The translations under genes and the position numbers were made by a program. From a virus, in IMG/VR virus record IMGVR_UViG_3300026097_000009, positions 90,862 through 154,861 of that record: 64,000 bases of DNA; one strand, 5' to 3'. Below the pieces are notes generated by a model. The model was not told the origin of the DNA. It worked only from the letters and a program-made list of their open reading frames with translations, and ran no database searches. Shown piece after piece: positions 1-64,000 of the stretch. Within the stretch, counting starts at the first letter, position 1; every line of letters starts with the position of its first letter.

Positions 1-519
1 AAAATGACTGGCCCTGAGATTACCGTGGTCTGGCATCTGTACCATTGCATTCATATAAAAACTAGGCAGTTCAAGATGTCCAAATATATATTTTGAAGTA
101 TCTTTTTCGATTTCTTTCCACTCGTCTCCTACAAGCCAAGGCAAAATAGTAACATTGCCTTCGCGTAACGGTTCTCTGATAGGAACAACATTAGGAAATA
201 ATCGCATAAACTCTACAGAGTTAATTTCTCGCTTGTCTTTGTAAAACAAATCGTGATTACCGAGGATAAAATATACTTTTTCAAAGTTCTGACTTAGCCT
301 TTCGAGATTACTAAGAGTATAATTCATAGTCGATACATCTGTCGAACTGCGATTGTGATGCCAGTCACCTAAAAAGATACAGGTTTCTGCACCTTTTTCT
401 CGTGCTCTTTTGCAAAACCATGCTACAAAATCTTCACAGTCTGTATTATGCACACGGCTTCCACTTTTCATACCGAAATGTATGTCAGTGAAACAGGCCG
501 CTTTTTTAAATAAGTTCAT
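1..519 (-). CDS. Recombination endonuclease subunit (T4 gp47 / SbcD-Mre11 metallophosphoesterase), runs off the left edge
   Basis: Not in the ORF track. Translated by hand from ATG at 519: MNLFKKAACFTDIHFG...FLGDWHHNR...ILGNHD...FGHLE, giving the DxH, GD, GNHD and GH motifs. Lies next to a gp55-like gene as in T4-like phages. Confidence 0.9.
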   Translation of the reverse strand, partial: MNLFKKAACFTDIHFGMKSGSRVHNTDCEDFVAWFCKRAREKGAETCIFLGDWHHNRSSTDVSTMNYTLSNLERLSQNFEKVYFILGNHDLFYKDKREINSVEFMRLFPNVVPIREPLREGNVTILPWLVGDEWKEIEKDTSKYIFGHLELPSFYMNAMVQMPDHGNLRASHF

Positions 520-525
520 AATTGT

Positions 526-554
526 ATAATACCTTATTTTGTTTTAAAAATCAA
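526..554 (-). promoter_or_regulatory. Sigma70-type promoter, probably giving a leaderless transcript
   Basis: Minus strand TTGATT-N17-TATTAT, then 6 nt, then the ATG at 519; no Shine-Dalgarno in between. Confidence 0.6.
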
Positions 555-1384
555 TCATTATCTTTGTCAGACGAACGATCGCCAAATGAATCTTGCCATT
601 GTCTTGTCCAACTTGGATTCATACCGTTTATTTCAAGGATATCGTCACGAATGTTTTGATTTCGTTTTTCGATATTAATGATCCTCACAAACGAATTTGT
701 AACAGCGGCCGTATAATATGCAAAAGGATTATCCGATTTTGACTCGTCGAACTGTAATCCAATCTGTGTTAGTTGAAGGATTGCTTGCCCACGCATTTCG
801 TCGTTGTATGTATACCCTCGAACATTGCTTCGTGTTGCATATCTTTCGCATAATTTCATCCACATTTTTGCAAGTTCGTTAGTAGCTTGTCCGTGTTCTT
901 TACAGAATTCGCCTTTTTCTAAATCTCCTTTCCAATGACTTTTACCTACACAGAATAAATTTCCTTCATCGTCGAATTTCCAGTGCTGGAACGGTGGAAA
1001 ATTTACTTTTTCGTGATGATCGGCTACTGATTTGGGGTTTTTCTTACGACCCGGCGCAAGCGGAATGTGTTCGAACGTCATAATACGAAATACAACATCT
1101 GTTTTTTGAATTTTTTTATAATCGATATCAAATTCTTTTGCAGGAATTTTTTTGTTTTGCTTCCTCATTTCAGCTTCGTGTGCTTGTTTAGCAAGTCTTG
1201 ATGCTTGATTGCGTTTTGCATCTGCAATTGTTCTTATATTAATTTTATCTAAACTCGGAAGAATAAGATCGTACTGATTATACTCTGGTTTTGTAAAACT
1301 ACAATATGTAGTTTTGCTTTTATGAATTTCTCTTAGTAAATCACGATTATTTAAATACTTTACACGTGGGAATGGACTAGACAC
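551..1384 (-). CDS. Late-transcription sigma factor (T4 gp55-like)
   Basis: N-terminal YLNNRDLL and C-terminal YTYNDEM...FDESKSDNPFAYYTAAVTNSFVRIINIEK match the gp55 pattern. Start reassigned to GTG at 1384, which has AAGGAG at 1395-1400; the ORF-track start at 1477 overlaps the divergent gene. Confidence 0.85.
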   Translation of the reverse strand: MSSPFPRVKYLNNRDLLREIHKSKTTYCSFTKPEYNQYDLILPSLDKINIRTIADAKRNQASRLAKQAHEAEMRKQNKKIPAKEFDIDYKKIQKTDVVFRIMTFEHIPLAPGRKKNPKSVADHHEKVNFPPFQHWKFDDEGNLFCVGKSHWKGDLEKGEFCKEHGQATNELAKMWMKLCERYATRSNVRGYTYNDEMRGQAILQLTQIGLQFDESKSDNPFAYYTAAVTNSFVRIINIEKRNQNIRDDILEINGMNPSWTRQWQDSFGDRSSDKDND

Positions 1385-1430
1385 AATAGATAATCTCCTT
1401 ATAAGATTATAGTAGCATATTTTATCTAAA

Positions 1431-1437
1431 ATAAATA
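1431..1437 (+). promoter_or_regulatory. Putative T4-type late promoter (ATAAATA) heading the structural operon
   Basis: ATAAATA followed by AAAGGAG and the ATG at 1462; resembles the T4 late promoter TATAAATA. Confidence 0.6.
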
Positions 1438-1461
1438 CCATAAAGGAGTAATTTTGGATCA

Positions 1462-2541
1462 ATGAGTAGACCAACAAATCCTCTTGCAGAACTTGTATCT
1501 AAAGTCGAAGAAGAAATAGGAGCCGCATCAAATGCCTTTAGCTCAGATTTACAAGCGGCAGGCGAACAATTTGCAAAAGACAAAGCAGAATTAAGTAAAA
1601 AAATTGCAGAATTATCTGACGCCGTAGGCATTCCGGACATAGGAGATAATCTTACATCTCTTGGTGAAGAGGTAGGCGGCTTCTTTGATGGTTCTGGAAG
1701 TTCTATCCAAAGCAGTATAACTGACGGTATTTCTACATTACAAGAAACAACAGGTGCGATTAGTCAATTTACCAGCGATATATCAGGTGCTTTAGACAAA
1801 GTAGGCTTAGGAGATATTGCTGGAGGATTGCAATCAGCGGCAGGAGCCGCATCGCAAGTTGCAGGAGTTATAGATGATGTTCTGAGTTTAAAAAGAGCTT
1901 CGTCAATACCTCCAGGTGCTGAAACATTTAAACAAAAATCTGACGCGATTGATGTAACAGTGAATTATGAAAATGATTGGCGTGTTAGGATTGATTGTGA
2001 AAGTTGGAATGCTTTTAACAGCCAACTATTTGATCAGATAAAAAATACAGGAGGAGTAGTATTTCCTTACCTTCCGGAGGTAAAAGTTGCGACTACAGCA
2101 GAGTATTCACAGATAGAACCGGTTCATAATAACTATCCGTTTCAGGCATACAAAAACAGTCGTGTAGATGACATTACAATAAGTGGAGAATTCTCTGCAG
2201 AAACCGCTAAAGACGCAGATTATTGGTTAGCATCTAATTTGTTTTTTAGAACAGCAACAAAAATGTTTTTCGGACAAGGCGAAAATGCAGGAAATCCTCC
2301 TATAATTTGCAGGTTGCACGGATACGGAACAGGTATTTTTAATAATGTTCCTGTGGTTATTAAAAACTACAATGTAGATTTAGGATCAAGCACACAATAC
2401 GTTAAAAGCGTAAATTATAACACATGGGTTCCTATTGTAAGCACTGTGAGTGTTACTGTTGCTCCGATATACAATAGAGAAAGATTAAGAAACTTCGATC
2501 TTGCAACGTTTGCAAAAGGCGGAATGGTAGGATACATATAA
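1462..2541 (+). CDS. Baseplate / tail-tube initiator-like protein (gp48/gp54-like)
   Basis: Ala/Gly/Ser-rich N-half and tube-like C-half (GGVVFPYLP...PPIICRLHGYG...VPVVIKNY); first gene of the baseplate cluster, directly before the LysM gene. Confidence 0.55.
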   Translation: MSRPTNPLAELVSKVEEEIGAASNAFSSDLQAAGEQFAKDKAELSKKIAELSDAVGIPDIGDNLTSLGEEVGGFFDGSGSSIQSSITDGISTLQETTGAISQFTSDISGALDKVGLGDIAGGLQSAAGAASQVAGVIDDVLSLKRASSIPPGAETFKQKSDAIDVTVNYENDWRVRIDCESWNAFNSQLFDQIKNTGGVVFPYLPEVKVATTAEYSQIEPVHNNYPFQAYKNSRVDDITISGEFSAETAKDADYWLASNLFFRTATKMFFGQGENAGNPPIICRLHGYGTGIFNNVPVVIKNYNVDLGSSTQYVKSVNYNTWVPIVSTVSVTVAPIYNRERLRNFDLATFAKGGMVGYI

Positions 2542-2841
2542 ATGGCAACATATTCTAAATTTAGTCCTTACAGAAACACACCATCTAATGATTTATATCT
2601 AGAATTATTAGAAATTGTTCCAGTGCCGGCCGAAGATGATGATTTCTTTTATCAAATTGAAACACAATATACGCATCGTCCTGATTTATTGTCATATGAT
2701 GTTTACGGAACTCCGAAGCTTTGGTGGGTGTTTATGCAAAGAAATATGGACGTTATTAAAGATCCTATATATGATTTTCAGCCAGGTACACAGATTTACC
2801 TACCTAAAAAACGAAACCTACAGAAATTTTTAGGAGTTTAG
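2542..2841 (+). CDS. LysM-like baseplate wedge protein (gp53-like)
   Basis: RPDLLSYDVYGTPKLWWVF...N...DP motif. Confidence 0.8.
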   Translation: MATYSKFSPYRNTPSNDLYLELLEIVPVPAEDDDFFYQIETQYTHRPDLLSYDVYGTPKLWWVFMQRNMDVIKDPIYDFQPGTQIYLPKKRNLQKFLGV

Positions 2842-5202
2842 ATGGCAGATATAATAGAAAGAAGAATACAATCTAGCGGAAGCACTACTAATTTTAATAT
2901 TGACAGGACTCAGCCTTCTCGTGTGATTACTGTTAACGGACAGAAAACCAAAGTCTATGGATCTAAGTCTCAACTAGATGCATACGAAGAGCAACAAAAC
3001 AACAAAGCGTCGTCCACTTCAAATGTACAACAATCTACAGCAAACAGAATAACAGATCAACAAGGAGCCTCGGCGGTTTTTAATTTGTTTAAAGACGGTA
3101 AAAAGGAAAAACCACCTACTGATCCGAATAAAACTTCATCTGTGCCCGGAATAAATGTAGAAGCCGCAGTAAATCCTCTAGAACAATTTGCTTCTTATAC
3201 AACTCTTTTTACTTTAGCGGCAATACCTCCAGAAATGTACAACGATCCAGAGACATATCGGAATGATCCTAGTGCTTTAACAAATGTAGTGGTTGCCAGC
3301 GCAGGGAGGTTCGGCGATGCAAGACCTCAAACAGTTAACGGAACTCCGGAATTCTATATAGACAATGTTGAAATCGACTCGTTTGTTACAGGTTCGAAAA
3401 AGACAGGTAACAGTAATGCAGTTGGATTCAGTTTTGATTTGTTTGAACCATACTCTGTTGGACTGTTTTTAGAAAGTTTGCAGATAGCCGCATTACAAAC
3501 TGGTGCGTATGCCAGCTATGGAGAAGCAGTATTTCTTTTGAAGATAGATTTTTTAGGGTATAAAGATACTGGGGAAACTTTTGAAGGTGTAAAATCAAAA
3601 TATTTTACGGTTAAGATTAGAGAAGTTAAATTTGAAGTAGACGAATCTGGTAGTCGATATACCGTTAAGGCAATCCCCTTTAATCATCAAGCATACAGTT
3701 CTGTGATCAATAAAGTTTATACTGATATCTCTATAGTAGGCGAAGGCGTAAAAGAAGCATTATGCATTGGAGAAAAATCTCTAGTGAGTGTCCTTAATAG
3801 AAGAGAGCAAGATGCCGTTAAAAAAGGAACACAAAGTGTTGCTGATCAATTTACCATAGAATTTCCAAAGACCTATTGCGAAAAAATCAGCCAAGGTTCG
3901 GTCTCTAAAGATAATAAAGCGGTTGTTCATCCATTGTATGGGTATCCAACTACTACTTCTGTTGGATCTAATTCTCAAACTGGTATATCGGAGTTTGGAG
4001 ATAACAATATAGGCTCTAGCTCGTTTGGGTTCAGCTCAGCAAACGGCGGAAATTTTGTAATGCCAAGAGAAGCAGATGTAATAGATTCTGAAACTGGCAA
4101 GGTTAACAGAAATTCTATGATTATTGATCCTAGTAGAAGACAATTCCAATTCCCCCAGGATACATCTATCACAAGAATCATTAATGATATTGTGTTAAGC
4201 TCTGAATATGCCGGAGACGCAATAACTAAACCTTATTCTCCGGAAGGGTTTGTGAAATGGTACAAAATAGATGCACAAATAGAACTTTTAGAATTTGACG
4301 ACAAACGAGGGCAGTATGCAAAGCGAATTATATATAGGGTATTGCCTTATGAAGTTCATATTAGTATTTTCTCTAACACTCAAGCAGTGCCTCCGGGATA
4401 TGAAGAACTAGAAAAACTAATAGCAAAACAGTATGATTATATGTACACAGGACAAAATAATTCTATATTAAAATTCGACATAAACATTAATAATTTATTT
4501 TTTACAGGATTTAATCCGCAAGCCCCGCAAGATACAGGAGATCAACAAAACCCTAATCTTAAAGGTGGACAAGAAGAAGGTCCTGATATTGTAGAAAAAG
4601 AAGAAGGTATTGAAACTAGAGCACGAGTATCAAATACAGGAACTGTGAGACAACAGCAAGATCCAGAATTAAACAATATCAATACTTCAACAGGATCAGA
4701 AACCAGCCCCAAAGAATTAGTTGCAAGAAACTTTCAACAGGCATTCCTTAATAACAGCGGAGATTTGATTGATATAGATTTAGAAATTTTAGGAGATCCG
4801 TATTGGATAGTCGATAATTCGATAGGAAATTATTTTACCTGTCCTTCGTCAAATAAGCTGGTAACACAAGACAACACAGCTAATTTCGAATCCGGCGATT
4901 CGTACATTTATATAAGATTAAGAACACCGAGCGATGTTGACCCTGATACTTCTCTCTACAAGTTTGCCAACGAAGGAAAAGACAGTCCATATTCGGGAAT
5001 TTACAAAGTTGTAAAATGTGTTAACAACTTTTCTAACGGAGTGTTCACACAAAAATTAAAGTGTCTAAGAATGAGAGGTCAAGCTATTGATTATGACGGT
5101 AGTTTAAATATTGATCCTTCGTCAACACCACTATATAACTACAACGGTAAAAAACCGCCATCAACATCGATTGTCGATGATGATTTAATAAGTCCATTTT
5201 AA
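2842..5202 (+). CDS. Baseplate hub protein (gp27-like)
   Basis: Sits between the LysM and spike genes; C-terminal LEILGDP...YSGIYKVVKCVNNFSNGVFTQKL is typical of hub proteins. Confidence 0.6.
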   Translation: MADIIERRIQSSGSTTNFNIDRTQPSRVITVNGQKTKVYGSKSQLDAYEEQQNNKASSTSNVQQSTANRITDQQGASAVFNLFKDGKKEKPPTDPNKTSSVPGINVEAAVNPLEQFASYTTLFTLAAIPPEMYNDPETYRNDPSALTNVVVASAGRFGDARPQTVNGTPEFYIDNVEIDSFVTGSKKTGNSNAVGFSFDLFEPYSVGLFLESLQIAALQTGAYASYGEAVFLLKIDFLGYKDTGETFEGVKSKYFTVKIREVKFEVDESGSRYTVKAIPFNHQAYSSVINKVYTDISIVGEGVKEALCIGEKSLVSVLNRREQDAVKKGTQSVADQFTIEFPKTYCEKISQGSVSKDNKAVVHPLYGYPTTTSVGSNSQTGISEFGDNNIGSSSFGFSSANGGNFVMPREADVIDSETGKVNRNSMIIDPSRRQFQFPQDTSITRIINDIVLSSEYAGDAITKPYSPEGFVKWYKIDAQIELLEFDDKRGQYAKRIIYRVLPYEVHISIFSNTQAVPPGYEELEKLIAKQYDYMYTGQNNSILKFDININNLFFTGFNPQAPQDTGDQQNPNLKGGQEEGPDIVEKEEGIETRARVSNTGTVRQQQDPELNNINTSTGSETSPKELVARNFQQAFLNNSGDLIDIDLEILGDPYWIVDNSIGNYFTCPSSNKLVTQDNTANFESGDSYIYIRLRTPSDVDPDTSLYKFANEGKDSPYSGIYKVVKCVNNFSNGVFTQKLKCLRMRGQAIDYDGSLNIDPSSTPLYNYNGKKPPSTSIVDDDLISPF

Positions 5203-5212
5203 GAGAGCATAG

Positions 5213-6952
5213 ATGTCAATAGAAACCAGACAGCCCGACGACAGTAATAATAAACTCAAAGAATCTCCTTACCTTGCTAAGGTAGTCGGGCATCTTGATC
5301 CTTCATTCGGCGGAGGGTTAAAAATACAACTATTAAGGACACAAGGCAATCCTGCTTCGGACGACACTACAACTTATACCGCAAAATATCTTTCTCCGTT
5401 TGCAGGAAATACCGCATTAGAATTTAATGGATTTAATAAAGATAGTTTTGACGATACTCAAAAATCTTACGGAATGACATTTATTCCCCCGGACGTTGGA
5501 AACACAGTTGTTGTGATCTTTATAGATGGCAACATAGGAAAATGTTACTATCTAGGATGTGTATCTGGAACATTTGTGAACAATATGATTCCAGGAATCG
5601 CCAGTAGCGACAAGTACGAAGCAACACCCGAACAAAAAGCCAAATACGGAAATGTTGATCGACTTCCTGTAGCAGAAATTAATAGAAAAATTTACAAAGA
5701 CGCTAATGGATTAGAAGTAGATCAAGTTAAACGTCCGGTTCATCCTATTGCAGATAGATTCTTAGAGCAAGGTACTCTAGAAGATGATGTTAGGGGCCCA
5801 ACAACCAGCAGTCAACGACGAGAAACTCCTAGTAATGTATACGGTATATCCACGCCAGGACCTCTCGACAAAAGACAAGGAAGCAATCGAAAAACAATAG
5901 GAACTAAACAAACCAAAACACTGTCGCCTGTTCCTGTTAGCCGATTAGGTGGAACCCAATTTGTAATGGACGACGGTGATGACCAATTTCAACGTGCAAC
6001 TCCTGCGAGCGAAGGACCGGTAGTTTATAAAGATATACTCGCCGGCGAAAAAGGTGATCCGACAATACCCTACAACGAACACGTAAGAATACGAACAAGA
6101 ACAGGTCATCAAATTTTATTGCACAACAGTGAAGATTTAATTTACATTGGCAATGCCCGCGGAACTACTTGGATAGAATTAACTTCAAATGGAAAAATAG
6201 ATATATTTGCAGAAGATTCGATATCTGTACATACAAAAACTGATATGAACTTTTATGCAGACCGTGATATTAACATGGAAGCTGGTAGAAACGTTAATAT
6301 TAAAGCCAGTGCCGAATACAGTAAATTAGCTCCTACAGATGAAAAAGGCCTCATCAAAGATGCAAAAGAATACGAAAGTGGTAGAATACAACTAGAAAGT
6401 GCTTTCAATACAAATATTCTTATAGGTGCAAACGGTAAAATTGAAACAAGAAAATACGTGAACGAAAATAGTGAAGAAGCGGATGGTAATTTAGATATTA
6501 ACATTAAAGGTAATACTAAATTAGCAACTGGTACTGGAGATGTCGAAGAGGCATACAGGTTAGATCTAAACACAGATGGAAATGTTTTTATTACTACAAC
6601 AGGAAGTTTAGATTTGTACTCAGAAGACAATAATAAGTTTACGGCGGCATTAGGAGCGACAGATATATTAAGCGGAAGTAACCATACAGAAACTGCCTCG
6701 GTTATTCACATGAACGGTCCGCAAGCCGCTGAAGCCGTCCAAGGAGAAGTGGCAAACATTGTTACAGATCTAATCACGCATGATAATTTAGTTACAAACA
6801 AAGATCTAACATGGTCTTCTAGTAAATTTATAGAATCGTATACACTAAAAAGTATTATGCGTCGAATACCACAACACGAACCTTGGTTGTTACATGAAAA
6901 TCAGGCACCGCAAAGTGTTGCGCCTGACTTTACAGATAGGGAGTTAGAATAA
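5213..6952 (+). CDS. Baseplate central spike (gp5/VgrG-like)
   Basis: N-terminal OB-fold-like segment (YGMTFIPPDVGNTVVVIFIDG), IRTRTGHQILL motif, beta-helix repeats and IHMNG near the end. Confidence 0.8.
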   Translation: MSIETRQPDDSNNKLKESPYLAKVVGHLDPSFGGGLKIQLLRTQGNPASDDTTTYTAKYLSPFAGNTALEFNGFNKDSFDDTQKSYGMTFIPPDVGNTVVVIFIDGNIGKCYYLGCVSGTFVNNMIPGIASSDKYEATPEQKAKYGNVDRLPVAEINRKIYKDANGLEVDQVKRPVHPIADRFLEQGTLEDDVRGPTTSSQRRETPSNVYGISTPGPLDKRQGSNRKTIGTKQTKTLSPVPVSRLGGTQFVMDDGDDQFQRATPASEGPVVYKDILAGEKGDPTIPYNEHVRIRTRTGHQILLHNSEDLIYIGNARGTTWIELTSNGKIDIFAEDSISVHTKTDMNFYADRDINMEAGRNVNIKASAEYSKLAPTDEKGLIKDAKEYESGRIQLESAFNTNILIGANGKIETRKYVNENSEEADGNLDINIKGNTKLATGTGDVEEAYRLDLNTDGNVFITTTGSLDLYSEDNNKFTAALGATDILSGSNHTETASVIHMNGPQAAEAVQGEVANIVTDLITHDNLVTNKDLTWSSSKFIESYTLKSIMRRIPQHEPWLLHENQAPQSVAPDFTDRELE

Positions 6953-7392
6953 TGGCAACACGATTATATAAAACAAAAACAGTAGCGGAAAACGCACAAA
7001 GTTTAGGAAATCAAAACGTTGAAACTTTCACTTATGTAGGATTTTCAAGTAACAGCGATAATACAAATTATAAGTTGTATGATGTAGAGTTAGTAAAGCA
7101 AGATTTAATAAATCATTTCTACATCAAAAAAGGAGAAAAACTAGAAAATCCTGCATTTGGAACAGTTATTTGGGATCTGTTGTTTGAGCCGTTTACAGAA
7201 GATGTAAAAAAATTAATTGCAAAAGATGTTCAAGAAATTGTTAACTATGACCCAAGAATCTCAGTTAATTCGGTTACTGTAGATTCTACGTCTCAGGGTA
7301 TACGTATTGAAGTATCTTTGGTTTATATACCATTTAACATTAATGAGCAAATGACTTTTAATTTTAACAAAGAAAATCGAATAATAAACTAA
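6952..7392 (+). CDS. Baseplate wedge subunit (gp25/GpW-like)
   Basis: KGEKLENPAFGTVIWDLLFEP...YDPRI motif. Confidence 0.9.
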   Translation: MATRLYKTKTVAENAQSLGNQNVETFTYVGFSSNSDNTNYKLYDVELVKQDLINHFYIKKGEKLENPAFGTVIWDLLFEPFTEDVKKLIAKDVQEIVNYDPRISVNSVTVDSTSQGIRIEVSLVYIPFNINEQMTFNFNKENRIIN

Positions 7393-7410
7393 GCACTTAA
7401 TTTTATCAGG

Positions 7411-7416
7411 TAAATA
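7411..7416 (+). promoter_or_regulatory. Putative late promoter TAAATA
   Basis: Intergenic TAAATA 5 nt before the ATG at 7422, preceded by AGCACTTAATTTTATC. Confidence 0.5.
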
Positions 7417-7421
7417 TTGAT

Positions 7422-10400
7422 ATGACAACTTCTGTAAGACAAAACAATTTATTGGTTAATCAAGATTGGACTAGAATCTACCAAACGTTTAAAAATGCGG
7501 ACTTTAAATCTTATGATTTTGAAAATCTCCGCAGGGTAATGATTAACTATCTGAGAGAAAATTATCCTGAAGATTTTAATGATTATATAGAATCTTCAGA
7601 ATATATGGCTCTCATCGATCTACTGGCATTTTTAGGACAGAGCCTTTCTTTCCGATTAGATTTAGCAAGCCGCGAAAACTTTATTGAGCTTGCAGAAAGA
7701 AAGGATAATGTTTTACGAATTGCAAGATCTCTTGCGTATAATGCTAAAAGAAATATACCAGCAACTGGGTTGCTAAAGTTCGATACTGTGTCCACAACAG
7801 AAAGCGTTTTAGACAGCAGTGGAAGAAATCTAGCAAATCAAACAATCGTTTGGAATGATCCAAGTAATTCCAATTGGGCAGAACAGTTTATTGCTGTTGT
7901 AAATTCAACGATGGTTGCAAATACTGAATACGGTCGCAGCCAAGGCAATGCAACAATTGAAGGTATTGAAACTGATCAATATCGATTTAACACGTTTTCT
8001 AACGATGTTCCTATCTATGCATTTAATAAGAGTGTAGCAGGAAGATCTATGGTATTTGAAGTTGTATCAACAGCATTTACTGGTGAAGAATTTATATATG
8101 AAGAAGATCCCGAACCAGGTAATCAACCGGGGTTTGTGTACAGAAATGACGGCAAAGGTCCAGGGAGTTCTAACACTGGATTTTATATGCTTTTCAAACA
8201 AGGAAGTTTAGAACTTGCAGATTTTACCATAGAAGAGCCTACTACAAATGAAGTTGTTGCTGTAGATTCTACAGGAATCAACGATGCTGATGTTTGGTTA
8301 TATTCGTTAAACGGTGCAGGGATTCAAACAAACCAATGGACCAAAGTTCCTAGTTTAAGCGGTAATAATATAGCCTATAATAGCATTGCAAATAACATAA
8401 GAAATATTTACAGTGTAATTACAAAAGATAAAGATCGTGTGGATCTTGTTTTTGCAGACGGTAATTACGGAAATTTGCCTCAAGGCCCTTTCAGATTATA
8501 CTATCGTGTATCAAATGGATTGAACTATGTTATACGTCCTACCGAAATGACAGGTATAAATCTTACTATCCCGTATGTTAATTCGTCAGGCGATGCACAT
8601 ACTTTAACTGTCGGGCTAAGTTTAAAATTCACAGTAGATAATGCTTCTGCTACTGAATCGATAGCCAGTATTCAGCAAAATGCACCTGCAACTTATTATA
8701 CCCAAAACAGGATGGTAACTGCTGAAGATTATAATTTAGCACCCTTAGCAACATCGCAAAATATTTTAAAAGTAAGAGCAGTTAACAGAATCAGTAGCGG
8801 CATATCGAGAAATTTTGATTTGATAGACAGCACTGGAAGATATAGTGGTGTAAATGTTTTTGCAGACGATGGATATATCTACAAAGAAGACACGGAAACA
8901 ATTTTAAATTTTAAGGCACAAAATAGATTTGATGCCATAAACTTTATCAGAGATTCGATTGAACCTATATTTTCTAGTAATTCGGTGTATAATTTCTATA
9001 TTACTAAATTTCCCAAAATTTTATTTACGGATTTAACCACTGAATGGGTAGAAATCACAAACGAGATAAATCAAAACACAGGTTATTTTATTAACAATGT
9101 CGATCAAACAGTTTTAAAAACTGGAGTATACACAACAAATACCCTGAAGTATCTTTCAGTCGGATCATTAATTAAGTTTGTAGCACCTTCTGGTTATTAT
9201 TTCGATAAAAATAACAATTTAGTACAAGGAACTGCATCGCTGTCCACTGATAAGACATATATATGGACTAAAGTTGCAAGCTTAGTTGGCGACGGAACCA
9301 ACGCAGGTCGAGGTGTGTTAAGCAATGGGCTAGGACCTGTAACTTTTACAGATCGGGTTCCTTCCGAAGCAATTGCCTCGAGGATTGTCGCAAGTTTTTC
9401 TAATAACATTCAAACAGGGTTAGAAAACGAAATGGTTAACCTTATATCAAACGGGGTTAATTTTGGAATTCGTTATGATTATGAATCAGGCGAATGGAAA
9501 ATTATCGATAAGGATAATTTGAATCTAAATGATAGATTTGCACTCGGTAAAGCAGGCGACACAACTAATAATAATTTAGATTCTTCGTGGTTAGTCTCAT
9601 TTGTAAAAGTTGCAGACACATATAAAGTAACTGTAAGACAAGTAGACTATCGATTTGGAAGTGTTAAACAAAATAGATTTGCAATCGAAGAAAATCGTAA
9701 AATATATGATCCTAATACAGGATTAACAGTTTTTGATCAAATTAAAGTTTTAGGAATAAACACAGATTTTGCTCAAATTGACCCATTGAAACAAGATAAA
9801 GTTTTCTTTGTAGATAGTGCTATACAAGAGCCGGACGGGTATAAAAAACCTGATGAAGTTAATGTTGCCTTTGCTGATTCCGACGACGATGGTGTAATCG
9901 ATAATCCGGATTCATTTGTTGAAATAGCCGGCGATGACAGCGAATTAAAATTTCTGTTTTTTATAAAAGACACAACTACTCAGTTCGATACATATAATTA
10001 TTTTGATAATTCAGACGAAACTATTATATTAGTTAATAGAGAAGTAGATGCTGATATCAATAATTATACAGACGGCCAGTTAATCTACTTTTATGACATT
10101 GATGAAGATGTTGTAAAACAGGTAAACAGAACCACAAATACATTTGATATTCAGCCTAATTACAAAGCAAATTACGGCAGAGACAATTTAAAATTTCAAT
10201 ATATTCATAACGCCGGAAACGACAGAAGAATTGACCCTAGTGCAAGTAATTTGATAGATGTATACCTTCTTCCAAAAAATTACGATACCGAATTTAGAAA
10301 TTTTCTAAAAGGAGCTGTATCTACAGTGCCGGTTGCACCTACGTCCGACGAGCTACGAATTGCTTACGGAAGCACTTTAAATCAAATAAAAACAGTAAGC

Positions 10401-10835
10401 GATGAAATTATCTATCATCCAGTAACATATAAAGTTTTATTTGGATCTAAAGCTGAGCCTAATTTTCAGGCACAATTTAAAGTAGTTAAGAATCCAAATA
10501 GAAACATAAATGACAACAATTTAAAAGTTAGAATTATAAGTGCTATCGACGAATTTTTTGATATTAACAATTGGGATTTTGGTGATAGATTTTATATAGG
10601 AGAATTGATAACCTATATAACAACAACTGTTGCTCCGGACATTAGCAATATGGTTATTGTTCCTCGACAGTCTAATCAAACATTTGGCACTCTATTTGAA
10701 GTACAAAGTTTAAATGATGAAATTTTTGTTAGCGGAGCAACTGTGGACGATATAGAAATTGTAGAAGCTATAACACCTTTTGAAATTTCAAGATCAACAG
10801 GATCAACAACCAATACCGGAGGCACCAGTAACTAA
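7422..10835 (+). CDS. Baseplate wedge protein (gp6 / baseplate J-like)
   Basis: DFENLR...DFNDYIESS...LIDLLA...LAYNAKR; ESIASIQQNAP...QNRMVTAEDY motif. Confidence 0.9.
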   Translation: MTTSVRQNNLLVNQDWTRIYQTFKNADFKSYDFENLRRVMINYLRENYPEDFNDYIESSEYMALIDLLAFLGQSLSFRLDLASRENFIELAERKDNVLRIARSLAYNAKRNIPATGLLKFDTVSTTESVLDSSGRNLANQTIVWNDPSNSNWAEQFIAVVNSTMVANTEYGRSQGNATIEGIETDQYRFNTFSNDVPIYAFNKSVAGRSMVFEVVSTAFTGEEFIYEEDPEPGNQPGFVYRNDGKGPGSSNTGFYMLFKQGSLELADFTIEEPTTNEVVAVDSTGINDADVWLYSLNGAGIQTNQWTKVPSLSGNNIAYNSIANNIRNIYSVITKDKDRVDLVFADGNYGNLPQGPFRLYYRVSNGLNYVIRPTEMTGINLTIPYVNSSGDAHTLTVGLSLKFTVDNASATESIASIQQNAPATYYTQNRMVTAEDYNLAPLATSQNILKVRAVNRISSGISRNFDLIDSTGRYSGVNVFADDGYIYKEDTETILNFKAQNRFDAINFIRDSIEPIFSSNSVYNFYITKFPKILFTDLTTEWVEITNEINQNTGYFINNVDQTVLKTGVYTTNTLKYLSVGSLIKFVAPSGYYFDKNNNLVQGTASLSTDKTYIWTKVASLVGDGTNAGRGVLSNGLGPVTFTDRVPSEAIASRIVASFSNNIQTGLENEMVNLISNGVNFGIRYDYESGEWKIIDKDNLNLNDRFALGKAGDTTNNNLDSSWLVSFVKVADTYKVTVRQVDYRFGSVKQNRFAIEENRKIYDPNTGLTVFDQIKVLGINTDFAQIDPLKQDKVFFVDSAIQEPDGYKKPDEVNVAFADSDDDGVIDNPDSFVEIAGDDSELKFLFFIKDTTTQFDTYNYFDNSDETIILVNREVDADINNYTDGQLIYFYDIDEDVVKQVNRTTNTFDIQPNYKANYGRDNLKFQYIHNAGNDRRIDPSASNLIDVYLLPKNYDTEFRNFLKGAVSTVPVAPTSDELRIAYGSTLNQIKTVSDEIIYHPVTYKVLFGSKAEPNFQAQFKVVKNPNRNINDNNLKVRIISAIDEFFDINNWDFGDRFYIGELITYITTTVAPDISNMVIVPRQSNQTFGTLFEVQSLNDEIFVSGATVDDIEIVEAITPFEISRSTGSTTNTGGTSN

Positions 10836-13800
10836 TGGCCGTTAAAAAGTATCCAGAAAGCAATCTTCCTATACGACAAACATCGGATTTATTGCCTTCC
10901 ATTTTTAAGACCGAACAGAATGAAAAGTTCTTAAACGGAACTTTAGATGCACTTGTTCAACCAGGCGTTCTTAATAAGATAACCGGTTATGTTGGTAGAA
11001 GATACGGTAAAACATTTAACGGAAATGATGTTTATTCCGGAAACGACGAAACACTTAGAAGTAGATATCAGTTAGAAACTGGAGTTACTGTTGAAGAAAA
11101 CCAAGAAGTTAAACAATTTTATGACTATCTAGATTTTAAAAATATACTTAACTTTTTCGGAAATAATACCGATATTGATTCTGTAACTACAGATGCTAAA
11201 CATTATTCTTGGAATCCGCCTATTGACTGGGATAAGTTTATTAATTATAGACAATATTATTGGATTCCTGAAGGCCCGCCTGATGTTAATATATCGGGAC
11301 AATCTCAAAGTATTGTTAGCACATATAAAGTTAGGACCAGCGATCCTCAGAATTGGTTAATTACACCTGACGGATTAACACCGAATCCTACTTTAGAACT
11401 ATATAGAGGTCAAACATATAAGTTCGATATTAATTCTCCTGATAATCCTTTTGTTATAAGAACAAATTACGATACAGGTAGTTTACTATTTGATTCTAAC
11501 AAAGCATATGATTTGGGCCAACTTGCTCTTTATTCGAATGTTTTATATCGAGCCACCGAGTCAATACCTATTCTTCAAGGAGTTTTTAACCCTGAACAAT
11601 GGGAAATTGTCGATGCACAAGAACAAGAAACTGTTTTAGATTATAATGATGGTGTTGTTAATAATAATATTGAAAGCGGAACCGTAACTTTTACTGTTCC
11701 TTTAGATTCTCCAGATATTCTTTATTATCAAAGTTCCACAGAACCCGATCGTTTAGGACAGTTTGTTATTAAAGATATAGAAGAGAATTCCTTTGTTGAT
11801 GTAGAAAAGGAAATTATTGGAAAAGAAACTTATACAAGCGGAAACGGTATAGAATTAACTAATGGATTAGTAATTTCATTTATTGGACAGGTTACTCCGT
11901 TGTCCTATTCTTCAGGAAAATATTTGGTCGAAGGCGTAGGTGATGGAATACGATTAATACAATTTGATGATTTAGTTGTTCCGCCTACTGTTTCTAGTTC
12001 TAACCTAGATGTAATTTTTGATAATGAAGGGTTCGATACTCAGCCTTTTGATAACGCTTCGACATACCCGGGCGAAAAGGATTATATCACTATCAATAAG
12101 TCTAGCATAGATAGAAATCCGTGGAGTCGGTATAACAGATGGTTCCATAAAGATGTTTTAGAGTTTGCATTTGCACAAAACGATAGTAGTTTTTCAGCTA
12201 ACGAAGATTCTAGAGCAAAACGGCCGATAATAGAATTTCAACCTGATTTACAATTAACAAACCACGGCGGTACAGCGAAAGATACTGTAGATTTAATTGA
12301 TACTTTCACTACAGATGTTTTTTCTATTATTGAAGGAAGCCAAGGTTACAATATTGATAATATTAGTTTATATGCCGGAGCAAGAATTCTTTTTACCGCA
12401 GACACTGATTCTTTAGTTAAAAATAAAATTTATGAAGTTCAATTCATTGATCACAATGGTACTAACATAATTCATTTAGCAGAAACTGAAGATACCCTGC
12501 CTCAGGATAACGATTGTGTTATTATAAGATATGGTCAGGCCAATGGCGGCAAAATGTTCCATTATGCTAACGAAACATGGATAGAAAGTCAATCAAAAAC
12601 CGAGGTAAATCAAAGTCCTTTATTTGAATTATTTGATGAATCTGGAAATCAGTTTTCTGACATAACGATCTATGATACTACTACATTTGTAGGAACTCCG
12701 ATTGTATCCTACAAAGAAGGAACAGGGAACAATGATGCAGAATTAGGATTTCCGATAAGTTATCTTAATATTAGCAACGTAGGTGACATTGAATTCGATT
12801 ATGACTTAGATGTAGGTTCGTTTGATTATATTGATAATCAAGTACTGGTATCTAAACAGTATTCAACAGGGTATTTAAAATTTAATAATGAAAAATCTTA
12901 TGACAATTGCTGGACAGTATCTGATAATACATTCCATAGTCCTATTGTTGACAGTGTTGTTATATCTGAATCAACAACAGAACTTACATTAACCACGGTA
13001 AACTTTAAAGAAGTTACAGATGAACAAATACACCTATATGTAAACGATTTAAAAGTTGAAAATTATCAAAGATCTGTCAACACTTTTGTTTTTGATACAG
13101 CATTAAAAGAAAACGATGTATTAACAATTAAAATTTTTGCCGATGTCGAACCAGTAGATGGATATTTTGAAATACCTAAAGGTCTCGAACAAAACCCATT
13201 GAATGGCGATATCCAAGAATTTACACTCGGAACAGCGATAGATCATGTAGCGACTGCGGTAGAATTTAACAGTTCGTTGATTTCTACTGCTGATAATTCT
13301 GTTAACAAAGTAATCGGAAATAATAATCTAAGAGATTTATCGGGTTATATTCAAAATGCTACCAGATTTATGAAGCATGATGGGATTAATGCACTGGCTC
13401 TATATTTGCTGTGTGATAAAGAAAATAATGTAATTAAATCTTTAGAGTATGCAAAAAGTCAATATCGTGTATTTAAAAGTGATTTCATTAAGAACATTAC
13501 CGAAGAAGAAATATTCGATAACCCATCCGAATCTGTAGATAACATCATGAAGAAAATGACTGATAATAAAACAAATCAGTCAGCGTTCAAATATACGGAC
13601 ATGATAGGTTTCGGTGCGTATACTTCTATTCAATTAACAGTTGATGATACAGAAATAAAAACTTTTTCTTTATCCGATAATTTCGATCTAGACACTTCTA
13701 GCAATAAAGCTGTATACGTTTATCTAAATAATGTTCAGCTATTTCACGGCTACGATTACGAGTTCAATTCTGATTTTGGGTTTGTTACATTGGATGTAGA

Positions 13801-16800
13801 ATTATCAGAAGGCGACATTATCGAAATAAGAGAATACTTGTCAACAGTTTCTGGGTTTATACCAGCAACTCCTACCAAGTTAGGACTATACAAAAAATTT
13901 AAACCTGAAATTTTCATAGACGACACATTTGTAGAACCTAAGAAAATGATTCAAGGACACGATGGTAGTTTGTTTGCCGCGTTTGATGATTATCGAGATG
14001 ACATTATTCTAGAATTAGAAAAAAGAATCTACAATAATATTAAAATTTCATATAACGAAAATCTTTTGGATATAGATTCGTTGCTATCGAGTTATTACGG
14101 CAACGGCGATTTTGAAAAAGAAACATTTGATTCTATAATCGGAAAACAGTTTTTAAAATGGATATCTAATAGCACACTTGATTATACTCAGAATGAATAC
14201 TTAGATACTGAAAACAGTTTTACCTACACGTATTCAAACATGCTAGATCCAACAAGATCTATAAACCTTCCAGGGTATTGGCGAGGAGTGTATCGATGGT
14301 TTTTCGATACAGATCGTCCACATACAAGACCTTGGGAAATGTTAGGATTTTCAGAAGAACCGTCGTGGTGGCAAACAGAATACGGTCCTGCTCCCTACAC
14401 TAAAGGAAACTTAGTTCTATGGGAAGATATAGAAAACGGAATTATTAGACAAGGGTCTCGTGCAGGAACATATGACAAGTATAAACGTCCAGGGCTGACT
14501 AACTATATTCCGGTGGATCACAGTGGAAATCTTCAAAGCCCTTTAAATGCAGGCATTGCTAAGAATTTTGTATTGGTCAATAACCAAGGTGCATTTAAGT
14601 TCGGAGACGTAGGCCCGGTTGAAAGTTCTTGGAGATATAGTTCAGATTATCCTTTCAGTGTTATTATAGGATTATCACTTTTACAGCCTTTTAAAATTAT
14701 ATCACAAAATTTGGATAAGGTCGGATTTACCACAAATTTATTAGGACAAACTGTTGATGTCGATACATTTAAATTTAAAAATGTAGATCAAATTAATGTT
14801 CCTACAGCAACAAACATTACTGGAGGAATAATAAATTATGTTACAGACTACATTTTAAGCCAAGGACGAACTTCGGAATCTTTACAAAATGTATTCGAAA
14901 ACTTTAATGTAAGATTGTCGCATAGACTATCTGGCTTTGTGGATCAAGATAAACTTAATTTTGTTTTGGATAGTAAAAATCCTAGATCTGCAAGCGAAAG
15001 CGTATTTTTGCCTGCAGAAAATTACCAGTTATTTTTTAATGAGTCTGCTCCTATAGAAACTTTAGAATACAGCGGAGTTATTGTAGAAAAAGTTTCTACA
15101 GGATTCAAGATAAACGGTTACAATCAAAATAAGCCATATTTTAACTACATTAAACCTGTAGAATCAAAAGGCGATCCGGTGTTTGAAGTCGGCGGAATTT
15201 CTGAATCTTTTGTAGATTGGACTCCTGAACAATTTTATGCCAACGGCACACTTGCAAGATTTAATAACAGATATTATAGATCCAAGCAATCGCATACAAG
15301 CGGAACGGATTTTGATTCGTCTTTATGGTCAGCATTACCTAAGCTACCGATCGAGGGCGGTGTTGAAGCATTTAGAAGAAGAACTTTTTCTAATAAAATA
15401 ATAGAAGTTCCGTACGGAACTATCTTTACAGATATACAAAGTGTTGTTGACTTCCTTTTAGGCTATCAAAAACATCTAGAATCGAAAGGTTTTGTTTTTG
15501 ATTCTTACGATACTGAACTTAAAGTAAACAGAGATTGGCTCACCTCAGCAAAAGAGTTTATGTTCTGGAGTACACACGAATGGGCAACGGGATCTTTAAT
15601 CTCATTAAGCCCGATGTCGTTACAGGTGAGTATACGATATCCTGTAGGAGTTTCCGAAGATATTTTTGATTCGTTTTATGATTTTAATATCTTTAAGAGC
15701 GACGGCACTCCATTAAAAACAAATGAAATAGACGTTAAGAGATCTTTTCAAACTTTAGAAGTTACGTCAAAGTTATCTAACGATGGAATTTATTTCCTAG
15801 CAGTTAACTATGTGTTAAAAGAACACGTTGCATTGTTTGATGACAGAACTGTTTTTAACGATGTTGTTTACGAAAAAACTTCTGGTTATCGACAGCAACG
15901 AATAAAAGTTAGAGGATTTAAAACAGCAGATTGGGACGGAGACTACACAAGTCCGGGATTTATATTTGATAATGTAGATATAAATGATTGGCAACCGTTT
16001 ATTGATTATAAACTAGGCGATATAGTTTCGTATAGAGAGTTCTTTTATACAAGTTTAATGAACCAGTCCGGATCTGCTGAATTTATAGAGTCTAATTGGA
16101 CCAAACTAGATCTAGTACCTAAAAAAGAGTTAATTCCGAATTACGATTACAAAATTAATCAATTTGAAGATTATTTCAATTTAGATAGTGATGCAGTTGT
16201 CGGAAGCCAACGAGAATTAGCACAGCATACCTTTGGCTATCAACCAAGAAACTATCTATCTAATATTATCCAGGATGAAGTTACACAATTTAAGATTTAT
16301 CAAGGATATATTAGAGAAAAAGGTTCACTGAACAGCATATCAAAAGTTTTCGATAAGATAAGTCGAATTGACGGAAATTCTATTGATGTGAAAGAAGAGT
16401 GGGCATTTAAAACTAATACATTCGGCGGAGTGAACACCTTAACTGAAACAGAATTTAGATTACCTTACGAAAGTTTTGATTTATCTCCACAGCCTATAAT
16501 AATTCAAGAATCTGATAATATTGAACAGTCAAACGATCAATATACTCGGATTACTCCGAAGGAATTTACAATTAATAAATCTCCGTTTACAAAAAATATT
16601 TTTTCAAAGAAATTATTTAACGGAGACTCGAGAAATGCGGGATATGTTAGCACACTAGATGTTGATTATATTGTAAGAGATATTCCGGAACTTTTGTCAT
16701 TGGATATTTCTGATATTAGTGAAAATCAAAATATATGGATTACCTTTGAAGACGCATCCTGGAATGTATATAGATTTAATAGATCTGAAATTTTAACTGT

Positions 16801-19800
16801 TGAAAATGCAGAAGTAATCGATAACAATGTTGAAATTACTTTTAATCGAGCACACAATTTTTCAGTAAACGATATCATCGGATTCAAACAAATACCAGGA
16901 ATAAACGGACTCCATAAAGTTACATTCGCTGGTTTAAAAACCTTAAGATTTGAGATAACGCCACCTCTAGAAATTTCGTTTGATTCAAGCACAGTGATAA
17001 GAATTTATCAATTAACCAGTGCTAGATATTCTGGTTACGACAGAATATCCGACGAAAGTATATCGGTTCTTAATACCGGATCTAAAGTATGGATCGATGA
17101 GAACGAAAATCAAAAATGGGAAGTGTTAGAGAAGGCACAACTTTATCAAGATAAATCTATTGTTGATTATGGTGTATCACTGCCTGTAAAAACAGGGTAC
17201 AATGTTTTATACTTAGAAAATCTTAAACAGTCTGTAGTGTCTATTCCTGGATCTAACATTGTTTCAGTATTAGTAGAAACTGCTAACGGATTAGCGGCTA
17301 AGCAAGTTTTACAACCGCCGACTGGATTTAATTTTATTGATCAAAGCTTTGGTTATGGACTAGGTGTAAGTCCTGACGAAAAATATCTAGTGATCGGCGC
17401 ACCGTTAATTTCAGATATTCCTACTCCGTACAAAGGGAAATATTCGCCATCGGCAACATATGCTTCAAACAGTATTGTTGAACACGACGGTAAACTCTGG
17501 AGGGCATTGGTAGGAATAACCGGTGCCGACGGAAGTACCATTAACATATATTCCGGCGACTGGACCGAAGCAACTAATATTCGTGTAGATACGGATGAAA
17601 CAGGCAGTGGGTTAACTTCGCAAGGATTGGTTCTTGTATATGAAAGATCAAATAATAGATGGGAATTCCACTCATCTTTTGTAAGTCCAAGACCGAACGA
17701 CAACGAACGATTTGGCGAAACTATTTCTATTAGTAAAAACGGATCCAGCTACCAACTTGCTGTAGGAGCACCCGGTGCGTTAAGAAATCGAGGAAGAATC
17801 TACTTTTTTGATTTAGTTGCAAACGAGTGGAAAATCCAACAAAATGTAAATTACAGAGGGCTTTACAGTTCCGATGTTGATACTTTTTATCCAGCCGGCA
17901 GTATTGTTTACTATAATAACAACCTCTGGAGAACAAGTGTAGATGTTTACAGCGACGGAAGCACAATTACAGTAGAAAACGAAGAATGGCAGCTTATAGA
18001 TCCAGTATCTACACATTGTTCGTTGCCAACTAATATAAGTTTGCCATTCGATGGTTCGACAATCGACGATAGCACATCTAAAATAGGAATATTGTCATCC
18101 GAACAAATTGCTGAATTAACCAAAGAAGGCGATCAGTTTGGTAGAAGTTTTGCATTAACATCAACAGGTAATGTGTTAGTTGTCGGTGCTCCGTTTAGCG
18201 ACGAAAAGTTTTTCCAAAATTATCGAGGTTCTTGGCAACCGTTTGTTGAATATCTAGAAGGAGATGTAGTTAGGTATCAAGGTTCGTATCATATATTAAC
18301 CGATCCTAGCGGAAACGACAGTGCAATTACATCTAATAACGAACGTCCCGACGACGGATTACCTTGGGAAAATATCGGAGATAGCTCCAGACTGTTTATA
18401 GGAAAGGTATTTGTTTATGTTAAAAATGAATTTGGATTCTACGATCTAAAACAGACAATCAGTTCTGAGAATTTTGACAATGGACCGTTTTATGTTTACG
18501 GCACAAATGATGACATTAAAGGACATTATTATCCGCTATATACCAATGAAAGTTTAGCTAACTCTATAGGCGAAACATCGCAAGCATTTACTTTTACTGA
18601 GTATCCTGGTGTAACGTTCTATATGCCTAGCACTGATATAAATTTATACAAAAAAGAACAACCGCAGAATTTAAGAAATTACGACGATAAAGAAGTGGTA
18701 GACTTAGGAGATCAATTCGGATATCGAGTAGATGTAGACGGATCGGGATCCACTATTGTTGTTAGTAGCCCACTTTCGGATATTGAATTACAAGATCAAG
18801 GCGCAGTTTATGTGTTTAAAACGGATAATCTTGTAAGCCCTCATTACCAGTTGCTACAAAAATTAACCAGTTATGAAAATTATGTAAGTGAATTTTTTGG
18901 ATCTGATGTTTCAATAAGTAAAAACAATGAAAAAATTGTAGTAGGAGCTAAAAACTCCCCATTTGTAAAACCAACTTCGTTTGACTTAGAATCTGGAACT
19001 TCTTTTGATTCTGGCACTACTAATTTTATATTCGATCTCGGCTATCCTGGACAAGCTTATGTCTTTGAAAGAAAGCCGGAACGTTATTTCTTAGCTGAAA
19101 AACTGCAATCTGAAAACTTCCAAGATGACGAGAGTTTCGGATCGTCTGTTGATTGCTCGAGTGATAAAGTATTGGTAGGTTCGCCTGATTTTATAGTAGG
19201 AAATTCTGCATTCGGAAACGCAAGGTTATTCAGTAATGCAGGACTAAAAAGTATTTCTACAATTGGTATACAAACAGAACTAACTGATCCGTTCGAGATA
19301 CAGAACATAAGTTTGTTTGATAATTTTACCAACACTAAGACTGGTGATATCGAGATTGTCGATTCCTATAAATTTAAATTTTTAAGTTTAGTTGAACAGG
19401 AATTAAGTTTTAAAACAATGTACGATCCTGCAATCTACACCGCAGGAAATAATGAAACTACCGTACAACAAAATCAAGCGTGGTTTGAGAAAAATGTCGG
19501 AAAGCTATGGTTAGATCTTTCTACAGTAAAATGGTTAAACTACGAACAAGAAGATGTCGGATACCGTATTAGCAATTGGAATCGTACTGCATACGGATCG
19601 TCTGTAGATGTTTATGAATGGGTAGAAACAAAATTACTCCCTAGTGAATGGGCAGCCATTGCAGATACTACAGAGGGATTGTCTGCAGGGATTTCGGGAC
19701 AACCTTTGTATGCCGACGATACTGTATATTCACAGAAAATACTTTATAATATAGAAACAGGACAAACTTCCGAGACTTTGTATTATTATTGGGTAAAAGA

Positions 19801-22800
19801 TAAAAAAATTACTCCTAACTTGACTACTAGGTCAATAAGTTCGTTCGATGTTAAAACTTACATTGAAAATCCAGCAGCCGCACAAATTCCGTTTGTTGCA
19901 TTAATAGATGAAGACAAATTTATTTTATATAATTACGAAACAGTTTTAAGAAATAATGAGACATATATTAACTTCTTAAACAAAGATAGTGAAATTGTAA
20001 ACCCTGTTCACAAAGAATATCAACTATTAACTGAAGGAAATATAGAAAAAGAATTAAGCGAAGACTTAGAGTTGAAATGGATTGATAGTCTAATAGGCTA
20101 TGATTTAAATGCAAACAAAGTTCCCGATCCAAATCTTCCAGAAAGACAAAAATATGGTATCGGTTTTAGACCTAGACAGGGTATGTTTGTCGATAATAGA
20201 GAAGCTTTAAAAATCGTCGTCAACAGAATAAATCTTATTTTAAGTTCTCAACCTTATGTTGAAACATTAGATTTAACTGATTTCTTTGATAGTCAAGAAA
20301 TTCCAAATTCTACGTTAAACTTATACGATACATCCGTAGAAAATTTTGCTGACCTAGACAACGTCGGAGCTATAAGATTAACTTCTGCTTCTTTGCAAGC
20401 CAACATTGTGAATGGTGAAATTGATACTGTTGATATAATAAATCCCGGATTTGGGTACCGAGTACCGCCAACTGTTGAAGTAATCGGAAACGGTGAAAAT
20501 GCAGAAATTACCACAGTTATTAATTCTATAGGCCAAGTAACAGCAGTTAATGTTGTTAATGCAGGAAGAAAATATACAACTGTCGATCTCAAAATAAGAG
20601 CATTTTCTGTTCTTGTAGAGAGTGACGAAACTTCAAACAATTTTTGGAGTGTATATGAATATGACGAAAATAGAAATACTTTTTATAGAAGTATAACTCA
20701 AGATTATGATGTATCTCGTTATTGGGATTATGTAAATTGGTGGCAGGACGGATACGGCCCAGATTCTAAAGTTTCGTTCGAAATCGAAAACTTTAGTTTA
20801 ATTCCTACATTAAATTTAACGTCCGGTAATCTTATAAGAATCAAAGAATACGGCACAGGCGGTTGGGTTGTTCTAGAAAAGAATGAATCTAATACAGGCG
20901 ATATTGGAACAGATTTTAATATAGTAGGTAGACAAGACGGAACTATTTCTTTAAAATCGAGCTTATATGACGATACTGCATTCGGACTAGGGTTCGACAG
21001 CATAGATTCTTTTGATACAACTAAGTATGATAAAGAACCGTATTTAGAAACAAGAAAACTATTGTATGCAATTAAAAATAATATCTTTGTAAATGAACTT
21101 GCCACTGAATGGAACAAGCTGTTTTTTGCAAGTATTAAATATGCATTTACAGAACAAGAATATGTTGATTGGGCGTTCAAAACAAGTTTTGTTAATGTTA
21201 AACATACTGTTGGGGATCTTGATCAGCCTACAAATTATCGTCCAGATGGATTAGACAGTTATCTAAGTTACCTAGAAGAAGTAAAGCCTTTTAGAACATC
21301 AATACGAGAATTTATTAGTAGCTATAATGAAATTGAAGATACTCCTACTATAACCACTGACTTTGATTTGCCTCCTTACTATAACACTAATGCAGGAAAG
21401 GTGTTAAGCGTAAATCAATATGATTCTAATCTCCAGAATTATCCGTGGAAATATTGGTCCGATAATCAAGGGTATGCTATAACCGAAATTGAAATAGCCA
21501 ATGCAGGTAGTGGTTATACAAATCCTCCAAGCGTAGTTATTACTGGCACTGGCTCCGGCGCATCCGCTAGAGCTTTTATTAGAAACGGTTCAGTAAGTAG
21601 AATACAGATTATTAATAAAGGCTACGGATACACTTCTAACACAGTAGTGTCGTTGGTTGGAGGTAATGGTAGTAATCCTGATAATGCAAAAGCAGTTCCT
21701 ATACTTGGCGATAATTTAATTAGAAACATCGATACAAAAATTAAATTTGATCGTATTTCTAAAAATCCTCTATACTCAACACTTACTAAAGAAGAGTCGT
21801 TTATTGCAACAGGAAATACATCTGTATTCACATTAAGTTACGCTCCTACTCGTAATAAAAATGATATTGTAGTTTATAGGAATAATCAAATATTATTAAA
21901 CAGTGATTACTCTATAACACTCTTTACTCAGTATAACAATCAATATACACAGTTAAAAGGAAGGTTAACTCTAACAGAAGTTCCTGATGCTAATGATGTT
22001 ATTACAGTAATGTATAATATTAACAATGAATTACTAGATTCAGTAGCAAGAATTAACAAATTCTACAGTCCATTGGCAGGAATGAAAGGTAAAGAATTAA
22101 ATCAACTAATGACAGGTATAGATTTCGGCGGTGTGCAAATCCAAGGAAATACATTCGATGTTACTGGAGGATGGGATGCATTACCTTGGTTTACTGATAA
22201 TTGGGATTCAGTAGAGAGTAATACTGATTTCTATGTAGTCGCCGATGGTAGTACCACATCTGTAACATTACCGTATACCCCAGAGTCTGGCGAAATCATA
22301 ACGGTTTATTTGAAACGGTCGGGGTCTGATTTAGTTCAAACAATCGATGATTTGCAATATTCAGATGTTCCAGATGAACCTAAAACTGTTCGTATAGATG
22401 ATCCTTATTTTGATCAGTATGACGGAACTACAGTACAACCGAACGGAAGAACTACTGCTCCGGATAGTGCGTTGATGCCTTCTTTTATTGGAGACGGTAG
22501 CACAAAGACTGTTGAAATAGGGTCATACGTAAGAACCTATGAAAATGATATTTTAGTCTTTAGAAAGTTAGAAAGTGATGGTACTGTAACAATTGAAGAT
22601 GAAAACATTGTAGATACAAACCTATCCGGAGGTAATTTAAATTTTGCAGGAGGCGCATACAGCACCGCTAATGGAACAACTGCTGAAGAGATAGTAATAG
22701 AAGGTGGAAAATTTATATCTCCTGAACAATCAACAGGCCCCGAAGAAAATCTTCCGGGACAAGTTTTAGAAAGTCTTAGTTTTAAAGTATTCACTAAAAA

Positions 22801-24787
22801 AACAGATGGAGCCGCACCTGTATTATCGAAAATTTATGTTGCCGACGGAACTTCTTCGACGTATTTTATAGGACAACCAATTTTAGAAAACAGTTCTATT
22901 AAAGTTTACTTAAACAAAGTAGAACAAGATGTAACTTCGGATTTTGAAATTGATTATGTAGATAATTCGATAAGTTTTGTAACAACACCTACTCAAAACG
23001 ACAAGATTGAAATTTTCAGTATAGGAATCGGCGGTGTTGGAATAATAGATTATCAGGAATTTATCGGCGACGGCGAAACTGATCAATTTCTAACCAAAGC
23101 TCGATTTGATAGCACATCTCAAATTTTTGTAACAGTAGATGGAGATCCGGTTACCGGAACTTTCGAAGAAAGCAGTATCACAACCGATACCCAAGGAAAA
23201 ACATTGGTTAAGTTAACAGTAACTCCTGGTTTTAGAAATGTTGTAAAAATCATATGTTTAGAAAGCAATATAGGAGAATTAGAAGGTGTAGTAAGAGTTA
23301 ATGAGCAACAATTTATATATGACGGCTCGACAAGAAATTATCCCGTAGATAATTTTGTAACTTATGAAGGAATAAATGCAACTTCTAGTGTATTGGTTAC
23401 TAAAAATGGTGCAGAATTAACAGCAGTTGATACAATTGTAGAAATTTATGACGGAACTAACGACGAAATAGAATTAGGTATTGATCCTGTAGAATTAATT
23501 GGTTCGATAACATCTGGTAACATTAAAGTTTATGTTAACGATGAATTAAAAGAGTTTGTTATTGATTATGTGTTTGACGGTAATCGTAATGTAATAACTT
23601 TAGGCGAAGGCACAGCCAGCATAGGAGACAGAATAAAGATCGAAACTAATGTAAGAGCTGACTATGCAATGATCACTTCGTTTGACAGTGCTACTGACGG
23701 AGTATTACAGTTATCTGAAGACTTATCGATAAATCCGGGAGACACAATCGAGATAACATGGTTTGAACAATATCCTTCGATGGATATAATTTCCGATCAA
23801 TATACTGGCGGACAACTAAAATATAAATTGTCTAGACAACCAGTTAGTGTAAATTTTGTTAAGGTGTTCTTAAATGGAGTTAGACTAATACAAGATTTCG
23901 ATTATTATATCGACGAACCTGGATTAAATGTTTATCTTAAAGATTTAACCACTACCTCTGATGATTCGATCAAGATAGTCCAGTTTGGTACTTTGTCTTA
24001 TTCTAGTCCAAGTATCTACGAAATACACAAAGATATGTTGAATCAATATCAATTTACTAGAATTTCTATCTCTTCTGATATAAAATTAGATAGAAATTTA
24101 AATTATTATGATACTGAAATAGTAGTATCAGATACTTCTACTTTATTTGAACCTATTAGAGAACTTAACCGTCCCGGTGTTCTTTTAATAGGTAAAGAAA
24201 GAATTGAATATTTTGTAAAGACTGGAAATGTTCTTAGCCAATTAAGAAGAGGCACTAAAGGAACCAGCGTCGGCGAGGTATATCCTGAGGGATCAGATGT
24301 AGTTGATGTCAGTCCGTCAGAAGAAATTCCTTACAACGAAACAATTATAAAAGAAGATTTTGTCAGCGATGGAAGCACAACTTTAATAGGACCGTTGAGC
24401 TTTACGCCGTCTAAAACAACTATTACAGGCTGGTACAGAGATACTATACCTACGGATTATGGTCAATGTGATGATGTAGAAGTGTTTGTTGCCGGTACTA
24501 GATTAAGAAAGCAACCGGTTAGTTATTATAGTGAATCTTTAGGAGATTTAGGTAATGCAGATGCAGAGCAGACTTTAGAAGCAGAATTTTCAACCAATGG
24601 CGAAAATGCATACATTAGACTTACCGAAGCACCGCCAGCCGGCACAAGAATATTTGTAATTAAGAAGCAAGGATATACTTGGTATGACAGGGGATTAACT
24701 ACCGCATCTGCTGGTATATCACTACTACAGAACGAAACTGACATTGCAAAATTCTTAAGACAAAAATCTAGTGAATTACCCGAATAA
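10835..24787 (+). CDS. Giant (4650 aa) virion structural protein, probably a gp7-like wedge fused to adhesion domains
   Basis: Follows gp6 with a TAATG overlap. Contains FG-GAP-like blades, CBM5/12-like Trp/Tyr modules, GxGY(T)xxP repeats and DGS/DGT-initiated beta modules. Confidence 0.75.
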   Translation: MAVKKYPESNLPIRQTSDLLPSIFKTEQNEKFLNGTLDALVQPGVLNKITGYVGRRYGKTFNGNDVYSGNDETLRSRYQLETGVTVEENQEVKQFYDYLDFKNILNFFGNNTDIDSVTTDAKHYSWNPPIDWDKFINYRQYYWIPEGPPDVNISGQSQSIVSTYKVRTSDPQNWLITPDGLTPNPTLELYRGQTYKFDINSPDNPFVIRTNYDTGSLLFDSNKAYDLGQLALYSNVLYRATESIPILQGVFNPEQWEIVDAQEQETVLDYNDGVVNNNIESGTVTFTVPLDSPDILYYQSSTEPDRLGQFVIKDIEENSFVDVEKEIIGKETYTSGNGIELTNGLVISFIGQVTPLSYSSGKYLVEGVGDGIRLIQFDDLVVPPTVSSSNLDVIFDNEGFDTQPFDNASTYPGEKDYITINKSSIDRNPWSRYNRWFHKDVLEFAFAQNDSSFSANEDSRAKRPIIEFQPDLQLTNHGGTAKDTVDLIDTFTTDVFSIIEGSQGYNIDNISLYAGARILFTADTDSLVKNKIYEVQFIDHNGTNIIHLAETEDTLPQDNDCVIIRYGQANGGKMFHYANETWIESQSKTEVNQSPLFELFDESGNQFSDITIYDTTTFVGTPIVSYKEGTGNNDAELGFPISYLNISNVGDIEFDYDLDVGSFDYIDNQVLVSKQYSTGYLKFNNEKSYDNCWTVSDNTFHSPIVDSVVISESTTELTLTTVNFKEVTDEQIHLYVNDLKVENYQRSVNTFVFDTALKENDVLTIKIFADVEPVDGYFEIPKGLEQNPLNGDIQEFTLGTAIDHVATAVEFNSSLISTADNSVNKVIGNNNLRDLSGYIQNATRFMKHDGINALALYLLCDKENNVIKSLEYAKSQYRVFKSDFIKNITEEEIFDNPSESVDNIMKKMTDNKTNQSAFKYTDMIGFGAYTSIQLTVDDTEIKTFSLSDNFDLDTSSNKAVYVYLNNVQLFHGYDYEFNSDFGFVTLDVELSEGDIIEIREYLSTVSGFIPATPTKLGLYKKFKPEIFIDDTFVEPKKMIQGHDGSLFAAFDDYRDDIILELEKRIYNNIKISYNENLLDIDSLLSSYYGNGDFEKETFDSIIGKQFLKWISNSTLDYTQNEYLDTENSFTYTYSNMLDPTRSINLPGYWRGVYRWFFDTDRPHTRPWEMLGFSEEPSWWQTEYGPAPYTKGNLVLWEDIENGIIRQGSRAGTYDKYKRPGLTNYIPVDHSGNLQSPLNAGIAKNFVLVNNQGAFKFGDVGPVESSWRYSSDYPFSVIIGLSLLQPFKIISQNLDKVGFTTNLLGQTVDVDTFKFKNVDQINVPTATNITGGIINYVTDYILSQGRTSESLQNVFENFNVRLSHRLSGFVDQDKLNFVLDSKNPRSASESVFLPAENYQLFFNESAPIETLEYSGVIVEKVSTGFKINGYNQNKPYFNYIKPVESKGDPVFEVGGISESFVDWTPEQFYANGTLARFNNRYYRSKQSHTSGTDFDSSLWSALPKLPIEGGVEAFRRRTFSNKIIEVPYGTIFTDIQSVVDFLLGYQKHLESKGFVFDSYDTELKVNRDWLTSAKEFMFWSTHEWATGSLISLSPMSLQVSIRYPVGVSEDIFDSFYDFNIFKSDGTPLKTNEIDVKRSFQTLEVTSKLSNDGIYFLAVNYVLKEHVALFDDRTVFNDVVYEKTSGYRQQRIKVRGFKTADWDGDYTSPGFIFDNVDINDWQPFIDYKLGDIVSYREFFYTSLMNQSGSAEFIESNWTKLDLVPKKELIPNYDYKINQFEDYFNLDSDAVVGSQRELAQHTFGYQPRNYLSNIIQDEVTQFKIYQGYIREKGSLNSISKVFDKISRIDGNSIDVKEEWAFKTNTFGGVNTLTETEFRLPYESFDLSPQPIIIQESDNIEQSNDQYTRITPKEFTINKSPFTKNIFSKKLFNGDSRNAGYVSTLDVDYIVRDIPELLSLDISDISENQNIWITFEDASWNVYRFNRSEILTVENAEVIDNNVEITFNRAHNFSVNDIIGFKQIPGINGLHKVTFAGLKTLRFEITPPLEISFDSSTVIRIYQLTSARYSGYDRISDESISVLNTGSKVWIDENENQKWEVLEKAQLYQDKSIVDYGVSLPVKTGYNVLYLENLKQSVVSIPGSNIVSVLVETANGLAAKQVLQPPTGFNFIDQSFGYGLGVSPDEKYLVIGAPLISDIPTPYKGKYSPSATYASNSIVEHDGKLWRALVGITGADGSTINIYSGDWTEATNIRVDTDETGSGLTSQGLVLVYERSNNRWEFHSSFVSPRPNDNERFGETISISKNGSSYQLAVGAPGALRNRGRIYFFDLVANEWKIQQNVNYRGLYSSDVDTFYPAGSIVYYNNNLWRTSVDVYSDGSTITVENEEWQLIDPVSTHCSLPTNISLPFDGSTIDDSTSKIGILSSEQIAELTKEGDQFGRSFALTSTGNVLVVGAPFSDEKFFQNYRGSWQPFVEYLEGDVVRYQGSYHILTDPSGNDSAITSNNERPDDGLPWENIGDSSRLFIGKVFVYVKNEFGFYDLKQTISSENFDNGPFYVYGTNDDIKGHYYPLYTNESLANSIGETSQAFTFTEYPGVTFYMPSTDINLYKKEQPQNLRNYDDKEVVDLGDQFGYRVDVDGSGSTIVVSSPLSDIELQDQGAVYVFKTDNLVSPHYQLLQKLTSYENYVSEFFGSDVSISKNNEKIVVGAKNSPFVKPTSFDLESGTSFDSGTTNFIFDLGYPGQAYVFERKPERYFLAEKLQSENFQDDESFGSSVDCSSDKVLVGSPDFIVGNSAFGNARLFSNAGLKSISTIGIQTELTDPFEIQNISLFDNFTNTKTGDIEIVDSYKFKFLSLVEQELSFKTMYDPAIYTAGNNETTVQQNQAWFEKNVGKLWLDLSTVKWLNYEQEDVGYRISNWNRTAYGSSVDVYEWVETKLLPSEWAAIADTTEGLSAGISGQPLYADDTVYSQKILYNIETGQTSETLYYYWVKDKKITPNLTTRSISSFDVKTYIENPAAAQIPFVALIDEDKFILYNYETVLRNNETYINFLNKDSEIVNPVHKEYQLLTEGNIEKELSEDLELKWIDSLIGYDLNANKVPDPNLPERQKYGIGFRPRQGMFVDNREALKIVVNRINLILSSQPYVETLDLTDFFDSQEIPNSTLNLYDTSVENFADLDNVGAIRLTSASLQANIVNGEIDTVDIINPGFGYRVPPTVEVIGNGENAEITTVINSIGQVTAVNVVNAGRKYTTVDLKIRAFSVLVESDETSNNFWSVYEYDENRNTFYRSITQDYDVSRYWDYVNWWQDGYGPDSKVSFEIENFSLIPTLNLTSGNLIRIKEYGTGGWVVLEKNESNTGDIGTDFNIVGRQDGTISLKSSLYDDTAFGLGFDSIDSFDTTKYDKEPYLETRKLLYAIKNNIFVNELATEWNKLFFASIKYAFTEQEYVDWAFKTSFVNVKHTVGDLDQPTNYRPDGLDSYLSYLEEVKPFRTSIREFISSYNEIEDTPTITTDFDLPPYYNTNAGKVLSVNQYDSNLQNYPWKYWSDNQGYAITEIEIANAGSGYTNPPSVVITGTGSGASARAFIRNGSVSRIQIINKGYGYTSNTVVSLVGGNGSNPDNAKAVPILGDNLIRNIDTKIKFDRISKNPLYSTLTKEESFIATGNTSVFTLSYAPTRNKNDIVVYRNNQILLNSDYSITLFTQYNNQYTQLKGRLTLTEVPDANDVITVMYNINNELLDSVARINKFYSPLAGMKGKELNQLMTGIDFGGVQIQGNTFDVTGGWDALPWFTDNWDSVESNTDFYVVADGSTTSVTLPYTPESGEIITVYLKRSGSDLVQTIDDLQYSDVPDEPKTVRIDDPYFDQYDGTTVQPNGRTTAPDSALMPSFIGDGSTKTVEIGSYVRTYENDILVFRKLESDGTVTIEDENIVDTNLSGGNLNFAGGAYSTANGTTAEEIVIEGGKFISPEQSTGPEENLPGQVLESLSFKVFTKKTDGAAPVLSKIYVADGTSSTYFIGQPILENSSIKVYLNKVEQDVTSDFEIDYVDNSISFVTTPTQNDKIEIFSIGIGGVGIIDYQEFIGDGETDQFLTKARFDSTSQIFVTVDGDPVTGTFEESSITTDTQGKTLVKLTVTPGFRNVVKIICLESNIGELEGVVRVNEQQFIYDGSTRNYPVDNFVTYEGINATSSVLVTKNGAELTAVDTIVEIYDGTNDEIELGIDPVELIGSITSGNIKVYVNDELKEFVIDYVFDGNRNVITLGEGTASIGDRIKIETNVRADYAMITSFDSATDGVLQLSEDLSINPGDTIEITWFEQYPSMDIISDQYTGGQLKYKLSRQPVSVNFVKVFLNGVRLIQDFDYYIDEPGLNVYLKDLTTTSDDSIKIVQFGTLSYSSPSIYEIHKDMLNQYQFTRISISSDIKLDRNLNYYDTEIVVSDTSTLFEPIRELNRPGVLLIGKERIEYFVKTGNVLSQLRRGTKGTSVGEVYPEGSDVVDVSPSEEIPYNETIIKEDFVSDGSTTLIGPLSFTPSKTTITGWYRDTIPTDYGQCDDVEVFVAGTRLRKQPVSYYSESLGDLGNADAEQTLEAEFSTNGENAYIRLTEAPPAGTRIFVIKKQGYTWYDRGLTTASAGISLLQNETDIAKFLRQKSSELPE
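17190..19235 (+). repeat. FG-GAP-like beta-propeller repeats (about 7 blades) inside the giant protein
   Basis: FGYGLGV..LVIGAP, FGETISI..LAVGAPG, FGRSFAL..LVVGAP, FGYRVDV..IVVSSP, FGSDVSI..IVVGA, FGSSVDC..VLVGSP, plus a degenerate TGYNVLY..VVSIPG. Confidence 0.8.
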
Positions 24788-24794
24788 ATAGCTT

Positions 24795-25445
24795 ATGAAG
24801 AAGAAAAAATCTCAGCAACAAGAAGATAAAAAAATGAAAAAACCTGATGAAGTTACTGGCTGGAAGTTCGATGGCCATATTAAAATTTTTGATCCGGAGA
24901 CTGATAAAGTTTATGTAGATCAACGAAATGCGATTCATTATGAAAATATGAGTATTGCAATTGTGAATTCTTTGTCAAATCAAAATCTTGGTTACATTTA
25001 TCAGATGGATTTTGGTAACGGCGGAACCAATGTTGATCCTACCGGCTTAATTGCATATTTGACTCCTAATACTGTAGGTACAAATTCTAGTTTATACAAC
25101 AAGACATACAGTAAAATAGTGGATCAAAATGCTACCGTAAACGAAGACCCAATTAGAAATAAAATGGAAATTCGTCATATTGCTGGTGCAACCTATAGCG
25201 ATATTATTGTAAGTTGTACTTTAGATTATGGCGAACCGGACGGACAAGAAGCATTTGATAATAGTCAGGATTTAAATGGTGAATTTGTCTTTGATGAGTT
25301 AGGATTAAGATCCTACTCTCCATCAGGAACCGGAAAATTGTTAACACACGTTATTTTTCATCCTGTACAAAAATCATTAAACAGATTGCTCCAAATTGAT
25401 TATACAATTAGAGTACAAAGCTTAACAGGCTTCAGCGAGGAATAA
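24795..25445 (+). CDS. Baseplate / tail-fibre attachment structural protein
   Basis: FGNGG...TLDYGEP...FDELGL...LLTHVIFHPVQKS...IDYTIR pattern; lies between the wedge and fibre genes with TAAATA at 24785-24790. Confidence 0.55.
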   Translation: MKKKKSQQQEDKKMKKPDEVTGWKFDGHIKIFDPETDKVYVDQRNAIHYENMSIAIVNSLSNQNLGYIYQMDFGNGGTNVDPTGLIAYLTPNTVGTNSSLYNKTYSKIVDQNATVNEDPIRNKMEIRHIAGATYSDIIVSCTLDYGEPDGQEAFDNSQDLNGEFVFDELGLRSYSPSGTGKLLTHVIFHPVQKSLNRLLQIDYTIRVQSLTGFSEE

Positions 25446-25446
25446 T

Positions 25447-27531
25447 ATGCCGTATCAGGTTAATTTTACAGACAGAGAAAATAAAGTACCGATTACTGTT
25501 TTCGACAATACTTCAAATGAAGACACCAGCTTAACCATACCGGGAAGAAATGTCACCGGCTACGGTCAAATAATTGCTGAAAATTTTGTTTCTTTATTAG
25601 AAAATTTTGCAAGTGAAACTGCACCAGCTAACCCTATTGAAGGACAGTTGTGGTACGACGTAAGCAATAACACTCTTCAAATTTACGATAGTACTAATTG
25701 GAAAGCAGCCAGTAGCATACAAAAAAGCATAACCGAACCGAGTGTAGAAACTGCTAATGTAGGTGAACTTTGGGTTGACACTATTAATCAACAACTTTAT
25801 ATTTTCAGCGGAACACGCTGGATTTTGGTAGGCCCTAACTTTAGCTCGGGATTAAGAAGTGGACCTATTGTAGAACAAATTGTTGACAGTGACAACTTAG
25901 ACAGAATTATATTAACATTCTATATCGACGATAATCCTATATTCATTGTTAGTAAAGATACATTTACACCTAAAACAAGTATTGCAGGATTTACTACTAT
26001 CAGTAGTGGATTAAATATTACCGATTCAAATGTCGATGTTGCAGGATTGGATGCTATCTTAAACAGTAGAGCCCAGTCGGCAGATGCATTAAACATCTCA
26101 GGCACTGAAGTTCCTGCTACAAGATTTTTAAGATCAGATGTTGTTAATACTTTAGAACAAGGTCTTAATATTAGAAATAATTCTGGTATTACTTTAGGAG
26201 CAGACGGTAATGTCTCTCTATCCAACACAGCGGCGGGTGTAAGGTTATATAATAACTCTCCAGGCAGCAGTATTGATTTACAAACTAATAGAGATGGTAC
26301 ACCATCGACTGTTTTGCGTGTTCAAAATCAAAATATAGGTATTAACAAACAAGATCCGGACTTTGCGTTAGATGTTGTAGGTGATATTGCTTTGACTGGA
26401 GAACTAACAGTTTCTAATACAACAGAATCTACAAATTTCTCTAACGGATCTATTCAGACAGCCGGCGGCGTAGCTGTATCTAAGAATTTGTTAGTAGGAA
26501 CAACTGGTGACATCCAAGGAACTTTAACAACATCTAATGTTGAGCCTAGAGTCACAGAAACTTATGATTCTGGGACTGCAACAAAGCGATGGAATACAGT
26601 AAGAGCAAAAACAATTATAGCAGACGAGTTACAAGGTGTGTTATCCGGTAATATTGTAGGTAACGCCAGCACCGCTACCAACTTACGATTTGCAACTTCT
26701 TTTCAGCTTTCGGGCGATGTAACTTCGCAAAGCGTACAGTTCGACGGACAAGTAGGCGGACTTACTAAAATTTTTAATACAACTCTTACAACAGACATTA
26801 TTAGTGGAAAGTCCGAACCTACCGGTGTATATGGGTTACGATCAGTAAAAGATGACTTTGTTTTAGTATTTAGAGCAGGATCCGGACTTTTAAAAGTCAA
26901 AAGAGATAATTTTATAGCCGATCTGGGAGTTCCAATCGGAACAATACTTCCTTTTGCAGGTGCGAATGCCCCATACGGATATCTTTTATGCGATGGTAGT
27001 GAAGTAGAAAGATTGAAGTATCAGAATTTGTATGATGTTATTTCAACAACTTATGGAACTCCAGCAGTCGGATTCGATACATTTGTTCTTCCGGATTTAA
27101 GAGGAAGATTCCCTCTAGGTAGAGATAATATGGATAACGGTGAGATTGTGCCTGATGATTCCGGAGCATTTGTAGACGCTGGCGGCGGAAATGCTGACAG
27201 GGTTGCTGGTACAGCGGCAGATAATCTCGGCGGCTCCGGCGGACAAAGCACTAACACATTAAGTGTAACTAACTTGCCAGATCACGAACATAACATGCAA
27301 GGTAGTACCGGCGAACAATATTATGCAGTTCGACCAGATACTGCTAACCCGTTAGATGACGGAGCATCATTAAGAGTAGGTCCTACTGTTGCAGGACAAA
27401 TGCAATATCTTCCAAGTTCCGGAGGTGTAAAAACCGCAGATATTTTAGGAGATGCTTTTGCGTTAATGAATCCATATCTGACTATTAATTACATTATAAG
27501 ATCTGGACCACCAGCTGAGGATTATATCTAA
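25447..27531 (+). CDS. Tail fibre protein with C-terminal phage tail-collar domain
   Basis: Shared N-terminal attachment domain (GYGQIIAENFVSLLENFA..GQLWYD) and collar motif PIGTILPFAG..GYLLCDG..FVLPDLRGRFPLG. Confidence 0.85.
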   Translation: MPYQVNFTDRENKVPITVFDNTSNEDTSLTIPGRNVTGYGQIIAENFVSLLENFASETAPANPIEGQLWYDVSNNTLQIYDSTNWKAASSIQKSITEPSVETANVGELWVDTINQQLYIFSGTRWILVGPNFSSGLRSGPIVEQIVDSDNLDRIILTFYIDDNPIFIVSKDTFTPKTSIAGFTTISSGLNITDSNVDVAGLDAILNSRAQSADALNISGTEVPATRFLRSDVVNTLEQGLNIRNNSGITLGADGNVSLSNTAAGVRLYNNSPGSSIDLQTNRDGTPSTVLRVQNQNIGINKQDPDFALDVVGDIALTGELTVSNTTESTNFSNGSIQTAGGVAVSKNLLVGTTGDIQGTLTTSNVEPRVTETYDSGTATKRWNTVRAKTIIADELQGVLSGNIVGNASTATNLRFATSFQLSGDVTSQSVQFDGQVGGLTKIFNTTLTTDIISGKSEPTGVYGLRSVKDDFVLVFRAGSGLLKVKRDNFIADLGVPIGTILPFAGANAPYGYLLCDGSEVERLKYQNLYDVISTTYGTPAVGFDTFVLPDLRGRFPLGRDNMDNGEIVPDDSGAFVDAGGGNADRVAGTAADNLGGSGGQSTNTLSVTNLPDHEHNMQGSTGEQYYAVRPDTANPLDDGASLRVGPTVAGQMQYLPSSGGVKTADILGDAFALMNPYLTINYIIRSGPPAEDYI

Positions 27532-27532
27532 T

Positions 27533-29359
27533 ATGGCATACACAATTAATAAATCAGACGGAACAATATTAGCTTCGGTCCCTGATGGACAGTTAGATCA
27601 GTTTTCGACTGATTTAGCATTAATAGGAAAGAATTATAGCGGTTTCGGCGAAGTTTTCAATGAAAATTTAGTTAAACTTCTTGAAAATTTTGCAGATAGT
27701 TCTGCACCTGATAATCCTATTTCAGGACAATTATGGTTTGATACAACAGAACTCAAATTAAAAGTTTATAGCGGAACAGGATTTGTACCGGTTAGTTCCG
27801 CTACAATTTCAGAATCTCAACCCTCTGATTTAGGAGCTGGCGATTTATGGTTTAATAACGTTGATAGTCAACTGTACTTTTTTGATGGAACAAACATTAT
27901 TCTTTTAGGACCTGATTACAGCTCTAGCCAAGGAATATCGGGATTAAAAGTTGAAAATATCTTAGATACCTTGAATCAAAACAGAGTTGTAACTTTTTTA
28001 TATAATAATGGAATATTATTAGGTATCTTTTCAAAAGACACATTTACACCTAAAAATCCTATTGCTGGGTTCAGTGGAAGCATTATTCCTGGCTTCAACG
28101 CAGGAACATTAGATGGACTAAAGTTTGATGTTACTGTTACTAATTCGGAACAGTTAGGATCACAACCCGCAAGCTCTTATGTAAGAAACGATACTTCTAA
28201 TATTGTTAACGGACAATTAATTCTTGCATCGAATTTAGGACTAATTATAGGTGACGGCTCTCAAGCTCAGGTGTTTGTTAGTGATGGTAATATTTTCTTT
28301 GCAAACATTGCTCGAGAAAAAGATATAAGTTTCAATGTAAGAAAAGCAGTAGAATCAGAATCCGCCATAAAAATAAGTTCTGCAACACGCCAGGTTAGTA
28401 TATACGAAGATTTTACAGATAGCAAACTATTTACAGGCGGAGATGTAGAAATCACCGGCGATGTTACCATTAAAGGTAATCTAGTAATTAATGACGGGGA
28501 TGTTGCCCAAATTAAAACTTCAGAATTGTTGGTAGAAAATAAAGCAATTATATTAGCAGAAACTGGAGATAGTGCGTCGAACACAGATGAATATGCCGAC
28601 GGCGGCGGGATGATTTTAAAAGGAGCAAGCCCCCACGAATTTTTATGGAATAGAAATACTGAGGCATGGGAAAGTACTGAACATATTAATCTTGCTACAG
28701 GCAAAGCAATTAAAGTCAACGGAGTTACTGTAATTGACGGTTCTAGTTTAGGACCAGGTATTACCAGCATTCCGGGTGTAACCAGTTTTGGTACGCAGAC
28801 TACTGTGTCAGTAGGACCTATTTTATCTCCAGGAAATCCTCCAACAACTTATTTGCAAATACAATCTAATAGAATTTCAACGGTTACTGATAACTTAGAT
28901 TTAGAATTAGATCCTAACGGAACTGGAAATATTGCATTAATTGACAGTCCGAAGATTACAGGGTTAGCAGATCCGACATCTGATCAGGACGCTTCAACTA
29001 AAAAGTATGTAGACGATACTGTTGAAAGCAGGCCTTTGGCATTTAGTTTAGATATCTCTGATGGTTTACCAAACTCCGGTATTGCGGCAATACTTGAAGA
29101 CATTGCTCCTGTTGCTGATTATGCAGAAGGAACATATGCAAGGGTTCTTTGCAGTTCTGCATCCAACAGTCCTAACACAGTTGATGTTCAAAGTAATGTT
29201 AGTGTTAACCAAACAGAGGTAAACACTCCAACAGGAACAGCATTTGTTGTAGGTAATTTTGCAATATCTGATGTGACAGTTCCTGGACAGGCAATATCTA
29301 TTACCAGGGTAACAAAAATATTTAGAATTGTTTCTGGAGCATGGACGTTTATTTCGTAG
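27533..29359 (+). CDS. Tail fibre protein (paralog 2)
   Basis: Same N-terminal domain (GKNYSGFGEVFNENLVKLLENFA..GQLWFD); ITGLADPTSDQDASTKKYVD fibre motif. Confidence 0.8.
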   Translation: MAYTINKSDGTILASVPDGQLDQFSTDLALIGKNYSGFGEVFNENLVKLLENFADSSAPDNPISGQLWFDTTELKLKVYSGTGFVPVSSATISESQPSDLGAGDLWFNNVDSQLYFFDGTNIILLGPDYSSSQGISGLKVENILDTLNQNRVVTFLYNNGILLGIFSKDTFTPKNPIAGFSGSIIPGFNAGTLDGLKFDVTVTNSEQLGSQPASSYVRNDTSNIVNGQLILASNLGLIIGDGSQAQVFVSDGNIFFANIAREKDISFNVRKAVESESAIKISSATRQVSIYEDFTDSKLFTGGDVEITGDVTIKGNLVINDGDVAQIKTSELLVENKAIILAETGDSASNTDEYADGGGMILKGASPHEFLWNRNTEAWESTEHINLATGKAIKVNGVTVIDGSSLGPGITSIPGVTSFGTQTTVSVGPILSPGNPPTTYLQIQSNRISTVTDNLDLELDPNGTGNIALIDSPKITGLADPTSDQDASTKKYVDDTVESRPLAFSLDISDGLPNSGIAAILEDIAPVADYAEGTYARVLCSSASNSPNTVDVQSNVSVNQTEVNTPTGTAFVVGNFAISDVTVPGQAISITRVTKIFRIVSGAWTFIS

Positions 29360-29367
29360 GATAAAAC

Positions 29368-31167
29368 ATGGCATATATTATAAACAAATATAATGGAGAA
29401 ATTTTAGTTTCATTACAAGATGGAACTTTAGACAATAGCACAAGTTTAGGGTTGCTCGGCAGAAACTATACAGGCTATGGAGAAACCCAGAACGAAAACT
29501 TCCTGTTTCTCTTAGAAAATTTTGCAAACGACACTGCTCCTCTGCGTCCGTTAGCTGGCCAGTTGTGGTATGATACAACAAATGATGTTTTAAAAGTATA
29601 CGACGAAGCATGGTCTGTTGTAGGCTCGGCAATTGTTGGCACTGAACTTCCAGATACCGCAGTTAACGGAAGTTTGTTTTTAAAAAACAACGAGGAAAAA
29701 CAGTTTTATGTTTATGCCGATAATGACTGGCAACTTATTGGGCCGAGTTTTGTTGAAGGGTTTGGTGTAACAAGAGATGTAGGGTTATCTATTGTAGATA
29801 CTCAGGGTGTTTCACACCCTGCTATATTAAGAATTGTCGATAATATTGTTATTAGTATAACATCTAGCGATGATTTTTCTTTTAGATATGCAGATCAAGA
29901 CAGTATTTCTGTAACAGGAAATCAAAATTTGGTTAGATCTATATCTCAAGGAATTAATGTTGTTGAATCTAATTATCCGTTTGTAGGCAATCTTCAAGGA
30001 ACGGCGCAGTTTGCTGACCAATTAAAAACTCCCAGAAGTATCAATGGTGTTCAATTCGATGGAACACAGGATATAACGATCTCCTCGGCAACAACTAATT
30101 CACTCATTGCTGGAGATTATATATCAGGAAACAGCTTTGACGGATCGAGCGATGCTACATGGAGCGTTTTTGCTACACCTAACAATACTGTAGGTGCTAT
30201 TGTAGCGAGAGATAATTCAGGGAACTTCACTGCCAACGAAATCACTGCCGATCTTGTAGGGGATGTTACAGGAAATATTACTGCATCGTCTGGAACAAGC
30301 ACGTTCAACCGCTTAGAAGCTAACGAAATTGTAGGATTGACTTTTTCAGGAAACTCTTTTACTGCACAAAAACTTCAAACAGCTAGAAAAATAAATGGTG
30401 TAGATTTTGATGGCACAACAGATATTACTGTTCCTGCAAGTGCTAATACATTAACAGGAAATACACTTGCTTCTGGAGTAACAGAAAGTAATTTACAAAC
30501 ATTAGGAACAATCTCCAGCTTAGATATCGGTACAACTGGAATAAATGTTAACAATTTAATGACAATATCTGCCAATGATACACCTACAGTTTCGGCAGAT
30601 TCAGAAATTGATCTAACAATAGGTATTAATTCTCCTCTTAAATTAGTCGATGGAGATAAAGCATCGATTCTAGGCGGAGATGACGTTTTAACTTTATATT
30701 CTCAGTCTATAAATATTGGAATTCCTTCGGTTCCTATTAAAAAAATATACGCTAATGAGTTAAATGGTGTTGCCTCAAGCGCACAGTATGCCGATTTAGC
30801 AGAAAACTATGAATCGGATTTAGAATATCAACCAGGGACTGTTGTTATTTTCGGAGGATCGCATCAAATAACACACAGTGTTAAATCGAATGACCATAGG
30901 GTAGCTGGAGTTGTATCCGAAAACCCTGCATACTTAATGAATCGCGATGCTGTTGGAACACATGTTCTTCCGATAGCACTACAAGGTTTAGTTTCTTGTA
31001 AAGTTGTAGGCCGTGCGAAAAAAGGTGATTTATTGGTAACAAGTCATTTACAAGGAATAGCAACAGTAAATAATACTCCGTTGCCCGGAACCATTATAGG
31101 GAAGGCAATCGAAGATAAAAGTAACGACGGTGTAGATACAGTTATGATCGTTGTGGGCAAACACTAA
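29368..31167 (+). CDS. Tail fibre protein (paralog 3) with C-terminal auto-cleaving chaperone-like domain
   Basis: Same N-terminal domain; repeated fibre motif; SAQYADLAENY...GVVSENPAYLMN...IALQGLV. Confidence 0.8.
   Translation: MAYIINKYNGEILVSLQDGTLDNSTSLGLLGRNYTGYGETQNENFLFLLENFANDTAPLRPLAGQLWYDTTNDVLKVYDEAWSVVGSAIVGTELPDTAVNGSLFLKNNEEKQFYVYADNDWQLIGPSFVEGFGVTRDVGLSIVDTQGVSHPAILRIVDNIVISITSSDDFSFRYADQDSISVTGNQNLVRSISQGINVVESNYPFVGNLQGTAQFADQLKTPRSINGVQFDGTQDITISSATTNSLIAGDYISGNSFDGSSDATWSVFATPNNTVGAIVARDNSGNFTANEITADLVGDVTGNITASSGTSTFNRLEANEIVGLTFSGNSFTAQKLQTARKINGVDFDGTTDITVPASANTLTGNTLASGVTESNLQTLGTISSLDIGTTGINVNNLMTISANDTPTVSADSEIDLTIGINSPLKLVDGDKASILGGDDVLTLYSQSINIGIPSVPIKKIYANELNGVASSAQYADLAENYESDLEYQPGTVVIFGGSHQITHSVKSNDHRVAGVVSENPAYLMNRDAVGTHVLPIALQGLVSCKVVGRAKKGDLLVTSHLQGIATVNNTPLPGTIIGKAIEDKSNDGVDTVMIVVGKH
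30022..30432 (+). repeat. Duplicated tail-fibre motif
   Basis: LKTPRSINGVQFDGTQDITI (30022-30081) and LQTARKINGVDFDGTTDITV (30373-30432). Confidence 0.8.
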
Positions 31168-31194
31168 TAAATACATAGTTAATGGAGCACTTAA

Positions 31195-32946
31195 ATGGCA
31201 TATAGAGTTGATAAATTTAACGGTACGTTTTTAACATCAGTAGATGACGGAACGATCGATACTACTACCGACATAAGATTTGTTGGTAAGAACTATGCAG
31301 GCTACGGCGAAGTTCAAAACGAAAACTTTCTTCATCTTTTAGAAAATTTTGCCAATACTTCTGCTCCGCCTAAAGCTATTACAGGTCAGCTGTGGTACGA
31401 TACGACAAATAAGCAGTTAAAGTTTTATGATGGTACACAGTTTAGAGCAGGATCAGGAACAGAAGTAAGTGATACTGCTCCTTCCGGATTAGCAACTGGC
31501 GATCTTTGGTTTGATTCTAGTGCAGATCAACTGTATGTTTGGACAGGAACAGAATTTGTATTGGTTGGCCCTGAGTCGACCCCGGAATTAGGTAATACTA
31601 CATTCCTTGGACAGGTTGTTAAAGATGACCAAGGCTCTAACCGAACATTAGGTAGATTGATTATTGGAGATCAAACGGTTGCTGTAGTAAGTAAAGATTC
31701 ATTTACTTTAGATAGTTCATTGAATCCGATTGCTGGTTTTACTTATATACAGCAAGGTATAACATTAATTAACAGTGCTTCAGGCGACACTACTTCTTCG
31801 CACAAATTTTACGGAACCGCAAGTAACGCAGAGTCATTAAACGGATTCACAGAGGATTCTTTTGTTAAAACCGGCAACGAATCGTTCGCTACTGTGGTTA
31901 CTTTTTCAGACAGCGGGTTTACTGTAGGTGGAGTAGAAAAAGATTTATTAATTTTTATTGATGGCGGCGACGATGCTACTATTCGAAATCAGCTAGGTAA
32001 ATCTATTTTCATGCAGGTAAAAGTCGGAGATCAAGATATTCGTACACCTGCAAAATTTACTTCTACATCTATGGAGCCTGGTACTAACAATTTTTATGAT
32101 CTAGGCGCAGTGAGCAATGTTTGGAAAACTGTCTATGCAAATTCTATAGTAGGTGATCTTACAGGAAACGTAACTGGAAATACTACTGGCATACATAAAG
32201 GTAATATCAGAGCAAATGATAATTCTGTAATGCTAGACGCAGATACTAAAACGTTTAGCGGAAGTTTCGCCGGAACACTAACAGGGACAGTAATTGGAGA
32301 GTTAGTCGGAACTGCTAACAATTCAGTGACATTAGGTGGCTTAAGCGCCGACGCCAGCGCAACAGCAAACACAGTAGCTATCCGAGATAACGATGGTAAC
32401 ATTACTGCTAATCAATTCGAAGGAGTATCAGATAAAACTGATAGGGTAAGAATAAATGATTCAGCAAATGACTCTGATCCGAATTATAGAAGTGCAAAAA
32501 CCACTGCTTCTGCTTTAACAATTGCCGCAAGAAATTCCTCAGGAGATCTATTCGCAAATATTTTTAGAGGAACAGCAACCAGTGCTAGATTTGCAGATCT
32601 AGCAGAAATTTATTCTACTGAAACTGAATTAAAAACTGGAACTATTGTAGCAGTTAGCGCAGATGAAGATTATGAAGTATGCGAAGCAATGCATACTGAT
32701 GTTCCGATAGGAGTTATTTCTGCAAATCCTGCTTATCTAATGAACAGTGAAGCAGAAGGACAAGCTGTTGCTCTAAAAGGAAGAGTACCGGTAAGGATTA
32801 AAGGATCCGTCAGAAAAGGAGATAAAGTCTTTCTTGATGGCAATGGAATAGGTTCTTGCTTAAATACAGGCGACTTAATAGGTATTGCATTAGAATCTAA
32901 TGATAATTCGGATGAAAAGCTTGTTGAATGTGTTTTGAAGGTATAA
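31195..32946 (+). CDS. Tail fibre protein (paralog 4) with C-terminal auto-cleaving chaperone-like domain
   Basis: Same N-terminal domain; SARFADLAEIY...GVISANPAYLMN...VALKGRVPV. TAAATA at 31168-31173 and a GGAG SD lie upstream. Confidence 0.8.
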   Translation: MAYRVDKFNGTFLTSVDDGTIDTTTDIRFVGKNYAGYGEVQNENFLHLLENFANTSAPPKAITGQLWYDTTNKQLKFYDGTQFRAGSGTEVSDTAPSGLATGDLWFDSSADQLYVWTGTEFVLVGPESTPELGNTTFLGQVVKDDQGSNRTLGRLIIGDQTVAVVSKDSFTLDSSLNPIAGFTYIQQGITLINSASGDTTSSHKFYGTASNAESLNGFTEDSFVKTGNESFATVVTFSDSGFTVGGVEKDLLIFIDGGDDATIRNQLGKSIFMQVKVGDQDIRTPAKFTSTSMEPGTNNFYDLGAVSNVWKTVYANSIVGDLTGNVTGNTTGIHKGNIRANDNSVMLDADTKTFSGSFAGTLTGTVIGELVGTANNSVTLGGLSADASATANTVAIRDNDGNITANQFEGVSDKTDRVRINDSANDSDPNYRSAKTTASALTIAARNSSGDLFANIFRGTATSARFADLAEIYSTETELKTGTIVAVSADEDYEVCEAMHTDVPIGVISANPAYLMNSEAEGQAVALKGRVPVRIKGSVRKGDKVFLDGNGIGSCLNTGDLIGIALESNDNSDEKLVECVLKV

Positions 32947-32949
32947 ATT

Positions 32950-33903
32950 ATGGCAATAGGTGATAGAATAACCGCCGCAGAATATAATAGAATTAGAAAT
33001 AAAGCGGCAAAAATACTCGGTGAAGGAACTGGTAACTTTGGATGGGGACAAACTGTTCAGAGTTCCACAGTATCAGCGGGTGAACTAATTACAGAAGAGC
33101 AGTTTGACAATTTAAGATTTGATATATTTAATATTCTTAAACATATCGATGGAGTAGATCCTGTTATTACTAATATTTCAGACGGAGATATTATTGCATT
33201 CGGAGCTACCGAACCGGTAGAGCAATATGAAACTCTTGTTGATACTGCAACGTTGAATAGATTTAACTTAGGTACAGGAAATTTTGATACAATTGTTAAT
33301 CAAACAGGAGCCGCTGTAGATTTTGATCCGTCCCCTTGGTCTAACGCTATAGTTTCGGCTACTACTGTTGGTTTTACATCTGCAACAGAAGCTAGATATT
33401 TTTGGAACTCTGGAGGAAAGTTACGTTTCGATCCCGAAAGACCCAAGCAAGTGGGCGATTCAGACCAAGAAGACCAGTGGTCAGAGTTTCTTGACGGGTT
33501 AGGATTTGTAGTGTTTGATGAAGAAAATTCGGATACAAGGGTAACACTAGGACCTTACGATCTAACAAACACTTATCAAACAGTTTTTCAAGAATTTAAT
33601 ACCAGTACATATGCGGCCAACAGTTGGAAAATTGAAGCAAGGGTAAACACCCCTACAAATGCAAACGGAGAAGCAGACACTTTCTTCTTCCAATACACGT
33701 GGTCAGATGCTTATACAGATCCCGACTTAATAGACGGAAGACCGGATACTTATGTGCTCCCAGCAGATGAAGTCGGAGGAACTTTTTCGATTCAAGTAGA
33801 CGAAATACTACCGTCCGGAACATTACAACCTGCTCCTGCAACAGGAGATTTTTTAATACTCGGACCGAATTCCTATTCTACAACCACAATAGTCGGAACG
33901 TAA
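32950..33903 (+). CDS. Putative virion structural protein
   Basis: Acidic, Thr/Gly-rich (ARYFWNSGG); ends the fibre cluster. Confidence 0.55.
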   Translation: MAIGDRITAAEYNRIRNKAAKILGEGTGNFGWGQTVQSSTVSAGELITEEQFDNLRFDIFNILKHIDGVDPVITNISDGDIIAFGATEPVEQYETLVDTATLNRFNLGTGNFDTIVNQTGAAVDFDPSPWSNAIVSATTVGFTSATEARYFWNSGGKLRFDPERPKQVGDSDQEDQWSEFLDGLGFVVFDEENSDTRVTLGPYDLTNTYQTVFQEFNTSTYAANSWKIEARVNTPTNANGEADTFFFQYTWSDAYTDPDLIDGRPDTYVLPADEVGGTFSIQVDEILPSGTLQPAPATGDFLILGPNSYSTTTIVGT

Positions 33904-33912
33904 CTTAAACAG

Positions 33913-33941
33913 TTGACTCACCCATAAATATGTGCTAATAT
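33913..33941 (+). promoter_or_regulatory. Sigma70-type promoter with a nested TAAATA late-promoter-like motif
   Basis: TTGACT-N17-TAATAT with an extended TGn; TAAATA at 33925-33930 lies in the spacer. Confidence 0.55.
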
Positions 33942-33961
33942 AATACAAAAGGTACATATTT

Positions 33962-34312
33962 ATGGATCCACGCTTTGAAAAAGCTCTTGATTTTGCAAAC
34001 TATCAAAAAACTCTAACAGTTCAAAAAGAAACACTAAAAGAAAAAACCATTAAAAAGATGCTAATCGGCTATAACGGTGGACTATTTTCTGTTGATCGTA
34101 ATTTAATGTGTTTTGTTAAAATGTTAGTTGACTCAGACAGAATCAAAGATATTCCACTTCTAGATTTAAATGATAATCCAATATTAATTGAAGATTTAAT
34201 CGATTTTTGGGAAACAATTTTAGATAATTATCTTCAAAATATGAACGATTATTATAAAGGGTACGAAGATTTAAAAAAACAAAGATCGGTAGCAAAAATT
34301 ATCGAATCATGA
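33962..34312 (+). CDS. Hypothetical protein, first gene of the glycosyltransferase-like cassette
   Basis: 116-aa ORF with an ATGA overlap to the next gene. Confidence 0.75.
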   Translation: MDPRFEKALDFANYQKTLTVQKETLKEKTIKKMLIGYNGGLFSVDRNLMCFVKMLVDSDRIKDIPLLDLNDNPILIEDLIDFWETILDNYLQNMNDYYKGYEDLKKQRSVAKIIES

Positions 34313-35154
34313 AGCAAGGAATACTTTTATACGCACATAATAGTCGAGAGGTTGACTATGTAAAAATTGCTACATTAGCTGGTAGTCTTGCATCAAAAAA
34401 TCTTCAAAAAAATGTTTCAATTATAACAGACTCCGCCAGTTTAGAATACGCTAAGACGCAAAGTTACTACAATACTTTTGAAAATGTTTTTGAACATGTA
34501 GTTTTGACCGATATCGAATATGATAAAAACTTCAGAAATTTAGCTGATGGCCCTGATTCTAAAAAAGTTCCTTTTATAAATCATAATAGACCAAATGTTT
34601 ATGATTTAACACCTTACGATCAGACTTTATTAATTGATGCTGATTTTTTAATTTTTACAGATCAGTTAAACAAATATTTTGATATCGGTTCCGAATTAAT
34701 TTTATGTGATAGTGTGTACGATATTGGTAATAGACTAAAATACGAAGATAACTACATTTCGCAGACTGGTCCTAAAATGTATTGGGCTACCTGCATACTC
34801 TTTAGTAAAACCGAATACACTAAAACATTTTTTGAATTGTCTAAATACATTCAAGAAAATTATAGCCATTTTGCGAATATTTACAACTATAATCCTAACA
34901 TGTATAGAAATGACGTTTGTATAAGCATTGCTAAACATATATTAGACGATTTTCAAAATAACGATAGCGGCTGTTTTGATAATTTATTTTTAACTATTGA
35001 CAAAGATGTATTATTAAAAAAAGAACAAGACAACTTGGTTTTTATTTTAAGTTACCCTACAGACAATTACGTTGCTTGCACACTTAACGAAGTGGATATA
35101 CACATAATGAACAAACAGAGTATTTTGAGGAATTTTGATAATTTAATACAATGA
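34309..35154 (+). CDS. Putative GT-A fold glycosyltransferase
   Basis: YDLTPYDQTLLIDADFL (DxD), RND and HIMNK motifs. Confidence 0.6.
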   Translation: MKQGILLYAHNSREVDYVKIATLAGSLASKNLQKNVSIITDSASLEYAKTQSYYNTFENVFEHVVLTDIEYDKNFRNLADGPDSKKVPFINHNRPNVYDLTPYDQTLLIDADFLIFTDQLNKYFDIGSELILCDSVYDIGNRLKYEDNYISQTGPKMYWATCILFSKTEYTKTFFELSKYIQENYSHFANIYNYNPNMYRNDVCISIAKHILDDFQNNDSGCFDNLFLTIDKDVLLKKEQDNLVFILSYPTDNYVACTLNEVDIHIMNKQSILRNFDNLIQ

Positions 35155-35987
35155 ATTTTGGATATTTAATTTTTGTAAAAACATCAGATAATGCTGATTA
35201 TATTAAATTGGCCTATACTCTAGCTATGAGCATAAAACTGACACAGCCGGAAGGGTACAACGCTGTAGCTCTGGCTATTGACGATTTATCTGAATTAAAA
35301 AATGTAAAATCTCCTTGGGTCTTTGACGAAGTATATGAAGTTTCGTTGTTTAGTGGATGGGATAACAGGTCTTTAATGTATGATATTAGCCCTTGGGAGT
35401 ATACAGTTTGCTTAGACGCAGATATGCTGTTTACTCGAGATATCAGCCATATAATAAAATATTATGCTTCTTTATACGATATCGGACTTCCTGGACAGGT
35501 TTACAATTATAAGGGAGTTGTTGCCGATGACTCGTATTTTAGAAAAGCACAAAAACAAAATAATTTTCCGTCAGTATATACACTATTTTCTTTTTTTAAA
35601 AAATGCCAAGATAATGAAAATTTTTTCGATTTGGTAAAAAATATTACAGAAAATCAAGAACCATATAAAAACTTATTTTTAGAAAAATTTAAGCCTCAGG
35701 TATTAGGAACAGACGAAATTTTTGGATTAGCTTCGTACTTGTTGGATTATTCAATAATTTTTAAAGATGATTATATAAAAGTTTTACATATGAAAGGACA
35801 GATACAAGGCTGGCCCGGAAGTGAATCTAGAGTTTCGAACAGGGTGGGATTTTATATTGATGTCGATACCGAGATAAAAATAGGGACATATAAACAAAAT
35901 AGTATTGTGCATTATGTTGAAAAAGATTTAATTACGGACGAAATTGTCAGTCTTTATGAAAATAAAATGTGGGAATTAGATGTTTGA
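35151..35987 (+). CDS. Putative GT-A fold glycosyltransferase (paralog of the preceding gene)
   Basis: YDISPWEYTVCLDADML (DxD), GTDE, LHMKG and HYVEK motifs. Confidence 0.65.
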   Translation: MNFGYLIFVKTSDNADYIKLAYTLAMSIKLTQPEGYNAVALAIDDLSELKNVKSPWVFDEVYEVSLFSGWDNRSLMYDISPWEYTVCLDADMLFTRDISHIIKYYASLYDIGLPGQVYNYKGVVADDSYFRKAQKQNNFPSVYTLFSFFKKCQDNENFFDLVKNITENQEPYKNLFLEKFKPQVLGTDEIFGLASYLLDYSIIFKDDYIKVLHMKGQIQGWPGSESRVSNRVGFYIDVDTEIKIGTYKQNSIVHYVEKDLITDEIVSLYENKMWELDV

Positions 35988-36525
35988 AAATTTATCGATC
36001 GATGCATCGAACAAATCGTTTTGTGTAGGGTATGATCCTGCTAATGGAAAAATATTAGGAATATTCCGAGAGAATAGCAGAAATAAAACCGATTTTGTAA
36101 TCAGTATTGATGACGAAATTGCAGATAGATTTAATTGTGGAGAATTTAATCCTTCGAAGTTTGTAGTTGATATTAAATCTAAAAAACTTAGAAGTTTAGA
36201 AAATAAAATTCAGGATTATAACGATGTATTATTGCGTGTTCCGCTCTTAGAATATATTGAAAATCCTGAATGTGTAGTTACATTCGATTCTGCAGAGAAT
36301 ACATTGGAGTTTAATTTAAATACCCAGTTCGAGTATCCGGATCATGTAACCACAGTTTTTTACCTTACTAAGTACAACGATCCTACAATTTTTTATGAAA
36401 TTGTTGAATTGTCCGTAAAACAAATTAGAAGAAATAGCAAAATTAAAATTAAATCTAGTTTTGATAATCAAATTAGTTTTTTTACAAAAAAACTTTTTCA
36501 CAGTTATGGTTTAGAAATAAAATGA
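35980..36525 (+). CDS. Hypothetical protein
   Basis: 181-aa ORF overlapping both neighbours. Confidence 0.7.
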   Translation: MFENLSIDASNKSFCVGYDPANGKILGIFRENSRNKTDFVISIDDEIADRFNCGEFNPSKFVVDIKSKKLRSLENKIQDYNDVLLRVPLLEYIENPECVVTFDSAENTLEFNLNTQFEYPDHVTTVFYLTKYNDPTIFYEIVELSVKQIRRNSKIKIKSSFDNQISFFTKKLFHSYGLEIK

Positions 36526-37418
36526 AAGTATTAGAATTGGACATTATCTTTTTAAGTTATGACGAACCGAATGCAGATCTGCACTATGCAGATTTGTGTT
36601 CAAAGGTTCCATGGGCAAAACGTGTTCACGGTGTTAAAGGATCCGATGCCGCACACAAAGCCGCCGCACATCATAGCGAAACAGATTGGTTTATTACTGT
36701 AGATGCAGACAACATAGTAGATAGATCTTTTTTTGATCTTGATATAGATGTCGATAACCCTGCCATCCAAGTATATGGGTGGTGCGGCCGTAATGCAATC
36801 AATGGCCTTCGCTATGGCAACGGAGGTTTAAAAATCTGGAAAAAAGATTTTGTTTTGAATATGAAAACACACGAATCCGCTGAAGAAGATAGAGCCCAAG
36901 TTGATTTTTGCTGGGAAGATGGATATCAAAATTTTCCAAAAACTTATAGCGAAAGCATTGTTAACGGTAGCCCATTTCAAGCCTGGAGAGCAGGATTCCG
37001 CGAAGGCGTTAAAATGACACTACTTGATGGAATTAAAATAGATAAAAATGAAGTGACCAAAAGGATTTGGTGGCACAACATACATAGATTGAAAATATGG
37101 AGCACCGTCGGTAGTCATGTAGAAAATGGAAAATATGCTATTTTAGGAGCTCGACAAGGTACCTATATGACTAACTGTACAGACTGGGATTATGTTCAAG
37201 TTCGTGATTTTGATTATTTGACATCTCTTTATGCAGAAGTTGTAGATCCGTTGCATGACAATATAGATCGAGAAATTGAGTTGTTAGGCGAAAAACTACA
37301 CATGCAAATGGGATTAAATTGGCCGTATTTTTCTGCAAACGAAAGTGAATACGTTGTTGATTTATACGAAGAATCGATAAATCTCGGTCTTACATATTTT
37401 AGTAATCATAATGTATGA
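36522..37418 (+). CDS. Putative GT-A-like glycosyltransferase
   Basis: FLSYDEPNA..RVHGVKGSDAAH..FITVDADNIV (DxD)..YGNGGLK..AWRAGFREGVK. Confidence 0.55.
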   Translation: MKVLELDIIFLSYDEPNADLHYADLCSKVPWAKRVHGVKGSDAAHKAAAHHSETDWFITVDADNIVDRSFFDLDIDVDNPAIQVYGWCGRNAINGLRYGNGGLKIWKKDFVLNMKTHESAEEDRAQVDFCWEDGYQNFPKTYSESIVNGSPFQAWRAGFREGVKMTLLDGIKIDKNEVTKRIWWHNIHRLKIWSTVGSHVENGKYAILGARQGTYMTNCTDWDYVQVRDFDYLTSLYAEVVDPLHDNIDREIELLGEKLHMQMGLNWPYFSANESEYVVDLYEESINLGLTYFSNHNV

Positions 37419-38448
37419 TATCTTATTTTTAAACAAAGATCCAGATAAATGGAAAGAGTTCAGCAATGAATACCCTAACGCTATATGGGTAACGTCTGTT
37501 AATGATTGGCAACAATTAAAAAAGATTGCTTTTACTAGAATGTTTTGGGTTGTTTGGAAAGATATTGATTTTTTATATAATTACAATCTTTACGAATATG
37601 CTCCAGATTTCGGACAAGACGAGTATGTTCACATCTTCAAAAATGGAAACTTTTTTGACGGAGCATGCTTGTTTGCAAAGTATCATTACCCTACAAATAA
37701 AGAAATTGAACATAGATTTTTCATAAACAAAGTAGAAGTAAATCGAACAATATCAAAACCTAGACCTTATGATATTGTTTTTATTTCATATCAAGAACCT
37801 AATGCGGAAGAAAATTATAAAAAAATAAAAACCAGATTTCCTAATATAAAACGTATACACGGAGTTAAAGGAATCCACCAAGCACATATCGAAGCCGCAG
37901 AAATTTGTGATACTGAAATGTTTTGGGTAGTAGACGGCGATGCAGTTATTGATGATAATTTTAATTTCGATCATCAGGTTGCAAGTTGGGACAAGGATGT
38001 AGTTCACGTTTGGAGAAGTTTAAATCCGATAAACGATTTAGTTTATGGATACGGGGGTGTGAAGTTATTACCAAGAAAACTTACACTGGCAATGGATACG
38101 ACTAAACCTGATATGACTACCAGTATATCAAGTAAATTTAAAGCAGTACCAGAAACATCAAACATAACTGCTTTTAATACCGACCCATTCAATACCTGGA
38201 AGTCGGCCTTTAGAGAATGTGTTAAATTATCAAGCAAAACAATACAAGGACAAGTAAATGAAGAAACAGAGCAGAGGTTACAAGCCTGGACAACACAAGG
38301 TCGAACTCGGCGATTCGGAGATTCCGCGATACGAGGAGCAATCGGCGGTCGTGATTTTGGTTTCCGTAATCGGAATAATCCTGTTGAGCTGGCTCGTATA
38401 AACGACTTTGATTGGCTCGAACAAGAATTTGCAAGGAATTATCAATGA
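37411..38448 (+). CDS. Putative GT-A-like glycosyltransferase (paralog of 36522-37418) with a degenerate duplicated N-terminal domain
   Basis: FISYQEPNA..RIHGVKGIHQAH..FWVVDGDAVI..YGYGGVK..TWKSAFRECVK; the N-terminal third repeats YDI.F and MFWVV without the DxD. Confidence 0.55.
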   Translation: MYDILFLNKDPDKWKEFSNEYPNAIWVTSVNDWQQLKKIAFTRMFWVVWKDIDFLYNYNLYEYAPDFGQDEYVHIFKNGNFFDGACLFAKYHYPTNKEIEHRFFINKVEVNRTISKPRPYDIVFISYQEPNAEENYKKIKTRFPNIKRIHGVKGIHQAHIEAAEICDTEMFWVVDGDAVIDDNFNFDHQVASWDKDVVHVWRSLNPINDLVYGYGGVKLLPRKLTLAMDTTKPDMTTSISSKFKAVPETSNITAFNTDPFNTWKSAFRECVKLSSKTIQGQVNEETEQRLQAWTTQGRTRRFGDSAIRGAIGGRDFGFRNRNNPVELARINDFDWLEQEFARNYQ

Positions 38449-39785
38449 AATCAATTAGACCATTAATAAAAGAATATTACCGTAAATACAAAAGATATAT
38501 TACTAAAGGAAATCTCTCAATGACCGAAGGAAATACACTTTGCGCTATACCTTGGACACACCTAAATTTTGAACCGAACGGAAAAGTAGTTCCTTGTTGC
38601 TTGACAAGTACACATAATTACTTTGCTGGAGATTTAAATACCGATTCAATTGAAGAACTCTGGAACAGCCAGAATATGAAAAATCTAAGAAAAGAAATGA
38701 TGTCCGGTATTGAACCTAAGATTTGTAAAAAATGTTTTGACGCAGAGAGAGTTACAGGAGAAAGCGGAAGATACTACAATAATAAAGCGTATCCTGAAGT
38801 GTTAAAGCAAATACCCGATATTACACTTGAGGACGGAACATGTACGACTATGGAGTTAAAATATTGGGACTTTAGATTTAGTAATTTATGTAATTTCAAG
38901 TGCCGTAGTTGCGGCCCGAGATACAGTAGTGCTTGGGTTCCCGACGCTAAAAAATTAGGGTATGCAGATCAAGAAAAGGTTTGGTCTATTGATTCTGTTG
39001 ATGATATGAGTAATTTTGATTTTTTAAATGATCAAGTACAGCATGTGAAGGTAATTTATTTTGCTGGTGGCGAACCTTTGTTAATGCCCGAGCATTGGCA
39101 AATATTAGAACTCCTTGTAAAAAATAATAGATTTGATGTTAAATTAAAGTATAATACTAATGCTTCTGTTTTAGAGTATAATAAACAAAATGTTTTAGAT
39201 TATTGGAAACAGTGGCAAGATTGGAAAATTGAGGTCTGGCCCAGTATTGATGAAATTGATGACCGTGCAGAATTAATTAGATCCGGAACAGTTTGGAAGA
39301 CAGTGGAAACAAATCTAATTGAAATGAACAAACTAGATAACGTTACAGTACGTCCAGGATTAACTATCGGTGCTTGGAATGTATTTCGCCTGCCGGAAAT
39401 AATTACGAGACTTGTAGACTTAGGTATTGTTCGAGAAAAACATAAATTTCAAAACTTTTTTATAAATTTAATTTTTGAACCAGATCATTATCATGTAGAT
39501 ATTCTACCTAACGATTACAAGAAAGAGATCTCAAAAAAATTATTAGATTTTATTGAAAGTTTTAATAAAAAACATAACACCAAAATAGATCATATCTTTA
39601 CACACATTCTACACGAACTAGATAAACCTTTTAATGTTCGCCTTGCGAAAAAGTTTCTAGATGTGACTAAACAAATTGACGGGATTAGAAATGAAGATCT
39701 ATTTAAAACAATACCGGAAATGGTAAAGGTAAGAGATGCTATTGAGCATAAAGAAAAGAATTTGATATCTTTAAGAAATATATAA
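38445..39785 (+). CDS. Radical SAM protein with N-terminal SPASM/twitch-like domain
   Basis: CAIPW..G...PCC..CKKC followed by CNFKCRSC, FAGGEPL and YNTN. Start is either the ATGA-coupled ATG at 38445 or the ATG at 38520. Confidence 0.85.
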   Translation: MKSIRPLIKEYYRKYKRYITKGNLSMTEGNTLCAIPWTHLNFEPNGKVVPCCLTSTHNYFAGDLNTDSIEELWNSQNMKNLRKEMMSGIEPKICKKCFDAERVTGESGRYYNNKAYPEVLKQIPDITLEDGTCTTMELKYWDFRFSNLCNFKCRSCGPRYSSAWVPDAKKLGYADQEKVWSIDSVDDMSNFDFLNDQVQHVKVIYFAGGEPLLMPEHWQILELLVKNNRFDVKLKYNTNASVLEYNKQNVLDYWKQWQDWKIEVWPSIDEIDDRAELIRSGTVWKTVETNLIEMNKLDNVTVRPGLTIGAWNVFRLPEIITRLVDLGIVREKHKFQNFFINLIFEPDHYHVDILPNDYKKEISKKLLDFIESFNKKHNTKIDHIFTHILHELDKPFNVRLAKKFLDVTKQIDGIRNEDLFKTIPEMVKVRDAIEHKEKNLISLRNI

Positions 39786-39810
39786 AAAGGAGTAGCAATG
39801 CTACTCCTTT
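39784..39810. terminator. Probable bidirectional intrinsic terminator between the convergent blocks
   Basis: Perfect 12-bp inverted repeat AAAGGAGTAGCA-A-TGCTACTCCTTT with A/T tracts at both ends. Confidence 0.8.
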
Positions 39811-39816
39811 ATGAAG

Positions 39817-40452
39817 TTATGCTTCTTCTTTTTTCTTAGAAGTAGTTTTCTTAGGAGCTGGATCTAAATCTTCAGCTTCTCTCCGCATACGAGCCGCTTC
39901 TTTATAAAGAGCATCTGCTTGACTACGCAGTGATTTAGCAAGGTCTTTATCCGACAATGCGGCATTTTCAGCTTGAGATGATTCAGCCGCCGGTGTTTGC
40001 ACAGGAGATTCTGCAACTGGGTTGTTAGTAGTTTTATTTGCAGTCGAGTCTGGAGTCCCTCCTTGTACAAAATTACATAGATCGTCAACTGTGCAATTTT
40101 TTTGTACCGCAATTTGCTGGTTAAGATTGTCTAAACGGACTGACTGGCTGTTATTAGGAACCATTTCAACTGAATCAGTAGGAACTTTCTGCAAACGATT
40201 CTCTACTCTTAGCGAGTTCAGCATATTTTGTCCGTCGGCAAAATAGTTTCTAAATAACACTTCCCCAAATTCGTATGCATCTTGTCCAGGAACACTTTCA
40301 ATTAATTCCATAATAGAATCGTGTTTATGATCAGGCAGATTGTTTACCGGTAATACCAGTGCTTGATCCGATTCTCCCGGTAGTGTTCTAAAAACTACAA
40401 CAACCCTGGCACCTGTGTTAATAATTCTTCCAACATGCTTTAAATTTGCCAT
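39817..40452 (-). CDS. Hypothetical phage protein
   Basis: 211 aa: globular N-domain, low-complexity linker, C-terminal coiled coil and basic tail. Confidence 0.8.
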   Translation of the reverse strand: MANLKHVGRIINTGARVVVVFRTLPGESDQALVLPVNNLPDHKHDSIMELIESVPGQDAYEFGEVLFRNYFADGQNMLNSLRVENRLQKVPTDSVEMVPNNSQSVRLDNLNQQIAVQKNCTVDDLCNFVQGGTPDSTANKTTNNPVAESPVQTPAAESSQAENAALSDKDLAKSLRSQADALYKEAARMRREAEDLDPAPKKTTSKKKEEA

Positions 40453-40453
40453 A

Positions 40454-40696
40454 TTATTGTTCCTTTGATGTTACTGTTTCAATGAATGTGTTGAGTCTAT
40501 TATAAGTTTTACCCACAGCTTCGAGTTCATTTGCTTTAAATGCACCTCGTTGCGAAGCAATATCGATAATACTTTTAATTGATACTAAATCGTTGATATT
40601 AAGCTCTGTACCGGCTTGCCCTTGTTCAGCATTCGTAGCTGGTTGGGGTTGTGCTGGCGCAGTTTCTTCAACATTGTCTTTTACTTCTTCAGTCAT
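40454..40696 (-). CDS. Hypothetical protein
   Basis: 80 aa with an AAGGAG SD; IIDIASQRGAFKANE motif. Confidence 0.8.
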   Translation of the reverse strand: MTEEVKDNVEETAPAQPQPATNAEQGQAGTELNINDLVSIKSIIDIASQRGAFKANELEAVGKTYNRLNTFIETVTSKEQ

Positions 40697-40959
40697 AACT
40701 TCTCCTTAATGTACGGACATGCTAACATAAAATATGTCAATTCTTTCTTAGTTTCAAATCCTACTACAAGTACCGGTTTATTTTTTCCTATTGAACTAGG
40801 CAACATACCGATGAAAAATCTATCCTGTAATTTTTTTGAAATCCAATTTTCTATTTCATATAATGTATACTCAGCCAAGTCTTTAAACTCGTATTTTGTA
40901 AAATGGCTAGGTATAAAATTTACCTGTCTCTTTTTTAATGCGTCTAATGGTTTAAGCAT
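40693..40959 (-). CDS. Hypothetical protein
   Basis: 88 aa; TAAATA at 40967-40972 lies 7 nt upstream. Confidence 0.7.
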   Translation of the reverse strand: MLKPLDALKKRQVNFIPSHFTKYEFKDLAEYTLYEIENWISKKLQDRFFIGMLPSSIGKNKPVLVVGFETKKELTYFMLACPYIKEKL

Positions 40960-40991
40960 TGTTTCTTATTTATGATTAAAATAGTAGCACT

Positions 40992-41378
40992 TTATTTTTT
41001 TTGGTTTTCGATTCTGTTATTCATTGCTTTCGCATATCCATATTTTTTAATATCGCCTGAAAACAAATATAATTCAAAGGCAACAGATTCTTTAAAAACA
41101 TATATTTTATGCTTATCTATATAATACGGAGAATCGATGTAGTTGTCAAGCCATAAAAGTACTTGAGGTGATATTTTGATTTCTTTTGGTAGATCTACAG
41201 GATATGATTTAATCTCGTTGTCATTTAGATGTTCAAATCCTTCTTCTGTCAATCGAAGTCCCCCTACTTGTTTGTCTCGTATATTGAACCACCACCTAGA
41301 TTTGTATAAATGCAGATCTTTAAGGTTGTCGTCGATAAGGTTTAAAAAATTTTTAGTATATAACTCTTTTTTACTCAT
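40992..41378 (-). CDS. Hypothetical protein
   Basis: 128 aa; overlaps the upstream gene. Confidence 0.75.
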   Translation of the reverse strand: MSKKELYTKNFLNLIDDNLKDLHLYKSRWWFNIRDKQVGGLRLTEEGFEHLNDNEIKSYPVDLPKEIKISPQVLLWLDNYIDSPYYIDKHKIYVFKESVAFELYLFSGDIKKYGYAKAMNNRIENQKK

Positions 41379-41661
41379 CTTCTACAAGAGTGCCGTTATT
41401 CAGTTGATAAACAGCAAAATCTGAGGTATTAAACAACTTGTTTAATTTTTTTGCTAAGTTGTGTGCATGCCCGGGATTTGAGAAGCTAACCTTCTTATAT
41501 TTAGGACCTGGATAACTAGACAGCATATTTCCGCTTTTTAGATTAAAAGGGTTTCCTTTATAGAATACAGCCCAAATGGCTTCTGCTTCTAGTATCTGTT
41601 CTACTTTATAAGTTTCTTTCTGAACGTGTTCTAAAAGAATAGTAGGTTTTGGTCTACTCAT
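41371..41661 (-). CDS. Hypothetical protein
   Basis: 96 aa (YPGPKYKKVSFSNPGHA); TAAATA at 41684-41689 upstream. Confidence 0.8.
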   Translation of the reverse strand: MSRPKPTILLEHVQKETYKVEQILEAEAIWAVFYKGNPFNLKSGNMLSSYPGPKYKKVSFSNPGHAHNLAKKLNKLFNTSDFAVYQLNNGTLVEDE

Positions 41662-41694
41662 ACATACATATCCATAATATATGTATTTATTCTT

Positions 41695-41937
41695 TTAGAA
41701 ATCGCCACCGTCGAATTTTACATCTACTACTTGTGAATCCTGAACCAGCTTTTCTAATTTTTGATGTATTTCTAACACTGTTTTGTTTAATCTTCCAGAA
41801 ACAAGTGCTAATTCGTCTACTACTTCTTTAGCTTCTTTCATGGTTAATCTAATTTCTTTTGCATTAGATTTCTCTGCTGATCTAATTCTCATTAATAGTT
41901 TTTCGATATTTGGTAAATTATTTGGTATTTCTTGCAT
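41695..41937 (-). CDS. Hypothetical protein
   Basis: 80-aa helical ORF ending DGGDF. Confidence 0.7.
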   Translation of the reverse strand: MQEIPNNLPNIEKLLMRIRSAEKSNAKEIRLTMKEAKEVVDELALVSGRLNKTVLEIHQKLEKLVQDSQVVDVKFDGGDF

Positions 41938-42739
41938 TGTACTTGTCCACTGCTTGAATATTTAACTCCTTCGTTGCAAATTCTGGAGTATTCCATATAT
42001 ACTTTTTAATAATATTTTTATAAAATCCTAAATTTAAATTTACGGGTTCGTCGTCTGTAAAAAAATTATAAATTTTTCTTGCTAAAATATTATGATTTGA
42101 TAGGCATAGATGATTATATCTGAGATCCATTCCTTTCCACAAGACAAACGTATCTGCTTCATTACATTCGTTTTTTTGAACATTAGCTAAGGTACCTATC
42201 GAGAACGATAAATCTTCCCATCCTTTCTCTATATTATCGTTATCGAACCCTTGCAATATTAAAGGAGTTCTTAAATTTTTTGTTTTGTAAGCTAACCAGC
42301 CGAATCTCCATTCGTTCCACAAATCGTCTAGCTTATCTCGTTGTATTTGAGATATAAATCCTAAAATTGCATCTTGTTTTTCTTTACTTTCTATATATTT
42401 CGAAATACCTGCTGTTCCGCTACCGAGTATTGTTGAAAAATTAGATAATTCAGGATCTTCTTGAATAAACCAAAATCTAGATTTTTGGGTAGTTACTACG
42501 ATTAAATAGTCTTCTTTGGTAATGTTGGAAAATACTTCTTTGTTTAGCTGATCGAAAATATAATCTTGAGCTACACCTGCTACACTGTAATTTTTAAGAT
42601 ATGTAACACCTAACATATTTGCAATTTGTCTGTGCCAAAAAGGAGCACTTTGAGCATGCGGACTATTTTTATATTCATCGCATCTGAAATGATAAGAAAA
42701 ACTATCACCAACAATGTAAAGAGTACTATTTGTTGGCAT
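41918..42739 (-). CDS. SGNH/GDSL-hydrolase-like protein
   Basis: LYIVGDSF, NYSVAG and C-terminal NHL motifs. Confidence 0.55.
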   Translation of the reverse strand: MPTNSTLYIVGDSFSYHFRCDEYKNSPHAQSAPFWHRQIANMLGVTYLKNYSVAGVAQDYIFDQLNKEVFSNITKEDYLIVVTTQKSRFWFIQEDPELSNFSTILGSGTAGISKYIESKEKQDAILGFISQIQRDKLDDLWNEWRFGWLAYKTKNLRTPLILQGFDNDNIEKGWEDLSFSIGTLANVQKNECNEADTFVLWKGMDLRYNHLCLSNHNILARKIYNFFTDDEPVNLNLGFYKNIIKKYIWNTPEFATKELNIQAVDKYNARNTK

Positions 42740-43214
42740 TGCTTAATGCTTGCTTCATCTCTAGTTCTGTTTTAAAAGGTCCGTTGTACGGATATCTTTG
42801 AATTGTAATAAGTTTAGGACAAAAACTTTTAACCCATCCTTTATTAAATTTAATAATATAATATCCAGCACAATATAAACTTTTAGAATCTTTACTCTTT
42901 GTGAAAAGCGGAATTTTTCTATGCAAATCGTACATTGTGTTGAATGGTTTGCAACTTGAAGAAAATCCGTGAACAGTGTGCTCGTCTATTTTACTATCGT
43001 TTGTTGTATCGACTGGAATAAAGAATTCGCTTCCAAATTCGCTTTCAATATGTTTTTTATTTTTAAAGAATACTACACCGTTTTCATTACTCAACACAAA
43101 CCGGTTATCTTCGTTTTTTCGAAGGGTAGCACAAGTAACTCCATCTTGTTCAACTAACCAAAATTTATCTTTTAATACGGGTTTTGCCCGTAACATAGTT
43201 TTAGATTTATTCAT
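42726..43214 (-). CDS. Hypothetical phage protein
   Basis: 162 aa (SKSLYCAGYY..FCPKL..GPFKT). Confidence 0.8.
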   Translation of the reverse strand: MNKSKTMLRAKPVLKDKFWLVEQDGVTCATLRKNEDNRFVLSNENGVVFFKNKKHIESEFGSEFFIPVDTTNDSKIDEHTVHGFSSSCKPFNTMYDLHRKIPLFTKSKDSKSLYCAGYYIIKFNKGWVKSFCPKLITIQRYPYNGPFKTELEMKQALSNANK

Positions 43215-44196
43215 TTATGTACCTTGCATTTAATGGTTCAGCATAATACTGTACTTGGTCTGAAATTTTTTGTAAATCATACAAATGACAGAATTTAAGT
43301 AGTCTAATTCCAACTTGATTTATATTTTTAGGATTATCCGTTGCTTCGTTTATTGTTTCTTTGATTATGTTTCTAATGTCATCAGGTTGTGCCGTTAGAT
43401 CTATAAGTTGACGATTACGTTCGTAGTCATCTAGCACACGATGCTCCTCACCTTTGTGATCAACCCAGCGTTGAAGCATTAGGTTATTCCAGTTAAACCC
43501 TTTCGAATTTTTATCTTCGAACGCTTCTAACAGGCCTACTTTGTTCTTGGTACCTTTTTTACGAACACCCGGATAAGCACTGAATACGTTATCGCTTGTG
43601 TCACCCCTTACACATTTTTCAAACAAAAGCCATTGTGGATCTGGAGCCGGTTTAGGTTCTCCGGTTTTTTTATCAACCACAGACTTTCCAGCATCAGTAA
43701 AATACCCTTCGTGTGTTGTTGTTGTATTACTTACACCGTTATACTGTTTTACATTAGGAGAAATTAACTGTGCAAAGTCTGAGTCAGTTGAAATAATTAC
43801 ATGATCTTCATTTGGGTGTTGTTGAATCCATCCTGCAATCAAGTCGTCTGCTTCCAGTTGTTTATGCTGTAGCACCGTGCAATTCGTTTTTTCAGCAATA
43901 AAATCCTTGAATGTGTCAAACGCTTCCCAAAATATTTTTTCTTCTTCTTGTTCTTTTTCAGTGAGTGCGGCTCGTGCCTCGGTCCTGTTTCTCTTATAAG
44001 GCTCATAATAATCTTTACGCCAACTGCGTCCTTCTAAACAAAAAACAACATGGCTTCCGTCGAAATCTTGCCATGCTTTCTTAATACTATTCAATGTAAT
44101 ATGAAAAGCCATTCCGAGCTTAATATCAGCATCACCTTTTATTGCATGCCTAGCTCTAAAAAATGTGTTTGCGGTATCTACTAAAATATATGTCAT
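43207..44196 (-). CDS. rnh: RNase H / 5'-3' exonuclease (T4 rnh, FEN-like)
   Basis: ILVD, SWRK..YKRNR, EADD, STDSDF.QL and GDTSDNV motifs. Confidence 0.9.
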   Translation of the reverse strand: MTYILVDTANTFFRARHAIKGDADIKLGMAFHITLNSIKKAWQDFDGSHVVFCLEGRSWRKDYYEPYKRNRTEARAALTEKEQEEEKIFWEAFDTFKDFIAEKTNCTVLQHKQLEADDLIAGWIQQHPNEDHVIISTDSDFAQLISPNVKQYNGVSNTTTTHEGYFTDAGKSVVDKKTGEPKPAPDPQWLLFEKCVRGDTSDNVFSAYPGVRKKGTKNKVGLLEAFEDKNSKGFNWNNLMLQRWVDHKGEEHRVLDDYERNRQLIDLTAQPDDIRNIIKETINEATDNPKNINQVGIRLLKFCHLYDLQKISDQVQYYAEPLNARYINE

Positions 44197-44588
44197 GAAT
44201 TATTTCTTTTTACTGAGTTAATATCAATTACTCCAGTATTAACTGGACCACCATACTCTCCGTCTACTACTACATTAGCACACAGTTCTCTAAACCAACG
44301 ATCTACAACTTCTTCGTCGGGATCTCCTTCTAACCCATACCCTTGTCCTCTTAGTTGTTCGATGAAATACTTGTTCCAGTCAAGTTCAAAAAATCCGTTG
44401 CGAACATTTTCTTTATTAACATGTGTTTCTACTACGCCTACCCAAGGTTCTTTTTTTCGTGTAGCTCGTTCTTTTTCGCTGAGTGTTTTAAGTTCTGCTT
44501 GTTCTTCTAGTTCTTTAGCTTTAGCAAGAGTAGCTTCTGCCTCTGCTTTAAGCTTGTCAAGACCTGTTATTTTTTCTAACCATTTCAT
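44193..44588 (-). CDS. Hypothetical protein
   Basis: Start reassigned to MKWLEK (ATG at 44588), just after the upstream stop; GFFELDWN motif. Confidence 0.75.
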   Translation of the reverse strand: MKWLEKITGLDKLKAEAEATLAKAKELEEQAELKTLSEKERATRKKEPWVGVVETHVNKENVRNGFFELDWNKYFIEQLRGQGYGLEGDPDEEVVDRWFRELCANVVVDGEYGGPVNTGVIDINSVKRNNS

Positions 44589-44589
44589 A

Positions 44590-44871
44590 TCAATACCACC
44601 CCATTGCTCTACCAAAACCGAATATGTTAACAATTGCAAAGTAGAAAGTTAACAGCATGATCCATGCCGCACCTCTACGCCAACTTGCGTAAACCTGTGT
44701 AATTGCACCAATAAAGAAATTAGGATAAACAAATCTCATATCGGGATCGTCGGCATTTATTGCGAGATACAAACTTGCAATAACTGTAAAAACAAAACTA
44801 ACAAGTTCAAATCCAAATGCTACACGATCTGATTGATAACTGTTGATCCAAAAATCTTTAACAGTTTGCAT
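44590..44871 (-). CDS. Small three-helix membrane protein
   Basis: Three hydrophobic segments; TGATG coupling to queE gives the start MQTVKDF at 44871. Confidence 0.7.
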   Translation of the reverse strand: MQTVKDFWINSYQSDRVAFGFELVSFVFTVIASLYLAINADDPDMRFVYPNFFIGAITQVYASWRRGAAWIMLLTFYFAIVNIFGFGRAMGWY

Positions 44872-45719
44872 CAAGTGCCCCACTCATTCTTAAACAACGG
44901 CACTTGTAGTCTATCTGAATACCTAACACCGTTTGCCATAGCAAGTTCCGCTACACGGCGGTTGTTAAGCTCGTAGACACCTTCTGTGCCACCTACAGGC
45001 ATCAAATACACAGGCCCTGTAAACCCTTCCGCACGATAAATGTCTGCGGCTTCTAGTGCTTCCTCTGCATCTTCTTCTGTAGCAACTACAAACTTCAAAT
45101 ATGTATAACCCGCTTCTTCATACTCGCATACGATATCAGGGCGAATAGCTTCACTGGAATCTTCACCACTACAACTAAGTTTAGCACTTACTGAAAATGT
45201 AACTTCTCTATCATCTCGCTGTGCCGTCCACGACCTCAAATACCGTTTAAAGTCTGCGTGTAACTTCTGGGTACCATTTGTTTCAAATGTAATCTCTTTA
45301 AGCAGTTGCATACTTTCGTTATCCAGTAAGTCAGGATATGCTCTCTGCCATCCTAACAACGGCTCACCGCCTGTGATTACAAGATGCTCATCTTCCCAGC
45401 CATCCCCTGGCAACAATTCACAGATGCGATCAGCAATGCCATCTGTTTCCATCATAGGTGAAAGATGTTTAAATCTTGGATCCCACGAAGCATAACTGTC
45501 ACAGCCTGTTGCCACAATAGGCAACTCTTCATATGTGCTATACTTGTCAATGTCTTTTGCGATAACGTCGTGTGCTGTGCTAGATTCGCCTTTAGGCATA
45601 TTAAAGCCACTACAGGTAAAGTTACACCCGAATGTACGCAAGAAAATACTAGGCACGCCCATATAGCGGCCTTCGCCTTGAATGCTGTAAAACAGCTCTG
45701 CTATTTTAATTTTGCTCAT
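44871..45719 (-). CDS. queE: 7-carboxy-7-deazaguanine synthase (radical SAM)
   Basis: ELFYSIQGEG..G.PSIFLRTFGCN, VITGGEPL, FETNGT, SVSAKL, KFVV, YLMPVG and RLQV motifs. Confidence 0.9.
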   Translation of the reverse strand: MSKIKIAELFYSIQGEGRYMGVPSIFLRTFGCNFTCSGFNMPKGESSTAHDVIAKDIDKYSTYEELPIVATGCDSYASWDPRFKHLSPMMETDGIADRICELLPGDGWEDEHLVITGGEPLLGWQRAYPDLLDNESMQLLKEITFETNGTQKLHADFKRYLRSWTAQRDDREVTFSVSAKLSCSGEDSSEAIRPDIVCEYEEAGYTYLKFVVATEEDAEEALEAADIYRAEGFTGPVYLMPVGGTEGVYELNNRRVAELAMANGVRYSDRLQVPLFKNEWGT

Positions 45720-45907
45720 TGTTCTATATTACTATCTTTATCTTTCTTTGTCAAGGTAATATTACCGTTGTCGTCCTTACCCCACAACAATGTGTCACCT
45801 TCAGTCCAACCCATTTTTTCCAACATCTCGTCCGGAAATTGAAGAATTAAATCCTTAGTATCTGGATCTTCTACGAGTTCAACTTTCCATTGATTTTTCA
45901 TCATCAT
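45716..45907 (-). CDS. AbrB/MazE-like small DNA-binding protein
   Basis: LILQFPDEMLEKMGWTEGDTL motif. Confidence 0.7.
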   Translation of the reverse strand: MMMKNQWKVELVEDPDTKDLILQFPDEMLEKMGWTEGDTLLWGKDDNGNITLTKKDKDSNIEQ

Positions 45908-46721
45908 CTCCTAGTATGTACGGAATATATTTTTCAGCAATCAATTTATGATATTCTGTATTATAGTGTTCCGTATCTTCTAATAAATAATCAAGATGAT
46001 TTACACCATTTTGCAAAAAATATTCGCTTGCTGAAATCTTATTAAAATTTCCCTTTATTTTTCCATAATAATTTATATCAAAATCATAATATGTTTCTGG
46101 CTTCATTTTAAATAGATGAAGATTTACATTTCTTTCTCTACACATATTGTCAATGGTATACAACCACATCATTTGATCTTGTTTTTCTAACCAAGTGTTT
46201 AATTCAAAAAACAGTTTGATTTTCCAAAATTTTTCTTTCCATATATCAGGCTGAGATATGCCATCATCCATTGACACTCCTATTCCTGGAAATTTATCCC
46301 AATCTTCAGGGGAAGGCTTAAAGAATGCTTGAACTACATCTTCATATAGAGTATAATCCATCATTCTTATAAAGTATTCATCTCGATGAATCACTTTTGA
46401 CAGATAATCACAATCGATTAAATCAGTCCTAAAACTATCAAATGCAATTACAATTCTACTGGGGTATGTAAGTTGAATCACTATGTCTTGTAGATTTTCA
46501 AATTTATCTAAAACATTTTTTGCCCAATTTACAAAAACTCTATTAGAAGCCCCTCCCATTGCATAAACTGCTCCGGGGGTTTTAGTTGTATCTAAAAAAT
46601 GTTCAGCATAATTGTTATCGTTCCACATAGTGCCGCCCTTTTCAGGGTCTAAATCGCCGATGTAACCGTTTGTGTGACTATCACCAATAAAAGCAATTTT
46701 TACCTCAGCATCCGTCGCCAT
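45879..46721 (-). CDS. SGNH/GDSL-hydrolase-like protein
   Basis: IAFIGDSH, GGASN and C-terminal DTEH (DxxH) motifs. Confidence 0.6.
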   Translation of the reverse strand: MATDAEVKIAFIGDSHTNGYIGDLDPEKGGTMWNDNNYAEHFLDTTKTPGAVYAMGGASNRVFVNWAKNVLDKFENLQDIVIQLTYPSRIVIAFDSFRTDLIDCDYLSKVIHRDEYFIRMMDYTLYEDVVQAFFKPSPEDWDKFPGIGVSMDDGISQPDIWKEKFWKIKLFFELNTWLEKQDQMMWLYTIDNMCRERNVNLHLFKMKPETYYDFDINYYGKIKGNFNKISASEYFLQNGVNHLDYLLEDTEHYNTEYHKLIAEKYIPYILGDDDEKSMES

Positions 46722-47094
46722 ATATCACATCCCCTATTTCATCTGTGTTTACTTGATCCTTTTTGTAGTTGCCCTTCTCGGGGATAACGTGTCGAACACC
46801 GCCTCGTGGATCCTTCATATCGCCTGCCCTTCGTGGAATAAGATGAACGTGTGGATACATAACAGTCTGTCCAGCACTTTCGCCGTGATTAACTCCAACA
46901 TTAAATCCATCGCAATACCCTGCGAGAACAAGTTCCTGGCCGTGCTTGTATGCTTCTACAAGACATTTTCCGACAAGTTCAAACTCGTCTTCTCGAGGAA
47001 CAAACAATAAATGTCCTTCTGTTACAGGATATCCGTCATTGTAAACTGTAAAATCGTCTTCTTCCCAAACTACATCAGTCCAAGGTCCGTTCAT
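46705..47094 (-). CDS. HIT-family nucleotide hydrolase
   Basis: PVTEGHLLFVP..FNVGVNHG..AGQTV..HVHLIPR; the first triad His is replaced (YPHVH). Start is ATGA-coupled at 47094. Confidence 0.9.
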   Translation of the reverse strand: MNGPWTDVVWEEDDFTVYNDGYPVTEGHLLFVPREDEFELVGKCLVEAYKHGQELVLAGYCDGFNVGVNHGESAGQTVMYPHVHLIPRRAGDMKDPRGGVRHVIPEKGNYKKDQVNTDEIGDVIYGDGC

Positions 47095-47591
47095 TGTCCT
47101 ACATTCTCCCAGGGATATACAAGCCAAACGTCTTCTTCGGCTTTGTTAACTTCGTGTGTGTAATAGTTTACACCGTCAAACTCTGAACTTAGGTTTTCTG
47201 TGATAACAGCAAAGCGAACATTATCGCCCCATACAGTTTCCGCACCGTTGTATACACTGCTGTGCCAATCCTGTTTGATCCAGTTGAATGTAGCCCCAGT
47301 GTCGTTAATGTCATCCACGATGAGAATTTTTTTCTGTGCAGTCTCGTCACTGCCAAATGCATCTTCAGCCATCCAGCAGTTTGTTTCACACTGATCACCG
47401 TCTCTTAGACTTATTTTAAGGGCCTCTCCGCGGATTCCTAGCATATTGCTTAGTATGGTAGCAGGGACATTGCCACCGCGTGTAATACCTACAATGTAGT
47501 CAGGACGCCACGCATCTTTGTACATTTGTAGTGCGATGTTTACGCAGGCTGTCTCTACATCCTGCCAACTATAATAATGTTTCTTAATCAT
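47091..47591 (-). CDS. Type I purine phosphoribosyltransferase (Gpt-like)
   Basis: IVGITRGG, PRPP loop LIVDDINDTGAT and WLVYPWE. Confidence 0.9.
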   Translation of the reverse strand: MIKKHYYSWQDVETACVNIALQMYKDAWRPDYIVGITRGGNVPATILSNMLGIRGEALKISLRDGDQCETNCWMAEDAFGSDETAQKKILIVDDINDTGATFNWIKQDWHSSVYNGAETVWGDNVRFAVITENLSSEFDGVNYYTHEVNKAEEDVWLVYPWENVGQ

Positions 47592-47799
47592 TTTCTTTCC
47601 TTGCTTTTACTTTAGGATGAATTGTTTTATCATTATAAATATCTCCTGCTAGAGCTTGAATCTGATCTACAAGGTGATCTACATACTCTGCGTTATAAGA
47701 TTCGCCCGCGGCAACTCGATATTTTTCTCGATGTGCTAAGACAGCAAGACCGTGCATAGCACTTACTTTGTCCATTAACTGTTGTATGGTGTGTTGCAT
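47584..47799 (-). CDS. Hypothetical protein
   Basis: 71 aa; TAATG-coupled to the upstream gene. Confidence 0.7.
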   Translation of the reverse strand: MQHTIQQLMDKVSAMHGLAVLAHREKYRVAAGESYNAEYVDHLVDQIQALAGDIYNDKTIHPKVKARKEND

Positions 47800-48227
47800 T
47801 ACACACTTCCTTCATATTTGTCTTTTAAATATGTATGATTGTCTACCCATTCACCTTCGCGGACGAATCCCCACTCTCTTAGTTTAGGACCTGGAATAAA
47901 GAGTGTCCAAGTATCAACGCCAGGCACAAGCTCAATGCGATGGAGACTCTTAGGACTACATATTCTAAAATGCCCAGGGGCTCTCCAGAACCGTCCTTTT
48001 GGAGTAGTTTCCCAGTAACCCCCACGCAAAATAAGAGCGAAATAAGGCCAAGGGTGATCGTGTAAGTCATCTAAGTCTCCTTTGTGAAAGTTGTGTAAAA
48101 AGACATTAAACGGAAACCATTTACGATCTTTTAAAAATAAGTAGTAGCGAGTTAGGTAAGGCTCATTAGCATAGCGATCCATAATAATTCGCTTTCGGCC
48201 TAATTTTTCAAGTGCTTTTAGGATCAT
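47799..48227 (-). CDS. Cupin-like protein
   Basis: LHDHPW..LILRGGYWE..HRIEL..WTLF cupin motifs. Confidence 0.7.
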   Translation of the reverse strand: MILKALEKLGRKRIIMDRYANEPYLTRYYLFLKDRKWFPFNVFLHNFHKGDLDDLHDHPWPYFALILRGGYWETTPKGRFWRAPGHFRICSPKSLHRIELVPGVDTWTLFIPGPKLREWGFVREGEWVDNHTYLKDKYEGSV

Positions 48228-48429
48228 TGTTTGTCCTCTTGTGTGCTTTGTGCATATTTGCCCATTCTTTGCGTCTATCTTTCTTGCTCTGAACGTTTTC
48301 TATATCAATCAGTTCACTTAAATGAAAGTCCGGGTGTTCGGCATAAAATTTTTCACAGGCTTTGATGTGATTTTCAGCCTTGATCTTTTTACGCTTGCGT
48401 CCCTTGGTGTAAAAAATAAAAGTGTCCAT
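48208..48429 (-). CDS. Hypothetical basic protein
   Basis: Start reassigned to MDTFIF (ATG at 48429, TAATG-coupled). Confidence 0.6.
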   Translation of the reverse strand: MDTFIFYTKGRKRKKIKAENHIKACEKFYAEHPDFHLSELIDIENVQSKKDRRKEWANMHKAHKRTNNDPKST

Positions 48430-48602
48430 TAGTCTAAATCCTTGTACTCTACTACAACACCATTCTCTCCCCAAATTTTAGCTTGTTTTTCTGCTTCTTC
48501 TCTTGAGTCGTGTAAAACAATTTCAAGCCCATCGGGACCTTCTTTCGTCACAAATATCCAATCATCGTCCGGCATTGGAACTTTTACTGCATATTTAGGC
48601 AC
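48429..48602 (-). CDS. Small hypothetical protein (57 aa, not in ORF track)
   Basis: GTG start: MPKYAVKVPMPDDDWIFVTKEGPDGLEIVLHDSREEAEKQAKIWGENGVVVEYKDLD. Fills the gap exactly and overlaps both neighbours. Confidence 0.65.
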   Translation of the reverse strand: MPKYAVKVPMPDDDWIFVTKEGPDGLEIVLHDSREEAEKQAKIWGENGVVVEYKDLD

Positions 48603-48987
48603 AGAGTTCTTCCTTGATATATCTTTTTAGTTCTTTATCTTCTACATCTGCTGGGATATCATTTTGATAAAAGATTCTGTAACTGTCTGAACCGTATTTT
48701 CCAATACCGCACAGATCCAAAGCATCTTTCTTGTCCCAGTTAATATATTGTAAACTCATTTTCCAGATACGTCTAGCTCTTACATTTTGCATACCGAGCG
48801 GTTCTAATTGTTCTGCGATTTCGTCTACAGTGGCATACAGCAACAGTCCTGCCGTAGGCCAACGCTCAAAAAATTCTGTGAGCACAGGCTTTGTTTGCCG
48901 TCTGTCAACTTGGTTAAGGCAAATGACACCAACCATGTGTTGCCATTCGCACTCAACTTGCTGTTGTACCATTAGTTCGTCTTTCAT
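48595..48987 (-). CDS. MBD4-like HhH DNA glycosylase
   Basis: WQHMVGVICLNQ..LEPLGM..RA..LCGIGKYGSDSYRIF..EDKELKRY, matching the MBD4 catalytic-domain pattern. Confidence 0.85.
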   Translation of the reverse strand: MKDELMVQQQVECEWQHMVGVICLNQVDRRQTKPVLTEFFERWPTAGLLLYATVDEIAEQLEPLGMQNVRARRIWKMSLQYINWDKKDALDLCGIGKYGSDSYRIFYQNDIPADVEDKELKRYIKEELCA

Positions 48988-49587
48988 TTAAATTTCTGCC
49001 TTACAATTAAATGCAATTGTGATTCTTTCACGCTCGCCTTTATGTTCATTTACGCCGTGTTCAAAGTAACTAGGAAAAATATAAAGCCTGCCTGTTTTAG
49101 TTTCGCATTGCATCGATTTTGCAGTATATTGATTTTCACCGGTTTTGTAATGCCAGGGCCAGTTTGAATCTTTGTTTTTGTCTAAGAATTCAATCGGACT
49201 GCTATCTTCGTCTGACTGAACATAAAAAACCCCACTCCATAAATTAGGAAGATGGTTGTGAGATCCATGCCAGCTATTTTTTTCTCCAACAGTAGCCCAG
49301 CTATCGGAAATATAAACTTTTCCTTTAAGTTGAACTGTGTTATGAACTGTCTGCACCATATCAACAATAAAATTTTTAATTTTTTCTAGCTCTTCATGAT
49401 CTAAGAAATTTTGCAGAGTGCGGTATGTTGTAAACCCGTGACCTTTATAGTTTCCGTCATTTACTTCTTTATATAACAAAATACGTTCGATAATCTCTTT
49501 TTGAATTTCGTCGGGCAAGTCAAAATCGCACCAGAAAAGCCCGGCAGGAAAGCAATCATGCCTAAACAATTCTAGTTTGTCTGTCAT
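48988..49587 (-). CDS. Putative 2OG-Fe(II) oxygenase (HxH...H type)
   Basis: HGSHNH..WSGVFYV..LYIFPSYFEHGV..RITIAFN. Start reassigned to MTDKLE (49587). Confidence 0.8.
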   Translation of the reverse strand: MTDKLELFRHDCFPAGLFWCDFDLPDEIQKEIIERILLYKEVNDGNYKGHGFTTYRTLQNFLDHEELEKIKNFIVDMVQTVHNTVQLKGKVYISDSWATVGEKNSWHGSHNHLPNLWSGVFYVQSDEDSSPIEFLDKNKDSNWPWHYKTGENQYTAKSMQCETKTGRLYIFPSYFEHGVNEHKGERERITIAFNCKAEI

Positions 49588-49685
49588 AGTAAAAAGTCCT
49601 GCACAAATCCTAGTACTCCTAATGCTAGAGCACAAACTAATAAACCTTTTGCCATATTAACAGCAACAATATCTAAATCATTCAT
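49584..49685 (-). CDS. 33-aa hydrophobic peptide (not in ORF track)
   Basis: MNDLDIVAVNMAKGLLVCALALGVLGFVQDFLL; ATGA overlaps with both folE and the oxygenase gene. Confidence 0.6.
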   Translation of the reverse strand: MNDLDIVAVNMAKGLLVCALALGVLGFVQDFLL

Positions 49686-50380
49686 CGTGGTGCAAACTCC
49701 TGTTGTAGTTTGATATTGTCAAAAAACTCTTTCTTTGTTCCTGCGTCATCTTTAAACGCACCTTTCAGCACAGTTGTCTGTGTAAGACTGCTATGTGCCA
49801 TAATGCCACGATTTTCGCAACAACCATGCACCGCCTGGACATACACACCTACGTTTTCGCTACCAGTAGCTCGCATAATTTCACGAGCAATGTCATTACA
49901 CAGTTCTTCTTGTAGTGTGCCACGTCGAGCACACCACTGTGCAATGCGAGTATACTTAGATAATCCAATCAGTGTATCTGCGGCAATAATACCAATATAT
50001 GCTACACCTGTAACAGGCTGGTGATGATGACTACACATGCTTTTAAGTTCGCTTCGAACCACAAGCATGCCTTCATATTTTTCATTGGTAATGTCATCTG
50101 GCTCGTTAGGGAATGCTGTAGCATCCGGACGATAGTCATAGCGTCCTGCCATGATCTCATTAAAGTACATCTTAGCCAGTCGACGTGCTGTACCTTTTGA
50201 GTTAGGATCTGTGTGTCGATCGATGATCAGTGTGTCTAGTACAGTTTCAAATGCTTCTGTAGCTTCGTCGATCAATTGTTCTTTGTCGCCGCTTTGTAGC
50301 AAGCGAGCAATGTTGTCGCCAGCCCAGTAACGCTTGTCTGCATTTTTACAGCGTTCGATAATTTCTTCGTATTTCTTCAT
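49682..50380 (-). CDS. folE: GTP cyclohydrolase I
   Basis: TARRLAKMY, SMCSHH, GLSKYTRI, RRGTLQEEL and HGCCENRGI motifs. Confidence 0.92.
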   Translation of the reverse strand: MKKYEEIIERCKNADKRYWAGDNIARLLQSGDKEQLIDEATEAFETVLDTLIIDRHTDPNSKGTARRLAKMYFNEIMAGRYDYRPDATAFPNEPDDITNEKYEGMLVVRSELKSMCSHHHQPVTGVAYIGIIAADTLIGLSKYTRIAQWCARRGTLQEELCNDIAREIMRATGSENVGVYVQAVHGCCENRGIMAHSSLTQTTVLKGAFKDDAGTKKEFFDNIKLQQEFAPR

Positions 50381-50415
50381 TGTTTCTCCGAGTTAATGCG
50401 GTGGATCGCACATGT

Positions 50416-51507
50416 TTATTTTAAATTATTTAGAAGGTTTTCGCAACTGAAATAATTTTTCTTAAGTATATCTACCTGTTTATTTAGGCTAGGAAGATAA
50501 GAATCATAATTTTCTACATAGTCTTGAACACGAGCAACAACCTTGTCTCTGTTTGCTTTATAAGCCGCAAAGTCCTCTGTCCATTCTGAAGGGTATTTAA
50601 AATCGTCCACAGCCATTTCTGTATAGCTTAATCTATCAGGAACCATAGGAATAGTATCTACTAATGCTCCTTCGTACCAACTAATACCCAATGTTTCTTG
50701 TAAGTTAGCTGAGAACACAAGTTTAGCACGACCTAGCAAGTTGTGATATTCATTCTTTGTAAGTTGTTGATCCTGACAAACTACAAATTCGTATTGTGGA
50801 AGCTGTTCTTTTAAATCACGGAATATATCAACTTGTTTTTCAGGAGCGATACGATGCGGGAACAACACAATATCTTCCTTGGGCATGCCTTTATACAGTG
50901 TGAACATATCATCCATGTATTCCATAGGCCAGCCTGTTTTTACAATTCTTCCGTTTTCTTTTAAGGCAGTTATTGTTTGATTCGCCCATGGCATATTTTC
51001 ATTGCTTGCAAAAACCATAGTGTCTGCAAACATGTTAATATGAAAGTTAGTAGCAAAGTAGTTGTGATGCGCGGCAGCAAAAAACGATTTTTCAGCATGT
51101 CTTACCCACGGAGCATCTCCAATCAGTCTGCCTAAAAAGTCTTGAGGATCATAACTACCAGCATGCCACAATGCGTGAATTCTTACGCCAATGCCAAGTA
51201 GCTCTGCCATATAACGTAAGTTAATAATGCCAGGATGCCAAGCATCAGTAAAAATAAAATGATCGCCGCTGGCAACGTCCCCGGCTGTGAATAGTCTAGA
51301 GATCTTTTCAACCTGCGAAGCTTTGTAGATATTAGTACCACCAAAGTTAAGAAACGCACCTGGAGTAGTAGCAGATGGTATGTCAGTTGGACCTTCAATA
51401 ACTTCAACATCAAACCCTTTATTACGAAGCAGTACAGGCAAGTGGGTTTTCCACTCGCCTGTGTATCTTGTTTCTACTGCCTCAATGTCAACAATAAAAA
51501 CTTTCAT
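50416..51507 (-). CDS. GT-B fold (GT4-like) glycosyltransferase
   Basis: FPHRIAPEKQ and ETLGISWYE (E-x7-E) donor-binding motifs. Confidence 0.8.
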   Translation of the reverse strand: MKVFIVDIEAVETRYTGEWKTHLPVLLRNKGFDVEVIEGPTDIPSATTPGAFLNFGGTNIYKASQVEKISRLFTAGDVASGDHFIFTDAWHPGIINLRYMAELLGIGVRIHALWHAGSYDPQDFLGRLIGDAPWVRHAEKSFFAAAHHNYFATNFHINMFADTMVFASNENMPWANQTITALKENGRIVKTGWPMEYMDDMFTLYKGMPKEDIVLFPHRIAPEKQVDIFRDLKEQLPQYEFVVCQDQQLTKNEYHNLLGRAKLVFSANLQETLGISWYEGALVDTIPMVPDRLSYTEMAVDDFKYPSEWTEDFAAYKANRDKVVARVQDYVENYDSYLPSLNKQVDILKKNYFSCENLLNNLK

Positions 51508-51713
51508 CGTCTATTGTAGTTATTATTGTTGTGCTTGTGTTTGCTAACATTTGGACGCTTTTTAAAACCGTTCTTATAGTTTAAGAAAGCCCTCCAATTC
51601 CAATTGCTCTTTTTATAAAGATGAGCAGGGTTAAACTCACGAAGTTCCCACCGACAAAAATGGTGGTACTCTTCAAGATCGTTGAAGATTTTTTCAACTT
51701 GTTGTTTCATCAT
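51504..51713 (-). CDS. Hypothetical protein
   Basis: 69 aa with an AAGGA SD; ATGA overlap with the GT gene. Confidence 0.7.
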   Translation of the reverse strand: MMKQQVEKIFNDLEEYHHFCRWELREFNPAHLYKKSNWNWRAFLNYKNGFKKRPNVSKHKHNNNNYNRR

Positions 51714-51722
51714 AATTCCTTA

Positions 51723-52127
51723 TTAATATTTGATGAATGATCCATTTTCTCCGTCTTCGGAGACCTCAATCCAAACCTCACGGCCTGGGTATTGCTCTAC
51801 AATTTGCTGATGTAATTCATCAGAAATCATTTCGCAACTCTTGTGATTCAGTTCCAATATGGAAGTTGAATGGTCAACTTCTTCATAGAGACGTTGCAAC
51901 CAACGCTTGAACTGAATAAACTCAATGTCTCGATCGTCGTGAAACACTTCGATCCAAACTTTAAACTTGAAAATGTGTCTGTGTAGATAACCAAGGAAAC
52001 TTACATCGTCCCAATCACCTGTTGCCAGTTTGGGATCAGTGTCTGCACCTGGATAGTAATGAACTCCTTCCTTGTCGAAAGTCACCCAAATCATTTTCTT
52101 AGGACGAGTGTCTTGTTTAATAATCAT
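51723..52127 (-). CDS. QueD-like T-fold protein of the LxxxHRHxF type (DpdL-like, proposed CDG decarboxylase)
   Basis: LGYLHRHIF replaces the QueD CxxxHGH; SCEMI and VSEDGENG align with QueD C-terminal motifs; sits in the folE/queE/dpdA context. Confidence 0.7.
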   Translation of the reverse strand: MIIKQDTRPKKMIWVTFDKEGVHYYPGADTDPKLATGDWDDVSFLGYLHRHIFKFKVWIEVFHDDRDIEFIQFKRWLQRLYEEVDHSTSILELNHKSCEMISDELHQQIVEQYPGREVWIEVSEDGENGSFIKY

Positions 52128-52720
52128 AAGCCTTCAAATAAATTCCTTCTGGTAGTTTTAGTTCTTGATAGTGATTCAAATTCTTTCATAGCTTTATTGC
52201 TGATTCTATATCTATATGATCCTTCACTAACATAACCGTCTAGTACAGCGGTTTTACAATCGCTGGTGATATTTTTTCGTGTGTCGCCGTTTAGAATTTT
52301 ATCTCGAAGATTGTCGTATGCCTTTTCTAATTGTTCTTGTATTTCTGGCAAATCTAAATCGATACAAGTAGCGCCAACTACTTCATCAAAATCCGCATCC
52401 CATTCTACAGTATTTCGATTAAGTGTCTTTTTATAATATCTGGTTTTGTACCAGTTTTTTGTATTTTTGATATCTTTCACAGTCATTGATCCGGTGTTAT
52501 GAGCGGCTTTGCTACCACGCTTTCTTGTTTTATTTTCCACACCTTCAATTGGTAAATCAACATCGCCAAATTTATCAATGCTATATCCGTTTTCTAACAA
52601 TGTATCGTCGACCCACCTTCCTACATCACCGTCATTTTTAGGACTCGGAATTTGATCACCTACTTTTACATTGTTCTTGAGAGTTTTTACCCTATAAGTT
52701 TGTTTTTGGTATTCGGTCAT
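52124..52720 (-). CDS. Putative PD-(D/E)xK endonuclease
   Basis: GDVGRWVD...VDLPIEGVENKTRK spacing resembles type II restriction / MutH-like nucleases. Confidence 0.45.
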   Translation of the reverse strand: MTEYQKQTYRVKTLKNNVKVGDQIPSPKNDGDVGRWVDDTLLENGYSIDKFGDVDLPIEGVENKTRKRGSKAAHNTGSMTVKDIKNTKNWYKTRYYKKTLNRNTVEWDADFDEVVGATCIDLDLPEIQEQLEKAYDNLRDKILNGDTRKNITSDCKTAVLDGYVSEGSYRYRISNKAMKEFESLSRTKTTRRNLFEGL

Positions 52721-53229
52721 TTTAAAACCTCATCGCCTTTGTATTTTTCCCAAGGTGTGAAAACATTTGTATCCATTAGATCGTGCAGTCGATGACACCA
52801 TACACCTGGATTGCTTGCACGAAAATCTTTGTCGTCGATCTTGATCATTGTGTTGTAGTTCCACTGACCGATGTAAGGCAGTGGCACACGAATCTGCGGA
52901 ATAAAATAGTCGGATTCAGTGAGAGGACCTTCTAGAAACTGTTCTGCATAACTGATTGGAATATCCAGTGTGCAGAGATAGTCCTCATTGAGAAAGTCCA
53001 TGATCATGGCTTCCCAAGAATCCCAGTCGTCAAATGACTTGGGGTTGAAACTGTGATTCGCACCAAAGAAGATGTGTTCAATGCCTTCACAGTGTTCGAG
53101 GATTTCTGCAGTGTCCTGTATGCCTGTGACAAACAGTGTTCTCATACCGTATGCCGGAGTCTTTTCAACTTCGATGCCTCGGAAGAACACTACGTCTTCT
53201 GCAACGCCAGATTCATAATCTCTTTTCAT
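52717..53229 (-). CDS. Hypothetical protein in the deazaguanine locus
   Basis: 170 aa (GIEVEKTPAYGMRTLFV, HIFFGANHSF, KIDDKDF..NPGVW); ATGA-coupled on both sides. Confidence 0.8.
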   Translation of the reverse strand: MKRDYESGVAEDVVFFRGIEVEKTPAYGMRTLFVTGIQDTAEILEHCEGIEHIFFGANHSFNPKSFDDWDSWEAMIMDFLNEDYLCTLDIPISYAEQFLEGPLTESDYFIPQIRVPLPYIGQWNYNTMIKIDDKDFRASNPGVWCHRLHDLMDTNVFTPWEKYKGDEVLK

Positions 53230-53435
53230 TCGTTATCCAAATCCATAACTTCGTGGGTTTGTTCGTGTTGCTGTTTATACAGTTTAGCAAGTTCGTCTTT
53301 AAGATGCAACCTCTTTTTCTTTTTTTCTGTCAACCCTAAATCATCGAAAGCTTGACCTTTTTCAATACGATCTATTTCTTTATTTAGGTATGCGTGTGTT
53401 TCTTCTAAAAATTTGATTCTATCTGCCAATGTCAT
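53226..53435 (-). CDS. DUF465/YdcH-like coiled-coil protein
   Basis: LEETHAYLNKEI...KKKRLHLKDEL. Confidence 0.7.
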   Translation of the reverse strand: MTLADRIKFLEETHAYLNKEIDRIEKGQAFDDLGLTEKKKKRLHLKDELAKLYKQQHEQTHEVMDLDNE

Positions 53436-54986
53436 TTACTTCTCCTTAAGAGATTCCTCTAATCTATCAAGTTCTAGATCTTCACGATCATCTGTCCACG
53501 GCTCTTCTTCTTCGCCTTCGTCGTTGACTTCGACAAACATGCGATTATACTCATTTGTCACACCGCCACGCAAACGAGCACCTTCTAGATCTTTTAAGAA
53601 ACTGTCTGCTTCTTTGATCATTGCAAATGCAGATTCTTTAGAATCACAGTCAAACAGTTCTTCCACAAACCGATCAAAGTATAGAATGTTGCGTGGTACC
53701 CAATCTGAATACTCATCACTCTTGTCTGCTTGCTTGACTTTCTTCCACTGTCTCCAATCTGGCTGTGCTTTTGCACGTTCAATATCCATTAGATTGTTAG
53801 CACGTTGTACTGCTACAATATGGCAGTATACATTGTGATTCATCATAAGTGCGTATGCAAACGAATCCCACGATGTTTTACCTTCCTTGCCGATCTTGTT
53901 AAGCATACCGGGTGCATAGTGACAGATATCAGCAACGGTTAATCGTCTGCCAATTTCTGACTCGAACGGGAATGGAATATCGTGTCGTTCTGCAAGTGCC
54001 TTGTTATCCGGAGCTTTGTCCATAATAACCGCCCAACGCTTTGCACTGTGCTGTGCATTAGTGTATACCAGTCCATGTGCTGTTGCAATAAACGGAGAAG
54101 CACAATCGAAACTGATAGTGAAGTTTTCATTCACATGCTTGCGAACTTGACGCTGAATAGAAGTTAAGTAGCACGACCAATCAAGTTGTGCAGTACCTAG
54201 GAAGTGCATCCAATCCTTGCCTTCCAGCATGCCGTCGAACTTCATGGTGATCAATCTTCGCAGTGTAATAGGCATCTTGCACATATTAGCACCGCCCATT
54301 GCCCAACCTTCGCAGGCCTTATCACCCCATACTGAAGGATCTGAAAACTCTTTAACACCTTCATACCACTCTTCCGCAGTTTCCCAATCCGAACCTTGCA
54401 AGACATTTAGGAACTTAGTTTGGCCTAATCTGCGCTCTAACCAGTATTTGTTGTTGAAGCGAGTCTTTTCCAAGCAATCTTCAAAACTCTTTAATCCAGT
54501 TTTCGGACTGTGAATATGATCGCATGCCCAAGTCGGAACATCAAGCGTCATTGACCAATCCGCCGTAAGTTCAAGCCAATTGAGGATTTTGTCACGAGTC
54601 TTGTTTGCTTCTGGGCCTTCAAAGTTTAACCAATCAAACTTGAGAATGCCTTTACCTACCTGATATCCGCCGGAGTCTCCTAAGATCATCGAAGTTGATC
54701 GATCTCTGTCGTGGATCATTGCATCTTGCACAAGACTTTTCTGTAAATCTAATTGTGCATGACCTGCAGAATACAACCCGTAGTCGTAAGTAAAATAGCC
54801 CTGTTCTTTGTTTAGAAAGTTCATGCCTTCAATACCACGATCAAACCCTTGAGGAATACGATCAGTGGGCACAAATTCTTCCTGCCTTTGCTTTGCAATG
54901 TATGTGCTAAAGAAACTGCTAATAGCAGGCAAATACACAGCATAGTCTTTCTGTAATGGTGTAAGATTTACTGGTGGATTCTTCAT
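53436..54986 (-). CDS. dpdA: TGT-fold DNA-guanine transglycosylase (DpdA-like)
   Basis: GDSGGYQ, MTLDVP, VLQG, AMGG, HFLG, SFDCAS and late HN motifs; clustered with folE and queE and coupled to the clamp gene. Confidence 0.8.
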   Translation of the reverse strand: MKNPPVNLTPLQKDYAVYLPAISSFFSTYIAKQRQEEFVPTDRIPQGFDRGIEGMNFLNKEQGYFTYDYGLYSAGHAQLDLQKSLVQDAMIHDRDRSTSMILGDSGGYQVGKGILKFDWLNFEGPEANKTRDKILNWLELTADWSMTLDVPTWACDHIHSPKTGLKSFEDCLEKTRFNNKYWLERRLGQTKFLNVLQGSDWETAEEWYEGVKEFSDPSVWGDKACEGWAMGGANMCKMPITLRRLITMKFDGMLEGKDWMHFLGTAQLDWSCYLTSIQRQVRKHVNENFTISFDCASPFIATAHGLVYTNAQHSAKRWAVIMDKAPDNKALAERHDIPFPFESEIGRRLTVADICHYAPGMLNKIGKEGKTSWDSFAYALMMNHNVYCHIVAVQRANNLMDIERAKAQPDWRQWKKVKQADKSDEYSDWVPRNILYFDRFVEELFDCDSKESAFAMIKEADSFLKDLEGARLRGGVTNEYNRMFVEVNDEGEEEEPWTDDREDLELDRLEESLKEK

Positions 54987-55720
54987 GATGCCTGCGCTGG
55001 AATAATGTATTTGTAGTTTGCCAATCCTGAATCTAGTGTGATCTGGATTGCACCTTCGTTTGATAAACTCATTTTTGTGTTGTTTACATCAGCAATTTTA
55101 AGAATTGCAAGAATTTGTGATACAGGCCAAGCCCATCCTTTATCCATTTTGCCATCTACGCCCATTGCAAATACAAATTCGCCGCCGTGTGTGCTTGCAT
55201 CTCCAAACACAAACTTTAAGTTGCCGTCTTCTGTTTTAGCAACAAACGTAGGATGTTCAGAGTTTGCACCTGCCTGGAAGTTAAAACGCTGTACTGCCGC
55301 AACACTAGGCTCGATTTCTACATCCCAGTTTACACCACGGAACTTCACAGTCTTCATCTTTTCGTTGATGATTTCTTGATTCATAAAGCGATAATCGTTT
55401 TTAAAATCACCTGCCGCATTTTCGAAGTGAATCCCAACAGGAATGTCAACACCGTTGCGTTCTGCATTTTTGATTGTGATCTTTGCGTCTTCTTTGTACT
55501 CAGCACCGTCTAGCAGATACTTCAGCTTTTGCAGTGCAGGCATACCGAACACACCCATCATATCCGGGTAAGTGTTGTGTGTTTCTGCTTCCATAATGAC
55601 AGAACGATCGTCTGCCATAGAGTTGAACACAGTCTTGTCTTCCGAACCTGTGACCTTTACGGTTGTAAGGAAACCAAGATTCTGTGTGTGATTTACAATG
55701 TCTTGTAAGATGTCTTTCAT
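54983..55720 (-). CDS. Sliding clamp (T4 gp45-like)
   Basis: 245-aa alpha/beta protein directly downstream of the DNA polymerase; ends in clamp-like strands (GAIQITLDSGLANYKYIIPA). Confidence 0.7.
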   Translation of the reverse strand: MKDILQDIVNHTQNLGFLTTVKVTGSEDKTVFNSMADDRSVIMEAETHNTYPDMMGVFGMPALQKLKYLLDGAEYKEDAKITIKNAERNGVDIPVGIHFENAAGDFKNDYRFMNQEIINEKMKTVKFRGVNWDVEIEPSVAAVQRFNFQAGANSEHPTFVAKTEDGNLKFVFGDASTHGGEFVFAMGVDGKMDKGWAWPVSQILAILKIADVNNTKMSLSNEGAIQITLDSGLANYKYIIPAQAS

Positions 55721-55741
55721 TTATTTTCTCCGTATAATGAT

Positions 55742-55770
55742 AGTATATAGGTTTGTTTAGTCAAAGTCAA
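55742..55770 (-). promoter_or_regulatory. Sigma70-type promoter for the clamp-dpdA operon
   Basis: TTGACT-N17-TATACT followed by a GGAG SD and the ATG at 55720. Confidence 0.75.
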
Positions 55771-58426
55771 ATAATTTGTTGAATGTGTTATCGCTTCGAG
55801 TAGAAGAAATATCCCAATCCAACACTCCGATAAGGTTTTTTAGTTTTTCGTCAATCACTGTTGTTTCCATTGCGGAATCGTCGAACGGCAACTCTTTAAA
55901 CCAATCCGGTAATCTCAGCTCATCCACTGGATAAGCCACTGAAGTGAAGCTCATTGGATTATCCTTGAGCTTGCACACAATTACCTTTGCACCGTCTGTA
56001 ATGCTCATAGAATACTTGTCATCGTTCATACGCTTGAGCGTATTCCAGTTGATCGAGGCACGAACGTGTCCAGGCATATTAGTCTTGCCCGCTTTCTTTT
56101 CTTTTGCCTTGTATTCTGTGATTTTGTTTGCTCGCTTGGGCGAACCTTTTTCCCAACCCGGGCGAGCTTTAAAGTCTGTGCGGAATGCTGTGATATATTC
56201 AAGACAGTCTTCTTTGCTGTATCCTTCTAGTACCATAAGCAGTACGTTTGTAAGGAATTCCTGAATTGCTACTGGTGTATCTGAACGCTTGAGATCAAGC
56301 CCCATAGGTTTCATCTTTCCAGACTTGCCGTCTACGTCTAAACGCTTGCCTTCATTGTCGTATACAAGAGCCGCATAGCGTTTTTTAGTAATGAACAGAC
56401 CTTTTGATGCTACAATCTCGCGACCTGCTTTGATTACTTCTCCGCGTGTCTTAGGACAGTGAAACGCATCTTGCATAAACTTAGGGAATGTATCACTGGC
56501 AGAGTCGCCTATTGTGTCATACAGTTCAATCACTGAATCTTTGGTCCACGGTACTGATCCGTTTTCAATATCATCTCTCAGCGTAGTGTATGCAGAAAAA
56601 TAACAAGAGTCTGTATCACCATAGATAATTGCTTTACCTACGTGATCATATTCGCCTGTGATAATCTCGTTGATCTTACCAGCCATGTGTTTTGTGATCT
56701 GCCTACCAGTTAGTGTGGTACTTTGACCGATCCTGTTATCAAAGAAACGACATCCTGCGTTTAGGATTGCACCGTATAACGAGTTCAAGTTAATCTTTTT
56801 AACCAATTGTCGTTTGTCCCAATATTCAGTTTCAATATCATTGCCCGCACCGATAGCTTCTTTTAGTTTTTTCTGCATGTCTTTGCGTTCTGCATACCAA
56901 CGCTTTAGCAGTCCGGGAATAATACCTTCTTTCTCATAGGTAAAGATTGTGCCATTTGCACTTAACACCCACGGCTGATTAGAGTTAAAGATAAGTTCAT
57001 AGATCTGTGCGGCACTTAGCGTGTCACTGCCGCCTTCTTCCCAATCGATAGTAATTTCTCTGCCAACTTCTTGCTCCATAACCGCAGTGTATTCTAAACT
57101 ACCAAATACTCCTTCCCAAGCACCGGCAAAACTTTTACCTTTACCCATCTGTGCTTCAAGGAATGCTTTTGTTCCGTCTTGACGCAGTTGTCCTACAATA
57201 GTCTCTGGACCCATATTAAGGGCACGAATCACTGACGGATACAGTGAGTTGATATCCACACTTCCGATCCATTCATGAATGCCTTTTTTAGGAAATGCAA
57301 CATATGCTCCGGCGGCCGCTGTGTTTTCTAGTTGATCTCGTCTAATTCTGTTTGGGACGACAAACCCTCGACGATGTGCTTCATTGATAATTGCCTGCTC
57401 CGTCACCGCAACAGCACCCATTGTGGTTTGGATTAACACAGTGTTTTCGTGTGCAATTGTGTTTGCAAGATCAATAAACTTCAGCTTCTTGTCTAGCTTG
57501 TCTAACAGTGCGGTATCCTGTCTGTTATATTCAATGAACGTTTTGAAGTCGTTGTTATATAACTGATCCAGTGTGCCTTCATAGACAGTTTTGTTTTCGC
57601 CAATCTCCATTTCACCGATGGCATCCAGTCGATAGGTATGGCGTTCTTCATAGGTATACTTTCTGTAAAGTTCTAAGCTGTCAACGTGTACCCTACCAAT
57701 AAGATCGTAAGTCACACTCATCTTACCGAACTTTTCAAACTCACGTTTTTTAGGAAGTTGATTCCACAAACAGAAACGACGAGTGTCTTCCTTGGAAAGA
57801 ACCTTAATCACACGGTTCACTGTATAGGGAATATCAAAACCTTCTGAGTTCCAACCACTTAACACATCGGCATCTTCGATGATATCCAAAAATGTATCTA
57901 GCATTTTTCGTTCGCTGTCAAACAACATCATGTTGTCGAAGTCTTTGGTTGCTTCCTCAGCTTCCGCCATACTCATAGTCTTCGGTGGAATGGCAAGACA
58001 GATAAGACTGTCCATCCACTGCAAATGTATAGCAATCGAAGTGATCGGCATAAATGCATCTTCTGGAGATGCATAGCCACGTTCTGGATCAAAATCAACC
58101 TCGATATCGAAGAATGCCACGTTCAGTTTAGGTGCATCTGCATTTAGATAGTTGTCTTCTAAACAGCGATAGATCGGATTAATATCACTTTCGTATTGTT
58201 TTTTATTGGAATGAATTTTTAATTCTTTGTGTAGCTCTTTGAGGTTCTTACAGGAAACTCTGCTTACAGGGTTGCCATAAATTGATTGGTACTTGCCTGA
58301 AGGATCATCATAGTAAAAGATGTGACGTGCAGGGTATTCTTTGTATTGTCGTTTCCCGTTGCTGTCTCTTTCAACAACGTGAATGACATCCTGATCTCGA
58401 TCGTAATATGCGTCGACGTAGCTCAT
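55757..58426 (-). CDS. Family B DNA polymerase (T4 gp43-like)
   Basis: Exonuclease motifs FFDIEV, GWNSEGFDIPY and YNRQD; polymerase motifs DINSLYPS, KINLNSLYG, YGDTDS and KKRY. Confidence 0.97.
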   Translation of the reverse strand: MSYVDAYYDRDQDVIHVVERDSNGKRQYKEYPARHIFYYDDPSGKYQSIYGNPVSRVSCKNLKELHKELKIHSNKKQYESDINPIYRCLEDNYLNADAPKLNVAFFDIEVDFDPERGYASPEDAFMPITSIAIHLQWMDSLICLAIPPKTMSMAEAEEATKDFDNMMLFDSERKMLDTFLDIIEDADVLSGWNSEGFDIPYTVNRVIKVLSKEDTRRFCLWNQLPKKREFEKFGKMSVTYDLIGRVHVDSLELYRKYTYEERHTYRLDAIGEMEIGENKTVYEGTLDQLYNNDFKTFIEYNRQDTALLDKLDKKLKFIDLANTIAHENTVLIQTTMGAVAVTEQAIINEAHRRGFVVPNRIRRDQLENTAAAGAYVAFPKKGIHEWIGSVDINSLYPSVIRALNMGPETIVGQLRQDGTKAFLEAQMGKGKSFAGAWEGVFGSLEYTAVMEQEVGREITIDWEEGGSDTLSAAQIYELIFNSNQPWVLSANGTIFTYEKEGIIPGLLKRWYAERKDMQKKLKEAIGAGNDIETEYWDKRQLVKKINLNSLYGAILNAGCRFFDNRIGQSTTLTGRQITKHMAGKINEIITGEYDHVGKAIIYGDTDSCYFSAYTTLRDDIENGSVPWTKDSVIELYDTIGDSASDTFPKFMQDAFHCPKTRGEVIKAGREIVASKGLFITKKRYAALVYDNEGKRLDVDGKSGKMKPMGLDLKRSDTPVAIQEFLTNVLLMVLEGYSKEDCLEYITAFRTDFKARPGWEKGSPKRANKITEYKAKEKKAGKTNMPGHVRASINWNTLKRMNDDKYSMSITDGAKVIVCKLKDNPMSFTSVAYPVDELRLPDWFKELPFDDSAMETTVIDEKLKNLIGVLDWDISSTRSDNTFNKLFDFD

Positions 58427-58438
58427 TGTTCTCCTTGT

Positions 58439-58489
58439 TGCGACTTCTGGCTCGCTTGACCTAACATGCGGTTTATGGCCCGCAGACCT
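58439..58489 (-). promoter_or_regulatory. Tandem structured RNA element in the polymerase 5' leader
   Basis: Two units, AGGUC-UGCGG-GCCAUAAA-CCGCA and AGGUC-AA-GCGA-GCCAGAAG-UCGC-A, with a covarying stem pair; ends 2 nt before the SD. Confidence 0.6.
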
Positions 58490-58504
58490 TGTTCTTGATT
58501 TTAT

Positions 58505-58777
58505 TTATTCTCGGTTATCTTCTGGTAGATTTTTTGTGATGCCTAGAATGCCTTCGATTTCTTCCCATTCTTCCTGATGCTTATACCATTCGTCTTTGTG
58601 GGCGATTTTAATACTCTTGTTAATAATAGCGGGTTTGATTTGCAGTTCTTCCGCTACGGCCTTCACAGTTTCTTTCAGTCCTTCCTGTAGGTCTTCAACT
58701 TCTCTTAACACGTTTGAGCCTTCGCGGATCAAACGTTCCAATTTTGCCTTTTCTTCAGGACCATAGATTTTTGACAT
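58505..58777 (-). CDS. dsDNA-binding protein (T4 DsbA / GapR-like)
   Basis: KAKLERLIREG...LKETVKAVAEELQIKPAIINKSIKIAHK helical pattern. Start reassigned to MSKIYG, which has an AAGGAG SD. Confidence 0.7.
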   Translation of the reverse strand: MSKIYGPEEKAKLERLIREGSNVLREVEDLQEGLKETVKAVAEELQIKPAIINKSIKIAHKDEWYKHQEEWEEIEGILGITKNLPEDNRE

Positions 58778-58805
58778 TGTTGTATTTCTCCTTGATAATA
58801 TATAG

Positions 58806-58834
58806 ATTATACAGCCACAAAAAAGGCTGGTCAA
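58806..58834 (-). promoter_or_regulatory. Near-consensus sigma70 promoter for the replication operon
   Basis: TTGACC-N17-TATAAT. Confidence 0.85.
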
Positions 58835-58851
58835 GTGTTATTTGCCAGCCT
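58819..58851 (-). terminator. Intrinsic terminator of the internal-protein operon
   Basis: AGGCTGG-CAA...TTG-A-CCAGCC followed by T6, just after the stop at 58859. Confidence 0.7.
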
Positions 58852-58858
58852 CTGATGC

Positions 58859-61261
58859 TTACTTTGATTCGTTCAGAACGTCTGTGAGTTCAAAAACGCC
58901 GCCATTGCGCTCGTAAATTACACCTGCATATAATTCTGCTTTAGAGCTTTCTGTGAATTTGTTAGAAGCCACACGCTTCGCCCAGGTCCACAATTTTGTG
59001 TCAACAGGATCAATTTTTTGTTGTCCGCCACTTTCACGAACAATTTTCATTGCTTCTTCAAATGATAGTTTATCGTTGTTCATGAACTTTTCAAAACTTT
59101 CGTTGATGCTTTCGCCCATGCTTGTTTGAAATTGATCCATCTTTTTAGCTTTCTGCATAAGGGCCTGATTTTTAGGATCTTTCATTTGCTGAGGTGTCGC
59201 ACCAATTATTCTTTGACCTTGGGGTGATTTAATCTTCTTTTGCCCTTCGGGAGACAACACCATTTGCAATAATTCCATTGCTTTGTTTTTATCACCGCCT
59301 AGTTTTTTAGTGTACATCTGTAGGATTTTATCTTTCATCCCTTGCGGCATTTGATTGAACATGTCGTTTTCGTTAATGCTTTCGTTCATGCCAGCCTTGC
59401 CTTCTTCGCCTTCGATGTAGGCATGAAGTGTCATCATTGTGCCATGCATTCTGGCCAGTTTGTTCTGGAACCATTCTTCCATTTCAAAGCCCATTTTAAA
59501 GTGACCTTTGATTTCTTCAGCGGCATATTTGATGAACTCTAATTGTCCCATTGCCATATCAATCTCATCTGCTTGATCGATTGCTTGCTCTGGGCTTGCT
59601 GTCATTTCTTGATCTGGATCTACTGGCATGTCCATGTCAAACTCTAGATCGTCTTCTGCAAGTTCTTCGTTCATTGAAGCATGCTTTGCGGCCATCTGCT
59701 TTTTATACTTTGCAGAACCCTTAGGGTGCTTGCTCTTGCCTTCTTCAACTGATTCGTCTTTCTTGCCGAAGTATTTCTTCTGCTTGTCAGTCATGCCCTT
59801 TTTACCAGACTCTTCTTTGCCGCCTTTTTCTTTGGCATCTTTAGCCGCTTTTTTCATTGGCTCTTTCTTGTCGCCATCCTTGTCTAGGTCAAGAAAGTCT
59901 GGCTTGCTTTTTGCTTCGACCATACGCATAAAACTTTCACGGAACGAGTTTCTGTCGAAATCTTCTTTGTTTAATTCACTATGAAGGAAATCACCTGCTT
60001 GTTCTGCCGCTTCTGCTTGTGCGTCTGGACCGTCATGTAATGCATCCATGACTATGCCAATAGCCTTTTCATAGACAGACCCTTCTGGAGCATCACCATT
60101 TCTCAAATAGTCGCCTAGTTCGTCTGCAATGTCGTCGGCCATATCATTGCCTTCCATTGCACCTTTTTGAATTTCATTGATATCACCCATAAGTCTTGCA
60201 TACATTGAGTTTGGATCTGCTGGCTTGGCATTACCACCTACTACACTTTCGTCTTGCTTGTTCAACTGAGCACGAATCTTACGGAACAGTTCTTCTTCTC
60301 GACCTATTTCCATACTGCTTCCGCCATAATCAACTGCCATCTTATTCAATTCTGCATCACTGGCATTTTTGATTTTATCTAGCATTTCTTTGCTATACTT
60401 GCTGAGATCGATGTCAGCCTCTTCTTCTAAACTTTCGTCATACTGCGAGTCGAGGTAGTCAGCCAGTTCTTCTGGATCAATACCAAATGCTTCAGCGGCT
60501 TCGTCCTGTGCTTCTTCTGGCTCCATGCCCTTGTCCATCATAACTTCTTTGAGTTTCAGGATGGCTTCTACAGTTTCACTGTCAAGACTTCCGGCACCCT
60601 CTTGAATGCTTTCGCCGATACCGATAGCACTTGATACTGAACGAGCAAGATCTTCATCTGCTTCACTTGCACCTGTGATCTTTAGAAGGTCGTCTATCAT
60701 TGCTGAAGTGATTGGTGAGTTGTCCGGATCATCTAAAAATGCATCAATCTCAGCATTATCCATGTCAGTAATGTCTTTGCCTAGTTTTTCTTGATAGGCT
60801 TCCCACTCATTCTCTTCCCAGCCGTCTGGACTAACACCAGTGGCTGTCATCGACTTGATCCAACCCATTGGTAGTGCGTCACCGTTATCGCCTCTGTAGT
60901 CATCATACTTTAGAACCCACTGGGTAAGTTCTTCAGTTTTGTCGCTAAGATCCATATCTGCTTCTTGAATACTTGCCTCAGGAAGTCCGGCCAATCTTCT
61001 TAACTCTGCTTCTTCAAAACTTTCATTGGTTTTCTTTTTAGGAGCACCCTTTTTTGCTTTGGTAAAGTCTTCGAGGTCCGACTTACTCATTTTCATCATC
61101 TCAGCACTGGCAGTTCCCGCTTTGGGCTTTGTGCCTTCTTTTTTGTGCTTGAGAGCAATGCGAGCCGCAGTAGCTTGATTTTTGCTTTCTGCCTTTTCTG
61201 ATACAACTTCAACGTCTTCGTTAAGTTGATTTAGTGTTCCGAGTAGATTTCTAAAATCCAT
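58859..61261 (-). CDS. Acidic modular protein, probably a capsid-internal or scaffold polyprotein
   Basis: Repeated (E)S-[IVLM]-x-E linkers (SIQE, ESIQE, ESLEE, ESVEE, SMNE, ESINE twice) separate acidic and basic modules. Confidence 0.6.
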   Translation of the reverse strand: MDFRNLLGTLNQLNEDVEVVSEKAESKNQATAARIALKHKKEGTKPKAGTASAEMMKMSKSDLEDFTKAKKGAPKKKTNESFEEAELRRLAGLPEASIQEADMDLSDKTEELTQWVLKYDDYRGDNGDALPMGWIKSMTATGVSPDGWEENEWEAYQEKLGKDITDMDNAEIDAFLDDPDNSPITSAMIDDLLKITGASEADEDLARSVSSAIGIGESIQEGAGSLDSETVEAILKLKEVMMDKGMEPEEAQDEAAEAFGIDPEELADYLDSQYDESLEEEADIDLSKYSKEMLDKIKNASDAELNKMAVDYGGSSMEIGREEELFRKIRAQLNKQDESVVGGNAKPADPNSMYARLMGDINEIQKGAMEGNDMADDIADELGDYLRNGDAPEGSVYEKAIGIVMDALHDGPDAQAEAAEQAGDFLHSELNKEDFDRNSFRESFMRMVEAKSKPDFLDLDKDGDKKEPMKKAAKDAKEKGGKEESGKKGMTDKQKKYFGKKDESVEEGKSKHPKGSAKYKKQMAAKHASMNEELAEDDLEFDMDMPVDPDQEMTASPEQAIDQADEIDMAMGQLEFIKYAAEEIKGHFKMGFEMEEWFQNKLARMHGTMMTLHAYIEGEEGKAGMNESINENDMFNQMPQGMKDKILQMYTKKLGGDKNKAMELLQMVLSPEGQKKIKSPQGQRIIGATPQQMKDPKNQALMQKAKKMDQFQTSMGESINESFEKFMNNDKLSFEEAMKIVRESGGQQKIDPVDTKLWTWAKRVASNKFTESSKAELYAGVIYERNGGVFELTDVLNESK

Positions 61262-61380
61262 TACTTTTTCCTTTTACCTGCACAGTGTGCTTTTTGACTA
61301 AAACCTTTTGGATTTGAACAATTTATAGAACTTTTGTATTTTTTGCTCCACTTCTCTGTCAAAATCTCTGATATACGCAT
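61261..61380 (-). CDS. 39-aa basic peptide with capsid-targeting-like N-terminus (not in ORF track)
   Basis: MRISEILTE-KWSKKYKSSINCSNPKGFSQKAHCAGKRKK; TAATG-coupled to the next gene. Confidence 0.75.
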   Translation of the reverse strand: MRISEILTEKWSKKYKSSINCSNPKGFSQKAHCAGKRKK

Positions 61381-61382
61381 AT

Positions 61383-61976
61383 TTATCTTTTTATTGCACC
61401 TTGACCACTCATTAGGCCAACATTCATGTCCAGTGCATTTTTAGCAGTACCGTCTTTTTTCTTAGGTTGATTTACTTTTGCCTGCTTAGGAGCTTTCGTA
61501 CCACTTTTACCAGGAGAACCTGTGTATGATTTTCCTACACTGTGAGCCGCTACTGGTGTGCCCGAGGCAACATTTGCAGAACTGGTAGCACCTGCTGTGG
61601 CGGCTTCTTCTAGGCCTTCTTTCATCTTTTCGCCAATGTTAACACCTTTTGCATATGCGGCGTAATACGGCCCGTATGCTTCACCAGCACCGCGATCAAC
61701 GTATCCACGCTTGCCGTGTTCTAGGCCTTTTTGGAAGTAGCTTATTTCTTTCGGCTCTAGATCAAAACCGTGTTTCTTGGCGAATGCTATGATTTTGTCA
61801 TTTTCTGCTTGCTGTTTAGCGGCTTTTTCAGCATCGGCTTTGGCTTTAGCTTCGGCGTCTGCCTTGGCTTGGACTTCATCGTCAGCATGCACTTTGCCCA
61901 AAACGTCTCGCATTTTTGGATTCATTGGCCCTAGTTCTGCTGGATCTGCTTCTACAATAATGTCTCTAATCTTCAT
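61383..61976 (-). CDS. Probable capsid-internal protein
   Basis: N-terminus MKIRDIIVE, internal GLEE, basic C-module; TAAATA at 61982-61987 lies 5 nt upstream. Confidence 0.65.
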   Translation of the reverse strand: MKIRDIIVEADPAELGPMNPKMRDVLGKVHADDEVQAKADAEAKAKADAEKAAKQQAENDKIIAFAKKHGFDLEPKEISYFQKGLEHGKRGYVDRGAGEAYGPYYAAYAKGVNIGEKMKEGLEEAATAGATSSANVASGTPVAAHSVGKSYTGSPGKSGTKAPKQAKVNQPKKKDGTAKNALDMNVGLMSGQGAIKR

Positions 61977-61980
61977 AGCA

Positions 61981-63030
61981 CTATTTACCCTTTTTACGGC
62001 CCGATTTCATATTTGCACACCAATGATACATTTTGGCCTTTTCACCACTGGCGTTTTTAGCTCGCTTTCTTAAATCTGTAACTGATCCATTACAACTTGC
62101 CCCGGCTCGCTTTACACGCCCCGGTCTGCTTTTGCCTTTTACCTTACCATCCGCAAAGTTTTCTTCTAGATCTGCAATTTCGTCTGGAACATCGTATATC
62201 CAAGCCTTGGCTTTTCCAAGTTCACGCATCATACCAGTTAATCTTGTATTACCAGAAATAAGTTCTAGTTGCCCGTCACTGTATCTAGCAATAATAGGCA
62301 GTTCAATTTGTCCTAAAGATAGAGCTTTTGTAAATCTGTCTCTCTTAGCCTTAACTAAACCGTCCCAATGATCATCTCTATATTCTTCACCTGCTTCGGT
62401 GTTTTCTATGTCGTTTGCCATACGGTTGTCAACATCCACTACTTTGCCAGTTTTAGCAAGTTTGATCCACTCTTCTTTACCAATTTTTCTATACTGCTCA
62501 TAGCGGTTTGCTTCTTCCCATTCAAAATCGAAATTTGGCATTGTATAGTTTACTTTACCATCAGCGAAGTTTTCGTCCAGTCTGTTTCCTTTACGATCCA
62601 CAACAGGAATCCCAAGTTCTTTTGCCAGAGGAATATAGTCTTTTGCCGCCACATTATATTGAGACTGAACAACTATCTTTTTGACATAACTTAACGGAAT
62701 GTCTTTAAACACACGCTCTTCACTTTCTAACCTGCGTCCGTAGGCCTCGTCATCACTATACCCGCCATAATCAAACGGCGTTATTTTATGTGTGTTTGCG
62801 AGTTTGCTTTGATCAATAACAAACTGTGCATCACCCATACCGTGAAAATCAAATCTAGGATCTCTTGTGAGACTGATAAAAGGTTTTGCGTCTTTGCTTA
62901 CTTCGTGATCGTTTCTGGTGTCCAGGAATGCTTTTATTTTACCACTTTTTAATATTTCCACAGGATGCATAGTATTATGATACAGGTCTGCTGATTTTCT
63001 TTCAGCCAAAATAAATTCAAAAAATCTCAC
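61981..63030 (-). CDS. Probable capsid-internal polyprotein with ART-like, ParB/Srx-like and basic Cys modules
   Basis: MRFFEFILAE; LYHNT..ISLTRD..ESEERV; LPIIAR..LISGNTRL; basic C-terminus with two Cys. Confidence 0.6.
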   Translation of the reverse strand: MRFFEFILAERKSADLYHNTMHPVEILKSGKIKAFLDTRNDHEVSKDAKPFISLTRDPRFDFHGMGDAQFVIDQSKLANTHKITPFDYGGYSDDEAYGRRLESEERVFKDIPLSYVKKIVVQSQYNVAAKDYIPLAKELGIPVVDRKGNRLDENFADGKVNYTMPNFDFEWEEANRYEQYRKIGKEEWIKLAKTGKVVDVDNRMANDIENTEAGEEYRDDHWDGLVKAKRDRFTKALSLGQIELPIIARYSDGQLELISGNTRLTGMMRELGKAKAWIYDVPDEIADLEENFADGKVKGKSRPGRVKRAGASCNGSVTDLRKRAKNASGEKAKMYHWCANMKSGRKKGK

Positions 63031-64000
63031 GCTTCGCCGTCTCCTCTCAATCCCATAGCCCCTGCAACTTTTTCAAAACGATCCTGTCTGCTGTCCAGAC
63101 CGTGCATACCAGGATTGATCTTTTTAGTGACCGCTCTAACGTCTGTAAAATCACTGACTTTAGATTGCACTCGTTTTTTCCAATATGCAACAGCAATATC
63201 AGCGGCAATGTCTGGATCAGCTGCCTTTTGTGCGGCACTCCACGAACTTGTTAAATCAATGCCTAGTTCTTTTTCCATCCACTCGTAGTTCCAGCGTCCT
63301 GTAAGTTGAATGTATCCGCGACCTTTAAAACGAACTGCATCGTTTTCGCTTTTGTTCCCCAGTATCTTTGCAATCTTGCCCGAACCATATTTTTTAGCGG
63401 CTCTTTCATGTGAAATATCTTCAATCATGTCTGAAAAGTTTTCTGACTCGTGTGCCATCTGTGACATAAATGATGCAAGTTCAATGCCTTTGATTCCTTG
63501 ATCTTGAGCATGTTTAGCCAGTATGATTTCATTTTTGTTGCTGGTAAAAGGCTTGTATTCAGTTTTTGCTTGTGTGTCTTGTTTTGTGGGAAGTTCTATT
63601 TTGCTAAGATCTTTTTTATCCTGTGCAGGTGCTTGTGCCACTTTAGCGGTGTCTGTATCTTTGGCATCCTTGTAGTCCTGTGCGGCATTGTATGCACCGG
63701 CACCACCGGCGGCAACAGCACCAACCAAACCCAGTTTAGCAAGTGTGCTGCCTACGCCTTCTTCAATACTTTCTGTGGTCTGAATGAACTGAACTACTTT
63801 TTTGAGGAATCGTTTCAGTGTAGGATCGCCAGGCTTGAAACTATCAAGATAGCGTTTTAGATCGCTTCCTTTTTTGCCAGCCAGTTTATTTTTTAATTCT
63901 TCCGCATTGCGAGCATTTCGCAAAATCTCTAAGGCACGCTGTTTGTCATTCCGAGCATCACGCATTAACTGCTCAGCCGAATTCATAGCAAATGCTTCTA
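63027..64000 (-). CDS. Polyprotein with C-terminal GH19 (chitinase/lysozyme-like) domain, likely 5'-truncated by the window
   Basis: FMSQMAHES..FKGRGYIQLTGRWNY..TKKING-like INPG. The frame stays open upstream of 63986 (..EAFA-MNS) to the window edge. Confidence 0.8.
   Translation of the reverse strand, partial: EAFAMNSAEQLMRDARNDKQRALEILRNARNAEELKNKLAGKKGSDLKRYLDSFKPGDPTLKRFLKKVVQFIQTTESIEEGVGSTLAKLGLVGAVAAGGAGAYNAAQDYKDAKDTDTAKVAQAPAQDKKDLSKIELPTKQDTQAKTEYKPFTSNKNEIILAKHAQDQGIKGIELASFMSQMAHESENFSDMIEDISHERAAKKYGSGKIAKILGNKSENDAVRFKGRGYIQLTGRWNYEWMEKELGIDLTSSWSAAQKAADPDIAADIAVAYWKKRVQSKVSDFTDVRAVTKKINPGMHGLDSRQDRFEKVAGAMGLRGDGEA

Follow-up and report, generated by a model that had tools for sequence, protein, structure and literature searches.

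A QueC-less 7-deazaguanine DNA-modification cassette carrying a GT4-like glycosyltransferase: a candidate source of glycosylated deazaguanine in phage DNA

Described systems closest to the locus

Cellulophaga phage phiST carries plain dDG at all G positions of its DNA (PMC10516641). Its DpdL/DpdA3 system (Cui, Hutinet et al., NAR 2023, PMC10516641) resembles the locus described here in that FolE, QueD, QueE, DpdL and a TGT-fold insertase are used without QueC, and in that the genes adjoin polymerase genes. Unlike our locus, phiST has no glycosyltransferase (GT) of the family described below and neither of two small proteins, g170 and g69b; furthermore, its DpdA3 is a protein of 259 aa that is weakly related to our 516-aa enzyme (hhalign 61%). 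When only DpdL and DpdA of Acidovorax phage ACP17 were expressed in E. coli, no dDG was formed; in the authors' view, other enzymes may be needed (PMC10516641). In the Pseudomonas jumbo phage PA5oct, a modified G was reported but not identified; the DNA withstands G-containing restriction enzymes and is attacked by nucleases that respond to DNA hypermodification (PMC12191111). The locus compared with these systems lies in a window of 64,000 nucleotides, which belongs to a contig of 154.9 kb (154,861 bp, ~44% complete).

Sugars on related bases are found in other settings. Mannosyl- and galactosyl-queuosine of vertebrate tRNA bear a sugar on a TGT-inserted 7-deazaguanine derivative in nucleic acid, but this is tRNA and not DNA, and the sugar sits on the queuosine cyclopentenediol, which needs preQ1 chemistry absent from the cassette. 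Free 7-deazaguanine bases that are N2-glycosylated by a GT occur naturally as huimycin and dapiramicins (PMC7439116), demonstrating that sugar-bearing 7-deazaguanines exist in nature. In that pathway, as in the one proposed here, a GT (HuiG) acts on a 7-deazaguanine from FolE, QueD and QueE homologues; however, its products, secondary metabolites of actinomycetes, stay free; they come from preQ0 (QueC is present), are O-methylated and carry the sugar at N2, and neither a transglycosylase nor DNA is involved. Phage DNA itself carries sugars on pyrimidines, namely glucosyl-5hmC in T-even phages and arabinosyl-5-hydroxycytosine in RB69, DLP3 and HY126 (PMC13326640), where GT-B enzymes likewise use nucleotide sugars on a non-canonical base and the sugar type differs among relatives. 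Those sugars are attached to the hydroxyl of a pyrimidine that is synthesised as a nucleotide, whereas here the acceptor would be a purine analogue brought in by base exchange. The earlier note on this DNA regarded a glycosylated deazaguanine in DNA as not known to be characterised, and we found no description of one in the literature searched.

Gene content of the cassette

The cassette is a tightly packed run (44871-55720, minus strand) directly downstream of a gene for a family-B-type DNA polymerase (55757-58426, minus strand), which is 52% identical to the PA5oct DNA polymerase and has a C-terminal tail ending in ...NTFNKLFDFD. Its main contents are a very divergent TGT/DpdA-fold transglycosylase, DpdL, a GT4-type GT-B enzyme, FolE, QueE and accessory genes. 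All genes named below lie on the minus strand, with 4-bp overlaps or gaps of <50 bp, so that the co-oriented, packed run described earlier is borne out by the layout, and the observation as a whole by domain matches and folds as well. The first gene (54983-55720) encodes a sliding-clamp-like protein of 245 aa (phrog_12062) with homologues in PA5oct and Phosso, and it stands upstream of the transglycosylase gene in every related locus extending that far. Its reading as a clamp is backed by phrog_12062 and by the annotation of the Phosso homologue as a sliding clamp, but is weaker than most of the other identifications.

The transglycosylase (53436-54986, 516 aa, P0002) gave no match in Pfam, PHROG, NCBIfam or PADLOC. 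Its AF2 model (pLDDT 92) matched Z. mobilis TGT in Foldseek at E 2.6e-8, and VIA-align gave Z scores of 17.6 for ArcTGT, 16.3 for TGT, 16.2 for QTRT2 and 15.0 for DpdA (7ui4), with the next TIM barrel at 11.5. In addition, ACP17 has a TGT-like protein of 424 aa where dpdA is expected, and hhalign matched the two at 96.9%. The TGT fold proposed for the 516-aa protein is confirmed. Both catalytic-type Asp motifs are present; D104-S105-G-G107, H261 and D294 are invariant in a family of 877 cluster representatives, some of which also carry the polymerase tail motif. The enzyme is predicted to replace DNA guanines with a 7-deazaguanine base.

The protein encoded at 51723-52127 (134 aa, P0001; phrog_17812, E 4e-32) is a T-fold paralogue of QueD. 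It contains LGYLHRHIF, which fits LxxxHRHxF, the motif named in the earlier note for QueD paralogues and given as the definition of DpdL in PMC10516641. In tblastn, it was 53% identical to the ACP17 protein and 33% to CGPG_00067 of phiST (E 5e-8), and the motif is common to the phiST protein too; L45, H49, H51, F53, H23, E69, S97-C98-E99 and E124 are invariant in the alignment. By its motif and its relationship to the proteins named DpdL in phiST and ACP17, it is a genuine DpdL, as was claimed, that is, a putative enzyme for which 7-carboxy-7-deazaguanine decarboxylation is proposed.

The GT (50416-51507, 363 aa, P0003) was assigned to the GT4-like GT-B enzymes by its AF2 model (pLDDT 93), Foldseek and motif, in agreement with its earlier naming as GT-B. 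Foldseek matches were BshA, MshA, glycogen synthase and PimA (E about 1e-10, TM up to 0.67); PF00534 was found in homologues, and the motif E271-x7-E279 is accompanied by invariant R219, E223 and K224. Fold matches also include the HY126 GT (9iqz) and a cyanophage DNA alpha-GT, although the likeness to the phage pyrimidine-sugar enzymes is a general GT-B one only (TM 0.5-0.6). The nearest viral models were the ACP17 GT (TM 0.86) and the 370-aa A0A889IQ48 (TM 0.83), which is probably the BCSR5 GT, followed by models at TM <=0.64. The small-molecule activity of the best matches (BshA, MshA) would fit a free-base acceptor; these matches do not establish DNA or a deazapurine as the acceptor.

FolE, GTP cyclohydrolase I (49682-50380; PF01227, E 1.3e-37; 21 of 31 complete cassettes), and a QueE-like radical SAM enzyme, 7-carboxy-7-deazaguanine synthase (44871-45719; phrog_2076, E 8.7e-54; 31/31), were both correctly named before; note that NCBIfam QueE models match the latter with scores under the model cut-offs. 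The window had been described as free of QueC and QueF, and this extends further: QueC, PTPS/QueD, QueF and a PF01702 TGT were all absent from the whole 154,861-bp contig, where the QueC model PF06508, whose domain is also part of Gat-QueC, had no match. A 99%-complete relative (353 kb) has neither QueC nor QueF, so the lack of QueC is probably real. That relative has one PTPS gene ~30 kb from its cassette. The earlier observation that a canonical QueD is missing is correct, but with PTPS genes at other sites in relatives and a contig only ~44% complete, it probably reflects location or incompleteness.

Two small proteins without a name complete the conserved core. g170 (52717-53229, 170 aa; 31/31 complete cassettes) has no family or PDB match; ~8000 metagenomic homologues, all unnamed, were found, with the conserved motifs TLFVxG, HIFFGANxSF and KIDDKxFxxxNPGVW, and the ACP17 homologue (E 1.3e-23) lies directly upstream of the TGT-like gene. 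g69b (51504-51713), a basic protein of 69 aa between DpdL and the GT, is core within the clade (31/31), and no homologue was detected beyond it.

The remaining genes are accessory or variable. The DUF465 protein (53226-53435, 69 aa; Pfam E 1.5e-11; 11/31), the cupin-like protein of a 'cysteine dioxygenase'-type PHROG (47799-48227, 142 aa; phrog_4786, E 2e-36; 27/31), the type I PRTase (47091-47591; PF00156, E 9e-12; 21/31) and the HIT-family nucleotide hydrolase or transferase (46705-47127; PF01230, E 2.6e-9; 19/31) agreed with their earlier assignments. The PRTase gene is also within the PA5oct and BUCT-ZZ01 cassettes, and the enzyme possibly salvages guanine freed by base exchange or acts on a deazapurine base. 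Three other genes named earlier have no constant place in the module. The 2OG-Fe(II) oxygenase (48988-49635; PF13759, E 1.5e-21) was found in none of the 31 complete cassettes and is not a member. The short HhH-GPD DNA glycosylase (48595-48987; PF00730, 28.9 bits), presumably MBD4-like from its stretch GIGKYGSDSYRIF, is variable (7/31). The 198-aa PD-(D/E)xK-like protein (52124-52720) shows a D-x7-E-x-K pattern, read by eye only, and is sporadic (5 of 80 related loci in a first set; 2/31); the nuclease candidate is probably a mobile nuclease outside the pathway. At 45879-46721, a protein of 280 aa bears FIGDSHT, a GDSL/SGNH-like motif, in its N-terminal part; it had no family match and is variable (5/31).

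Co-occurrence of the glycosyltransferase with DpdL and the transglycosylase

The transglycosylase, g170, DpdL, g69b, the GT and QueE were each present in all 31 complete cassettes. Among 115 unique related loci (TGT identity 40-88%), DpdL and the GT occurred together in 88, DpdL without the GT in none, and neither in two, both of which lack g170 as well. These counts, from loci of sufficient length, agree with the expectation that the GT and g170 co-occur with dpdA/dpdL; however, 88:0 overstates independence because synteny within one clade is inherited. Independent support for the GT link comes from six other lineages, in which the GT adjoins DpdA and/or DpdL in differing gene orders: PA5oct-like phages, ACP17, Phosso, BUDD/X1, BCSR5 and BUCT-ZZ01. 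g170 was found in one of these six, ACP17. No GT of this family was found near DpdL in phiST or four other DpdL phages. Three loci lack the main GT; there, a divergent paralogue (hhalign 99.5%) occupies the same slot and is followed by an NAD-dependent sugar epimerase/dehydratase, a swap suggestive of variety in the terminal decoration rather than in an intermediate.

PA5oct and ACP17 belong to hosts and phage families outside the uncultured aquatic clade of the window. The PA5oct cassette (EST35_0316 to EST35_0322) shares the TGT-like protein (43% identity), GT (41%), DpdL (56%) and QueE (33%), but FolE and two PTPS genes lie at a distant locus and g170 was not detected. ACP17 (ASD50402 to ASD50406) has TGT-like, GT (35%), DpdL (53%), QueE and g170 homologues, but its 424-aa TGT-like protein is similar at the profile level only.

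Proposed pathway and alternatives

The data support the reading of the locus as a cassette for 7-deazaguanine DNA modification that has a DpdA-type enzyme and no QueC. The best explanation is a DNA-hypermodification locus within the replication module of an uncultured T4-like phage from an aquatic habitat, ~350 kb in size, in which the GT would place a sugar on the cassette-made deazaguanine; for this pathway taken whole, glycosylation included, we consider the chances even. Of the earlier interpretation, the QueC-less cassette, DpdL, the GT-B enzyme and the co-occurrence stand, but the membership of the 2OG oxygenase does not, and the missing QueD most likely reflects its location. From the folds and families assigned, the genes present and their co-occurrence, we infer the following enzymatic steps. 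FolE and QueE, together with a PTPS/QueD from another locus, would make 7-carboxy-7-deazaguanine (CDG), which could not proceed to preQ0 without QueC and which DpdL would turn into 7-deazaguanine (DG). The divergent transglycosylase would then put the deazapurine in the place of guanine in freshly synthesised phage DNA; its gene comes right after those of the polymerase and clamp, and it has a polymerase-like tail motif, as do some family members. With a nucleotide sugar, the GT would add the sugar either to the free base before insertion or in DNA, probably assisted by g170 and g69b, and the PRTase would probably recycle released guanine. Likewise parts of the model are the sugar, its presence on the base in DNA, its attachment atom and its addition before or after insertion. 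Because C7 of DG offers a sugar no evident hydroxyl or amine, the model needs either an extra step (hydroxylation), C-glycosylation, or attachment at N2 or O6. The model predicts a sugar-bearing purine in the DNA of phages with the cassette, including cultured ones such as PA5oct.

It is highly improbable that the deazapurine enters DNA as a nucleotide, with the PRTase making deazaguanosine monophosphate, as in the toyocamycin and tubercidin pathways, for conversion to a dNTP used by the polymerase, and with the TGT-like protein acting on tRNA or not being an insertase. The PRTase in 21/31 cassettes and in PA5oct and BUCT-ZZ01, a GMP-reductase gene in the cassette of one relative, and HIT and MazG genes close by are consistent with such a route, but guanine salvage explains the PRTase equally well, and it is the TGT-fold gene, not the PRTase gene, that is in every complete cassette, next to the polymerase and clamp genes and with the tail motif in some of its family. 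Moreover, every phage known with 7-deazaguanines encodes DpdA, and insertion is post-replicative (PMC10516641). Alternatively, the GT and g170 may help to make or deliver DG, for instance by transient glycosylation or activation of CDG or DG, the final base being sugarless. ACP17 has both genes between FolE and QueE, and the top GT fold matches work on small molecules; we nevertheless regard this as unlikely, since phiST and four other DpdL phages without such a GT near DpdL indicate that DG synthesis does not generally need one, and since the paralogue swap with a sugar epimerase suggests variety in the terminal decoration.

Unlikely too, though deserving somewhat more weight, is that the cassette yields plain dDG (or dCDG) as in phiST, and that the GT has another target, e.g., a different base, a protein of the virion or of replication, or a molecule of the host, being linked to the cassette by shared early/middle expression in the replication module. 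phiST attains 100% dDG without this GT, whose nearest solved relatives are generic GT4 enzymes. On the other hand, the GT adjoins DpdA or DpdL throughout seven lineages whose gene orders differ in other respects, and it is never apart from DpdL in the 115 unique loci, the two loci without it lacking DpdL and g170 together. One relative (G001) has a gene of the thymidylate-synthase family close to its cassette, but none is on our contig, and PA5oct is targeted by nucleases described as sensors of hypermodified DNA (PMC12191111).

Composition of the cassette and its genome setting

Modification of phage DNA with 7-deazaguanine through DpdA and DpdL is known; what is new in this cassette is an undescribed, strictly linked tailoring set that consists of a glycosyltransferase (GT), a 170-aa protein and a 69-aa basic protein. 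The window represents the final 64 kb of a 154,861-bp IMG/VR contig, whose completeness was estimated to be ~44% by CheckV. Since relatives reach up to 353 kb, the contig is part of the genome of an uncultured, T4-like jumbo phage from an aquatic habitat. The DNA polymerase gene is directly followed by the cassette (44871-55720), which is on the minus strand; neighbouring genes share 4 bp or are spaced by less than 50 bp. Curated models matched DUF465, FolE, a 2OG oxygenase, an HhH-GPD glycosylase, a PRTase and a HIT protein, as well as a QueE-like radical SAM enzyme and a cupin-type protein. Specifically, the QueE candidate matched the PHROG 'QueE-like radical SAM' (E 8.7e-54) and five NCBIfam QueE models (E 1e-10 to 1e-13, all far under the curated cut-offs), and its radical SAM Pfam match was weak.

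The TGT-like protein (516 aa, 53436-54986), the GT (363 aa, 50416-51507) and the T-fold protein (134 aa, 51723-52127) had no match in Pfam, NCBIfam and PADLOC, and in PHROGs only the T-fold protein was matched among the three, to the unnamed phrog_17812. Direct sequence searches of the TGT-like protein, the GT and the 170-aa protein (52717-53229) against Pfam, PHROG, NCBIfam, PADLOC and PDB gave no usable match, so that fold prediction was required. A megablast search with the locus likewise found no match among GenBank phages. The observation of the earlier note, a deazaguanine cassette with an embedded GT and a DpdL-type protein, was confirmed.

The TGT-like protein, DpdL and the glycosyltransferase

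The TGT-like family comprises 877 cluster representatives at E <=0.001, and D104-S105-G-G107, H261 and D294 were invariant in an alignment of 73 members. The protein has a DSGG[FY]Q motif of the catalytic-Asp type and a second (nucleophile) Asp in an FDC/xSxD type motif; D104 and D294 presumably correspond to TGT D102 and D280, an equivalence drawn from motif rather than from residue-level superposition. The AF2 model based on the 73-sequence alignment (pLDDT 92) had tRNA-guanine transglycosylases as its top Foldseek matches (E 2.6e-8, probability 1.0). When the model was compared with structure representatives by VIA-align, Z was 17.6 for ArcTGT (archaeosine TGT), 16.3 for bacterial TGT, 16.2 for QTRT2 and 15.0 for DpdA 7ui4 (the DNA preQ0 insertase), whereas the best unrelated TIM barrel reached 11.5. 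Profile comparison linked the protein to the 424-aa TGT-like protein at the dpdA position of Acidovorax phage ACP17 (96.9%, E 1.7e-10), spanning the DSGG and xSxD motifs, and weakly to DpdA3 of phiST (61%). PF01702 and the PADLOC Dpd models did not match it, PF01702 matched just 2 of the 73 relatives (E 0.0045), and a genome-wide PF01702 search was negative. Given the TGT fold, the motifs and the profile link to ACP17, yet no PF01702 match, we read the protein as a putative new, very divergent DpdA-type subfamily outside the described ones.

In all loci, the polymerase and clamp genes precede the TGT-like gene, whose product has an acidic C-terminal tail (53436-53600) with a YNRMF element that resembles the end of the polymerase (55757-55800), ...NTFNKLFDFD, in which the corresponding residues are F-N-K-L-F. 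The pattern [FY]-x-x-[LMI]-F was ~18-fold enriched in the tails of the TGT family compared with the bodies, and its strict form was present in 16/73 members. The elements in the polymerase and the TGT-like tail may be a shared clamp-binding peptide.

DpdL was defined by a change of the QueD motif CxxxHGH to LxxxHRHxF (PMC10516641), and the sequence LGYLHRHIF in the T-fold protein fits this signature. The protein was 53% identical to ACP17 DpdL and 33% identical (E 5e-8) to phiST DpdL at the CGPG_00067 coordinates. In an alignment of 13 DpdLs including phiST CGPG_00067, L45, H49, H51, F53, H23, E69, an S-C-E triplet and E124 were invariant. The motif, the homology to both DpdLs and the invariant residues thus indicate, at the level of sequence, that the protein is a DpdL. 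It occurs together with DpdA-like, FolE and QueE genes in the absence of QueC; no QueD turned up on the 44%-complete contig, and relatives have one. DpdL is proposed to be a decarboxylase that would convert 7-carboxy-7-deazaguanine (CDG) to 7-deazaguanine (DG). Note that in Vibrio phage Bakedbeans, the DpdL match covers the C-terminal end of gp176 (L166:6221-7372), annotated as a 383-aa protein, which points either to a fusion or to an artefact of annotation.

The AF2 model of the GT (pLDDT 93) showed a GT-B fold with two Rossmann-like domains, and its nearest Foldseek matches, with E values around 1e-10 and TM scores of at most 0.67, were retaining GT4 transferases (BshA, MshA, glycogen synthase and PimA). 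The EX7E motif is a mark of retaining GT4 enzymes; in the GT it is E271-x7-E279 in the C-terminal donor-binding domain, and it was invariant in 79 sequences, as were R219, E223 and K224 (R...EK). The window GT had no match in a Pfam search, PF00534 included; PF00534 matched the ACP17, PA5oct and paralogue GT proteins under the curated cut-off, and precomputed tables assign it to several metagenomic GT homologues. Close viral structure models were the GT of the ACP17 cassette (TM 0.86) and an unnamed 370-aa protein, A0A889IQ48 (TM 0.83), which we take, judging from its length alone, to be the GT of Burkholderia phage BCSR5; all others had TM <=0.64. T4 AGT and BGT were not among the top 50 PDB matches of the GT, and a cyanophage 'DNA alpha-GT' ranked only 47 among the viral models (TM 0.50). 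The ESM Atlas gave only generic GT1 leads for the GT.

In three loci where the GT had seemed to be missing, the same slot is occupied by a divergent paralogue (hhalign 99.5%, E 2.8e-23), and a gene for an NAD-dependent sugar epimerase/dehydratase comes next (L066:12703-14854, L069:8995-12556 and L073:7948-10075), so that a loss of the GT was rejected. This replacement of the GT by a paralogue plus a sugar epimerase suggests that the sugar type varies between lineages. A GMP reductase gene (PF00478) and a MazG gene were additional members of the cassettes in L069 and L066, respectively.

Conservation of the cassette in related loci and isolated phages

An IMG/VR scan with the TGT-like alignment gave a first set of 80 loci (66-87% TGT identity) with a near-fixed order: polymerase, clamp, TGT, (DUF465), the 170-aa protein, DpdL, the 69-aa protein, GT, FolE, ..., cupin, PRTase, HIT, ..., QueE and an RNase H-like gene. 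Among the 31 loci that span the whole cassette, TGT, the 170-aa protein, DpdL, the 69-aa protein (51504-51713), GT and QueE were each present in 31. The cupin was found in 27/31, FolE and PRTase in 21 each, HIT in 19, DUF465 in 11 and the HhH glycosylase in 7. A second set, obtained with an alignment led by a distant family member, extended down to 40-54% TGT identity, and the gene block was still kept; single distant TGT representatives used as queries (n=2) gave nothing. In the 115 unique loci combined, DpdL and GT occurred together in 88, DpdL without GT was observed in none where enough sequence follows, 2 lacked DpdL, GT and the 170-aa protein, and 25 were too short to judge. Note that these 115 loci are relatives rather than independent cases; it is isolated phages from other groups that provide independent support. 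The GT and 170-aa genes passed the co-occurrence check with dpdA/dpdL proposed in the earlier note. On the other hand, the 2OG oxygenase, put forward there as a possible partner of the GT, was present in 0/31 complete cassettes, and its role as the hydroxylase partner was rejected.

Several features were confined to few loci. A 280-aa protein (45879-46721) that opens with FIGDSHT, typical of GDSL/SGNH hydrolases, was found in 5/31 complete cassettes. Between the 170-aa and DpdL genes, a 198-aa ORF (52124-52720) with a D-x7-E-x-K pattern was present in 5/80 loci of the first set and 2/31 complete cassettes; the pattern suggests a mobile nuclease of the PD-(D/E)xK type that has entered the cassette. 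Two distant relatives (L160:1456-6181 and L163), with 40% TGT identity, encode a clamp, TGT, FolE and PRTase but no DpdL, GT or 170-aa gene within 7 kb, and a Dam-type N6-adenine methyltransferase gene is next instead. A 130-aa ORF of L160 was considered as a hidden DpdL and rejected on its sequence.

Among isolated phages, the order is TGT, GT, DpdL, ..., PRT-like and QueE in PA5oct-like Pseudomonas jumbo phages; FolE, a homologue of the 170-aa protein, a TGT-like gene, GT, DpdL and QueE in ACP17; clamp, glycosylase, DpdL, GT, FolE and QueE in Sinorhizobium phage Phosso; and GT, TGT, DpdL and QueE in Xanthomonas phages BUDD and X1. Burkholderia phage BCSR5 was also counted among the independent carriers. 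In cyanophage BUCT-ZZ01, the order is QueE, PRTase, QueD, FolE, a second GT, a 416-aa protein, DpdL and a GT paralogue; the second GT (L097:6010-7353) is a 447-aa group-1 glycosyltransferase upstream of the 416-aa protein and DpdL. A GT of the window family was not found near DpdL in the phiST group, RHph_I1_18, Ahp1, Bakedbeans and D479, and a sequence search of Chryseobacterium phage MA9V-3 gave no GT match.

QueC, PTPS/QueD, QueF and canonical TGT were not found on the entire contig, which holds less than half of the genome. In five longer relatives, including the 99%-complete 353-kb genome, QueC and QueF were likewise not found, and three of the five had a PTPS-family gene apart from the cassette. 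PA5oct has two PTPS genes and FolE ~55 kb from the cassette and no QueC. The PTPS genes of relatives and the second PTPS of PA5oct (L084:1411-1947, L085:1435-1950, L086:1405-1989 and L003:1462-1935) encode a CxxxHGY variant in place of the QueD motif CxxxHGH. The lineage therefore truly lacks QueC, and the missing QueD most likely reflects its location or the incomplete contig. Thus the lack of QueC reported in the earlier note was upheld, and the lack of QueD was weakened. A thymidylate-synthase-family gene (332 bits; L168, G001:180577-181440) was present a few kb from the cassette in the 99%-complete relative, and none was present on the window's contig.

A possible sugar-bearing deazaguanine and its alternatives

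In the proposed route, GTP would be converted to CDG by FolE, the distant PTPS and QueE, and the carboxyl group would be removed by DpdL. The predicted TGT-like enzyme would then exchange guanine in replicated DNA for the deazapurine, and a sugar would be added by the GT, aided by the 170-aa and 69-aa proteins; the released guanine would most simply be recycled by the PRTase. We hold to this route, with about an even chance for its last step. Because DG has no C7 substituent, C-glycosylation at C7, attachment to N2 as in huimycin or prior oxidation must be assumed; for the last of these, the cupin (27/31 complete cassettes) may be a candidate. Free 7-deazaguanines are sugared on N2 by a GT in huimycin and dapiramicins (PMC7439116), and other phage DNA bases are decorated by GT-B enzymes, most recently 5-hydroxycytosine (PMC13326640). 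Our literature searches found no glycosylated deazaguanine in DNA. To our knowledge, eight 7-deazaguanine derivatives have been described in phage DNA, none of which bears a sugar. Glycosylation of the free base would be slightly favoured over glycosylation after insertion, since the nearest structures to the GT act on small molecules.

The most far-reaching interpretation, which we hold at slightly under an even chance, is that phages with the module replace guanine with a sugar-bearing 7-deazaguanine of lineage-dependent sugar type. The sugar could be C-linked to the electron-rich C7 that DpdL exposes, or joined at N2 as in huimycin. The interpretation given in the earlier note was supported in part. 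The product might instead be plain DG nucleoside in DNA (dDG), with a GT unrelated to the base. phiST, in which all G is replaced by plain dDG (PMC10516641), has DpdL without GT, unlike the window cassette, and with the GT beside every DpdL that could be judged in the related loci we regard this alternative as unlikely. When DpdL and DpdA of phiST or ACP17 were expressed in E. coli, no dDG was obtained, and the authors suggested that further enzymes may be needed (PMC10516641). The GT and the 170-aa protein could be such helpers for DG synthesis, leaving a product without sugar; we regard this as unlikely too. A nucleotide-level route through the PRTase, a gene present in part of the complete cassettes, appears improbable.

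The conserved GT and 170-aa genes within DpdA/DpdL cassettes point to an undescribed purine hypermodification. If the sugar-bearing reading is true, the base would be the first purine analogue in natural DNA to carry a sugar. It could explain the failed reconstitution in E. coli from DpdL and DpdA alone, as well as the modified G of the therapy-candidate phage PA5oct, which was inferred without the base being identified; this phage was shown to be restricted by nucleases sensing hypermodified DNA (PMC12191111). Thousands of metagenomic sequences from a large and very abundant clade of aquatic jumbo phages carry the module, so that the base could be common in nature. It also occurs in cultured phages of Pseudomonas, Acidovorax, Xanthomonas, Burkholderia, Sinorhizobium and Synechococcus. 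A sugar-bearing base could influence restriction, CRISPR, DNA-glycosylase defences and sequencing.

Should the sugar-bearing reading hold, the abundant family of the 170-aa protein would be a new pathway enzyme. An ESM Atlas search with this protein returned nothing, and homology to phiST CGPG_00066, the 143-aa protein of BUDD and PA5oct EST35_0320 was rejected (hhalign probability <1%); a 155-aa protein of BCSR5 gave a weak hint (E 0.023). EST35_0320 (L001:15434-15952), located between DpdL and the PRT-like gene, is a truncated 172-aa protein resembling NAD-dependent epimerases/dehydratases (PF01370, E 6e-7).

Follow-up and report, generated by a model that had tools for sequence, protein, structure and literature searches.

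Clients of the T4 sliding clamp gp45 carry interchangeable hydrophobic-acidic C-termini on variable linkers; gp43, the DNA polymerase of T4 and RB69, attaches to gp45 in this way, and the RB69 clamp has been co-crystallised with the last 11 polymerase residues (PMC2988020). A clamp-bound DNA-modification enzyme also has a precedent. T4 α-glucosyltransferase binds gp45 (Sommer et al., 2004, cited in PMC13216743, where a pull-down confirmed it), and the citing paper does not regard the binding as what chiefly sets modification levels. Enzymes of the DpdA type, namely bDpdA (PDB 7UI4) and phage DpdA1–DpdA4, share a TGT barrel and invariant aspartates (PMC6884629, PMC10516641, PMC10164549). Attempts to reconstitute DpdA3 and DpdA4 in a heterologous host did not succeed, and their authors raise the possibility that unknown additional factors are needed (PMC10516641). 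The high, phage-specific replacement of guanine by DpdA-type enzymes still calls for an explanation, and the DpdA literature that we found makes no mention of a link to the clamp. In eukaryotes, the PCNA-tethered DNA-modifying or base-excising enzymes DNMT1 and UNG2 are recruited to new DNA by PIP boxes, which may be internal. The concept is like the one considered below, but motif consensus, enzymes and domain of life differ, and the comparison is an analogy only.

The locus described here belongs to a jumbo phage and lies in a window of 64,000 nt, the whole stretch of DNA analysed (positions 90,862–154,861 of IMG/VR record IMGVR_UViG_3300026097_000009, which is 44% complete). Its features are collected in Table 1. 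The 889-aa polymerase is of the T4 type, as a preliminary description had proposed, the closest solved structure being the RB69 polymerase (1clq, E 2.3e-58). All complete polymerase C-termini read in 81 related loci conform, exactly or with minor changes, to N-[TN]-F-x-x-L-F-[DST]-F-[DE].

Table 1. Features of the polymerase–clamp–transglycosylase locus and of associated genes (positions in the window).
Feature	Position	Strand	Basis
QueE-like radical SAM enzyme (7-carboxy-7-deazaguanine synthase)	44871..45719	-	phrog_2076 8.7e-54; weak Pfam Radical_SAM
GTP cyclohydrolase I (FolE), first 7-deazaguanine synthesis step	49682..50380	-	Pfam GTP_cyclohydroI 1.3e-37
Nuclease candidate, 198 aa, with C-terminus TRRNLFEGL; may be another clamp client	52124..52720	-	D...E-x-K pattern
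DpdA-like transglycosylase of TGT fold, 516 aa; catalytic core ~ residues 12-439	53436..54986	-	AF2, Foldseek, VIA-align
Acidic tail with second conserved island W-x-DDRED-x-x-LD-x-LE, helix 501-514	53439..53525	-	pLDDT 71-74
Candidate clamp-docking peptide TNEYNRMFVEV, residues 477-487, resembling the polymerase tail	53526..53558	-	Conservation, pLDDT 41-59
Linker LEGARLRGGV, residues 467-476	53559..53588	-	Conserved in near relatives; low model confidence from residue 472
ATGA, clamp stop overlapping TGT-like start	54983..54986	-	Direct sequence reading
Sliding clamp, 245 aa, two-domain PCNA/gp45-like protomer	54983..55720	-	AF2 + Foldseek
Sigma-70-like promoter match before clamp gene, TTGACT-17-TATACT, 10/12	55742..55770	-	Consensus match only
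Family-B DNA polymerase, RB69/T4 gp43 type, 889 aa	55757..58426	-	Pfam DNA_pol_B 4.6e-35; phrog_262 6e-198
Polymerase C-terminal peptide DNTFNKLFDFD, presumed clamp-binding tail	55760..55792	-	Relatives' tails + T4/RB69 analogy

The 245-aa protein is, by its predicted structure, a PCNA-like sliding clamp (AF2 pLDDT 91.1; Foldseek match to PCNA at E 6e-11, TM 0.65–0.68), which bears out the clamp that had been placed upstream of the DpdA-like gene. As in T4 and RB69, an RB69-type polymerase is paired with a two-domain, trimer-type protomer; unlike gp45, the protomer has no Pfam match, and the Pfam models of gp45 show no detectable resemblance to its sequence. The clamp gene lies between the polymerase and TGT-like genes in 78 of the 81 loci, and likewise in PA5oct, Vibrio phage 2.275.O, L084–L094 and L097. 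Wherever the clamp was located in a lineage its gene adjoins the TGT-like gene, and the order polymerase, clamp, TGT-like is preserved across 87% to 31% identity. The start codon of the TGT-like gene overlaps the clamp TGA, as noted before, an arrangement that implies co-transcription and probably translational coupling of the two genes. The accompanying proposal of a shared promoter is plausible at most: one sigma-70-like match precedes the clamp gene, but such matches are no commoner in the region than in shuffled sequence.

The 516-aa protein is modelled with high confidence (AF2 pLDDT 91.9) as a (β/α)8 barrel of the TGT superfamily. Foldseek matches it to Z. mobilis TGT (E 3.5e-8), and VIA-align superposes it on 2ash_B (Z 20.2, 304 residues, rmsd 4.5) and ArcTGT 1j2b (Z 19.4). 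D104, D294 and H261 are kept in all 77 members of the family alignment and D149 in 76, with the three aspartates embedded in TGT-like motifs (GDSGGYQ, LDVP and SFDCASP). By motif resemblance and order, D104/D149/D294 may be likened to D102/D156/D280 of TGT and to D95/D130/D256, the active-site aspartates of bDpdA (PMC10164549); the roles expected of such a trio are general acid/base, base recognition and nucleophile. The structural zinc site of TGT, a Cys cluster plus a His, is absent from the family: no C-x-C-x2-C motif occurs, and cysteines are scattered (best column at most 58 of 77). At the level of sequence models the protein stands apart. The Pfam TGT model PF01702 matches neither the protein nor, in six frames, the record (E up to 10), and only 2 of the 77 family members reach E 0.0045; the PADLOC library, which includes bDpdA, gives no match to the protein up to E 10. 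Among the named DpdA subfamilies compared (bDpdA, DpdA1 and DpdA3), CAjan DpdA1 aligns with the family at an hhalign probability of 1%. Resemblance to the DpdA3 of phiST/phi19:2 is weak (hhalign probability 65%, E 6e-5 over 84 columns; hmmsearch E 0.01), and the protein has roughly double the length of phiST DpdA3 (259 aa). The label 'DpdA-like' given in the preliminary description describes fold and gene context rather than family membership. The family comprises 877 clusters at 50% identity, with more than 7000 proteins at E 0.001 or better, and appears to be a TGT-superfamily clade that goes unrecognised by the models tried from Pfam, PHROGs, NCBIfam and PADLOC.

As in DpdA systems, the TGT-like gene sits beside a polymerase and among genes for FolE and a QueE-type enzyme (phrog_2076 is annotated 'QueE-like radical SAM domain'), all in one minus-strand block. 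Relatives carry further genes of this pathway (QueE in PA5oct; QueF, QueC and FolE in Vibrio phage 2.275.O), while the QueC and PTPS Pfam models find no match in the incomplete record. Most probably the enzyme is a DNA guanine transglycosylase that replaces guanine in phage DNA with a 7-deazaguanine base, which the neighbouring FolE and QueE-type products would supply. The only indirect support for this predicted exchange comes from PA5oct, whose homologue is 43% identical and whose DNA is resistant to G-dependent restriction enzymes (PMC12191111).

Beyond the barrel, the enzyme ends in an extension with a motif like the polymerase tail. The peptides singled out in the preliminary description were read correctly: DNTFNKLFDFD ends the polymerase, and TNEYNRMFVEV is followed by an acidic tail of 29 residues. 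The motif lies outside the TGT barrel, past the fold-matched residues, in a stretch of low model confidence (pLDDT < 50 at residues 472–482). The G-A-R-L-R-G-G of the preceding linker is invariant among the 120 nearest homologues. The acidic island further downstream is kept in near and middle-distance relatives and occurs neither in the polymerase nor in any other ORF of the record. Taken alone, the two peptides of the window make a weak, unconvincing case. The motif is degenerate with respect to the polymerase tail (Y for F, M for L, V-E for D-F), a matrix built from polymerase tails only gives it less than 5 bits, and it is internal, whereas the T4 gp43, gp55 and gp33 epitopes cited are C-terminal. 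Both peptides were, moreover, already known when N-x-[FY]-N-[KR]-[LM]-F was defined as their shared pattern. Disordered phage tails often contain asparagine, phenylalanine and acidic residues, and [LM]F occurs in the last nine residues of 8 of the record's 137 proteins. All this would suit a functionless motif whose resemblance to the polymerase tail is due to chance or composition, a reading that we regard as very improbable in the light of the wider family.

The orthologues answer the question of conservation that the preliminary description had raised. The 120 nearest homologues retain T-N-x4-[LM]-F-x-E with variable residues in between, and the two positions of the L-F pair are unchanged in 107 and 116 of them, respectively; across orthologues the motif also follows the tail of the polymerase encoded in its own genome. 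The motif is therefore neither unconserved nor buried. Among 110 diverged representatives, one set drawn from the 50%-identity clusters, 31 have [LM]F within the last nine residues, against 2.7% of nine-residue windows from the bodies of the same proteins (p 7e-23). With the polymerase-tail matrix, 14 of the 110 representative tails score at least 10 bits, against 0.2% of body or shuffled windows. At the same threshold the orthologues give 41 of 78 (53%) and the other ORFs on the same contigs 11 of 1132 (1%), two of the 11 being polymerase fragments. Relatives have NTFGSLFSF, NTFNNLFEE or NEFNNLFDW at the position of the motif, which forms the very C-terminus in the L084–L092, L094, L097 and Vibrio phage 2.275.O lineages. 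Judged from these sequences, the family-level resemblance to the polymerase tail is strong and far above chance.

Many relatives carry on the TGT-like enzyme a near-exact copy of their own polymerase tail. In L079 the two nine-residue peptides are identical (NTFGSLFSF), and in L023 both have undergone the same L-to-F change (polymerase NTFGKFFSF, TGT-like NTFTKFFED). The remaining pairs, given as polymerase and TGT-like peptide, are NNTDLFDW and NNNDLFGW in Vibrio phage 2.275.O, HFDSLFGW and SFNSLFDV in PA5oct, TTFDDLFDF and VVNNLFDF in the L084 clade, and KAMKLFNY and KAKSLFEF in L097. Both proteins end alike in six diverged lineages (for example DLFDW/DLFGW and KLFNY/SLFEF), and the pairing is supported by a permutation test over six lineages with hand-picked anchors (p 0.0056). 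Chance at the family level is ruled out by the enrichment, the L079 and L023 pairs and the 53% versus 1% of matrix scores.

By analogy with gp43, gp55 and gp33 of T4/RB69, we infer that the base-exchange enzyme probably docks on the phage sliding clamp through this peptide. Like those gp45 clients, the family has a short hydrophobic-acidic peptide, near-identical to that of the polymerase, on a variable unstructured linker. Such a peptide on a flexible tail suggests an enzyme that is clamp-docked and modifies DNA while it is being copied. The hydrophobic-acidic peptide would seat in the client-binding site of the PCNA-like clamp. Phage primer-template junctions are the sites of clamp loading, so docking would put the enzyme on freshly replicated phage DNA. 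The client differs from gp43, gp55 and gp33 in being a DNA base-exchange enzyme rather than a polymerase or transcription factor, and in the window its peptide is followed by an acidic helix. Several observations count against docking: the degenerate, internal motif of the window; the absence of such a motif from about half of the diverged representatives; a co-variation that is partly phylogenetic; and the lack of a detectable clamp loader in the 44%-complete record (all five larger relatives tested do encode a clamp-loader-type AAA+ protein).

A shared, co-varying peptide does not itself name its receptor. The polymerase and the TGT-like enzyme, perhaps together with the 198-aa protein, might instead bind a common partner other than the clamp, such as SSB, the helicase-primase or a scaffold of the replication compartment, and the second conserved acidic helix shows that the tail offers at least two surfaces for interaction. 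We consider such a partner unlikely: the polymerase here is of the RB69 type, and the receptor of the T4/RB69 polymerase C-terminus is the clamp (PMC2988020). Moreover, the clamp gene alone lies consistently between the two motif-bearing genes and overlaps the TGT-like one.

That the substrate is DNA and that exchange is coupled to the replication fork we likewise infer; phage-DNA selectivity and dense substitution, as put forward in the preliminary description, would be predictions of the same kind. The precedent for clamp docking of the base-exchange enzyme, T4 α-glucosyltransferase, is also a clamp-associated phage DNA-hypermodification enzyme proposed to act alongside replication. It glucosylates 5-hmC already present in DNA, whereas the TGT-like enzyme is predicted to exchange the whole guanine base; the folds differ, and the accessible text of PMC13216743 reports no polymerase-tail-like peptide for it. 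According to the same text, the ratio of α- to β-glucosylation in T4 is set mainly by expression and enzymatic activity, as judged from promoter swaps. Docking could accordingly be real and yet serve only to raise the local concentration of the enzyme, or to regulate the access of the polymerase through competition for clamp sites, with modification density set by expression and catalytic rate. The many diverged members without the motif would fit, since docking is then not obligatory for the fold to function. The motif has nevertheless persisted across a wide divergence in step with the polymerase tail, a pattern that speaks for selection acting on the interaction, and the failure to reconstitute DpdA3 and DpdA4 in E. 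coli (PMC10516641) points the same way, although these are other subfamilies and the result is only suggestive. On balance, docking without fork coupling seems to us improbable. A clamp-docking peptide on so large a family would offer a concrete, testable mechanism for replication-coupled base exchange. If true, a base-exchange enzyme would join the polymerase, gp55, gp33, ligase and α-glucosyltransferase in the tool-belt known from the T4 clamp.

We speculate further, and regard it as doubtful, that in this group of jumbo phages the clamp is a tool-belt for the whole DNA-modification module. The base-exchange enzyme would then need the clamp for both activity and phage-DNA selectivity, a requirement that, if true, might explain the failed E. 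coli reconstitution of some other phage DpdA types. The 198-aa nuclease candidate, with the same tail, would scan clamp-marked DNA for unmodified guanine, giving a replication-coupled modification/restriction pair. The 198-aa protein has no match in any family library searched, and its ORF is present in only 5 of the 81 related loci; the D...E-x-K pattern is visible in an alignment of six sequences. Its look-alike tail had been reported correctly and gains support from orthologues that end in STFQNLFAYDN, STFKDIFAYGN and STFTKHFEVL, a further tail reading MKALFEAAA.

We propose a model in which a TGT-fold DNA transglycosylase docks on the phage clamp via a peptide resembling the polymerase tail. 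Phage primer–template junctions would serve as the clamp loading sites, and the docked enzyme would swap guanine for a 7-deazaguanine base in newly made phage DNA. We consider it likely that the 516-aa enzyme does dock on the clamp. The model draws on observed folds, conservation, exposure, co-variation and synteny; that the receptor of the peptide is the clamp we infer by homology with T4/RB69. The genomic context and the resistance of PA5oct DNA to G-dependent restriction enzymes (PMC12191111) suggest that DNA is the substrate, and the exchange would be timed at the fork.

Coordinates of the features discussed (window positions unless a locus is named)
Feature	Position	Strand	Remarks
Family-B DNA polymerase, 889 aa	55757–58426	−	Pfam DNA_pol_B 4.6e-35; phrog_262 6e-198
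Clamp-fold protein, 245 aa	54983–55720	−	36 nt past polymerase gene
TGT-fold protein, 516 aa	53436–54986	−	ATG overlaps TGA of 245-aa gene
ATGA, shared stop/start	54983–54986	−
Motif TNEYNRMFVEV	53526–53558	−	residues 477–487 of 516-aa protein
W-x-DDRED-x-x-LD-x-LE island	53439–53525	−	3′ of motif
DUF465 protein, then 170-aa ORF		−	3′ of 516-aa gene
198-aa ORF	52124–52720	−	3′ of 516-aa gene; ends TRRNLFEGL
7-deazaguanine block	44871–52127	−
134-aa protein, 363-aa protein, FolE, 2OG-Fe(II) oxygenase		−	farther 3′
HhH-GPD glycosylase, PRTase, HIT protein, QueE-like radical SAM enzyme		−	farther 3′
4650-aa single ORF	10835–24787	+
198-aa ORF family	L059:11557–12141; L077:11345–11929; L056:2794–3363; L066:6908–7492
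PA5oct EST35_0314	L001:6930–7676
Split polymerase genes	L001:1623–6849; L086:1024–5096; L097:4955–9154
193-aa ORF	L044:10236–10817	+	3′ of TGT-like gene

The window genes discussed, apart from the 4650-aa ORF, form one tightly packed block on the minus strand. The record is a single viral contig of 154,861 bp, rated 44% complete, and close relatives have genomes of up to 353 kb; it therefore represents only part of a jumbo-phage genome. No phage record matched the 5-kb block in a megablast search. Besides the 4650-aa ORF, which belongs to the plus-strand block of the window, the record holds two more ORFs of > 2000 aa, elsewhere. The solved structure closest to the 889-aa polymerase is RB69 polymerase (E 2.3e-58); the C-terminus of the 889-aa protein reads ...SDNTFNKLFDFD.

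The 516-aa protein has no match in family libraries or in a PDB sequence search, and its relation to TGT is visible only by folding. The model (pLDDT 91.9, residues 1–470 confident) matches tRNA-guanine transglycosylases in Foldseek (E 3.5e-8) and aligns to TGT with VIA-align at Z 20.2 over 304 residues, within model residues 12–439. Homologues fall into 877 clusters at 50% identity, of which 77 sequences were aligned. D104 and D294 are present in 77/77 and D149 in 76/77, within the motifs GDSGGYQ, LDVP and SFDCASP. These motifs resemble the ones that, in TGT and bDpdA, surround the invariant aspartates acting as general acid/base, in base binding and as nucleophile (PMC10164549), which suggests that D104, D149 and D294 are their equivalents. 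The structural zinc site of TGT/bDpdA is absent from the 77-sequence alignment.

By the sequence comparisons run (PADLOC for bDpdA, DpdA1, DpdA3), the family appears to belong to none of these DpdA subfamilies. The PADLOC library, bDpdA included, gave no match to the 516-aa protein, and hhalign of the family to CAjan DpdA1 a probability of 1%. The 259-aa phiST/phi19:2 DpdA3 matched weakly (hhalign probability 65%, E 6e-5, 84 columns; hmmsearch E 0.01). Neither DpdA5 nor DpdA6 is a name in use according to a literature search, and no clamp is mentioned in the DpdA literature retrieved by full text. For DpdA3, tblastn with the phiST-type protein gave matches in phages of Cellulophaga, Chryseobacterium and Bacillus only, and the phi19:2 polymerase is DnaE-type. 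The 7-deazaguanine block encodes FolE and a QueE-like enzyme, together with the 134-aa protein (phrog_17812) and the 363-aa protein, which has no family match. Pfam QueC and PTPS (QueD) models have no match in the whole 155-kb record; as in phiST-type phages, the end product of the pathway may be 7-carboxy-7-deazaguanine or one of its derivatives.

The 245-aa protein has no Pfam or NCBIfam match, gp45 Pfam models match nothing in the record, and a clamp-family profile found nothing meaningful among PDB sequences. Its model (pLDDT 91.1) matches PCNA clamps over the full length (E 6e-11, TM 0.65–0.68). A clamp-loader-type AAA+ protein of 306–330 aa occurs in 5/5 larger relatives; none was found in the record, which is 44% complete. 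The order polymerase, clamp, TGT-like enzyme holds in essentially all loci, as well as in PA5oct, Vibrio phage 2.275.O, L084–L094 and L097, and the overlap of clamp stop and dpdA-like start noted in the preliminary description is indeed present. The PA5oct protein EST35_0314, a homologue of the window clamp (phmmer E 1e-50), is annotated 'structural protein' from mass-spectrometry evidence, a label that is probably misleading, since the window homologue has a predicted PCNA-like clamp fold. The 240-aa 'virion structural protein' upstream in Phosso was rejected as a clamp, having no detectable homology to it. In several relatives the polymerase gene is split; in PA5oct the inserted gene bears the annotation Hef-like homing endonuclease, and the interruptions in L086 and L097 may be of the same kind. 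The clamp-type tail is retained on the C-terminal part.

The preliminary description had likened TNEYNRMFVEV to the polymerase tail DNTFNKLFDFD, and both peptides are read in the window. This pair alone would be weak evidence, the pattern having been defined afterwards; the window copy is degenerate and internal, and scores < 5 bits on a 9-column matrix built from polymerase tails only. At family level the alignments argue strongly for the motif. The 120 nearest homologues (77–100% identity) keep G-A-R-L-R-G-G-[VI]-T-N-x4-L-F-x-E, with L in 107, F in 116, N in 117 and E in 114, so that the conservation looked for in orthologues is borne out; entropies at the x4 positions are 1.4–2.0 bits. Across 81 IMG/VR loci (66–87% identity; L079 to L023 in the table) the motif position is often a near-copy of the polymerase tail on the same contig, and in lineages at 31–45% identity (PA5oct to L097 in the table) the two proteins end alike.

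Polymerase and TGT-like enzyme tails of the same genome
Source	Polymerase	Enzyme	Remarks
L079	NTFGSLFSF	NTFGSLFSF
L027	NTFGKLFSF	NEFRNLFSF
L078	NTFNNLFDF	NTFNNLFEE
L023	NTFGKFFSF	NTFTKFFED	F-F replaces L-F in both
PA5oct	HFDSLFGW	SFNSLFDV
Vibrio phage 2.275.O	NNTDLFDW	NNNDLFGW	both C-terminal
L084–L092 clade	TTFDDLFDF	VVNNLFDF
L094	VVNSMFSF	RHNLFDF
L097	KAMKLFNY	KAKSLFEF

Such similarity could arise by chance, an explanation that enrichment and matrix statistics rule out at family level. [LM]F lies within the last 9 residues of 31/110 full-length representatives of the 50%-identity clusters versus 2.7% of body windows (p 7e-23), and 14/110 representative tails reach at least 10 bits on the polymerase matrix versus 0.2% of body or shuffled windows. 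The same threshold is reached by 41/78 orthologues versus 11/1132 other ORFs of the same loci, two of the 11 being polymerase fragments. Permuting same-genome pairings across six lineages, with L-F columns excluded, gave 73 versus 26 ± 19 (p 0.0056, indicative only, with anchors and representatives chosen by us). About half of the diverged representatives are without the motif. Five distant members without L-F (P0311, P0313, P0322, P0350, P0383) share a tail motif W-x-T-[DT]-DLEEF (NWATDDLEEF, DWATTDLEEF, WWNTDLEPF), which might serve for docking on another type of replisome; IMG/VR single-protein scans with P0311 and P0305 found no locus.

The motif lies beyond the fold-matched core (residues 12–439), with block pLDDT of 41 (471–480) and 59 (481–490), and is therefore predicted not to be buried in the barrel; burial there would have spoken against the original proposal. 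It is followed directly by NDEGEEEEPWTDDREDLELDRLEESLKEK. This tail architecture matches that of T4 gp55 and gp33, in which a conserved hydrophobic-acidic epitope, interchangeable with the gp43 C-terminus, sits on a variable, unstructured linker (PMC2988020). A clamp-bound DNA-modifying enzyme is not new in principle, because T4 α-glucosyltransferase binds gp45, which makes it a precedent for the general idea. PMC13216743 describes it as proposed to act with the replisome, reports recent confirmation of the gp45 interaction by pull-down and judges that glucosylation levels are set mainly by factors other than that interaction. Another conserved island of the tail, W-x-DDRED-x-x-LD-x-LE, is predicted to form a helix (residues 501–514) and is kept down to ∼ 45% identity, PA5oct for example having FADINDEKLTELE. 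Lineages with the motif at the very C-terminus lack this island, and it is found in no other ORF of the record.

The 198-aa ORF and its orthologues are a third family with a polymerase-like end. Its terminus, described initially as a weaker look-alike, was confirmed, and three orthologues end in STFQNLFAYDN, STFKDIFAYGN and STFTKHFEVL. A D...E-x-K pattern in the alignment (DLPIEGVENKTRK / DIPEIGWEVKCRK) would be consistent with a PD-(D/E)xK nuclease, and the family may resemble MutH/Sau3AI-type nucleases. The gene may be mobile, because only 5/81 related loci have it; a word-index homologue search with the protein returned only itself. A record-wide search for more clamp clients found eight proteins with C-terminal [LM]F, none with an informative PHROGs name. 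In L044, the 193-aa ORF is a candidate further client; it carries NEFNSLFDV, which scores 16.9 bits with the polymerase matrix, 17 residues before the C-terminal end.
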